Of a DNA stretch of 64,000 nt, positions 1 to 64,000 are shown piece by piece (the first letter of the stretch is position 1; the number at the start of each line of letters is the position of its first letter). This stretch comes from Bispira polyomma (lineage: Eukaryota), in contig OZ287757.1 of the NCBI GenBank assembly GCA_965649765.1, positions 7,936,001-8,000,000 of the forward strand. The letters are read 5' to 3'. The notes beneath the pieces were generated by a model. The model was not told where the DNA came from. It saw nothing but the letters and a program-made list of their open reading frames with translations, and searched no databases. Both the position numbers and the translations under genes were made by a program.

Positions 1-1363
1 TCATAGCCTTTTATCAACCATTCTTGGCCCTAAATTATTTATATTATACATCAATGATTTGTGTAATGTTTCTACTAATATATTTTGTTCTGGCAATGAC
101 ATAACATCATTAATTAATATTGTACTGCTTGTGGTCATAACTCGGCCGCCTGTTATAAATCGGCCACCATAGAATAAATGTGTCATAACTTCAAATTAAG
201 TACATTTATTGGCTAAACAATACTTTACTTCCTTGAATATTAGTATTGTAATTGTTTTACTTGAATCCTATGGTCTATTTTGTACCTAGATTAATAATAA
301 TTACAATTTAAAATGTGACGGCCGAATTATAACCAGAGGCAGTAACAACTGAATTACATAAACTTCATATATAGTTTTCCATAAATAAACTTTCACTAAA
401 TATTTCAAAAACAAATTATGATTTTTAGTAAAAGATCTGTTCCTGAGGAAGTTAGTGTATGTATTAATAATTTTGAAATAGAAAGAGTCTGTAACAAAGT
501 TTTTACAGGGTTGGCACTAGAAATTTTTAAAGTGGGGTTTTGGGGACCCCACCTCTCATAAAAAGTGGGGTCCCAGAGTAGCTTCCATGTATCCGATAGA
601 TAATTTTCATTTTTGTGACAAATATAATTTAAAAATAATAAAATATATACTATTGTATTTCTACACTTATCAAACAACAGAATATAATAACATAGAATAT
701 GAAAATTTAAGTCAAACACTACAAATTTAATATTGATACTTCTACATCCAAATATATAATTTAACATCAAACAAACCAATGTTAGCCATGAGATATAAAA
801 ATTTAAGTCAAAACACTACAAATTTGATATTTCTACATCCAAATCTATAATTTAACACCAAACATACAAATGTTACCCATGAATTTAAACTAAACATCTA
901 AAAAATAAGCTGTAGCTTAAAAACAAAAAAAATCCCCCCCAAAAATAAGCTGTGTCTCCGTGGTGTAATTGGATAAAACAATTCGATTGTGAAGCCTTAT
1001 TGACCATTGAGTTACATAATTATAATGTAAAATAAAGTTTAGGTACTTACACTATGAATTCAAAAAAGTTGGGCAATTTTCGTATCACCCAGGCCCTGAC
1101 AGAATTTAGAGTTTTAGAAACTACCCATTCAAAACGCCACGACCGGAAGAACCAAATCAAAACATCAAGATCTGCCATTTTTTCTAGATCGCTAGAAACT
1201 GTGATTAAACTTCAAAATATATAAAAATTAAAAGGGAAAAATGGCGATTTCCTCATTTCAAATAAAGTCTGCGTCCTAATGGATGCATTGTATGTATTAA
1301 TTTGCATCCGCTGACGAAAATTCCACGTTTTTAAATACTCGGACGCAGTAAGCGCGAACCCTG

Positions 1364-1940
1364 TTTTATGAATTCAAATAAACTCAGGGTTAAATTGGAA
1401 AGCACAAGTGGCAAATGTCAAAAGTAAGTTATCTAAATGTGTTTCTATTTTATATAAAGCTGGAAAATGCTTAAGCCAATGTTCATTACTAATATTATAC
1501 ACTTCTTTAATACAAGCCTGTGTATTTTACTGTTCAGAAATATGGAGTAAATGTAGTAAAACAGACTTTCAGTCAATTATTGTGTTACAAAAGAAAACCA
1601 TACGGCTCATATGTAAAGTACCTAAACTGACTCGCACAGCTGGTTTAATTAAAAGTTTTAGATCTCATTGAACATAAGATTTGTGTATTATTGTTTAAAG
1701 CATATCATAATTTACTACCCAAAAATTTCAAAGTGTATTTTGTGTTAATATAGGATACTCTAACCTAACGATGCATAGCAATAAATTTAAAGTACAATAC
1801 GCAAGAACAGCAATTTAGGCTAAGTGTATTTCTATTTATGGTGTCCAATTGTGGAACTCATTAGATGTAAATTTAAGAAAATGTAACTCATTATACAAAT
1901 TTAAAAAGATTGTAAAAGGCAAATTTATTTATGGTTATTA
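1364..1940 (+). mobile_element. Degenerate 3' fragment of a non-LTR retrotransposon ORF2 (post-RT region, L2/Crack/CR1-like)
   Basis: ORF 1408-1671 reads KLSKCVSILYK...LLILYTSLIQ..YCSEIWS...IIVLQKKTIRLI, typical of LINE post-RT sequence; continues in another frame to ~1940 (GVQLWNSL...FKK). Confidence 0.7.
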
Positions 1941-3144
1941 GATATTTTTCAAATGATTTTTATGTATTGGTAGACTATTAGTAATATAAAGTAAAGAAAA
2001 TGTAACTCCTTATTCGAGTTAAAAAAATTCTAAAAAGCAAAATTATAATTGGTTATAGGATATTTCTTTAATAATTTGAATGCATTTAAGTAGACTATTA
2101 GTGCAGTTTTATTTAGTCCTGTTATGTGTATATGTTATCAGTATTAAATAAGCTGGAAGTAAACACTTAGGGGATAGTCTTGATAAGTTTTCAATAACTT
2201 CTGCTGTCTAAATTTCAATATTTCTGTAATCTCTAAATTTGTTCTCTTTAGTTTGTTGTATCTATATTTATATTTCCTTTATTATTAATCTCCGTAACTT
2301 TTTTTTGGCATAAGTACAATAATGTTATGCAAACCCAGGTTATTCCTTCATTAAAAGATATAGACACACTATATAGTATAATTATAAGTAAATTGGTGTA
2401 AATTGCTTTTATATATATATACATGTATATCAATAAATTGAATACATATTTGTTTTCATATTTATATATACTTGTCACATAATATTATTATTACAGAAAA
2501 AAATTATTATTATTATTGATTACGTCTACACGGGTGAGAGCAATTCTCGACGATATGGTATAAACAACCTTGTCACAAAATTTTTATACATAACTATAAC
2601 AAAAAAATTGAGTAAAAACAAAATATTCAAATGGTTGTTTATGATTGGTTGAATAAGCCAATTCAGCATTTCGAGAGCGCATGTGCAAAAAAAAGGAGTT
2701 ACTTTTGGTTCGGGATAAATAAACCACTGAAATTTAACTAAAACAGATCACGTATTTACATTTTCTTAAATTAATGTTATAACATACAATTATTAAATAA
2801 CTGAACTTATAATCAAGAAGCTATCATTAAAACCTTTCTTTAGATACTTAGATTGCCCATATTTTTGTGTTATATTAATTGTTTTAATTACTTCTAACAT
2901 TTAAAGTGGAAATAAATTGCCGTCATTTTGTGAGATTTGTCGTTATCGCTCACACATGCTATTATTTATCCCTGTGCTGTCGATGTACACTCAAAATGCT
3001 GAATAGGCATATACTTCCTTACTATAGTTTCTTTTCTTGCATTTGGTTTTTGTACCATGATTATGTATAGAGTCTGAATTTTCCTCTGTCAAGGTTGTTT
3101 ACTGTATTTTCTGACTATCGCTTATCTTCTATTTACGGTTTTAG

Positions 3145-3310
3145 CCCGAGTGCCACATATTCTCCAGAACCCCATAGAGTCACCACACATTCTCAGCCCT
3201 GGTCCCCACCCACTTTTACAGCATTCAAACTCCTGCTGTCGGCCAGGCTCTGTTCTGCTATATGGAGCAACATCTCTGACTGTGACGAGACATTCAACTA
3301 CTGGGAGCCT
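3145..3310 (+). CDS. ALG9: ALG9 exon (first in window)
   Basis: ttttag| ...WSPPTFTAFKLLLSARLCSAIWSNISDCDETFNYWEP |gtgagt. Confidence 0.9.
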
Positions 3311-6300
3311 GTGAGTACGATTTTTTTCGGGCCTCATGGGTAACGCACTCACTTTGAAACACAGAGCAACCGGATATAATCCCAGTCTTGGCTGACCTGG
3401 TTCAGCTAGATACCTAGCTCGAATTACCACTGAATATGGTGTTTTGCTATCATTGGGTTCTATCCCCAGTGGTAGGCTAACATTGTTCAATCCCCAAAAA
3501 CTAAGTTTAAGTAACTAAGCACCCTGTCGCACATCTAATTGTCAGGACTATTGTTTGTCACTGTGGCCAAGTCCTTGATGAACTGATTCGGGAAGTTTGA
3601 GTAAGGATGGTTACAGTTGCCTGGTCAACTAATGCTTTAAAGTAATAATTTTGTTGCAAGATATGATTAAAATAAAAGTGTTTATCAACCAAAACTTTTA
3701 TCTTGATGCCAAGAGGTCAAAATAATGTTCCTTATGTAAAGAGAAATTGGAGTCTTTCTGGATCAGTCTTTATGTTAATGATGTCTTTATGGAAATCAGT
3801 TTTATGTTAATGAGGTGTTTCTGGGACTCTGTCTTTATGTTAATGATATGTTTCTGTGTCAGGTTTTTAACCATGTTTGCTGTTTGTTCCAGTTACACTT
3901 TCTGCTTCATGGGAAGGGCTTCCAGACATGGGAGTATTCTCCAGATTACGCTATTCGGTCCTATGCCTACATATGGATACACCTACTCCCACTGAAAGTT
4001 TACTCCTCTGTCATTTACATTCCTAAGGTAAGTTAACTCACATGTATAACTTACAGTATAGGGACCGGAAAACCCGGAAAGAAGGTATGGAAAAAATTAT
4101 GGAATTTTTGTGTGTGGGATTTGTGTTGGCACCCAGCAAAGACCAATACAAATGTACCAAATATTTGGTATTTTGATGGTCAGTGCACTATTCGAATGGT
4201 AAATTTGAAAAACAATTTTTTGGGTTACATGGATCTTATGATTGCATAATCATTTTTTTGGGGGGGGAACTCCAGTAAACAATGCTATTGGGTCAGTTTT
4301 GACAAAATATATCTTCAACCGATTAATTGGCAAAATCATTTTCTGTAAATTTTATTATAAGTAAGTGCATGAATGGTTGCAATACCGTTCTATTTTACAT
4401 GTAAACATCAATATTCTAGGTTAAATTGTAGTAAAAATACGGCCCAAAATGATTTATAGTTTTTGAAGCTGTAACTATATTAATATTTTCTGGTACAGAT
4501 TGTAAATTTCACTAGACGGTTTTGACATTTGTGATATATCAACCGCCTAGTGATCGATTAACTATTAAGTACTGTCGGATCAATTAATCGATTAATCAAT
4601 GCAGCCTTAAATTGCCCTTGATTAATACTGATATTTATTATGTTGCAGATCCTCCAGTTCTTCATTCTCAAGTTTTTCCTGGCTTTTGCCTGTACTTTGT
4701 GTGAACTTTACTTCTACAAGTAAGTAAATATTCCCGGGTAGTAAAGCTTAAGGGTGCAACAACACATTGAAAGCTCAATATATCCCAATAAATGTTTTCA
4801 ATACAACACAGTAGAACCTCTATTTTACAGACATTTTGGGAGAATGAGAAATTGTTTGGATAATAGAAGGTCCGCAAAAAAGAAGTGGCATTTTAGTATG
4901 AAACATAGCAAAAATTAAGATTGGGGGAGTGAAATTCAGTTCGTAAAATCGAATATTTGGATAATAGAGGGTCGGATAAAAGAGGTTCTACTGTATATTG
5001 AAATACAAAATGTGAAAAGCAATACGTATTGGGTGCGTAATTTTTACAGTAAAATCTTGGTATTCTAGAAATAAGGTGACAAGGTATTTCTCGGCAACAG
5101 AATCAAAAATAAAGCAATGTATGTAGTCTACACTGAAAAAAATTAAATGTTACTCCCAATTTGCATTATTTTTACAGTTTCACTGATTCTGAACTATTTT
5201 TTTTTGGTTTTCAGGTCCATCCTGTCTGCTTTTGGTGCTAACATTGCCCGGCTGACCTTGACCTTCCTGTTGCTGGGTTGTGGGATGTTTATCAGCAGCT
5301 CGAGTTTTCTGCCGAGTAGTTTTACTATGTACACCACCATGCTGGCCTTTGCTGGCTGGTTCTCAAAGGACTACCCCATTGCGGTATTCGGGGTGGCCGC
5401 GGGAACCATCCTAGGATGGCCGTTTGTAGGAGTCCTTGGGTAAGTGTTTGGTGGCTGATAGTTTTATTGTATTGTGATCCCCTGTGGTCAAGTGGTTTGG
5501 GAGTTGGTCTGGTGATCAGAAAAAAATTGTCACCCCCATATCTTATGATTGAAAGATGTTTTTTTCTTTGAAATATATTTTATATTTATTTTCAGTAGTA
5601 TTTGTTACATAAAGTGCATATATAATGAAAATTCCATTTTAAAATGAATGATGAAACTTTCTGGAGCAACTTCATTTTCAACCAGCATTTATACAGAAGT
5701 CACTGGCAAAATTCCAATGATTTTCACTTATATAAAAATGTGAAAGATTCATTAGAAGCAAAAATTAGAATGAAATAATTGATTTTAGTTTATAATTCAT
5801 ATAAAAATATTAAATATTCAGTACATGTATGTATATTTTTTTTGTAGTTTTAATAGTTTATTTGACTTTACCATACATATTTTTATATGTTGTACATCTA
5901 TATATTTATTAGTCTAATATTTATCACTTTAAATATCCTTTAAAAAACCCACTTGGGGGCAGCATTTCCTGGGATATGCTCCACCCAGGGGGTTGGGGAA
6001 GGGTTTGCAGGGTAGAGGATTTTGTGGTACACCAGTACCGGCTGCTAGTTTCATTTAGTGGGATAACATTCTTGGGGAAGATTGAAGCCAATTTACCATA
6101 GTGGCTCGGATCACCACTTAAAATGGCGGTCCTTTGGCACTCGGTTCTATCTCCAGTGGCAGATGAAAGATTATTGGGGACTTTGAGAAATGGTCCTCAT
6201 ATTGGCTGCCCATGACGGTGCGCATTTTGAAACAACCTAATGTCATAAGTGCGCTATAACAAATGTCATATGTTATGCTATTGGTGTACTTAAGGGCTTA

Positions 6301-8041
6301 GTAACGTAAACACATAATCGCTCTCGGGATAAAGCATGCTATGTTTCCGAATATTCATTTCTAGCCTGTATAACATCTATAATGACCTAAATAAATTTCT
6401 GATTAAGGTTTTCAACTCTTTTTATATGTCTAAACAACTTAAAACTTCAATTATTTGCTATAAAGACATCAAAACAACTAGTCTTGTATTGTGACATCCC
6501 AAGTACACCCTTTATACGTGACACAAATCACATACAAAGATGGAATCAATACTACAATATTATACAATATATTCGTGAAAATATTGTACAATTTAGAGGT
6601 TTAAAAGGCACTGTGTATTGACGTGCTAAATAATTTTACAAATAGAGTTTATAGAATTTTTTTTTCTCAGTTTTCATGGTAGAGTTATTATATTATAAAC
6701 TGTAGAACCTCTGTTATCCAAACTTCTATAATCCAAATATTTGATTTGATTAACTCAGTTCTACAATTCTAAAATTTAAGTTTTTTGCAAGTTGTTTAAT
6801 TCGTAAACACCACTTCTATTTTATGAACATTCTATTATCCAAAGAGAAAAAAAGACCTTGTTCTCTCCCAATATGTTCAGATAATCGAGGTTCTAGTGTA
6901 TTTTTTCCTATGTAATCAGAGTTCCCATTGCCTATGACCTCCTAGTAAGACGTGGCTACTGGTGGTTTTTCTCCCAGTGGTCAGTCATCTGGGGACTAGT
7001 CTGTTTGGTAAGTACTTGTTTAATTTTTATCAGGCACCACCTGATATTCTTTTTACTCTTAAAAGGCCGCAGCCATGTTGGAAAAGCGCCACCATCACTT
7101 TTTGAAATTATATGTCAGACCTTCATGGATTGGTTGGCAGCAATCAACCTGGCCAAACTGAGTGGTTAGGTGGGAATAATATTTTTCACACTGTGCGTCT
7201 GCATCTTTTTAAAAGACAACTCTTGTTAGTTTTGTTAGGGTTAAACGTTGCTTTTAACAGCTTATTTCATATCACTGTAAAAGAAATCACTGTAAACCAC
7301 TGACCCTACGACAAGTATCTAACTCCCACATAAAGGGACGAACAGGATCCGAACCAACATTGGTGAGAGGCTAATGATGGTGAGGCAGACGCTTCTAACC
7401 ACTGTGATGCCCCCCAAAGTAATTATTTAGAGACACATCAAAGTATAAACTCGACCATGTGATATAAAATTATCCACCCTTGTATGTTCATCAGATCTTG
7501 ACATTTGGACTAATTAACCGGTACCGGCCGCTTGTTTCATTTGGTGGGATAACATCTTTATGCAAGATGTAAACACAAGTTTGCCTAGTGGCTTAGATGA
7601 CCACTTAAAATGGCGGTCCTCTGTCACTGAGTAATATCTCCAGTGGCAGATTAAAGATCCTTGGGGACGTTGATAAATGGTCATCCTCAAGCACCTCGGC
7701 GCCCATTGTGGCTGCCCATGAGGAAGCGCATTTGAAAGGACGCTGTGTTCCGTAAGTGCGCTATAACAAATGTACTATTTCATAGCCAAACTGTGAGACA
7801 TATGATGATTACCCCACATATACAGGCTATGGATATTTGAATTTAGTTTGTTTTTACGTCATTTTCAACAGCTTCGGTCATTTCACTATGGCCATATTTA
7901 ATGGTGGAAGCAACAACCAATGACATGGCCAGTACCTGACAAATATTCCCACACCATGGAATAAATAAGATTCAAACTCACATTGGTGGGAGGCAAGTGA
8001 TTGTGAAGTCCAACACTACTATGCATTAGGCCACCACATTC

Positions 8042-8072
<31 letters not shown>

Positions 8073-11000
8073 AGCTATTGTGTATTGCTTGTGGCTGAGG
8101 CATTGAGTTGCTGTGTGCCATAAGCAATGCTAATGATATACTCCCACTTGCAGCTTTAGCATTTTCTATTTTACAGAAAAAGAGTCTGAATCATGTTTGG
8201 ATATTAGAGGGTCCATTGTAGTTATTTTTCACACTAGTTGGAATTAAACTATTTTCAGTTTAGACAATTGGCTATTTATTCACTTTTATTCGCTAATGAC
8301 CAGAGGCCGTATTTACAAAAGGTTTTAATCTTAAGATTTTGGTCTTTTATTTTGATGGAAAAGGTCACTATTTTGGGCTTAGTCTCAATGGGAAAAGATC
8401 TTTGTTTAGTGTTGACGTTGCACTAAGACGAACAGATAAGACCAAGACCTTCTGTAAATATATTTACTTTTGTTCACTAATGACGTTGATTTCCTGTTTT
8501 CTCCACCAGGTGCCGTGTGTGTGGATTGATTCCCACTACTTTGGGGGTATTGTGATCGCCCCTCTCAATATCGTCATCTACAACATATTTACTGAGCATG
8601 GGCCAGAAATATATGGTAAGTAGTTCTATAATGGACACCAGTTGTTTATTTGCGGTTGGGGATTTTCAAATATTTAGTGAACTCCATGATTGTCTCTCTG
8701 TCATCTGGTACATTGTACAAAAGTCTTATTCTTTCTTGGCAAGATGTAAAGGCAAGATGCGAACACAAGTTAGCCAAGTCGCTCGGATGACCGCTTAAAA
8801 TGGCGGTCCTCTGTCACTGAGTACTATCTCCGGTGGCAGATCAAAGATCCTTGGGGACGTTATTAAGTGGTCATCATCAAGCAAGCCTTGGCACCCATAG
8901 TGGCTGGCTCCATGAGGAAGCGCATATGAAATGACCCTGTGTTGTATAAGTGCTTTATGACGAATGTCCTATTTCCTTTCATAGTTGAATCTAGTCATTA
9001 AAAGATATACAAAGGAATCAATATGTCAAGAATATTCACTTCTGTCAACAAATACAGGGTAGTTTCTAAAAGAGAAGGCTATTTTGGGGGCTACACAGAG
9101 TTCTATGATGATTATATGTAAATATGTTGTATCATTTTCAGGTACAGAACCCGCCTCGTACTACTTCATCAATGGATTCCTCAACTTTAACATAGCCTTT
9201 TATTTGGCTCTGATCTCCCTTCCACTAACCGTGAGTAATGCAGCTATTTAGACTTACATCTTAAATTAAAGTACGGACCAGCTTAAAAACAGATTTGGGG
9301 TCTATTAGTCAACTTATTATCTTGATAAATCAACTTACTATCTCGATTTATCGACTTACTATCTTGATTTAACGACTTACTATCTCGATAAATCGAGAAG
9401 CAATATATTTTGTGTTTGTTAACTTACTAATGTTGATAAATCATGATACCTAAGTTGATTTATGGAGAAACTAAGTCAATAAATCAAGATATTCAGTTAA
9501 TTTATTGAGATAGTAAGTCGATAAATCGTAATAGCTAAGTCGATTTATTGAGATACTAAGTCGATTTATTGAGATACTAAGTCGATTTATTGAGATTGCG
9601 TTTACTCAAAAACAAATTGTGTAACCCACCATTTTTTAATGTCTCAGTTTAGTCTTTAATACCAAACAGTAGAAGAGCCACTGATCCCCTGCAAAAAAAT
9701 TCTATTTGTCGACTTAGTATCTCAATAAATCGACTTAGTATCTCAATAAATCGACTTAGCTATTACGATTTATCGACTTACTGTCTCAATAAATTAACTG
9801 AATATCTTGATTTATTGACTTAGTTTCTCCATAAATCAACTTAGGTATCATGATTTATCAACTTAGTAAGTTAACAAACACAAAATATATAGCTTCTCGA
9901 TTTATCGAGATAGTAAGTCGACAAATAGAATTTTTTTGCAGGGGATCAGTGGCTCTTATACTGTTTGGTATTAAAGACTAAACTAAGACATTAAAAAATG
10001 GTGGGTTACACAATTTGTTTTTGAGTAAACGCAATGGTCTTAGATAGAATATGACTTGTAAAATATGAATTGTATTGCAAAATACCATTATAATTTCCTG
10101 ACACTAGCTATTTGTTGGAGCCATCCTAACTCATTGGGCAACCCATAGATGCAATTTTTAAGGTACAGAAGTACCCTAATAACCTGCCCAATCAGTTAAG
10201 GTAGTCCCTCCTCACATCAATGAGGTCACATGACCAAGCTTGTTGACTTCAATATTTTGGGTAGTTTTAAGGATATTATTGTGTGGGGAAGGCAGGAGGA
10301 ACTACCTGTGAGTAGTTTAACTATGAAGACTAAAATTTTAAATTCACGCTTTGTGGGCAAGATGTTGACAGCATTTGTTACTCCCAGAGCCTAGGTCTGT
10401 CATGAAGCAGTCAACACCCCCAAAAATATGATTTCATTTTCCTTCAGTTGTTTACAATAGGAAAATTGTCAGTCCACCAGTCTCCTTTGTTTAAAAGATT
10501 ATACATTAGCCCGTTATTAAGTGCTGCAAGTAGTCTGTGGTGTCTTTTAATTCCCGGCGATAGTTTTTTCTTGGGGTCGAAAAGTTTAAGACTAAGTTGG
10601 GACCTTTTATGAAGGAATTAATATAAAAAAAATATTGAAAAACTATTGCAAAAGAACAAAAATTCACTAATCTAAATGTACAAGAAAAATTGTGTATCTT
10701 ATGAAATACTGTACCTATGATCTTGTGAAATATGTGCTTAAAGCATAGAATCTTTGAAACCAAAATTTATTTATATAGAAAATTTATACTTTGATGTATG
10801 TATCTTCGTCTGTATTTAAACATGCTTAAATTTTGCTAAACACTGTGTAACGAAGTTGTGTTGAATGTGATGTAATTAAGCCCTATATAAGGCTGGGCAA
10901 CTGAAAAAGTGTATTGCTTAATATGGCTGATATTGTATTAAAATATATAAAAGTACCAAAAATAGATACGCTGTGGCTGCAGATGGAAATAAAATTAGCT

Positions 11001-14000
11001 TTGGTAAGAAAAAGAAACGAAAAATAGCTGTCAAGAACCATTACATTCACATTTTAGGTAATCATGGTGTCAGGTTAACAAACAGTCATTTTAGAGTAAA
11101 TAGGAATAAAAGACTTAAAACTCGTGTTTTATGCCTGTTTTGTGACACCACTTGTCTTCTTTTTGTATTCCTATATTATAAGCAGGCTTACTTTTTTTGC
11201 AGGTTTTGTTCCGGTTCCTCTTAAAAAAGCCATTGAAAGGTGTGTATGATAAATATGTAATTCTACCCTGTTTAAATTTAATCTAAACTGCTATTTTCCA
11301 GATGTCTTTCCCGAACATGTTTGAATGGAAATGGTTAGTTTGGATAAGAGACAGTTTGTTAAATTGAAGAGGCCTTTCTGTATAAATCAATAAGAAAAGT
11401 TATATTTAGAAATGAGTTTATAAAATAAATTTTACTGAAAACAGAAGTTCAGATAATAGAGGTTCTATCCTATATATATGTCACAGGCTAAATTAAAATC
11501 CAGGCAGATTAAAATTAATTTTAATTTCGCCTAGGCGGATTTTAAATCTGCCTTGACCAAATTAAAAGTTTGATTTTGCCTAGGCGGAATTAAAATTTTA
11601 AAGTTTGTCTAGTAGAATTTTAATCTCGCCTAGGCAGATTTAAAATCCACCTAGACCAAATTTAAATTTAAATTTCACCTAGGCGGATTTAAAATCCACC
11701 TAGGCGAGGTTAAAATAGGAGAAATTAAAATTTCAGATTGAGGCATATTTCAATTTGGTCTGGACAAATTGTAAATCCGCCTAGGAAAAATTAAAATTGT
11801 ACTAGACAAACTTAGAAATTTTAATTCTGCCTAGGCAAAATCATAATTTCACTTTGGTCTAGGTGGATTTAAAAGAAGTATATTGTTCTGTTATTTAAAA
11901 ACAAAATAAAAAAAATCACCTAGTCTTTTTTTTAAAGACTATTCTTGTGATTTTTTTTTTTTTTGATTTTTTTTATTATTATTAATTTTTTTAATTAATT
12001 TATCTATTTATATGGCTGCCTTTCAGTGCCATTTATATATTTAGCTGTCTCTCATATATGTAACATGTCTATATCTATCTATCACAGGTTTACCCATCTG
12101 GCTTCCTCTCAGCGCCATGTACATCTGGATGTTAATCTTCTTCACACGACCACACAAGGAAGAGCGCTTCCTCTACCCCATCTACCCTCTCATCTGCTTT
12201 GCTGCCGGAACCACAGTAGACTATCTTCAGGTTCGTTGGTTGTCATGGTTACCATTTTTGTATGATTATGCCAATGCTTATTGGCATAATTATGCTTTCC
12301 TGAAGAAAGGGAATAGTGGAAGAACCTTGGTTACGCATGGTTACAACGTGTCTACAGGGTAATCTCTGAATCTGTAGAGAGTTGTGCTCTTAAATTTGGT
12401 ATATATACACTTTGTGGTCTCTAGTTGGTCCAAATAGTTGGTAAATATTCGCTTAAATTAATATTTTTATAAATAATTTGCCTTCCTTACCAGTTATTTT
12501 TTTCCAGTTTTTATTTATTTGGCTTAAATTTTATGGGTGGCGAATTTTAGATACAGGAGGAAATTTTAGATTCCTTACTGTATCAAGCTGAGAAAAAAAT
12601 ATATGGTGAACCCAATATATTGCAAACAGGTTAACTGGAATATTTTAAAGGATAAAAATTACAGAAGCTATATGTGTCACAATAGGAATAAACCATATGG
12701 AATCTGAAATGGATGGTTTTTGATGGCAGGAAATATATTTTTTTTGTTTGGTAACAATTATAATTAAACTAAGTGTAGCAGTGTAGCGCTAAAAAAAGTG
12801 TGTGGGAATGCAAAATATGGCCAGGGGGGCTTGCCAAATTTTTGTATCCCCTTACAAAATAATGTATCCCCTGGAAACAAATAAATTTATTCTCTGACTA
12901 TTTATATATGTGTATCATATTTATAAGCTTAAAACTTATAAACCATTTTAGCTGAGTGCTATTTTATTTACCTTTTATGATTTAGATTATTAAAGGATTC
13001 AAGTAAGTGTGACTAAAATATTTATTCTATGTATAGCTTTTGTGATTTGTAAAATGTTTGTGCATAGACCAGCGACAGTTTAGTAAAAACAAATCTGTAA
13101 TTGGATTAAACATGGGCTTTGATTAGCAAGGAACTAATTTTAGTGATAGATTTGTTTGGAGTGCTATAGTGGCTTCTGTACTGATGACTAGTACTTTCTT
13201 TTGTCTATAGGGATAGTAACTAGTGGTTCACTATCTTTGGACTAATTTCGGACGGTTTGCATGCTATAACAGCTAAAAATGAAACTATTAAAATTGGAAT
13301 ATAAATTATGGTTTGGTCATTTCTAGAGCTGTCAAAAAACCCGATAATTTTGTAGGTAAACAAACTAACTTTTGTGAGCTACGAAAATATATAAAAAAAT
13401 GTTTTTATCTGGTTTTAAAGCAAACTTGTGTGAAAAATATATTCAAAACATTTTTTAAAGCGTTTCGGTTGTATATGCATGTGTTTCAGATTTTACTTTG
13501 AATTTTGCCTTTGGTATACCTAACTTGGTACCCACAGTAAATGGTTCTCGAAATCCATTTTGATCGCTGACTATTGACTGGTTCACTATTTCCAGACTCG
13601 TTAGTATCTTGCTTTGTAGTGGCATTATCATGATATGGCCGCCAGGCCATTCTCTTCCTGTTGAAACTTGTATAACAACAGAGAAAGCCCTATGTAACAA
13701 GAACCAATTAAATTTCCTGAAAATTAGAAATCAAGAACAATTTTTCTGCTCTCAATATTCAAAAATAATTAATTTAAACCCCTTTTATGACCGAGGGAAC
13801 AGTTTTACTGTAAACCACACTAAACAGCCATATTTGGCCTTATTTTTATACACGATTATGAGTTTCAGTCAATATTATACAAAATGTAATGTTCAAAAGT
13901 CACTCCTCTCACTTTAATTCATAGTAACAATATTAAGCGCTCTCTCACACAATCTGGTAACGATCTTGACCTCATCAAGTAAACTGCAAATGTTCCTATG

Positions 14001-23000: not shown

Positions 23001-25405
23001 TAGTTTTTTTACTACATATTTTGTAATACATATGAAAAGGAGAATGTAAAATAAAAAAAAAACATAAAAATATAAAAAAAAAGATTAGTGATACTTACGA
23101 CGCTTTTATCATAAAATGATCTATATGGAGGAATATTTTTGAAAGTATTTAAACTATTGCTAGTGTTCGTACTTTACGGTGAAGCAGAAATCTTATTTTA
23201 CTAGGACTTATAGAATATAGATTAATATAGATTTCTTCAACTGTCATAATAACAAATTATCATTAATGTTTTGCATAATAAGTATATGTATACGCTGTGT
23301 AATTATTGGCAATTATATAATTTGTACCCTAATCATTAAGCACAAACTTTTTGCACAATAAAAAAAAATTAAACCAAGATTTAAAAACTGTTCTCCCATG
23401 CCCATATATTTTTCGCACCCTTATGCTGTGATCACACTGAGTACGGAGAAAATGAAGTAAAAAAATGTGGGAAAATCAGGGAATGTAGCAAAAACAAATG
23501 TATAGGCCATTTTGTACACATTCAGTACGTATCTGTACACGTTTGTACACACATTTAATATGTTTTAATAGCCATTTCAATTATGTTTAACTCATTAGCC
23601 ACGTTTTAATGATATGTTAGGCATGTTAGCCACGTTTTTAAAAATATGTTAGCCCACTTCTAAACCCATTTCAGTCCCATTCTCGTTTTTAACGTTTGTA
23701 CACCCGTTTTGTTCTCGTTCTCCTCGTCCTTAATATTATTTGTAGGTATAGTTTGTTTTACTCCCATCCTTTAATTCAAATACGCATTGAATATGTGTCA
23801 TATGTTTGCCGTGAACGCACCACCCGTTTCCGGAAAATTTTCAGCAAACGGCTAAAAACGTAAAAAATTTCGGGGAGTCCGAAAATTAAGACGTTTTTTG
23901 AAAAACGGGATATTAAGGGGCTATCTTATTCCCACATGCTTACATTTTCTTACGCTATTACATTTTGCTTACATTTACATACGTTTTACCTTACCCTTGC
24001 CATTTTTCGTGCATAGGCCAAGCGTAAGCTTAGTGTGACCACGGCATTACTGATTGCTGACACCAAGGTAGAACTGTATACCAAACTTTGTCATGACTTT
24101 GGACTCTTCTGACTACTATTTCTTCTTAGCTATCTCACTTTACACCTATATCTTTTCCAGTTGGAATCTTCAGTTCATCCAGTCCGAATTTAAGGGTTTA
24201 CTTCCCAAGCCGTACGAGAACGTGGAGTTTGCCACCAGAGTGCACCCTAGTCACATGAATGATGTCAACAGAGAGGAACCTAGTCGTTATGTGAGTAAAA
24301 AGGCACAACTATTTCTCACTGGAAAGACTTGAATCTGGGTTATACGATAAATATCTACTGGTTAAAACTGGTTTTGTCATTAGAAAGACTTAAATGTGGG
24401 TTTGACTGTAAACATATACTGGTTACAACTGGTTACAACTGAAAAGACTAGAATGTGGGGTTGACTGTAAACATGTACTGGTTACAACTGGAAAGACTAG
24501 AATGTGGGTTTGACTGTAAACATGTACTGGTTACAACTGGAAAGACTTGCATCTGGGTTATACTATAAATATCTACTGGTTAAAACTGGTTTTGTCATTG
24601 GAAACACTTAAATGTGGTTTGACAGTAAACATGTACCGGGACAACTGGTTACAACTGGAAAGATTAGAATGTGGGTTTTACTGTAAATATGTACTGGTTT
24701 TAACTGGTTAGAACTGGTTTTCCCAGTAGAAAGATTTCAATGTTGATTAATTTGTGACAACATTTTTTTTTTTTTTTTTTGCTTGGCAGATTTCCATCAG
24801 TAAATGTCACTACTTGGTTGACCTTGACCTTCCTGTAGAGAGTGACCTTGAACCGCGTTATTCTGAGGACACACAACACTGGAGTGTGGTGGCCTCTTAT
24901 CAGTTCCTGGACACAGCAAGGTAACTATAATTTCTTCTTTCTGACAATTCTTCTTTTTCAGCGTGGATCAAGGATTTTTTTTTTATCTCTTGGCACTGTG
25001 GCAGAGATATGCCCTCTACTGTCAGTAATATTTATGGAAGATTTGCACGGGTTTGATTTTGTAAATGACCCACAACTTTTTGTTGCCTGACCCTGTTTTG
25101 CATTTTTTGCCCTATAATCCCTCATTCTGTTAATATGCAGAATATTCTTTTTTTTACACTAGAGAAAAATTAAGAGGTTTTTAATTATTTTTCTTGCTTA
25201 AAGTTGTTTTGGTGCCGAGTTTCTTAAGGAAATGTTAAGGACATATGGTGACAACTTTACCCATAATCCTCAACTACTGTGTTTTTACAGGTCTCACCGT
25301 TTCTTCCGAGCGTTCTACATCCCACTGATCTCAGAGAAATACTGCAGCTATGCTAATTATAACATCCTCAAGACCACAAGGACTAAGAGGTCAAGGTTAC
25401 CGTGA
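3145..25405 (+). CDS. ALG9: Alpha-1,2-mannosyltransferase ALG9 (GT22 family), 14 coding exons in window; first exon not identified
   Basis: Exons join in consistent phase with GT-AG introns: 3145-3310, 3893-4027, 4649-4719, 5215-5439, 6920-7007, 8510-8615, 9142-9230, 11203-11239, 12088-12230, 14401-14533, 16019-16169, 24161-24290, 24790-24920, 25291-25405. Motifs ISDCDETFNYWEP, GFQTWEYSP.YAIRSYAY, FLPSSF, GWPF, PHKEERFLYPIYP, CVGKEWYRF, F.GLLPKP, MND.N.EEPSRY, CHYLVDLD, RAFYIP. Confidence 0.96.
3750..3860. repeat. Degenerate ~30-bp tandem repeat (core tttatgttaatga) x3
   Basis: Core recurs near 3770, 3801 and 3834. Confidence 0.7.
3893..4027 (+). CDS. ALG9: ALG9 exon
   Basis: ttccag| LHFLLHGKGFQTWEYSPDYAIRSYAYIWIH...PK |gtaagt; 135 nt. 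Confidence 0.95.
4649..4719 (+). CDS. ALG9: ALG9 exon
   Basis: ttgcag| ILQFFILKFFLAFACTLCELYFYK |gtaagt; 71 nt. Confidence 0.92.
4809..4993. mobile_element. Tc1/mariner-type MITE with CAGTAGAACCTC/GAGGTTCTACTG TIRs (related copies ~6700-6898, ~11270-11470, ~18587-18736, ~28560, ~49570-49800, ~63125)
   Basis: 12-bp TIRs, internal ggataatagagg subterminal repeats, TA on the right flank. Confidence 0.7.
5215..5439 (+). CDS. ALG9: ALG9 exon
   Basis: tttcag| ...GMFISSSSFLPSSFTMY...ILGWPFVGVLG |gtaagt; 225 nt. Confidence 0.95.
6030..6270 (+). mobile_element. SINE-like dispersed repeat (further copies ~7520-7780, ~8740-8975; related ~3390-3480, ~26090-26235)
   Basis: Shared blocks ccacttaaaatggcggtcct...tatctccagtggcagat...ttggggac...ggctgcccatga...taagtgcgctataacaaatgt. 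Confidence 0.75.
6920..7007 (+). CDS. ALG9: ALG9 exon
   Basis: aatcag| VPIAYDLLVRRGYWWFFSQWSVIWGLVCL |gtaagt; 88 nt. Confidence 0.9.
8046..8072. repeat. (TA)n microsatellite
   Basis: Direct observation. Confidence 0.9.
8510..8615 (+). CDS. ALG9: ALG9 exon
   Basis: caccag| VPCVWIDSHYFGGIVIAPLNIVIYNIFTEHGPEIYG |gtaagt; 106 nt. Confidence 0.95.
9142..9230 (+). CDS. ALG9: ALG9 exon
   Basis: tttcag| TEPASYYFINGFLNFNIAFYLALISLPLT |gtgagt; 89 nt. Confidence 0.92.
9310..10035. repeat. Fold-back 21-bp tandem-repeat element with complex inverted duplication (A-B'-A'-B)
   Basis: cgacttactatctcgataaat units; 9710-9920 is the reverse complement of ~9373-9585, and ~9595-9712 is the reverse complement of ~9917-10035. 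Confidence 0.9.
11203..11239 (+). CDS. ALG9: ALG9 small exon (37 nt)
   Basis: ttttttgcag| VLFRFLLKKPLK G |gtgtgt; supplies the required phase-0 to phase-1 bridge. Confidence 0.7.
11480..11872. repeat. Palindromic (fold-back) minisatellite or MITE with CCTAGGCGGATTTAAAATCC units
   Basis: Many cctaggcgga/tccgcctagg units in both orientations. Confidence 0.75.
12088..12230 (+). CDS. ALG9: ALG9 exon
   Basis: tcacag| LPIWLPLSAMYIWMLIFFTRPHKEERFLYPIYPLICFAAGTTVDYLQ |gttcgt. Confidence 0.95.
14401..14533 (+). CDS. ALG9: ALG9 exon
   Basis: ttgcag| KFMAALL...LLSVSRGLALYQ G |gtgggt; 133 nt. Confidence 0.9.
14566..15047. mobile_element. Non-autonomous hAT element (MITE) with 8-bp TSD
   Basis: TIRs TAGGGCTGCGTCGGTA / TACTGTCGCACCCCTA; perfect TSD GTAAATGT at 14558-14565 and 15048-15055. 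Confidence 0.9.
15048..15285. repeat. ~45-bp minisatellite (aggtacatggtaaag...aaactgccacc), begun at ~14538 and split by the hAT MITE
   Basis: Repeated gtacatggtaaa core on both sides of the MITE. Confidence 0.75.
15335..15790. repeat. Two ~150-bp diverged direct repeats (~15335-15485 and ~15636-15787)
   Basis: tgtatgag.taaaagg.ccaagg...cagac...aaagtatt...ttctcactgat in both. Confidence 0.7.
16019..16169 (+). CDS. ALG9: ALG9 exon
   Basis: ttgcag| YHAPMDVY...VNICVGKEWYRFSSNFFLPGN |gtaagt; 151 nt. Confidence 0.95.
16673..17122 (+). pseudogene. L1/Tx1-type ORF1 C-terminal part (RRM + CTD)
   Basis: IDQVHRVGK...PRSVIVRFTS...LSEDFPAEWQESRRLLFAIMKKAR...NQLILDNRPF. Confidence 0.88.
17123..17416 (+). 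pseudogene. C-terminal half of a NADAR (YbiA/DUF1768-like) domain directly after LINE ORF1; one internal stop
   Basis: IRAKVLQNEYIKNLLTSTGDRRIAEANKFDKLFAIG...*QAWDVNNWKRGRNIMGLILEEIRQEL matches the NADAR pattern AKFxQ...LLxTGxxxLVEAxxxDxxWGIG...WxGxNxLGxxLxExRxxL. Confidence 0.8.
19022..22841 (+). pseudogene. L1/Tx1 ORF2: APE endonuclease, reverse transcriptase, C-terminal Cys/His domain; disrupted
   Basis: DIVCLQDTH, GDLN, YTW..ARLDYFL, TDHS (APE); KGLWKFNTSLL; GEKPSK; PGIDG, DFEKAFD, QFADD (RT); CRLCSNDEETIVHLFFYC; frameshifts near 20750 and 22340, stops near 21747 and 21866. Confidence 0.95.
23424..24046. mobile_element. PIF/Harbinger-type non-autonomous element
   Basis: TIRs TGCTGTGATCACACT / AGTGTGACCACGGCA flanked by TTA on both sides (23421-23423, 24047-24049). 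Confidence 0.75.
24161..24290 (+). CDS. ALG9: ALG9 exon
   Basis: ttccag| WNLQFIQSEFKGLLPKPY...MNDVNREEPSRY |gtgagt; 130 nt. Confidence 0.95.
24318..24740. repeat. ~50-60-bp minisatellite filling most of an ALG9 intron
   Basis: About 7 units of actggaaagact.gaatgtgggtttgactgtaaacatgtactggttaca. Confidence 0.85.
24790..24920 (+). CDS. ALG9: ALG9 exon
   Basis: tggcag| ISISKCHYLVDLDLPVESDLEPRYSED...FLDTAR |gtaact; 131 nt. Confidence 0.93.
25291..25405 (+). CDS. ALG9: ALG9 last coding exon
   Basis: ttacag| SHRFFRAFYIPLISEKYCSYANYNILKTTRTKRSRLP* (TGA 25403-25405). Confidence 0.93.
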
Positions 25406-25505
25406 TAGTGTGTCAAAGGTCAACACTTATCATAGGCCTTTTAAATGTGTTAGGAATTTATGCAATAGTTTATACAAGTGTTATATGTGTCAAAGATCCT
25501 CTTGT

Positions 25506-25721
25506 AGAGTAAGCAATCTAAAATTCGCCACTGTATCTGAAATTCGTCGACCCTAAATCAAGAAAAGCTGGGCGAAAAATAACTGAAATTTAGGTAAGTG
25601 AAAGGCAAAGTAGTCACAAAAATCTTGATTTCATCAAATATTACCCACAATTCTACCCAAAAACACAACATTTTCTAGGTGGCGAATTTCAAATGCAGTG
25701 GCAAAGTTTAGATTCCTTACT
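25506..25721. mobile_element. MITE family with AGTAAGGAATCTAAAATT..GCCACTG TIRs (other copies ~12354-12580, ~31096-31296; halves at ~32375-32455 and ~47306-47472)
   Basis: ~40-bp imperfect TIRs and shared internal sequence among copies. Confidence 0.75.
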
Positions 25722-25884
25722 TATGTGTCAAAGATTGCGTTGTATATGGTTTAGTATATATACTTGTTTGTGTGGAGATATATATTAATGTAGATTTTTT
25801 TTAATTCCAATGTTAGAAAAAGTCCAGTTTAGCTGATCTTGTCTGGTAAAAAACCACAACAAGAGTTGTCTTTTAAAAAAAGAC

Positions 25885-26075
25885 AAGTTTACAGTGTGAA
25901 ATACACAAACGTTGATATGGTCACTCTTAACTCAGGCCGGCTGTGTCTGATAACAATACATCTGAAAGCCCCCTCCGTTTGCTTCCAACCAAACCATGAA
26001 GGCCTTACATATTATTTCTAAGATTGCGGCGCACTTTTCAAAATAAAAAGGACATCAGGCTTTGCCTGATTAAAA
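25885..26075. repeat. Dispersed repeat (copies ~47695-47890 and, inverted, ~7020-7200)
   Basis: cagtgtgaaatacac...gttgatatgg...ccatgaaggccttacatatt.tttctaagat shared. Confidence 0.7.
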
Positions 26076-26749
26076 CCAAGAACCTTATCTGCCACTGTGT
26101 GGCCTCAGGAGTAATACACCCGCCTGTGCACACAGAGGACCTGGGTTTGATACCAATTCCGGGTCGACCATAGTGTCTCTGGTCCTATCCTATCCCCAGT
26201 GACAGGGCTAGAGAACCATGGAGACATTGCTATAAATGGTATTATTTCAAAGCCTTTTGTCTTTAGTTAAACGGACAAAATGGCAGTTCACTGGTACTGC
26301 TTGGCTTTACTTGAGCAGTCAAGAAAGGCTGAATTATCGCTTTGAATACCAGATACCTGTGGGCTCTTTGGGTACTGCAATACACTGGGAACATGTGTAC
26401 ACTGTGTATGTGTGCCACACAAAATGCCTGGTCATTGATTGTGGCGCTATAAAAGTTAAAAACATTTAGATGTGACAAGAATACTCTGTACATAGTGCTT
26501 TATAAGATCCGTGAGAAAAATCAATACTTCTAGGCATGTAGTCGTATTTGTCGGAGTTATTAGGCCTTGGCCTTTTAGCACACACACAGTAATGTGGTTG
26601 ACTTTTGTAGTGTTTACTGTGTCCAGTGCATTGTACTAACAAGGAGACTGGTTACCCCTGGGGATCAGGCAGACCAGGTAGAGGTTTAGATGTCACATCA
26701 CCTAAACTCATACAAGTGTCCTCCGTCATTGGGTCCTGATAATCCCTAG

Positions 26750-26992
26750 GGGCTGGTATTCTCGAACGTATACTCAGCTCAAAGTCATACTCAACTCAAT
26801 CTGGATTTTCTAAAACTTCTGATACAGTAAAGATATCTAAAATCTGACTTGATATTTGAATTCAGTGTTGAAAGCTCTATTTAAATGAATGGTCACAGGT
26901 ATAGGTTATTCACATATACAATTATTTCCACATGGTCTATATTTGAGTTGAGTATGAGTTTAAGCTGAGTATACTTTCGAGAATACTGGCCC
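26750..26992. mobile_element. MITE with ~50-bp TIRs (GGGC..GTATTCTCGAA...)
   Basis: gtattctcgaacgtatactcagctcaaagtcatactcaactcaa is mirrored at ~26943-26992. Confidence 0.8.
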
Positions 26993-26993
26993 A

Positions 26994-27200
26994 GGGGCTG
27001 TGGTGGTCTGTTATTAAAAATGTCAGCTTCACAATCACTGGCCTCTCACCAATGTGGGTTCAAATCTTGTTCACTCCTTCATGTTGAAAAGTTTTGTCAG
27101 GTACTTGCCGTAGGCCGGTGGTTTTTTCCACAATTAAATCTGATCCTCGTGATTGGACCTAAGCTGTTAAAAACCGATGTAAAACCCAGCTAAATTCAAA
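26994..27200 (+). mobile_element. tRNA-derived SINE, Meta-domain-like (copies ~60110-60325, ~60903-61050, ~62180-62390; inverted ~7230-7410, ~7840-8040)
   Basis: tRNA-like head ggggctgtggtgg...gggttcaaatc, then gtcaggtacttgccgtaggccggtggtttt and a taaaaaccgatgtaaaaccc tail. Confidence 0.7.
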
Positions 27201-28336
27201 TTTGTACAAATCCCTTTCTAATAATTCCTTGTGGTAGGCGCAAGAACGTTGGGGGAACTTTTGTATGTTGGGGAAACTTTCATATATACAAAATTATGTG
27301 TCAACCACTAATATGATTATCGGTATTATGTACTGAATGACCTTTGGCTCTGGACATTGTAAAGGTAGTGTAGTGTTTTAGGATTTGTGCCTCGCTTTGG
27401 GCAAAGTTAGCCCGGTTTATGAACGTGCTTGGTAAAAAATACAAGGGACCCTTGTCACATGAACACCATTAACATTGGCAGAGAGATATGCAAAATTTCT
27501 AAGTCATGGTGTAAATATTTAGGAAATTGCAAAGATGTTTATATATACACTGTAGGATTTGTGCAATAATTTCAGATTTTTTTGTCTAACACAGTGTATT
27601 TTAGTTCTGATGTAGTATATATAAGCTTTAGGTTTAATAAAATGTTTGGGCTTTTTTTCCATGGTAACCATTTTGTTAACAATTTTGATATAGCTGCATG
27701 AGAAACCATTTATGTATGAAAACAAATTTTTTTGTTAAGCTTCTGTGGCCATTTATTTCTTCATTTTAAATCTTATTTTTAACCCCTTGACGACCTTGTA
27801 CGTCGGCTAACAATCGACAGTATAAAATATTATTGAAAAGCCCCCTAAGCACACATGAATAAAATCTATTTAGTACACTAAATTTGACATAAAAAAAAAA
27901 TTTATTTTTTCGTTTGTGATGTACAGAATCAGTTGTTGCAAAAATGTCATTTGTGATGTCATCAAAGTGTGTCAAAGTATTTTCCCTCTGTAATAATGGA
28001 ATTACTGTAAATATTGTGCTGAAATAGTTGATATATGTCTTAAATTAGCATTAACATCTTTAAAACCACAATAAAATGTGTATTGTGTGTGACTTTCTGG
28101 TTTTGGCAGTATTCTATGTTTATAAAAAGTGCTTGCTCCACCCAAAATCTTATGTTGTTGGTACTTCAACCGACAATTTTTTTTTTTTTGCATATTGTAC
28201 CCTTTTTTTAATAGCCCCTTTTTTATTTTCATTGAGAAATTTGCAAAATTAATCAAATATTCTGTGGAGGCTTGGTAATCCCAAAAAAGATGGGAGAGCC
28301 AAGATTTCAATAAGTAAATACCAAGTTTATAACATT

Positions 28337-28519
28337 GATCACTTCGTAGATGGTCAAGTACACGCCAATTTGATGTATTGTGGGTAATCTCTGGGTTAAA
28401 CATGAAACGGTTTGAATGAATGTTTATGAAGAATAACTGAAAATTCAAAACTTTGTTTACCCTAAAGATTTCCCACAATACATCAAATTGGCAGGTGCGT
28501 GACTATCTACGAAGTGATC
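28337..28519. mobile_element. Hairpin-type MITE with ~65-bp inverted arms
   Basis: gatcacttcgtagat...gccaatttgatgtattgtggg is mirrored by cccacaatacatcaaattggc...atctacgaagtgatc. Confidence 0.8.
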
Positions 28520-29122
28520 CATGGAAAAAGGCATTTCAGTATAAAACTAAATGCTCAGATGCTCAGATAATCGAGGTTCAACTATTTCATAAAACAATAT
28601 TTTATTAGAGCAAAACAATTAGGCAAAATCAAAAAGATTATTATAAAGCCTTCTCACAGGAAGAACTATATATACAGAAGAAACACTTAGAGGTTCCACT
28701 ATAATCTGTATATTTCCGTCATTTCTGTTATTTGTGTGTATGTAAATGTACAGTCTACTAAATGTCATCATGTACAGTGATTAACAAATTAAAAATAAAT
28801 AAAAACTGAATCAAACTCACAAGCTGGTCTTCATTTCACACTCAGTAGAATAAAAATTAATGTTGTAGTGTGGACTGTTTTAACACTGGGATGTCTTTTT
28901 GAAATCGCACCCAGAGGCTGTTTCAACACCAATATCTTTAAAGCATCAGCTTAAAATACGTACATATGAGAATATATATTCAAACCCTCTGATTCTTCTG
29001 TCCACATGTGAACTGAATGACCTGTGTATCAATAAGAACGAGAACTAGTGTTTTAAAAAAATAATACTGGAAAAATCATATTCATAATATCATATAACCC
29101 TTGGACTTACAGGGGTCCTGGT

Positions 29123-29870
29123 CATAGAGACGACGGAAATGGTAAGAGAGGCTACGGTGGAGAAAAGCCTTGCTGAGTAGCTGGGTTTTGACTTTTGAGG
29201 CAGCGCGAATATTATTCTACAGCTTGGGAGCATCATATGAGAAACTATTGTTAAAATGCCTTTTTAACTGAAGAACTGATAGTAAACAAAAGGTAGGGAC
29301 AAGTAAGAAAGCCTTATCAGTCCTATACTATAAAACCACAGCTATGACAATTACCTGGCAAAAATTCCACATAAAAAAAGCAGTGGGAGACGAACTCACT
29401 TCTTCAAAATTAAGAGGCTAGTGATATTAAAGGTAGACACTGTCCTGTATCACATTGATCAATACCCTAAAATGTAGGGACACTATCAATTACCATTTCT
29501 CCAAAAACATGATCCGACTAGACAGTTCTCCCAGCATTTTATAAGTAAATTCTAATTGGCAAAGAGAGTGGCTACTAAGCTCATCCAATAACTATTCTCT
29601 AGTTGACTATACCTCTGTATAAACACCATCACAGCCGGAGGCAGAGTTGGCAACATGGGCAACATGAAATGTTGTGTAGTTGCAGGGGGTCGTTGTGTTG
29701 GTGTCACCTTAAATTCAATTGTTGTGGCAAGGAATTTCAAAATGTTCAAATATAGCGCCATAACAAATCTTTGAAGCAACAATCTCCTTATTGTTTAGAA
29801 AAAAACTTGAAACCTACATATTCGACAAGGCTTTTCCACCATAGCCCTAAATTCACCCGGCGTCTCCATG
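29123..29870. mobile_element. Non-autonomous DNA transposon, possibly P-superfamily (CATRG termini)
   Basis: catagagacgacgg...ggctacggtggagaaaagccttg vs caaggcttttccaccatagccc...cggcgtctccatg; flanks gtcctggt / gtgctgac (5 of 8 match). Confidence 0.55.
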
Positions 29871-32459
29871 GTGCTGACCAATGCTTGTCTAACGAAAATG
29901 CAAATTGAATAAGGATACTGTCTGCACCTTAGAATCCCTAAGAAGGAGAGATTAAGCACTATAAAAGTTCGAATAGATTAGATTATTGTTTCCTCTTCCT
30001 TGTTTTTAAAGTCGCCTCCCTTACGCTTTGATGGTGTGTCATTATCTTTATCATAAAACCAATTAAAAGTAGGTGATACTAAGCGACAAGCATGAAATAT
30101 TTGTTGTACCTTTGCCCTGTCCTTGTCTCACTGTGGTCTCATGGCTGTCCCATCTGCTTCTCAGGGGGTGTCGTCATACTGTCTCAACGATGGCATTTGA
30201 AGACTCCTTTCGTCAGTTTTTTTCTAGGCGACTAGAAGATAATATATTCTGTTCTTTACAACAGTTATTAATTAACTTATTCTTTAAACTAAATAATTTG
30301 TCTAAAATACACAATATATATTTGAACTGCCAGATGCCATTCTTTGTGTTAATATTTGTGTTAATATTGTAGTTATAGCATGAGCAGCGATTTTCTGTTA
30401 TTCTCTAAACCATTTATTATTACAAAAGTCCCAAACCTTGACCTGTTTGTGGTCAAGAGCTCAGACCCAATATGTTTGCCTATTAGCCATGATCTTTTCT
30501 GAATATCCCCCAGCATAAATAAACGTTACAGATTAAAATGAATACTTGATGCAGCAGCAAAATAGCCTCTAATTATAATGTACCTCATCAATGGCCGTGG
30601 TGGTAACACACTCGCCTCCAATGGCTGCACCTTTGCTCATTTGTTCCTTCTTGTGTGAGAGTTTTAAATGACGTTAAAAAACAAACAAACTAAATTGAAC
30701 CCGACCAAAAGCTGTTGAATTTGGACATCCCTGGACAGTCCCAGATCTGGACTATGGTCTGTGAGTACATGGACTCGCACCGTGGTGCTAATTAACAAAT
30801 CATGAACGGATATTCATAAACGGATATTCATGGGTCTACGCCCCTGGGATTTTGTGGATGTTCATGAATGTCTATGGTCAATGTTGATTTTATTCATCGG
30901 ACTTTCTATACATCACGTTCAAGTGTAAAGTATTTCGGAGGTAAAATTGATAGGGTTTTTTTCCTGTAGCTGCCAGTTATCTCTTGTAGTCAGTGTCTTA
31001 ATATCTAGGACAGGGTTTTTCGTTTTTCTCATTAAATATCTCAAGAGTATTAAGTGTATAATAAATACAGAGACAAAACGCCACCATGTCATAATAGAGT
31101 AAAGAATCGAAAATTTGCCAATGCATCTGTATAAAATTTGGCAAAAAATAACTGCAAGTTAGGTATGTGAGGAAAAACATTCACAAAAAATCTCATTTTC
31201 AGCAAATATTACCTACAATTCTACCAAAAAAGATAACATTTTCCAGGGTGGCGAATTTTTTAGAAATACAGTGGCATATTTAAGACTCCTTGCTCTATCA
31301 CTCTGTACCAGTGACTGTATTATTTTTGAAACTACTTTAGTTAATATTGTACTTATATTGTTATTATTGAAGTGTTTATTAAAGTGTTTATAGTGTTTTC
31401 TGTTCTCTTTATATGTCACTTTTCGGTTCAGTTTGTAACACACTTAAATTCAATGTGGTCAACACATGTTTACAAGAATTTTTTGTGTATTTGTATGTCC
31501 ACCCAGAAGACATAGAGACAAATCATATAAATCAATAAAAAATTAATTTTGTATTCTCTAAGAATGAAAAACTATGCATTAAAATACTAAAGTTTTGGTG
31601 TAAATTCGTCGGCAGACATAGTGGCAAATAAGATAAATTAATAAATGAAATAAATTTAATTCACCAAAAGAATGAAAAAAAAGTATGCATTCAAATGCTT
31701 ATGTTTGGGTGTAAATACCTAAGTATAACGGTTTAATGCAAATCAACTTCACTATGGCAGTAAGATTTTTTACCATTAAATTGTGTCATACATGTTTATG
31801 TTATAAGTTGCAAAGCTTTAACTTAGGTATACTGAATCCAGAAATGTAAGTGATATTGACACTAAGTGTTATATTGAAAGCTAACTATTCATAACTTTTT
31901 TTGAGAACACCAACTTGAAAGTATAATTACTTAGCTAAGTGAAAAAAAATTTTGTTCTAAATTTAAGTTTTAGTGTAAAGTAAACTTAAGCTTTGAGAAT
32001 ATACGGGTGCTGGAGCCATATTTATATCGTCATATATCTGAAAGATACTTGCATCTGCCTGCATGTTTAAATTTGTTGTTACAAGCTCTGTTAAATTGAT
32101 TGGTAACATGTCTAGGTTACTCTGACCATTAATAAAGGAAATCTACAACTCTATGGTATTATATTTTAATAATGTATTTTGCATCTTTTAAAGCACAACA
32201 GCAGAATCAATCAACCAATAAAGAAGTCCCAAAAAAACAAAGCCAGGTCATAAGGAATGAACAGGGTACAGGGAGGGAACTATGGGGTGGTTTCCGAAAT
32301 GTTCGAACTCAACTGGTACTCCTGTGTATATAAAATAAGATTGCTGTACAGATTTAGCCAGATAGAATAATATAATAAGGAATTTAAAATTCACCACTTT
32401 CTGATATTCGCCATCTGAAAAATGTAGTGTTTTTGGTAGAATTGTGGGTAATATTAAGG

Positions 32460-33176
32460 TGTAAATTCCTCTGAATTCTTAAAACAAGTTATATAAAATA
32501 TGAAACTTCACCTTTATGAAAATTTATCCAGATTGTTTTGACTACAGGCACCCATACTCTCTATATGTGTCCTTAACACAGTATCCAGACATAAAGGCAA
32601 TACATTGACATATTTCACTATGTCTGTTTTACATATACATATACCTAATTCAACCTTGATTGATCAAGGACATTCAAGGACATAACTCCCCTTTGCCATG
32701 GCCAATCAAGGATGTTGCTGGATTGGTCAGGGACATATGTATTATGGCAAGGATATATTTATCCTTTGCCATGGCCAATCAAGGATGGTACTGGGTCAAG
32801 GGTATACTGACCTTGCAATTTCTTATAAATCTCCTTACATTAACAGTCCAGAGAGAGTTTTTTTGGGTAGCCCAGGCAAGGTAGATTACGTCTTGCTTTA
32901 AAAGTGGCTTACTACGCATTTCTGTGAAATGGACTTTATTTATTGCTGTTGTAAAGTTCAGAGTTACTCCTGGATATTTGTTAAAGTAAGCAATGTTCAC
33001 CTTTTGTTTATATTTGAAATATTAAAGCATGATTTTAACACAATAAAATAATGGATGTCATATAATTGTTTTAATTGACAACTGCCTTTGGCTGGCCCTA
33101 TGTTCGACTAAGGTTACGATCCTGTGAGAACTTCTCATTAGATGGTCAATAGACAAGGGAATTCTCACCGTAATAA
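32460..33176 (+). promoter_or_regulatory. Putative 5' LTR with duplicated CCAAT module, TATA box and poly(A) signal
   Basis: 25-bp direct repeat cctttgccatggCCAATcaaggatg at 32690 and 32763; TATAAAT 32824; AATAAA 33042; ends just before the PBS; start uncertain. Confidence 0.6.
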
Positions 33177-33178
33177 TT

Positions 33179-33194
33179 TGGTGGAGATGCCGGG
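33179..33194 (+). promoter_or_regulatory. Primer-binding site complementary to the tRNA-Ala 3' end
   Basis: TGGTGGAGATGCCGGG is the reverse complement of ...CCCGGCAUCUCCACCA of eukaryotic tRNA-Ala. Confidence 0.85.
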
Positions 33195-33227
33195 TACTCT
33201 TTTAAGGCGGAAACAGTTAGGAGTTAG

Positions 33228-33479
33228 GTGTACCCTCCAACACAGTTTGCAGCCACTTCAACTAGTTATCCATATGACGAAAAAGATATAGAACAGGCGA
33301 TACTGTCGCAAGGTGACCATGCTTTAATACTTACGGATGATTTTAAAATCTCTACCACAAAGTGGTCTTATGAGTGCCTTCACTGTGGATTCGCTCATGT
33401 AAGAAGGAAGGAAATTTTGGCTCATCAGGGTACAGATCACCCGGGCTTGCCTCTGAGGATCAGTGTGATGATAGAATAG
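33228..33479 (+). CDS. Small leader ORF with a C2H2 zinc finger upstream of gag
   Basis: YECLHCGFAHVRRKEILAHQGTDH = Y-x-C-x2-C-x12-H-x4-H; start codon uncertain. Confidence 0.55.
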   Translation: MYPPTQFAATSTSYPYDEKDIEQAILSQGDHALILTDDFKISTTKWSYECLHCGFAHVRRKEILAHQGTDHPGLPLRISVMIE

Positions 33480-33555
33480 TATTTAAGGTAATCTCAAGCT
33501 GGAAAGACTGGATAAAAAGATCTTATTCAAGAAGTATTACCTATTGCGATCTAAG

Positions 33556-34569
33556 ATGGCCAATTTAGATGCTATTGCTCACAATTTAGATGCTTTGAGG
33601 GCACAGGTAGAGGGTATGGCTACTAACCAGGATGCCCAAGGTTGTGTCCAAGAAGAAAATCGAAATAGGTTGCAACACGCCATTCAACAAAGAGCTTCAC
33701 ATCCAGAAGTTGCCTCGATGCTGCTAGGTGGCTCAAACGATTTTTAAATTATGGTGAAAACTGTAATATGGATAACCAGAAAAGACTTAGGATTTTTCGT
33801 TTGATGGTCGAAGGAGTCGCTGAAGTCTGGTACTCTGGGTTGGCCGAAGCCGTAAGACAAAATTGGGATCAGCTGAGGGATGCCTTCACTGAAAAATACA
33901 TCAATGCTAACAATCTGACTTGGCTAAAAGAACAAGGACGTTTTGCTCGGGTGCAGGGCCCAAATGATATGGTTGAAACATATGTCACTGATGTGAGACA
34001 GATATGTAACCAGTTACAGAAGGGAGATGCAGAAGCCAGATCAATAATCTGCCAAAGATAAAGGCCTTTGTAATAGGCCAGCAACCTGAAACCCTGGAAG
34101 ACTTGTAAACAAAGGCACGTCTAGCAGAAAGCATAGAAAATCTGAAGCCTAAAGCCAACCCAGACAGGGTCAATCTGCTGCAGGAGACTTATGACCAGAC
34201 AGAATTTTGGTGACCTTGCTAAGTCTCTGAGTACATTACAAGATATTGTACAACAACAAAGTCGGGATATGCAATACGTTAAAAATAATCTGAAAAGTCA
34301 AGTTGTTTCAAGGAGCAATCCTTCGCAGACGCGTTACAGAGGAAACTTTCCACCCTTTTGCCAAAGATGCAAAATGCCAGGTCATCGGACAGACAACTGT
34401 GTTAGAAGGCCTTAAGCCGGGGATATAATTTGCTACAACTGCAACCGTAGGGGACATTTGAAAAGACAGTGCCCAGAGTTTAGCAAAAGATAGACAAGGA
34501 AGGCTGAACAGAAATCCTGCTTTAAACTACCAAGGGGCGTCTCTTGGGATGCGCCCAAGCCAAGCATAA
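33556..34569 (+). pseudogene. gag: Gypsy gag (capsid + two CCHC knuckles), frameshifted
   Basis: EGVAEVWYSGL...NWDQLRDAFTEKY...RVQGPNDMVETY; CQRCKMPGHRTDNC; CYNCNRRGHLKRQC. Confidence 0.9.
34521..34564 (+). other. -1 programmed ribosomal frameshift signal (T TTA AAC + downstream stem/pseudoknot)
   Basis: Heptamer 34521-34527; stem GGGCGT/GCGCCC; loop CTTGG complementary to CCAAG 34560-34564; protease DTG lies in the -1 frame. Confidence 0.65.
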
Positions 34570-37500
34570 AAAAGACAAATGGCCCCTGTGACACTATGGC
34601 TAAGAAGACTGGTGATAAATGTTTTATTATAAAAGAATCCAAGGGTTTCACTTTTGTCAAAATGTCTAGAGATAGACCACTACATGCTTTAATAGACACA
34701 GGATCGACAGTATCCTTGGCAGGTCCAAAATTATTTGCAGTGCTGCCTGAGTTAAAGAAGTAACTACAGGAGTATAATGAAACAGCAGCTATGGTTTGCT
34801 CTTCAACATTTCATTTTAACGGAAAATTAACATTTACATTCAAGTTAGCCGGACAACGCCACACCATCCTTTTGAAATACCTAGCGAGTATGCCATGCAC
34901 AGTGTTACTGGGTACAGAATTTTTGCAAGCTACTGGTGACTGTATTGATTTTGAGCAAGGAACAATAGCTGCATGTGAAAACTATAAGATTAGCTCACAG
35001 TATAGCTGCCTCCTTGAGCCAGGGCAGGAATCCGTGATTATGGGTGTATTACTCTCGATATCAATAACGGATATAGATGCCATTATAACACAAGATGTTT
35101 CTACAGGAGATAATATGACTATGATTTCTACAATTATTCAGATGTCCTGTGTTGGAAACACTGTACCTTTAACCATCAGGAACCAGACTAAAGATGCCAT
35201 GGTTATAGAACCAGGAGATATAGTAGCTACACTACATCTTCTTGAAGGAGAGGATGAACTATATGAAGCAAATGTGGATTACACAACCTAAGAAATATCA
35301 GGGGCACATGTGAATGCTGATGTTTCCAGAAAAAAATTTGAAATGCTATTCGATTGGGATGGGACAGCTGTAGACAATGAACAAAATAGATGCCTACTGT
35401 ACCTCTTATGGACGTATAACGACATATTTCAGATGCCTGGACAGGATTTAGGTCATACTAGCCTTCTGAAACATGAAATTAACCTTGAGCCAGGAAGTAA
35501 AGTGTTCACAACCCTACAGAAGTAATCTGAAGATTCGTGAAGAAATATCTACACAGGTGCAGGATATGCTAGAAAAAGGGTATCATTAGCCCGTCAAATA
35601 GCCGGTCTCATCCCCTGTCTCATCCCCTGTGGTCATGGTACGAAAGAGTGATGACTCTTTCAGATTTTGTGTCGATTATAGGAAGTTGAATTCTATGACT
35701 ATAGACGACAGCCATCCAATCGTTAGAGTGGACGACTCTCTGGAGTCTTTGGGAAGTGCCAAGGCTAAGTTTTTTCCACTATTGATTTACAATCAGGATT
35801 TTGGCAAGTGTTGCTTGACCCAAAGACAAAGCATTTGTGTGCTTTTACAACACATGATGGGCTATATGAGTTTGGATGGATGCCATTTGAACTAAAGAAT
35901 GCACCAGCTCCCTTTACCCTTTTAATGGCTTCCATCTTGAGAGGCTTGATATGGAAAGTATGTTTGGTTTATCTGGACGATGTAATATTATATTCCAAGC
36001 ATTTTCCAGAACATTTGGACAGGTTGAGTCTTGTCTTTGATAGGTTAAGGCAGGTTGACGTCCGGTTAAAGCCCAAGAAATGTAGCTTTGGGAAGGACAA
36101 AATTAGGTTCCTTGGACATTTGGTTAATGCAGGAGGAATTGAATCCCTTACTTGACATTTGTCAGTCAGTACAGGACTTTCCCAGGCCAACATGTATCAG
36201 GGATATTAGATCATTTCTAGGCCTGACAAACTATTATAGACACTATGTACAGGCCTATGCAGAGAAAAAAGTAGGGCACCTACAAATCTGACGAAGAAGG
36301 ATGTTGCCTTTGAATGGGATGAGTTGTGCGAGGATGCCTTTGTAACTTTAAAAAAGGCCCTCTCTAGTCTACCAATTTTGGCATACCCTAGATATCAAGA
36401 CCCTTACATTCTTACAGTGGACTCGTCCGGTGATGCCTGTGGAACGGTACTAAGTCAAATACAGGATGGTAAAAATAGGGTTGTATCTTATGGTGCCAAA
36501 AAGTATATTCTGCTGAAAAAAATTATGGAATTACAGAAAAGCAGGCTCTGGTATGTATACTTGGTGCGAAACACTATGAACCTTATTTAAAAGGAACTAC
36601 CTTCAAGATTGTAACTGATCATGCTGTTCTGAAGTGGTTACTTGATCAAAAGAAGACAAGTAGACGAATAGCCAGATGGATAGCATATTTGCAGCAATTT
36701 AACTATACTGTGGAGCATAGACCTGGTACGAAACTGGACAATGCTCATGGGCTGAGTAGACAATCCAACTACTAAGAAAGGATAATGATCTCCTAGAGCT
36801 TGATGATGTTATTTTACCACCCTTGAAAATAACATATACTGACAAGATCAATAAGAACATCAGTATGATCGCCAATGAGTCAGACACAGAAAAAGGAATG
36901 CCGGAAAAATGAATTAGTTAACAACATCAAAGAGGTGCCATAAATGGAAATTCAAGGGCTACCCATGATGAACTCTACATGCGATGCACTTGTACAACCC
37001 GATTCTCTGACCGCTAAGACTGAAAATCCTTGGGTCAATAGGCCTAAGGCTCCCTGAGATGTGAGACCAAACTTGTCTCTTGTAAATTTGCGTGAGATAC
37101 AAAAGGCCAATGCCGGTATAGAACTGAAAATAGCATACCTGGAAGATGGGGTGCTGCCACCAAATATGCGCGAAGCTAGGAGACTGGCAGTTCTAGACCA
37201 AAACTTCGAAATAATTGATGGAGTACTCTATCACTTGTGGTACCCTAATGGACTGAGTGATAAGGGTAGAATAATCATACAGTTGGTTGTCCCTAATACA
37301 CTGGTGCACAATGTCTTCTCATCAGGACATGGAGATGTCCCGGCTGGTCATTTTGGCATGAAGAAAACCTATCACACCATAAAATTAAAATATTTTTGGA
37401 GGGGCATGATGCTCGATGTCAGGAACGGGGTAAGGTCTTGTCACTATTGCAACTCAGCTAAAAAGCCCACTAAACCCTACAGATCACCCCTGATGCCACA

Positions 37501-38749
37501 GCCAGTTCGAAGGGTAGGCAAGGTCTGGCAATTTGATATTGTCGGCCCTTTAGCCCAGTGCCATTCAGGTTCAAAATACATGCTTGTCTTCATAGAAGTG
37601 ATGACTAAATGGGCTGAAGTTTTCCCACTAGTCGAGACTAAGGCTCATATATTAGCTTGGTATTTTGTAGAGGAGAAAGTTTATCGCTATGGTGCTCCAT
37701 CATATTTATTGAGTGACATGGGAAGCAATGTAGTTGCAAAAGTTATGAATGAGGCAGTCTTCACTCAAAAATTAGTGACTTCTCCTTATATGCCACAGAC
37801 TAATTCAACAGTAGAAAGGTTTAATCATTCATTAATCAAACAGTTGACTGGATTTGTTGATGCTGCCTCCAAGGACTGGGACCGATTTATTCAGCCTGTT
37901 TGTTTTGCATACAACACTTCTACTTGTGTTGACTCGACTCACTACCAGCCATTCTATCCCTTATTTGGCCGGACTCCAAGGACTTCCTTCAGCACCACAC
38001 TTCCAAATCCTCCTGATGTTGCCAAGGCAGAAAATAAAAACTTTGTTCGGGATTTGATTCAAGGACTCCAATTTGCACATGAAGTGGGACATAAAAATAT
38101 GGAACACCACAAGGCCAAAATGAAAGAACAATACAATAAAAAGGTGCATACTGAGGAATACAACGTTGGTCAAAGAGTTTGGGTATACTTTCCAGTTGTT
38201 AAAGTAGGTGATGCCCGTAAACTAACCAAAAAGTATTTTTGGACCATTCATGATTGTTCAGCAGGTTAGGCAGTAGAACTTTTAAGTGGTGAGAGGCCAT
38301 GACCTTAAGTCTTTAATAAATATGGTGCATGTAGATAGACTCAAACCATATATAAATAGGCAAGTCGTTCCTCCAGTTGAAGAAGAGTTATATAACTTAT
38401 TAACTGATGACAATGAAATAGACGACCTTGAGGTAGAGGATAGGCATTATCCTGAACAGGCCCAGGAAGACCCAACGAATGATTTTGAGATGGCCATCGA
38501 CATAGACCCAATACCAGCACCACAGATGTTCAAGATGCCCGGGACATCTTGGAGGAAAGAGACAGCATAGAGTAAACTGAACTAGTGATTAAAACTAGTT
38601 ACAACGACATAAACATAACACAAAATGACACAGTGAAAAAAACAATTACACAAGACAACCAAACGCGTCTGACTGCTTTGCGACGCTCTTGCCGTAATGC
38701 CAAACAGAGAATGCATCTTGCTGATATTCTTAGCGATAGTGAGGATGAT

Positions 38750-38890
38750 GAAGAATATGTAGCAAACAGAGTTATTAAGGGACGGTATGCAAAGGATGGA
38801 AAAGTAGAAATATTTAATTGATTAGGCAGGGTACCCAAAGGAAGCAAGAAGCTATGAACCTTACGAAAACTTAAATGCCTTAGCCAGAAA
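38750..38890 (+). pseudogene. Chromodomain at the integrase C-terminus
   Basis: EEYVANRVIKGRYAKDGKVE / YLID*AGYPKEARSYEPYENL (1-nt frameshift, stop at the Trp position). Confidence 0.8.
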
Positions 38891-39076
38891 GTAAATTGCC
38901 GAGCACAATGTCCCTATAACTGGCAAACCCCCTGCAAGTATACAAATGTAAGGATGATACCTTCAGGCTTCTGTCAAAGTATTAATACCAGTGTGACCAA
39001 ACAAACTAAGTCATGTTATTTTTTTACTTCATCCTGGTGTAAATCTCTAGCTATCCTGTGAAAGATACAGGATGAG

Positions 39077-41611
39077 ATGATGGTTGGATTTACTTCACTC
39101 ATAGGTGGCCTGGCCAGCTGACTGTTAATAAATCTGCAGCCCATATTGTGTGCTGATGCACAAGGAACCCCTGACATGATTGTCAGGGAAAATATGGGTG
39201 TAGTTTTTCAAAGAGTTGCAACTCTGGATAATTCGGTGTCTTACTGGTCACATACCATTGTGATAAAGAATCCTGACACCAGAGACTTAAAGGTACAGAA
39301 ATCGTTCTACCAACGTAGAGTAAAATTGGAACATACAAACCTAATGTTATTACTGTGTGATGCCTACAAGGATATTTGCCAGTCATACGATGATATCAGG
39401 AAATCCTTGAGCAAAGAAGTTGATGAAAAATCTGTAATATCACAAGAATTGATACCAGTTGGTGAAAGTAAGAATTCGGACAATGATTTGTCTTCAAATA
39501 GAAGGGCCAGAAGGGCCCCACTGGAATTTATAGGACGAATATCAAGGAATCTTTTTGCTACTGCAACCCTTGATGATGTGCAGATCTTAAGGGAACACAT
39601 TTTTGCACTCGAAAATGACCCTGAGAAATTTCAGGGATTCCTAAAGTTTACAAAAAGCCCTTCATCCTTACAGTTTGAAGTAAATAAGAACATGAAAATA
39701 GTTGCTGACGGTGTCAGAAGGAACAAGTTAATGATAAATAACACTTTACACAAGATAGACATATTGCACAATTCTGTCGCTGAGGTTGTAACTGATGTTT
39801 CAACAGCAGTTTCAGCCGCTTACTCAAGTTATTGCAATTATGCATGGAATAAATGCCAGGGAAATGAATTCAATGTTCTTAGTTATTGATAGTTACTCTA
39901 TTTTACTGAAGGAAAATCTACCTATTCACATGATCACACCTCAGAGGGTATCCCAAATATGACGAAGTGTTGAGAAACACCTAAAGGCGACTCACCCATC
40001 CTTCCATGTGCTACACAAAGTTCCTGCAGTCTATTACAACATGCCTGGGGTGGTGACATATACAAGGACAGGGAATTCAAGATACCAATCACAAGCAGCA
40101 ACCTGTTGTATGAGGTGTACTCAATCAGAAGTATTCAGATTACCATCAGCAACTCATCGGATATGTCCTTCACTAAATTACGTGAATTTCCACCTTATCT
40201 GGGTGTCACCAAGGATACTAAGTTTTTTTGTGGAATTGGACCAAGTAGCCTACGAATCATGCCCAGGTGAAAATTTCAAATAATGTTCAAACGTTTTAAG
40301 AGTTTTCCAGAACACGGAGCCAACATGTTCCAGTACTTTATTCATGAACGAATTGGATAATATTCATGCACGTTGTGACATTTCGCTGTATCCAAAACCT
40401 AATCGGAATAAGACTTCATTGACCTTCAAGATGACAGGGTGTTGATAAGTACACTGGATCTCAACTGTCCCAAATTGTGCGCTGTGCAAGTCTTGTAAAT
40501 GCCCCATGTCATCTAAAAGCTTCCGTGTAACCACAAGTATTCACATGTGTAATCAAATGGAAGCAACTGAGACTAGAATTGTTACCAATTACCTGGCAAC
40601 AGTGTCATATCTTTAAACGTTTCAACCTGATATTTTATTTTCTGATAGCACGTCTCTAAATAAACTCTTAGTTATTTAACTTTACTTTACCTCAAATTAA
40701 TATTTCCTACAGTAGGTGGACTAAGGATACTGAACAGTTTAGCACTGTTGACAGTAGTATAGACTTGAGACAGACTCTAAATTCCTTGAAACAGAATAAG
40801 ACCATTTATTTAAGACCATTTGATGCTTGGCTAAATGACCAGTTACCAACTCCTCTTGACTATACAGATGTTGGTTGGGTTATCAGTTACACCATCCCTG
40901 TATTTGTGATTTTGCAAATGATTTTGCTAGTTAAGTTTTACAGAAGGCAAAGGCATTTGGAAAATATTTTCCAAGGTATTCTCCAGGGAAGATAATCAAA
41001 CAACATTGCTTAATAAGGCGGAAGGTTTCAATTCCAACAGGGATATTCAAGTTTTGACAATTGACCGGCTGACTTGCTGACTTTATTTTGGGTATTGTCA
41101 GGAATAATGGTAATATACCTAATTGTTCAAATCATAATTAAAATTCTGGAAATGGTTAACTTAGGAAGGAATACACTGGAACAGTCTCTTGAAAATCAAA
41201 AGACTTGGTTACAAATGATAATTAGTAACGGTGTTAGAAGAGTTTCAGCCACTGTCTGTGAAATAAATATATGCTTATGAACGACATATTATATGCACAG
41301 TCCTCTGAAACAACTTATCCTAAGCTATCTCTTTGCACTATAAGGCCTTATTTGAAGATGAGTATTTTGAATTCTTAAACATAACTTCTATTGTGAACAA
41401 TAACATAAAGATAATTCTACCACAAGAATTTAGGATTAGTTACCTCGATGTTCTGAAGTATTATTACATTCGTCAGAGTCCTCCTGCCCTTATTCAAATC
41501 ATTCTAGTCGGCAGTGAAGAACCAAAGCCAATTGTGCTTAAGAAGTTGTACAAGGTTTTTAAGTTTCATAAAGTTATGAATGCCTGGAAGAGACAGGTAC
41601 CTTCTCTATAG
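39077..41611 (+). pseudogene. env: env-like class I fusion protein (baculovirus F / errantivirus Env type), disrupted
   Basis: Signal-peptide-like MMVGFTSLIGGLAS*LLINLQPILC; furin site RARR 39503-39514 then fusion peptide APLEFIGRISRNLFATATLDD; heptad-like region; TM VISYTIPVFVILQMILLVKFY; second TM near 41074. Confidence 0.85.
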
Positions 41612-41875
41612 CTGATACTGTTGAGTTCGGATCTCCAGGTCCATCGTCTTTACTAACAGAAAAACTGTAAGTTCTTAAGAATTCTGATCTGATTGTAGAA
41701 TTGAGGAGCTTAGAAGTGTGCTATTTATTATTAAAAGCAGAATAATTTGGACAGATATTTTCATTTCAAAATACTAGTGGTTTAAATGGTGAAAGCATAC
41801 TAAATGTCTATAACTTTGTGTGTGATAAATTAAATGCATTACAATAAATAATTGAGAGAGACCAAGTACACATAT

Positions 41876-42507
41876 TTAAATCCAAATAATATTGTACAAA
41901 CAAACAAAACCAACAAACAAACCAAAAAAACTAATACTTGATGGGCCGAATAAATCATTGTAATATATTTTGCCTTCATTAAGATTTTCATAATGGACCA
42001 GGTGTAGTTTTCCGGCTTTGTCATTAGAACTCAAGGTTATTTTTGAGGAGCCGTGGTGATAGGCATAAACAAACAATTCCTTCCAGTCTATAATAATGGT
42101 GACTTATAATTTCTTAAAATAAGGCCAACCTAATGGACTGATAACTGCAACCATTAAAAGTAAATATGGTTTGAATAAGTGGTGCCATAGATACCATGAT
42201 ATTATAGGCACATAATAAACATAATAATACCTTACCTTTTAAATATAATTGTGTAACTAAACCAATGACATTATCCAAATTACAAAAGGGTATGCAAAAT
42301 ATAAAAGTGACAGAGAAGCCTGAGAATGGCTAGTAGCTGCCAAAATGAATCTAACACTTCGGCAAAAGTTACCAAATGCCTTTATATCCTTAGCAGTGAC
42401 CTTATTCTCATTTCTGAGGGCTGAAAACCTTCGATGGGTCACCTTGTTACTAATACAGAGAAATGCTACCAGAACCAACCTTCCCAAAAATCCTTAAAAC
42501 AACGCAT
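41876..42507 (-). pseudogene. Decayed antisense hydrophobic ORF in the Gypsy accessory region
   Basis: ORFs 42257-42487 and 41876-42076 share a frame; ~200 codons with only 3 internal stops; several hydrophobic segments. Confidence 0.35.
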
Positions 42508-42839
42508 AAAATATAAATATTTGTGAAAGCTTATACTATGATTAATGCTTGGTGCCAGTGAATTGATTAGCACTGATGGACGTGACCAAGGGCGGTCAAG
42601 GTTTACAGAATATAATCCTTGACCGTTGTAATAATCTCCAATCATGACGTAGGCAGGAGAAATATTGTTTACAAACTACTGATTTCATTTCACCTTTGGT
42701 ATACTCTGGTAAAGTGTTAATGGCACAGGCCTGGAAAATCCTGGACTAAGTCTTGTTCTGTTCCTAGAAAGAGAGACATCTACTGTTTGGTTGCTGTTCT
42801 GCAAAACAAGGAATACAATTCATTACAAAACAAAAAAAA

Positions 42840-43209
42840 ATGCCATTCTTCGGACAAATATATTACGATAGGCTGGTAATGAATCCAGGTCTAGAGACAG
42901 TTGATGAGCCTGCGGATTCGGAGATAGAAAGCGCTTTGCAAAGCCAGCAAGTGACATTGTTTCCAACCTCCTTTGGATTCTTTTTGCTGACATTTAGTCA
43001 GGAGGGTTTCCTCCTTTACAAAAGTAAACATTACTCCGGTGCAGCCATTTGACCACATATTGAATATGAGGGTGTTATCCGTCATAGAACAGGTCTGCTT
43101 GATGAGGAAACATTTCAACTTCAAAATCCCTTCACTTAAACTGAAATTCAAGTAATGTGGGCTGAAGGATGCAATATAACAATAACTTTTTGCCTAAAAG
43201 GCAAGTAAC
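42840..43209 (+). pseudogene. Decayed accessory ORF, unknown function
   Basis: MPFFGQIYYDRL...; frame continues through two stops to ...CNITITFCLKGK. Confidence 0.35.
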
Positions 43210-43958
43210 CTAAAACTAATAGCTTTACCAGTTACCTTCATCAGTGCAAGGTCTGGGTGGAATCAGCGATTGTTTAGGAAATTTAATGCTTACCTGGCCT
43301 TCAATAATGATGTTATAAGTAAACAGAATGTTTGTAAATGGGTTTTGGTTGATAAGTTCAATGTCAACCCCTGAAAGTCACTTTCCTAGAAAGTTAACCT
43401 TGCCGGACAAGGTTGTGGGGAGCGCGCCAATAACATCATAGTCTTCATGCAGTTACCATGACTGATGACAGCTGAAGGTTTTCCTGGGTCACCTTCAATA
43501 GCTCCACCAAGGATAGTTTTGAAAACTGATGACTTGACTAGCCTCCAAATTTCATACTTTGAGATGTAGTGTTGATCAACAATGGCTCCGGCTAGTCTAG
43601 TTTCGATACCATTGCTGATAGCTCCTGATTGGATTTACATGCTAAGGACGTCAGCAAACTGCCACTGTTCCAAGCCAAGGGGGGATATAAATACAGATCT
43701 GGATTGCCAGCAACTTGGCAGTCCAACAAACGTCTTGCAGTAGAGTAAATGCTATGAGACTATATTTTGTGGCTGATGGGATTCTGCAGAATACTATTTT
43801 GCATTTTAATAAATCCAAGACCTGTTATATTTAGTTCACTGCACATTTCTGGATATTTAATCTCTGGATATTTCATTTGAATTGTGGTTCACACTTCTTT
43901 ACTGCCTTATTTACTATAAACAAAGGATATCATTTAGTGATGATGATTCACTTTAATC

Positions 43959-44339
43959 ATGGAACCAAGAATTAGACTCAGGATTATATCTTTTACATGT
44001 GAACACACTTTATTTATTCGGCTGGACCCTGGAGTTTGCCATGAGTACCTTGATGACCATCCCCATGTATACGAGTACCATCTTCTCTATGGTCGACGGT
44101 TCGGTGCCAATATGCAAATAGATGTTTTCCTGACATGTGATGCTAACATACCTAATTTTATGGAATAACTTGCCGCTCTTCGAAGCATGAATAATATACT
44201 ATACTGGGACGAGATCCAGAGTCTCCCAGATTTATCAGTTTATTGTACAGACAGTGACAAACCTAGTTCTTCACTCAATTTAACATCAAAGCCTCCATCT
44301 ACAACCACCACAGAATCACCGATCAGCAACACCTACTGA
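43959..44339 (+). pseudogene. Decayed accessory ORF, unknown function
   Basis: MEPRIRLRIISF...NFME*LAALRSMNNILYWDEIQ...; ~126 codons with one stop. Confidence 0.45.
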
Positions 44340-44359
44340 CTGTTCCTTCATGCTCCAGC

Positions 44360-44707
44360 TTGCTACAGCATTATGCTCCTTCCAAGGTACAGTTACCTCG
44401 ACTAGCTCAGCAGACCAATCACGCAGTTTCTAACAGCTGTGACAGCTGCAAAGCTCTAGAGGGAATCAAAGAAGCCCATATGGTCTTACCTGCGGGAGCT
44501 GTGGTACTTAATATTGATAGAGTATTGAGGCCAAGCCTTCAGATAAGTTGTATGGTAAATTATGTGTCTAAAGAACTTGATGGTGCCGTAGTAGTTGAAT
44601 ATTTGCTATCCCCACAATGTTGTAAGGGAAATATGTCATTTACGTTAACAGTTTACACTCCACAGAACATATATAATGTACTAAAGGTGTATTTATTAAT
44701 GTTTTGA
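44360..44707 (+). CDS. Accessory ORF, unknown function (115 aa)
   Basis: Open frame in AT-rich DNA with globular-looking composition; no family recognised. Confidence 0.35.
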   Translation: MLQHYAPSKVQLPRLAQQTNHAVSNSCDSCKALEGIKEAHMVLPAGAVVLNIDRVLRPSLQISCMVNYVSKELDGAVVVEYLLSPQCCKGNMSFTLTVYTPQNIYNVLKVYLLMF

Positions 44708-44728
44708 TGCTTATTGATGCTTTGATAA

Positions 44729-45639
44729 ATGGCTGAACTAACATTTCGCTCCTGGAGTACAGGTGACACAGTTTTCTATAAATTTCACAGAGAAATCAGT
44801 CAGGTTATTATTGATTCACTATGGTTCAGTCTGCTCTAGCGCGCAAATTGCAACAAGGCCAGTTGCTCTGTTTAGTAAATGACAAATGTTATTTAAACCT
44901 AAAGTATCCAGAAGCAAAGGCCAAGGAAAGGCAAGATTATTACAATAACTGCTTTGCCAAAGCAGCATTTGTGTCCCTTATTCATTGCCTTTGTGACCAG
45001 GAAAGTGATAAAGAGATATATTTTCATGTAAAGAAGCCAGATGTCATTAAGGCTGCTAAATATCTGCAGCTTCATTCCATACCAGAGGGTGTCCTGCTCA
45101 AATCTATTGATAATTTGAACTGTAAGAGTTATTTTCTGGCTCACCAGCTTTTCCAACATCAAGATTCCCTGTTGTCATTGTTAGATTCCTATAATCATCA
45201 GGAAATAGGTGTACCAAGCAGAACGGTTACCTATTTGCTACAGAACAACAAAGTAGCTGACATGATCAGGTCTGCAAGTTATTATCACAGTAGGATGCAC
45301 TCTAAAAGAAAGAAAATCTTAAAAGCACAGTGTGTTCATTGTAAAAAAAAGCAAATTCACCCATTTGACATTGCTAATTGTCAGCCTTATGAGATTGGGT
45401 AGACTTAATGTTCCAGACCTTACTCCCACAAAAAGTGTTACTTAGACTTTTTGTCCAAGTCAGCCAAGCGAAGTCCTTCAGCTGGGCTGCATTGTCCAGC
45501 TTGTCCCTCAGTTTTCAGCGGTGGATCCCTCGATAAAGGAGCATCTGCTTTTAACATGTTTATGATGGGACCATCCGTAAATACTATTTACATGAACAGG
45601 GAATTTCGCATCAGTAACACAGGCCTTACAAAACATTAG
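44729..45639 (+). pseudogene. Accessory ORF (~300 codons) with a C-terminal RING-like zinc finger
   Basis: 44821-45402 and 45451-45639 are in frame across two stops: CVHC...T*CSRPYSHKKC...LHCPAC. Confidence 0.6.
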
Positions 45640-45759
45640 TCACTTTTATTGCTTTCCTAAGTAAGATGTTGCCTTAATATAAGTTGTGTTTGAGGTGCCT
45701 TCAAATTAATTAGTGTTAATTAGTGCTACTTTCTTGGTGCTTTTGTACAAATGTACTTA

Positions 45760-45978
45760 TCAGCTGGTATCTACGTTTAGGGTGTGGAAAGTCTCAGCTA
45801 TATACAGGCTTAGTCCTGTCCTGAACAGCTCTGACAATTTTTTTTTTAACGTGTTATATAGGCTGGTTTATATGAGGGAAGTCTCAGCTATATACAGGCT
45901 TAGTCCTGTGCTAAACAGTTCCGACAGTTTCATGTTTTCGTTTCTAACATGTTATACCGGCTGCTGTATATGAAAGTA
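45760..45978. repeat. ~90-bp tandem duplication in the Gypsy 3' region
   Basis: aagtctcagctatatacaggcttagtcctgt at 45789 and 45879. Confidence 0.9.
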
Positions 45979-46588
45979 GTCATTTCTCTTGTGTTATAAT
46001 GATATAGTGCAAGAATAGAAGAAACATAAAAATGTTTCTTTACAAACATATGAAGATGTATCCAATTTGTATATTGCTTTGTTTACAAACGTTGCATGCT
46101 CATTATATCCAGGAAGTTCAGCTAACTACTTCTATGTACAACACGTATGTATTTGTATATGTATATACATAATGTATATGTATATGTATATATATATAAT
46201 GTATTAAGATAATCATAAACTGGTAGAAATGTGTATCTATTTTGTTATGGTGGTATATTACACACAGAGTAAAGAAGGCCACACTCTAACTATTGCTAAG
46301 TGGCCACTGCCTGGTAAACAGCTATATGTTAATGGCTGTTTACAGCTTGCTGATTTAGAGGTCTGAAAAGTAATTCTGAAGTAACCCAGTTTTCCCTGAA
46401 TATATTTTATATTTTATAGACACTTATATTAGTGCTTTGTATTATATATCAAGGAATAGAACCACATGTATACTATTAAAATGTATAGTATTATATCTGT
46501 TATGTGTATATAAGTATCGGATGAGTGTAAACAGTACTCTCTCACTACAACTACATGTATGTTATTGTTTCTGGGGTCAATGTTTCAC

Positions 46589-47305
46589 AGAGCAGGGATG
46601 TAAGCTCTTAATATAGACAATACAAGGAGGTTAAACAAAGACACCACAACTTCTATATTTTAACTTCAACCAGAGACATAAGTTAGGCGCTCATTCTTTC
46701 TTTGATTGATGATTCAAGGATTTATTACTTATCCAAACCAATTGAAATCAATTATATATGTAATTTTAATTGCTTGATGATCTTATGTATCACCAAGATT
46801 TGTTTATACATTTATAGATATACACTATATTTAGCCGTAAATGCCATTGTGTATCTACTACTTTCGGATCGCCTAATTAGCTACTTAGGTTGTCGGTTCA
46901 GTTATACAAGTTTGTTGTGCTAATGTAGACAACATTATTAAAGATCCCTGTTCTGTTGTTAACAGTAGTAAATTTGTTTACATATGTACTTCATAGTCTG
47001 TACTATACTGCTGTGACAATTATATTCTGTATATTATACTAAGGATTAGTAGTTCAATGATCCCAATAATGTATTATCCAGTTTGCAACATCAATGATTG
47101 TATTTACATATTAATTATCTGATTTAAAATTTTAATCACTTCACAACTCTATTGCAGTTACCAGGCGAGAGCTTTTAACACCAACTGCTTATGCATATTG
47201 TTAACTCTGTTTTCTCCTTGCTAATCTAGGCCTTTCCAGTATTACTAATTGGTGCTACTAGTTCTATTTATGCTACTACTACAGTTTGTGGTAGTTTATT
47301 TACTT
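46589..47305 (+). promoter_or_regulatory. Candidate polypurine tract (46589-46598) and 3' LTR starting TG at 46599
   Basis: agagcaggga|TGTAAG; only patchy similarity to the 5' LTR candidate. Confidence 0.4.
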
Positions 47306-49084
47306 GTAATATTCACTAAAATTGAGTTTTTCGTGACTATTTTGCCTTACTTACCCAAATTCCAGTTTATTTTTTGCCAGTTTTTATTGATTTGGCTCAA
47401 ATTTAAGGGGGGGGGGGGGGGGGGGGGGTCACGAATTTCAGATACAGTGGCAAATTTTAGATTCTTTACTCTATGTATATGGGGGACAAAATATGTTAGC
47501 CTGATTGAGTCTAAAGTGAGAGCGTCAGATCTCTTTTCAAAAATTTGGCCATTGAAGGAATGTTACTATGTAATGTACTTATTTGTTTGATTCATCAGTG
47601 AAGATTGTTAGACGTCGTAATACTATCACAAAGTAGCATGATACACCTGATGGGTATTGAAACAAGAGTTCTCTATTAAAAAAGACACAGCCGCACAGTG
47701 TGAAATACACTAATGTTGATATGGCCACTATATATACTTAGGCAAATCTGACACCCTTTAGCTTTAGACGGATCGATTGCTACCAACCAATCCATGAAGG
47801 CCTTACATATTGTTTCTAAGATGGCGGCACCCTTTTTAATTATGACACCCTTTTTAGAATGGAAACAATACCAGGCATTGCCTGATAAAAGTCTATTATC
47901 AGAACAGCTGATTAAGACTAACAATAGTGGGGGTTAGCAGGTCAATCAACGACAAGCAAAAAAGTACTGTATAGTAGGTGCGAAATATTCACTAGCAAGT
48001 AATTTTATCTACACTTCAGCCAATGCAGTTTTACAAATAAAAATAATATCCCAAAAGTGACAATTTTTAACTTGTATTTCATATTCTAACTAAAATAAAT
48101 CTAATGCGATAGTTTACATCAATGCCACTGAAACTTGGTAAATAACAATATGTATCTTTCAGCTAAAATTTCCAATTGTACAGTAAAATATTGAGTTATG
48201 TGTATTAATCAATGCTCTTTGCCAATCCTCATACTAGGCAAGCTATGATATAGAAAAAAAGATAAGGCAGACACAATAAGATTCATTCACAAGATTTTGC
48301 CATCACCGAATGTGACAAAACAAGCAACTTACAAATCTAACTCAATTCGAGAGAAATACAATATATATGTATAAATCGTGTAGTTGTCACCTCAATATAG
48401 ATCGTTCCAGTTTTAATCACTTGACGAAAAAAGGATATACCTACATGTAAATTATAAGGGAAATAACAGCAAACTATAATTTATAATTATAGTCACTTTG
48501 TGGAAAGGTAAGTCAATTTAATATACAGGGTATTTTACTGACATTAGCTTTAGAATTTATGCAGTAGAACTGTTGAGGGCACTTTTAACACGCTCCCTAT
48601 TTCGAGGGAACATATTTTGACATCCTCATATAGTTGTATTGGTGTCCATTTGGCGTGGCCGTTTTGACACCCACAAGAATAAATGTTTCAAAATTATTTA
48701 ATAAAATCATCATTTCTTGCTTGATTTTAAGAAATAAGACATTATTTTAAAGCTTACACGACTGATATTTCAATATTATAACAACTACAGCTGGGTTATT
48801 AAGTAAATCACTGTTAAACTTCTGTTAATAACCAGCTGGAATATTTAAATTTCATTAAATTTAGTTTTATTGATATTTACTTGGTATTTGTTTAATAACT
48901 CAACTGTAATTGTGTAGTATTTTAATTCCATGTGTTGTACATTTTAAAATGCTACCTTATTGGTTAAAATCAAGCAACAAATAGTTGATTTTAATAAATA
49001 AATCTTAAACATTCAACTTCTTTGCTCAAGGATTTCCTAATATCAACTAAATGTGTGTGTAGGTTTATAGTTTGATATCACCAC

Positions 49085-49350
49085 TATTGAGGTTTCAGCT
49101 GACTTCACAATTTACACCCCCAGCCTGGGTTCTTCCACTTGTCAACCAATTGTTCAGTCTCAGCTCCCTCAGGAAGCATACTAGCGGTCCTGCCACATAC
49201 GGTATTTATACACTTGGGTAGAAAAGGACAACTTTGTGTAAAGTACCTTGTCCAACCCTACAATCTCCAGGCTAGCAGCCAGGATCTAACCGGGGCTCTC
49301 AAATCACTTAGATCCAAAGTCTGAGACTCTAACCGTTAGGCCACAGAAAC
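49085..49350 (-). mobile_element. CORE-like SINE (second copy ~60500-60745)
   Basis: Reverse strand reads as tRNA-like head + ttggacaaggtactttac...cccaagtgtataaatacc; both copies share agatccaaagtctga.actctaa...ccacagaaac. Confidence 0.6.
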
Positions 49351-49856
49351 GATACTGTTATTAAGATATTCTGTTACTGGAGGAAGGTGGCGATTTCTTG
49401 CTGTAGCCTTTCCAGGATTTAGGTTTCAAAGGGTCACAAAATTATCAGCTCTACGTATCAGGTCACCTAGAATTACCCTAGAAATAACCAGATACTGGGC
49501 ACTTCAGACTATGATGATAATAGGTCATGTATATCTGTTAGACAGGCATCATAAGGTCTACACCAACATGTTTGGATAATAGAGGTTCAAATGTATATAA
49601 GCCAGGGTACATCGCCTGAAACCATGTACATGTATGTTATATTGAAAATTAGAACCATATACACACCTTTATAGTGACACCTTATATAGTTTATATAAAT
49701 CAGCCTAATAATGTGGAATCTCTATTATTGGAACATGTGTATGGAAGCAATATTTTGTTCGGATAGAAGAAGGGTAATTAAATAGAAGAGGCACTTCTGT
49801 ACAAATCAATAGGAAACTGTAAAAGTAGGAAAGTGCACTTTAGAAGATGCCTTGGA

Positions 49857-49860
<4 letters not shown>

Positions 49861-49915
<55 letters not shown>
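49861..49915. repeat. (TA)n microsatellite
   Basis: Direct observation. Confidence 0.95.
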
Positions 49916-49918
<3 letters not shown>

Positions 49919-51999
49919 GTATCTGCCATGTTAAAAAAACGTCCCAAAACTGGGATAGTAAAAAACAAGGCGACAATGGTGACAGTGTACAACTGTCAAG
50001 ATGACAAGTTTCAAGAAGATGGAGTTGTATTGCCCAACTAGTTTGTATAAAAGATTTTATATTTTCGCTCACCCTAATTAAACAGTACAAACACCATTTT
50101 TTCAATATTTTGGTCACAATTATGGCAAAAGTTCAATAGAAATGTCAACCTTTAACAAAAAAAGTAAATATTTTTACAAAGAATAAATACTTGTGCATCT
50201 TTTGTCAAAATGTGAGGCAATTATTTAGATTAATAACTGTGACACAACATATTTTTTATCTCTTGGTATCTCGCAGAAGTTGCTTTGTTAACCTACAACT
50301 TCACCTTGGGTGTTCATGGTGAATGTCTGTTTGTATGGAGCAATTTTATTGGTTACTGTATCAGCGATTCGGATTGGCTGATTACACACACGTGACGCTT
50401 CAAAACAATAAATATTGCGCAATTTGAAACACATGGATATATTTAGAAAGCAAATTGAAGGGAATAATGCATGAAAGGTAAATTTTAGAAATGTTATTGT
50501 ATATTTGTGTGGCATAATAAAGAGTTTATTATGTTATTATATTACCCTTTCTTGTGTTCCAAAATCTTTCTTTTTTACTTTGAAATTAGAAATAAATTAA
50601 AGGTTATTTAAGAAAATCGAATTGTCAAGCCATATTTTCTAAACTACACACATATTCTGAGTGGTTGAAATCTGTGTATGTACTTCAGTTACAGCGAGTA
50701 TATTATACATTTCCAGGTAATATTATGAAAATAACATGAAGATATGAGGCAAAATATTGTTTCTTACTTTTTTCAGATTTCCATCCATTTCCTTTCGTTT
50801 TATATCGATATATATATTTTCATTTGTCAAAGACGGGAATCCCATGTACTTTATATGAAACGTCATAATAACGTCACCAGAACTAATCCTCCATTAGCAT
50901 TGTCCAGTAAATAACACGTGTACATCTATCTGTGTACTTCTTTTTTTTATTATGGATATATATATACTTGGGGTTTAAAAAATTGGCGAATTGCTTAAAA
51001 ATATATGCAGTGCAGCATAATAATATTAAACAGTGTATTATAGAATAAAAGAGATATAAAGTATTTACCTGTATATTAATCCCTTCAATTTTCGTTTTAA
51101 ACGAAAATGTTGAAGTGTAGAAATGGTATGCAACGTCACGTGTTGTTTACTATTCTGCAACGACCTTCACCCCAAGTATACATGCATATCCATTTGTGTA
51201 CTTCACAGGAAGTATGTCGAAAAAATAATATATATTTGAATAACGATGCTGTCTGCATATTGACCTTGATATATCCTTCTATTTTCGTTTTACTTGTAGT
51301 TGTACATAAATAGATATAGTTCGTGGATATAGATATACTTCATTCACATATTCTAGTACCCCAAGAACACGCAATATCCTTTTTTTAAATATTTTTTTAA
51401 AATTATTTGTCAGCAGCGATTTGAAGTAAAAAATAAGGTAGAAAGCACCCAACTTCCATGTAAGGATATTTAACTGTCTCTGAACTTTGACTCGACAAGA
51501 ATAGCCAACATATACAACCTTATATCTACAGTATCTGTGTACGTCTTTTTTTATTAATAGCTTTTTTCTTCCTTGTATATATTCTATCATTTCGCCATTA
51601 TCATCCACATCATCAATTGCTTTACACTAACAGACCTTACCCCTCAACAATTTAAAATGAAGTTCTTAAAATACGAAATATTCTACCCTAAAAATGTTTT
51701 TGATTTGGTAAGGTAAAGTCTTCGGCTTTTGACAGCAAAAATTTATGACGTGGGCGATAATAAAATTGTTTGACTTACAGTTACCAGTCTTTACAGAAGA
51801 TCGAATGTTTGGGGGTAACAGGTTTTGAAAATGGGGTTCAAAACTGATTCGGTCAAATGTGAATGTTTGGCATTGCTGAAAATTCATCAAAATAATATTA
51901 TTATAAGGTTTTAAAGCAAAATTATATAAAAATCAAATTATTGAAATAGTTTTAGGGTAATTTGGTTGTTTATACAAAGAAAAACAATAGCTAGCTGTT

Positions 52000-53158
52000 A
52001 TACTTTGGTTTAGCGTTCGCTAAGCCGCGTCCACCGCCGCAGAGAGTTTTTTTCCATTAAGACTTTTAGCGGAAAACTAGACCAGCTAGCTTCACCAAAT
52101 TTGCAGGATATCTTCATTGGGAAGTAAGCTTTTTTGCGACTAAATTAGCCTTATTCTAAATAACAAGATGGCCACCATCGGCATTTCTCTGAAAATTATC
52201 CACCTTTTTCTACTGGCTATTTCATAACTAGAGGATTGAATCTTTTCATAGGTGATATGTATAACAGATATATATGTCCTCTACAAGCATGTAGACATTT
52301 GACCTTAAAACTCTTCATTCAAGGTCATCCACAGAGTGCCAAAGTACCCCACATAGCGAACTTGAAAATCTCCCTTATTATCGGTCCCAGAGGTTTGACA
52401 TGTGAAGCCTACTTTTAGGAAATCATGGGCTAGGAATCTTCTGATGTGGTCAGATTTGACCTTGAACCCCTCATTCAAGGTCAAACAAGGTATCCAAACC
52501 TAAAAGTGCTTATAACTCGCTTATTATTGGTCCTAGAGGTAAGGCATGTGAAGCCTACCTGTAGGAAATTATGGGCTGGGAATCTTCTGATGTGCTCAGG
52601 TTTGACCTTGGGCCCCTTATTCAAGGTCAAACATGTTATCTAAACTCAAAACTGCTTATACCTCACTGAATATTGGCCCTAGAGGTTACCATTGTGAAAC
52701 CAACTTATAGGTAATTATGGGGTCTTATGTGGTCAAACTTGACTTTAGGCCCATCCATCAAAGTCAGACAAGGGTAGTTAATCGTAAAAGCGCTTATAAC
52801 TCACTTATTATTAGTCCTAAAGTTTTGAGATGTAAAACCAACCTGTAGGATATCATGGGCTGGGAGTCTTCTGATGTGGTCAGGTTTGACCTCGTGTCCC
52901 TTCTTCAAGGTCAAATGACAATAGCCAAACTTAAAATTGCTTATAACTCGCTTATTATTGGTCCTACAGGTTTCCAATGTGAAACCAACTTATAGGTAAT
53001 CATGGGCTGAGAATCTTCTGATGTGGTCAGATTTGACCTTGCACTCCTCCTTCAAGGTCAGACGAGGATAGCCATAGCTTAGGTGCTTCCTACCTAGGGT
53101 GCTCTGTCTTTCTGGTGGATATAAATATGCATCGGTTCTCCAATGCGCTTGGTCTAGT
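52000..53158 (+). mobile_element. Non-autonomous Helitron/Helentron-type element carrying a ~146-bp satellite array
   Basis: Unit recurs at 52421, 52567, 52713, 52851, 52998; 3' hairpin GCATCGG-ttct-CCAATGC (53129-53146) followed by CTAG-TT. Confidence 0.7.
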
Positions 53159-53849
53159 TTTAAGCTAGAAGGTTATATTTTCATTTCTGTTTGTTGGTTC
53201 GTTCTCTTGAACAATTCTTGATTTCTGACCGCTAGCAGTAACTGCATTCTTGTTTTACATGTAATTGGTAAATGTAGTGTACAGTGCCTCTCCCTTTGTC
53301 ATAATCTATGGTCCTTGTACAATGTGAATAACAAAACGGGTATATTCGTTTTATTTCTATGTTTTCTCTAAGATACTATATAAACACTGTGAGGATTAGT
53401 AGCCACCTTATCTGATTAAGGTTAACTTAAATCGAGATTTTAAGGTTACTTTACATGTGGGTTTAAGGTTCACTTAAATATGTCTGACTTTAACTTAATG
53501 TGACTCTAGAGTTTATAACACATTAAAGTCATCCTCAATGAGTTTAAGTTGCAGGTAAGTTTAAACTTATAAATGGCAAAGTCACAAAAGGAAGGGAAAA
53601 TAGTAATAGTAACTAAATATATAGTATTAAATTTGTATAAAAATACCCCTCCATAGGTAATTATTTGTTAATTTTCTATTCTTAAAACCACTTAACATAG
53701 TTTCTAACAAAGCCGTAGCACAAGGGCCAGTATTCACTAACAGACTTCGCCATGGTTTAGTCTTAACTCTAGTATACTTTTGTGCTAGATTGAAGCCTAA
53801 GCATTAGTGAATATGGGCGTTAGACTGGGCACATTATATTGTATTTGAC

Positions 53850-54892
53850 ATTTCACATACTTGATCTTGTAATTGCCAGACCAAATTCAAATCTCATCAG
53901 TGGATCATGGGTGGCTGATGCGATTTTGGAGCATTTAGCAACCTTTACGTATTTAAATTTTCCAGTACCTGCCTCACAAAAACCTTGTGTCACAAGATAC
54001 AGAAACATCAGAAAAATAAATATTGATCAATTTAGAGAGAACATCCTTGCATCAAATCTCGATAACCATTAAAGCCAAAATGCTGAAAGTCTCAGATTAC
54101 AATACAATAACAGCCTTTCTACCATCCTTGCAAACATGCTCCTTGGGTATCTAAAACCCTTTCCCTAACAAACCCCCATGAATGGACCAATGCGGCCATC
54201 ACAGAGGTTAAGAGACGCAAACGCCAACTCGAGCGACAATGGCGCCGTACCAAATCACTTTAGAAGCTGCTACCACACATCCACAAACAATTTCAACAGG
54301 CTAATATGTAGTGCCAAAATGAAGCACTATGATTCCATCATCAGTGACAATCAAGAAAGTCCCAAAAATCTATGGGCCTCCATCAACAAAATTCTGCATA
54401 GGACATCCAGGAAAGTTCTCCCCATAAATCACTGTCTTACATTTTTAGCGGATAGATTTGTAAAATTTTTCATTGATAAAATCAGCAACAATTGTGATGG
54501 TTTTGTAAAGATGTATCACTTCTGTTCTCCGATCTCTGGGTATAATGTTTCCAACCTATTTTATTTCAGCACCCTATTAAATCTTGTAAATTAGATCCTA
54601 TCACAGCAGTTATTCTAAATCAATGCCTTGAAATTCTAGTCACACCCATAACTAATTTTTTCCTTCGGGATGGTGTATTTCGTACCTGTTTCAAGACTGC
54701 AAATGTAACTTTCTTGATAGAAAAACAAGGACTGGATAAGAACCAGCTTAAAAACTACAGACCTGTGTCAAACCTCAGCTTTGTCTTAAAAGATGTCGAG
54801 AAAGCTGTAGCACAACAAATTTCCAGCCACCTAAACAGACAAAACATTGAAAATTGTCATCAATCTGCTTACAGAAAATTCCTCTCTACAGA
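53850..54892 (+). mobile_element. Degenerate L2/CR1-group LINE ORF2 fragment
   Basis: HILDLVIAR; KNLWASINKILHR; LKNYRPVSNLSFVLKDVEKAV; QSAYRK..STE. Confidence 0.85.
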
Positions 54893-55977
54893 AAGGAAAG
54901 ATTAGGGACAAAAGAATTGATGATGGTCATGTGATTAAAACATTGCCTGATATGGTATTGGGAAGAGTCGTGTGACTTGCCATTTTTATAAATTGTTTCC
55001 TGTGAATCATACATCGCTGTACTAAAGTGAGAGGAAGCAAAAAATATTTTCAGGTAATGTGACTTCATTACAATGTTGGAAGCTTATTCTCATAGCATCT
55101 CCACATCTTTACAAAATCTTACACACACATGATAATTTGAGCTGTGTTTGAAGGAAAAGTAACATAAACACCACATTGATAAAATCATATACTTGTAGAC
55201 AAAAGAGACCATTTCACTAAAATATGTAAGCTTTACAAGTGAAGTAATTTAAGTAAACGTATAAAAGGATACAAAATACTACAATGGGTTCAACATCATT
55301 AGGATTAATTGTATAATTACTGAAAAAAAATAAACTACCATTAATTCTACCATTTCCTTCCATAATACTAGACCCATTACAATATTTTGATATTGATGTT
55401 CTTCATAGATTTTCAATGGATGGTGTTATAATTCGAATGTATGGGTTTGGTGTTTATATTTGTATGACATAACAAGTGGGTATGACAAAAAATGGCTAGA
55501 AGAAAATAGTTATGGTCAGTTATGTATCATCAAAGGCCTTTTTCACCACCAACTATACAACCCAGTGATAAAACTACCCAAGTGGTGTATATTTAAAAAT
55601 ATATGATGAAAGAAGATAATCAGTAAAATACGAGCCCGGTAGGTCAAGTATTGTGCATTTTAATCTTATTAAAACATATATTTTTTTAATACACAACACA
55701 AGGCTTGTTTTATTTTTATTATCCACTGATAAAATGTAATTATTATGCTTATATAGCTCAAAATATAACACAAAACTGTCAGAAATAATAAATAAATAAA
55801 AAAAAAATTAATATGACCATATTAAAACAGCCAAAACTTGTTATAGTCTTTGTTTACGTTTCAAAACCTTCCATTATGACATCACAATGCAATTTTGAAA
55901 GCCAAGAAGGGTGGAGTTAATACCTTAAAAAATAACTTCAAATTCATGTTAATAAAGCCGGAAAAATCGAATTTATA

Positions 55978-58900
55978 TAATTGTAATTGTAATTAGACTT
56001 TTATTGTGCTTAATCTCCCCTTAACAAAGGGGACTCTAAGGCGCACCAGCACAAAAGACAGTTATCCAATTGCCAAAATCAAGGGACACAAAAAAGGGTC
56101 AGCAACGTAGAGCGTGCCGGGGGATGATTGAAACTAAGGTGTATATGCTTTAGTGTACAAGTGGGTTTTAAGCTTCTTTCTAAAACAGGCTAGTGAGGGG
56201 GAAGCACGAATCACATCAGGGAGACCATTCCAAACAATGGGAGCATCAAAAGCAAAGCTGTGACCAAACTGTTTAACCGACTTTTGAGTAGATGGGTGGA
56301 ACTTCGGAACAACAAGGAAATTACTACCACTCTGACTACGTCGGGTATTGTAGGAACTACTGTAAATGGAAAGATATGGGGCAAAATACTTTGGAAACCC
56401 AGTGTGGAGAAAACAAGAAACAAGTGTAGCTGTCTTAAACACTGAACGCTGTTCAACAGGGAGCCAATGCAATTTCTTAAGAACAGGAGTTATACTAGTG
56501 TATCGACTGGTGTTTGACACAATTCTAGCTGCACTATTTTGAATGCATTGTAATTTGCGTAAATTAAACTTTGAGAGACTCCTGAAAAGTGAATTGCAGT
56601 AATCCAGTCTACTACTGACAAAAGCATTGGCTACAAGTATAGAAGCATCATAAGTGAGAAACTGTCTGACACGTCTGAAGTCACGGAGTTGCATAAAACA
56701 GCTTTTGCAGACACTCTGAACGTGTTTAGAGAAAGAAAAGTCAGAGTCAAACCATACACCCAGGTTCTTGACAGAATCAGCTGGACTGAAAGGGCTACCC
56801 AAGATGTCAACTGGGAACAATGCTTTCAACTTATCCCTCTGTTGTTTTGAGCCAAAGATTATGAACTCAGTCTTAAGGATTAAGTTTAAGTTTACCAGTT
56901 GACATCCACTCTTTCACATCGTCAAGGAACCTGTTCAACTGTTCAAAGGCAGTAGATGTGTTTTTATGGGATAGGTGCACATAAATTTGGGTATTATCTG
57001 CATAAAAATGAAACTTTATACCTGTGTATTTGCCAATAACCAATCTAAGAGGGGAAGTGTATAATGAGAACAACAGAGGGCCCAAAACAGAACCTAGAGG
57101 AACACCAAACAAGAGTTTACAAACATCGGACAGAGTAGAGCCAATTTTTATCGACTGATGACGATCAGTTAAGTAGGAAGTGAACCATTTAAGAACAGAG
57201 CCCCTAACTCCAAACCAAGTCTGAAGACAACTGAGAAGTTTGGAATGATCAATGGTGTCAAAGGCAGCAGAGAAGTCAAGGAATACCAGGGCAGTAGGTT
57301 CCCCTCTTGACAAAGATAGGTGAACTTCATTTTTTATAGACAGGAGAGCTGTCTCAGTCGAATGACCAGTTTTATACGCAGACTGGTATGGGTTGTCTAA
57401 GTCGTGGTCAAAGATGTGATCTAACAGTTGCCTAGCAACCACGCGTTCAACCAGTTTTGATATGAAACTAAGACCAGATACAGGGCGATAATTCTTCAGG
57501 TCATCAACTGGAAGAGAAGCCTTCTTAATAAGAGGAGTAACCACAGCTGTTTTAAAACCATCAGGTACATGTCCCTCCGTAAGTGAGCAGTTTACAAGCT
57601 TTGTAATGGATGGTAGTAATATATCACTACATTCTTTAATAAGAGATGTTGGCCATGGATCCAACATGCAGGATTTTGTAGGCGAGTTACTTATTATTTT
57701 ACTAACATCATCTTCGGAGACTCTGGTAAAGGCAGTAATTTCTGTGGTATCAGAAAGAGGATGAACATCAATTTTAGTTCCAGAGACAACAAAAGTATCT
57801 CTAATTCTCTTAATTTTGTCCAAAAAAAAGGAAGCAAACTTATCAGCTAGTGATTTATCCGAATCATGGGACGGGAGTGCCACATTGGTATCCATATTAA
57901 GGGTCTTGCGCAGTTCGTGCCACAGCTTCCTGGAGTTGTGACTGTTGTCAGAGATAAGCTTGCTGTAATACACCGACTTATCCTCGTTAACAAGTACATT
58001 GCACAGAGCAATCTGGCGACGTAGTCGACTTCTATTTAATGGATTCTTGGCCCTTCGCCAAGTTCTTTCATATTGGCGCCTGAGAGATTTTGCCCGTCGG
58101 TAAGAATCAGAGAGCCAATGCACAGAATCTTTCTTTGACATTCTCGATACAAGTGGTGCATGCTTATCTAGTACATCACCCAAGTCATGTATGTATTGTT
58201 CATAAAGTTTGGCTACAGAATTGGCAGGTGACTTAATAAAGGAAGTACTCTCAAGATCAGTACGGAGGTCAGACATGTTAATATGGTGGTACCTCCTATA
58301 ATGCACTGTATTAGGTATGTGAGCCACCTGTGGGGGAGAGGCAATTGAGCATTTGACTAATGCATGATCCGATATGAAATAACAGACTTTGACATCCACA
58401 ATGGCATCGTGATCACAAGGAGATAAAATAAGGTCCAGAATGTGACCATGCAGATGGGTAGGTTGTCTAACTGACTGTTTTAAATCGCATGAATCAAGAA
58501 AGGTCATAAATTTATGACCGTCACCAACTGGTGCATCAACATGGATGTTAAAGTCACTACAGATATGATATGAACTGTTAATGGAAGACAAGAAACCAAC
58601 AAAAGACATAAATTCTTCTAAAAAATTACAGGTACATGATCCTGGGGGGCGATAGACGCAGGCAAGCAACAGTGAGCGGCCATGAAGCCCAATTGACACC
58701 ACCATATTTTCAAAGGACTGATAGACAGGAGAATCTATTTTATGTGGTTTGTAGGAGGCTCTGATGAAGAAACCAACACCGCCACCAATACGTGAGGGAC
58801 GAGGCGTTTGAGGAAACACAAAATCTGGAGGAGTAACAGACCGTAGGAAGCTATCCGTATCAGATAGACGGACATGGGTCTCTGTAACACAAAGGAAGTC

Positions 58901-59640
58901 GAGGTCGTGCGATGTCACAATATCTGCAAGGAGTGGACCCTTGTTCCTCATGGATCTAGCATTTAACACCCCGAGCCTGACAGGACCAGGGTTAAGGGAC
59001 ACATCTCCGGCGAGTAAAAGTAACAAGACAAGACCTCTTCCATTAATGGTGGTAGGAAATTTACGACAAGAACAAGTGTATGAAAATTTTTTGCAACTTT
59101 AGCCAATGAGGTTGCTGATGTATGAGCAATGCTGTGATGCAACAACTCATACCTATGAGCCATAGCCACAGCAAACAGTGCTTAAAAAAGGACAGCCCGA
59201 AGCAGAAACATGCCTAGTGAGGTTGTAGAGAAAGAAGAAGCCCTTAAACTGAACTCAACAGTGGGGAGCCTCAGAAAGCTTGTCCCTACAACTCACCGCA
59301 CAATTCTTCGTCCTGTGGGCGACTCACGGGCACCCTAGCACCCCACACTATAGCCTGACCTTAAGCTAAGTACAACCACACCAACATGTAGCAACAAAAG
59401 ATGAGACAATACTTATATTGGTCATTTTACAATATAGAACAACAAAATCATAAATAGTAATAAAAAAATGTACAGATATAGGCAAAAATTTACAATATAG
59501 AACAGCAAAATGAGACAAAAATCAATGTAAAAGGGGTATAAATATCAAAAATAGTAATAAATAAATGTACAGATATCGGCAAAAACGACGACCTTATTAC
59601 AAAATATTATGGTACAGTAGAGGACGGCCCACTCCCGCCA
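55978..59640 (-). mobile_element. L2/CR1-group LINE, near full ORF2, minus strand
   Basis: (AATTAC)n tail ~55978-55994; 3'-UTR hairpin tcccctt..aagggga; APE+RT ORF; 5' end uncertain. Confidence 0.9.
56134..59026 (-). pseudogene. LINE ORF2: 2A-like peptide, APE endonuclease, RT; one frameshift near 56875 and YADD changed to YADN
   Basis: LLLLAGDVSLNPGP; LNARS, VTETH, VYRPP, DFN, SDH; NYRPVSGL, DFSAAFDTIDH, GVPLGSVLGP, YADN; SRLDYCNSL, LHWLPV. Confidence 0.93.
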
Positions 59641-60340
59641 AACGAAGTGGGTGATAATCGGGTACTATGGTTTCTTGCTAAAATTCACAATACAAAACAG
59701 CAAAATTACTCAAATTTAATGTAAAAATGGTAGAAAAACATAAATAGTAAGAAATAAACGTGGAAATATAGCCCAAACCGACTATTCTGTTGTTTAAAAT
59801 CCATATTTTATGTTAGTCACACATTTTATCAATTTTCTACCTGAAATATTGCATAAAAAGGAGACTAAAATCTTGTAAATGCTACAGTTTCCATGTACAC
59901 ATTCACAGACGCCGGGTGATATGATTCCCTGGTCCGTATCAGCCACAAAAACATGATGCTTGCGTCACAGTGGATAATAAAACTTATATATCTTTAAGAA
60001 ATGTTGCATCCCTGCATATTTGTATATTGTTTGTGTACAAATGGCTGCCAAGGAAAACTCAGTTTTAGTGATTTTACATGCATTTTGTAGTGTTGTGTCG
60101 TGTTTGATGTGAACTTACTTCCCACCTCTGAGATGGTGGTTTTGAATCTCGGTTGCAGCTTTATGTGGCAAAGTTGGCTATTATTTGCCGATGCCCGGAG
60201 GTTAACAGTGCTGAATCTTGATCAACTGGTATGCATTGCTTTTCCACCACCAGGAAAAAACTGCCCGTTGTGATATAAGCTATGCAATGTCTTAAAAGTG
60301 ACAATAAACACACAATCTATCAATCATATTGTATACTTAG

Positions 60341-63300
60341 ATGGATCCCACTGACGTTGCATGTAAACATATAGACAGAGGATATGGCTGGGTAATTGTC
60401 TGCTGTTCATTTATTTTACAGGTACGGACGTGAAATATTTTTACCTAACCTAGTGATAAATTTTACAAACTGTCTAGCATTGTATTGACTAAATGAAAAT
60501 TTTCCTCCAGGGCTTCAACTATCCGTCCCAATATAACCTAACTGAAGGTACTAGAATGGACATTAAATATCCGAATTAGAATTCAAATCAGCCAGGTAGC
60601 CATTTATACAGCTGGGTGGTGGGGGACAACTTTGTCCAAAGTTCATTGTCCAAAAGTAAAATCAACCTGCAGTGATGATTGAACCTGGACCCTACAATTC
60701 CTCAGATCCAAAGTCTGACACTCTAAGCACTGGACCACAGAAACCACATTATTATATTGATTAATTGCCATATTATATACAAAATGTTTTTTTACCTTTT
60801 GGCGGTTAGTCAATGTATGAAGTTAACTTACAGCTTTGTGTGTAACTTAGTATTGGATTTGGAGACATTCCGTGGCTTCAACATTCTAATTTCACGAACT
60901 TGTGGGGCCAAGGTAGCCCAGTGTTTGGAAATGTTATCGTCACAATCACAGACCTTTCACCAATGTTGGGTTGAATTCTGTTTGTTCCTTAATGTGGAAA
61001 AGTTTGTCAGGTACTTGCCATGGGCCTGTGGTTTACAGTGTTTTAGCATTGGATTGTTGTATTAAATATATCCTTCCAATCAAGGACTGATTAGTTGGTT
61101 CCCAGATCACCACTACAAATAACAATACAAACCAGGGATATGCAGTGAATTCACTGAATTGAAACCAATATTACTTAAATTATATAGCTGTATTAGGGGG
61201 AACTACAAGCTTGTAATGTTAGAATTAAGTTTTTCTTTGTGATGTTATTGTAGGGAGTTTCTGCTGGCCTATCCCTCTCTGTTGGAGTGTTTTTTGTGGA
61301 ATGGCTGGAGTATTTTGGTGAAAGTTCTAGTAAAACAGCATGGGTAGGTTCCATTAACACTGGCCTGCTATTTGCTTGTGGTAAGTTGCCCAGTAATTAT
61401 TCCAATTTAAAGTACAGTATCTGCCGGATTTATTTGTTTCAAACTGGTGATTTAACCAGCACCAGTAACTGACATTATACAAACTTGAAGTTAATGTTTT
61501 TACTTCTATAGCACCACAATCTATGACCTAACATCCTCTGTGGCACACATACCAGTCAATGTGCAAAATAATAGTCCGATAAGGTTAGTTATCAGCATAT
61601 TGAGGCAGAAAAGTGTGTTGATACAAATGTCAGTTTTATCAGGAGCCTGTAATCGGTTATTGCCACTACATCCCATGGGGCACTTTTTCCATGATGGTGG
61701 ATACCATTAAAGTAGCACTTATTTTTGATTATATGAAGTAAATTCTAAGGGGCTAGATTAACTGATTATTTAGAATCTCAAAATGCTAATTGATGAATGG
61801 GAAAATGTCAATTTTAAAATGTCAACCAATACCCATAAGTCAATTGTGGTGGGAATGTGTCATTAAAATATATGTTTTTAATCTGCAACAGAAAAAATGC
61901 AAGGTATGACCTGTATCAATGCAATAAGGGACACTATAATACAATTGTAGTAACATCAAACGTAAAAGTATTATCAACATCCACATTTGACCTGTGTACC
62001 CTGTACTTACGGAAAGGAATTTATTGTTTGGATTTCCTAGCCTGGCATTAGCACTGCACTGATCAACATCGAAATGTGATTGTTTTAAAGGATGGTATGC
62101 CCCAATGACCATTATGACTTGATTAGAAGTTGAAACCTGTAAACTCGGACCAATATTCCTAACAATTTGGAGAGAACTAGTAGCCTTGTGGGAAGAAGTG
62201 TCTGCTTCAAAATCACTGGTCTTTCACCAAAGTTGGTGTGAATCCCTTTTGTTTCTTCATGTACAAAATTATGTCAGGAACTTCTTGTGGGTAAGTGGTT
62301 TACAGTGGCTTAAACATTTGTTTATTCCACCAATGAAACTGGCCATTGTGATATGACCTTAGCTCTAAGTGACAGAAAACCCAATGCATTCCTAATCATT
62401 TGTCAATGAAGTACAATCTTTAGAACTACTAAAGGGATAAAAAATTGTGGATATACATACCTTACTTTCTTTATATGGAAATGTATTCATGGAATTCTTG
62501 TCGTTTTGTAGTTTTTACATTTTTGAATTTTTGTAAAGATTGCCATTTAAATTGAAAATGTCTGTTATCTGGGAAACGGCATAAGATATAGCGATTTCGA
62601 CCTCATTTTCTATAGGGTGTGTGACTTATTTTCGATTTTGGCGGCCATCTTAAATTGCTGCTTTTTTTCGAATTGGAAATGTCTATATCCTAATTGATGC
62701 AAGATATTAACCTTATTTTCGGCCTAAAGGACATCTTATTTCTAGTCTATGACAACATTTTCGAAATTTTCAAATTTTTACGGCCATCTTGTATTTTTGA
62801 GAATTTTCCGGAAATGTCCGTTATTCTGAAAATGGCTAGAGATAGAGTGATTTTTATCTCATTGATGGCCAACAGGGAATCTTGTTCAGAGTCTATGACA
62901 ATTTTTTTTAAATTTTCCGATTTTGGCAACTATCTTGAATTGACTCATCTTTTCCAGATATGTCTATCATCTTTTCGAATGTATTGTTAGCCCTTTGAAA
63001 ATCAGGGTCAGACGATCTCATGCACTGGTCACATTTGATCTACAACTTTGAGTTTAAGGTCAAACTGGGGTGATAAAGGTCAATTTAACTTTTTAAGTAT
63101 ATTATGTCATTTCAACAAATGTTACAGTGAAACTTCTCTTATCCAAATATTTGATTTTACAAATTCAATTTCACTCCTAAACGTAATGTCTATTATGCAA
63201 ACAATAATCATTCTCCCAAGATGTCCATGAAGTTCTTGGAATGCCATCAATCTTCCCACAATATTTTTGTAGTGCTCCATAATCTGATGGACCAGACCAG

Positions 63301-63854
63301 GCCACACAATATAATGCACTGGTTAAATTTGATCTCTGAGCTTGGATTGAAGGTCAAGTTGGGGTCATGAAGGTCAATTTCTAGTATTGTGTGTCATATT
63401 TCAAAGAGTATTACTTGTAATACTATTAAACTGACTTACTTTATGACAAAATAATCTTGGTGGTTTGATTCAAGGTCAAACTACATTTATGACAGTCATC
63501 GATGAGAAGTAAGCTGACTATAAACCTGAACATTTAAATCTTTTTTAGTATAACACTCCTATGGTTTTTAATAAAAATTCTAGGGGGTCCAAATTGTGTG
63601 ATACAATACACTCACAGGTGGACCTGGGATTTTGTCAAGGGGGTCTACTACCAGAATATATAGTCAGCATCAAGTGATGGTAAAACTGCCTTATTTTAAC
63701 GCTTTTCTAGGTCCTATCATCAGCATGTGTATTCACCGACTAGGCCATCGCTATGTTGCTCTATTTGGTAGTGTGTTAGCTAGCATATGATTACTGCTGT
63801 CTGCGTACTGTCAAGAACTATGGCAGCTCTGTTTGACATATGGTCTAATTACAG
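60341..63854 (+). CDS. SLC16 / monocarboxylate transporter (MFS) gene, first 3 coding exons (60341-60421, 61254-61380, 63711-63854); in-frame TGA in exon 3; continues beyond window
   Basis: MDPTDVACKHIDRGYGWVIVCCSFILQ | GVSAGLSLSVGVFFVEWLEYFGESSSKTAWVGSINTGLLFAC | GPIISMCIHRLGHRYVALFGSVLASI*LLLSAYCQELWQLCLTYGLITG; MCT DxGxGWV motif; GT-AG introns in phase. Confidence 0.88.
62500..63070. repeat. Degenerate dispersed repeat with internal cggccatctt / ttttcgaa units (Helitron-like)
   Basis: Recurrent gcggccatctt, gaaatgtc.gttat motifs. Confidence 0.4.
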
Positions 63855-64000
63855 GTAACAAGTATCGCATATTGTTAATGATAAACATGTTAAATGCTCG
63901 GATTTTGAAGAGCCAAAAATTTGACTAACTAACCTATGTTGCTGTGCTGCACCAGTAAACTGCTTGTGGCCATAAATTACTCAATTGTCAAAAGCCATCA

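Follow-up and report, generated by a model that had tools for sequence, protein, structure and literature searches.

Organization of the element

The window analyzed here is the whole 64,000-nt stretch at C10:7936001-8000000 (contig C10) of a 1.04-Gb animal genome. It contains a decayed, retrovirus-like copy of a Ty3/gypsy element that carries both an env gene and a chromodomain, with the following features given in window coordinates.

32452..33175, plus strand: 5′ LTR of 724 nt with the ends TATTA...TAATA, delimited by genome copies that share these ends
33179..33195, plus strand: primer-binding site (PBS) matching the 3′ end of tRNA-Ala
33228..33479, plus strand: leader ORF with one C2H2 finger (Pfam E 1.6e-6)
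33487..34560, plus strand: gag (capsid and zinc knuckles) with stops and frameshifts, from Pfam and sister genes
34521..34590, plus strand: UUUAAAC slippery site and predicted stem, a predicted −1 frameshift signal
34520..38951, plus strand: pol, broken, with protease (assigned by inspection from its DTG motif), RT, RNase H, integrase, and a C-terminal chromodomain (Pfam)
39074..41611, plus strand: F-type env, broken, with signal peptide, RRARR furin-like site, transmembrane segment (TM), second hydrophobic segment, and C-terminal domain
41612..43958, no strand given: element-internal DNA common to other copies, with no assignable frame
43959..44168, plus strand: putative accessory gene X, an alpha/beta domain of ~70 to 110 aa from an unnamed family
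44267..44707, plus strand: putative accessory gene Y, with a low-complexity N-terminal part and a CxxC ... C(xx)C domain from ~44402
44815..45402, plus strand: a third, probable accessory gene containing the BTB-like motif DVIKAAKYLQL, supported in its N-terminal half only
45403..46604, plus strand: 3′ internal region including a Cys-rich "RING-like" tail, for which coding is unsupported

The gag, pol, and env genes of the window copy each contain several stops and frameshifts, in contrast to the open genes of sister copies. The pol domains follow the protease, RT, RNase H, integrase order of Ty3/gypsy elements, wherein the last three are matched by Pfam and the protease is recognized from its DTG motif. 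The LTRs, PBS, and target-site duplications expected of such elements are present for the family; the window copy lacks a 3′ LTR, and a related copy on contig C1 has one. An F-type env located after pol and equipped with a signal peptide, a furin site, and a TM also places the element among errantiviruses, as that term is used in PMC13524379. Pfam matches to C2H2, Retrotrans_gag, RT, RNase H, integrase, and Baculo_F occur in sequence, which bears out the order of C2H2 ORF, gag, pol, and F-type env proposed in a first-pass annotation of this DNA.

The leader, gag, pol, and env genes

The C2H2 leader ORF is common to the window's own subfamily (W) and to sister subfamilies A, B, and C, being found in 11 of the 13 sister A, B, and C 5′ ends examined, with ~32% identity between the window ORF and its sisters. 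Its dN/dS among A copies is 0 to 0.30 on few changes, and within W the corresponding test is not significant (p 0.13). Downstream, gag is identified by Retrotrans_gag and zf-CCHC, the zinc knuckle being recovered from X-read frames and from sister copies. This gene exhibits a synonymous excess (p 0.007) and a dN/dS of 0.26 in a comparison with one W copy.

In sister copies, pol overlaps gag and is read in a different frame. The predicted −1 frameshift signal at this overlap, which consists of TTTAAAC at 34521 and a predicted downstream stem, is present in 8/8 A copies and 3/3 C copies; the single B copy yielded no such signal. By analogy to known retroelements, Gag-Pol would be made by −1 frameshifting at this signal, which the first-pass annotation also named. 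The annotated pol architecture, from protease through integrase to chromodomain, likewise holds. The window itself gives a weak chromodomain match C-terminal to the integrase (E 0.02), and the domain was assigned through sister copies, where the match is clear (E 2e-9 and 1e-8).

The env gene matches Baculo_F above cut-off in the window (E 6e-6) and in one sister; its signal peptide, furin site, and TM were identified by inspection. Homology to sister env (tblastn) runs past the first TM and through the second hydrophobic segment to ~41271. The remaining tail, to 41611, was delimited by inspection of translations and has a dN/dS of 0.31 (p 0.13).

Boundaries of the window copy

The first-pass annotation had the element run from a PBS to a candidate polypurine tract (PPT). 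Its PBS at 33179 stands. The start does not, since the 5′ LTR lies just outside it at 32452 to 33175. Seven of the 10 best non-self LTR matches begin exactly at 32452, and five of these end within 10 nt of the LTR end. Target-site duplications of 4 bp, which fix the LTR boundaries, flank three of the seven LTR loci inspected, and these three are solo copies. The nine best non-self LTR copies are 82 to 91% identical to the window 5′ LTR, and subfamily W is therefore old. The PBS matches the tRNA-Ala 3′ end CCGGCATCTCCA(+CCA), a sequence listed in the supplement of PMC13524379, and this match is consistent with priming by tRNA-Ala.

The proposed PPT probably does not hold either. The homology between the window and the C1 copy ends at 46604, ~25 nt before the C1 3′ LTR, and the window copy lacks the purine run that other copies have next to the LTR. 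Because homology stops short of the LTR, the true PPT and the 3′ LTR have probably been deleted from the window copy.

The region downstream of env belongs to the element

A decisive question is whether the ~5 kb that follow env are part of the element. The second W copy, located at C1:102.288-102.302 Mb, is ~82% identical to the window, internally deleted, and interrupted by a LINE. It retains, in order, a 5′ LTR fragment, the leader, the env tail, and the equivalent of 41623 to 46604, which is followed directly by a 3′ LTR whose sequence is that of the window 5′ LTR. This copy thus does not show an LTR placed right after env, which would mark the downstream region as foreign.

We considered the alternative that the element ends after env and that the region beyond it is an unrelated neighboring insertion or host DNA. 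The lack of a 3′ LTR in the window copy would fit this arrangement, as would three loci on contigs C9, C7, and C4 where homologs of the region occur without gag-pol. These gag-pol-poor loci, however, are patchworks of several subfamilies from the same clade. Moreover, the C1 copy has the region directly beside its 3′ LTR, and X and Y lie between env and the 3′ LTR in copies whose LTRs are 93 to 99.6% identical. We consider a neighboring insertion largely refuted and extremely improbable. The comparison of copies thus supports the reading in which the post-env region belongs to the element and carries real, conserved genes, and for this reason it was fair to describe the lineage originally as Ty3/gypsy, complex, and env-bearing.

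X and Y recur in sister subfamilies

A search of the genome with the integrase revealed younger relatives. In a tree of 19 integrase stretches, all from this genome, subfamilies A, W, B, and C group together (100/99) as sister to D/E, with W on a long branch. The grouped subfamilies are those that share the leader, X, and Y. LTR-bounded sister copies have LTRs that are 93 to 100% identical and span 10.7 to 14.2 kb (8.5 kb in one internally deleted copy), and the distance from env to the 3′ LTR in such copies is 1.7 to 4.9 kb.

The order X, then Y, recurs in each of three sister subfamilies. A blastn comparison found no match between the window block and A or B copies, and the X and Y proteins are 20 to 41% identical between subfamilies. 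Profiles built without the window nonetheless recognize both genes there, with X matched at 43980 to 44174 (iE 6.7e-8) and Y at 44417 to 44698 (iE 8.5e-5, or 9e-13 when outside homologs are added). In all three subfamilies in which the genes are open (A, B, and C), X and Y share one frame and are separated by one or two stops.

Among 14 LTR-bounded A, B, C, and W copies, Y lies inside the LTRs of 10 and X of nine. Both genes are absent from four, one of which has 100% identical LTRs. Thus, the X-Y pair seems dispensable and would not be needed in cis.

The remaining content of the region differs among subfamilies. Subfamily A adds a Cys-rich ORF (Z) after env, subfamily B and one C copy have an ORF that is BTB-like and ends in a Cys-rich tail, and subfamily D has three unrelated acidic or Gln-rich post-env ORFs. 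These differing sets indicate that the cassette is modular. In subfamilies D and E, which are more distant, the ORFs located after env are matched by neither the X nor the Y profile and have no Pfam hit.

Selection on the accessory reading frames

To evaluate which frames are coding, dN/dS values were supplemented by a stricter test in which each variant codon is counted once and the transition bias is taken from the LTR; p values are nominal, with nine block frames tested. The copies compared are not independent, as they include tandem duplicates, and they carry post-insertion decay. Within W, X has a dN/dS of 0.16 to 0.35 (5/5 copies) and a synonymous excess (p 0.002), and Y has a dN/dS of 0.31 to 0.39 (4/4 copies) and a synonymous excess (p 0.012). 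In the LTR, which served as a control, none of six frames gave such an excess (p 0.45 to 0.93). Across diverged B, C, and W comparisons, X and Y range from 0.14 to 0.56, near the values for gag (0.26) and for B env (0.38 to 0.40).

The first-pass annotation listed four or more additional frames, from both strands, the last of them a RING-like ORF. Of these, X and Y hold up, and 44815 to 45402 is partly supported, in its N-terminal half only. The third ORF (from 44824) has a dN/dS of 0.33 to 0.54 in 5/5 W copies; its N-terminal half gives p 0.07, where its stop-rich antisense shadow gives p 0.004, and its C-terminal half gives p 0.7. We regard it as a probable, weakly supported gene that is BTB-like at most. 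No significant constraint was detected for the plus-strand frame at 42768 (dN/dS 0.83 to 1.33 in four W copies; p 0.71), for minus-strand frames at 42.9 to 43.8 kb, or for the RING-like tail (dN/dS 1.2 to 3.3 in 3/3 W copies; p 0.84). The minus-strand frame 43197 to 43775 (p 0.06) is the best candidate for a gene at 42.3 to 43.9 kb, where constraint tests and frame scans placed none.

A different reading of these ORFs is that they are captured cargo, hitch-hiking without function, and that their apparent conservation reflects alignment bias or shared ancestry. The dN/dS in young A copies is 0.5 to 2.0 for X, Y, and Z, on few changes, compared with 0.24 to 0.81 for integrase, and such near-neutral values weigh against strong recent constraint. 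The frequent loss of X and Y and the absence of an assignable frame at 42.3 to 43.9 kb point in the same direction. However, X and Y are conserved at the protein level in four subfamilies with a difference of ~40% between their integrases, the synonymous excess is frame-specific against a clean LTR control, and the first CxxC of Y is kept in 15 clusters of homologs outside this genome. Functionless cargo is therefore improbable in our judgment. Instead, X and Y have very probably been kept by selection as element-borne accessory genes, an assessment that applies to their retention and excludes the functions proposed below.

Candidate identities of the accessory genes

Y has no Pfam or PDB sequence match. 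A structural model built from eight sequences (pLDDT 76) aligned best with eIF1 (Z 6.8, rmsd 2.6, 78/83 residues), and SUI1-type domains occupy five of the top 12 structural rows (Z 5.2 to 6.8), among which unrelated chains reach Z 6.0. Foldseek placed eIF2beta/eIF5 at the top with non-significant E values (5e-3 and 0.025). These fold matches lie below the tools' own thresholds (Z under 8; Foldseek E above 0.001) at 6 to 13% identity, and the resemblance of Y to the eIF1/SUI1 fold is a lead only. The predicted fold is similarly like that of DENR, eIF2D, and the eIF2beta/eIF5 N-domain, although the likeness may reflect just a common alpha/beta arrangement. For X, likewise without a Pfam or PDB sequence match, the model (pLDDT 65) has no clear fold (best Z 5.7). 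A profile comparison did not support X and Y as paralogs (E 0.17).

The subfamily B ORF is called BTB in Atlas with a score of 0.90, but it has 114/256 shared features where true members usually have 170 or more, and it has no Pfam BTB match. The third ORF of the window scores 0.77 in Atlas and has a short motif alone in common with the B ORF, to whose profile it is weakly matched (E 0.016; score 22.9 versus 17.9 for the best of 30 shuffles). No Pfam family was found for Z, the third ORF, or the frames scanned at 41.7 to 43.8 kb, and word-index searches of near-length proteins with the B BTB-like ORF, the X alignment, and the third ORF returned nothing.

Other assignments were rejected. For the RING finger proposed at 45.3 to 45.6 kb (Cys-rich tail at 45409 to 45630), there is no Pfam RING in three frames and no constraint; as the copy is decayed, an older finger is possible. 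Suspected likenesses between Y and papillomavirus E7, and between the minus-strand frame and histidine phosphatases, were unsupported by any search, and tblastn gave no phage match for the minus-strand frame.

Relationship to known elements

The errantiviruses gypsy, ZAM, and Idefix of Drosophila have gag, a frameshifted pol, and an F-type env, as is the case here. They are not known to carry a chromodomain, a leader ORF with a finger, or a block of genes after env. Their PBS is of the Ser/Lys type according to PMC13524379, unlike the tRNA-Ala PBS described here. The same source (Chary and Hayashi, eLife 2026) describes F-env Ty3/gypsy elements across metazoans, with a chromodomain clade in Cnidaria, Mollusca, and Annelida. 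Its "ancient" F-type chromodomain errantiviruses resemble the present element in architecture, namely in LTR, gag, pol with a C-terminal chromodomain, F-env with a furin site, and tRNA-Ala among the listed PBS types. The 10 annelid and mollusc Ala-PBS rows of PMC13524379 measure ~9.2 to 11.3 kb from LTR to LTR, versus the 10.7 to 14.2 kb of full-length sister copies. Its main text does not mention accessory, zinc-finger, extra, or post-env ORFs. Since F-env together with a chromodomain outside insects has thus been published, only the accessory cassette is new.

Extra ORFs are known generally among invertebrate LTR elements (PMC6431247, PMC5408684, PMC8220671, PMC4402516), and ORFs can be captured downstream of env, as noted in PMC6431247. 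Examples described in these sources include bdelloid LTR elements with ORF3 (PMC5408684) and planarian Burro, which combines env with ubiquitin- and apoptosis-related domains (PMC6431247). The extras of these elements, as described there, are recognizable enzymes or host domains, whereas the present cassette consists of two unnamed small genes kept in order after env across subfamilies. The literature searched contains no description of the X-Y cassette, although one may exist in sources beyond it, such as Repbase/GyDB, subscription papers, or the supplements of preprints.

Complex vertebrate retroviruses carry small accessory genes between env and the 3′ LTR. These viruses, together with foamy-like ERVs of fish that have accessory ORFs (PMC6431247), resemble the present element in having several small, dispensable genes at this location. 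They differ in belonging to Retroviridae with another env class, and no homology to the cassette has been demonstrated.

Possible functions of the accessory genes

The core of the element is known. What appears to be new is an accessory cassette that is real and comprises two genes, probably three, together with the leader finger gene; this is fewer genes than first counted. The C2H2 leader before gag, the X-Y pair, and the probable BTB-like gene after env are likely to represent retrovirus-style accessory factors. By analogy to known retroelement biology, the chromodomain may guide integration, the F protein may permit entry into neighboring (germ) cells as for Drosophila gypsy and ZAM, and the post-env genes would be expressed from spliced or internally initiated RNAs. 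The lineage may once have been infectious.

More speculatively, X and Y could act as one functional unit, because they share a frame in 3/3 open subfamilies and are fused in one predicted protein from outside this genome (P0022). In our working model, Y would be a zinc-binding, SUI1/eIF1-like domain that tunes start-codon selection or reinitiation, with either the multi-ORF RNA of the element or host mRNA as its target. Such an action on translation is speculative and somewhat doubtful. The BTB-like gene could serve as a Cullin-3 adaptor or as a decoy against host restriction. A role in ubiquitin-dependent restriction is a tentative possibility for the subfamily B gene and a weaker one for that of the window.

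An alternative role for X and Y is that they serve the RNA or particle of the element itself, in export, packaging, or transcription (cf. Rev/Tat and Cer1 CERV), rather than host translation or degradation. Both are small, Cys-containing alpha/beta domains, and SUI1-like and ferredoxin-like folds commonly bind RNA. In addition, a genome search found no host paralog of Y, as all matches whose surroundings were inspected lie in element copies or fragments. The absence of both genes from a copy with identical LTRs disfavors an essential, cis-linked replication role, although help in trans would fit. We find the own-RNA role quite possible and comparably likely to the translation and ubiquitin working model. 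X and Y, and the third gene if real, likely act on the host cell; the "host-modulating" label given originally to the accessory genes is best read as an inference.

Invertebrate env-bearing gypsy elements are treated as simple gag-pol-env elements. If conserved, partly dispensable extra genes are indeed present, then some gypsy elements would have evolved functions like those of complex retroviruses, and X, Y, the BTB-like gene, and the C2H2 leader would be named candidates for retroelement-host conflict outside insects and vertebrates. The broadest form of this proposal is a wide invertebrate complex-metavirus lineage that converged on the lentivirus/foamy-virus plan, with an F-type env, a zinc-finger leader, an eIF1/DENR-like X-Y mimic of initiation, and a BTB ubiquitin-ligase adaptor that counters host defense. 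We consider this full combination unlikely.

Homologs of Y outside this genome

A search of 1.84 billion representatives with the Y profile yielded 16 matches at E ≤ 0.001, of which 15 are alignable and one is a repetitive artifact. All 15 clusters of outside homologs are unnamed. Several comprise three to nine members encoded on contigs of megabase size, a pattern that a repeat in other assemblies would be expected to give. Elements of this type are a likely origin for this unnamed protein family, which comprises at least 15 clusters.

Coding regions and LTRs of the element and its relatives

Within the clade of the element, env encodes 855 to 889 amino acids, and its first transmembrane segment is followed by a second hydrophobic segment and a domain of ~150 amino acids (40990 to 41611 in the window; the env ends of copies L060, L063, and L069). 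This C-terminal domain has no Pfam match. The same holds for the segment between protease and RT (34990 to 35290), which by eye, judged from its motif, resembles a degenerate dUTPase-like domain. The LTRs of subfamily W have the termini TATTA...TAATA (32452 to 33175 in the window), whereas those of subfamilies A and C have TGTTA...TAACA.

Only in subfamily A (L066, 4979 to 5380, and other A copies) was ORF Z found, a Cys/His-rich reading frame located 3′ of accessory gene Y, for which Pfam likewise yielded no match. The distant subfamilies D and E have a different set of post-env ORFs, which encode acidic, Gln/Pro-rich products of 140 to 196 amino acids, are open in several copies, and were assigned to no family.

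Post-env ORFs of D/E copies
L087, 2809–4602
L088, 5595–7401
L091, 2712–4539
L093, 2218–3980

One-strand patchwork loci

Four loci of the B. polyomma genome (L040–L055, L138–L141) are each composed of mixed fragments from two to four subfamilies of the element's clade.

Patchwork loci
C9, 7.74–7.82 Mb
C7, 39.145–39.185 Mb
C4, 25.48–25.52 Mb
C11, 31.925–31.965 Mb

Matches are on the same strand throughout (C9, 34/34; C7, 8/8; C4, 12/12; C11, 30/30), in counts that include some tandem duplicates. Such an arrangement resembles uni-strand, flamenco-like piRNA clusters.

Other repeats in the window

The window also contains long inverted or tandem repeat arrays. In addition, inspection revealed remnants of two non-LTR (LINE-like) retrotransposons, in which endonuclease/RT-like frames can be seen.

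16661–22841, +, LINE-like remnant
56134–59098, −, LINE-like remnant
9282–10035, 11517–11874, and 52345–53092, MITE-like and 146-nt satellite-like arrays
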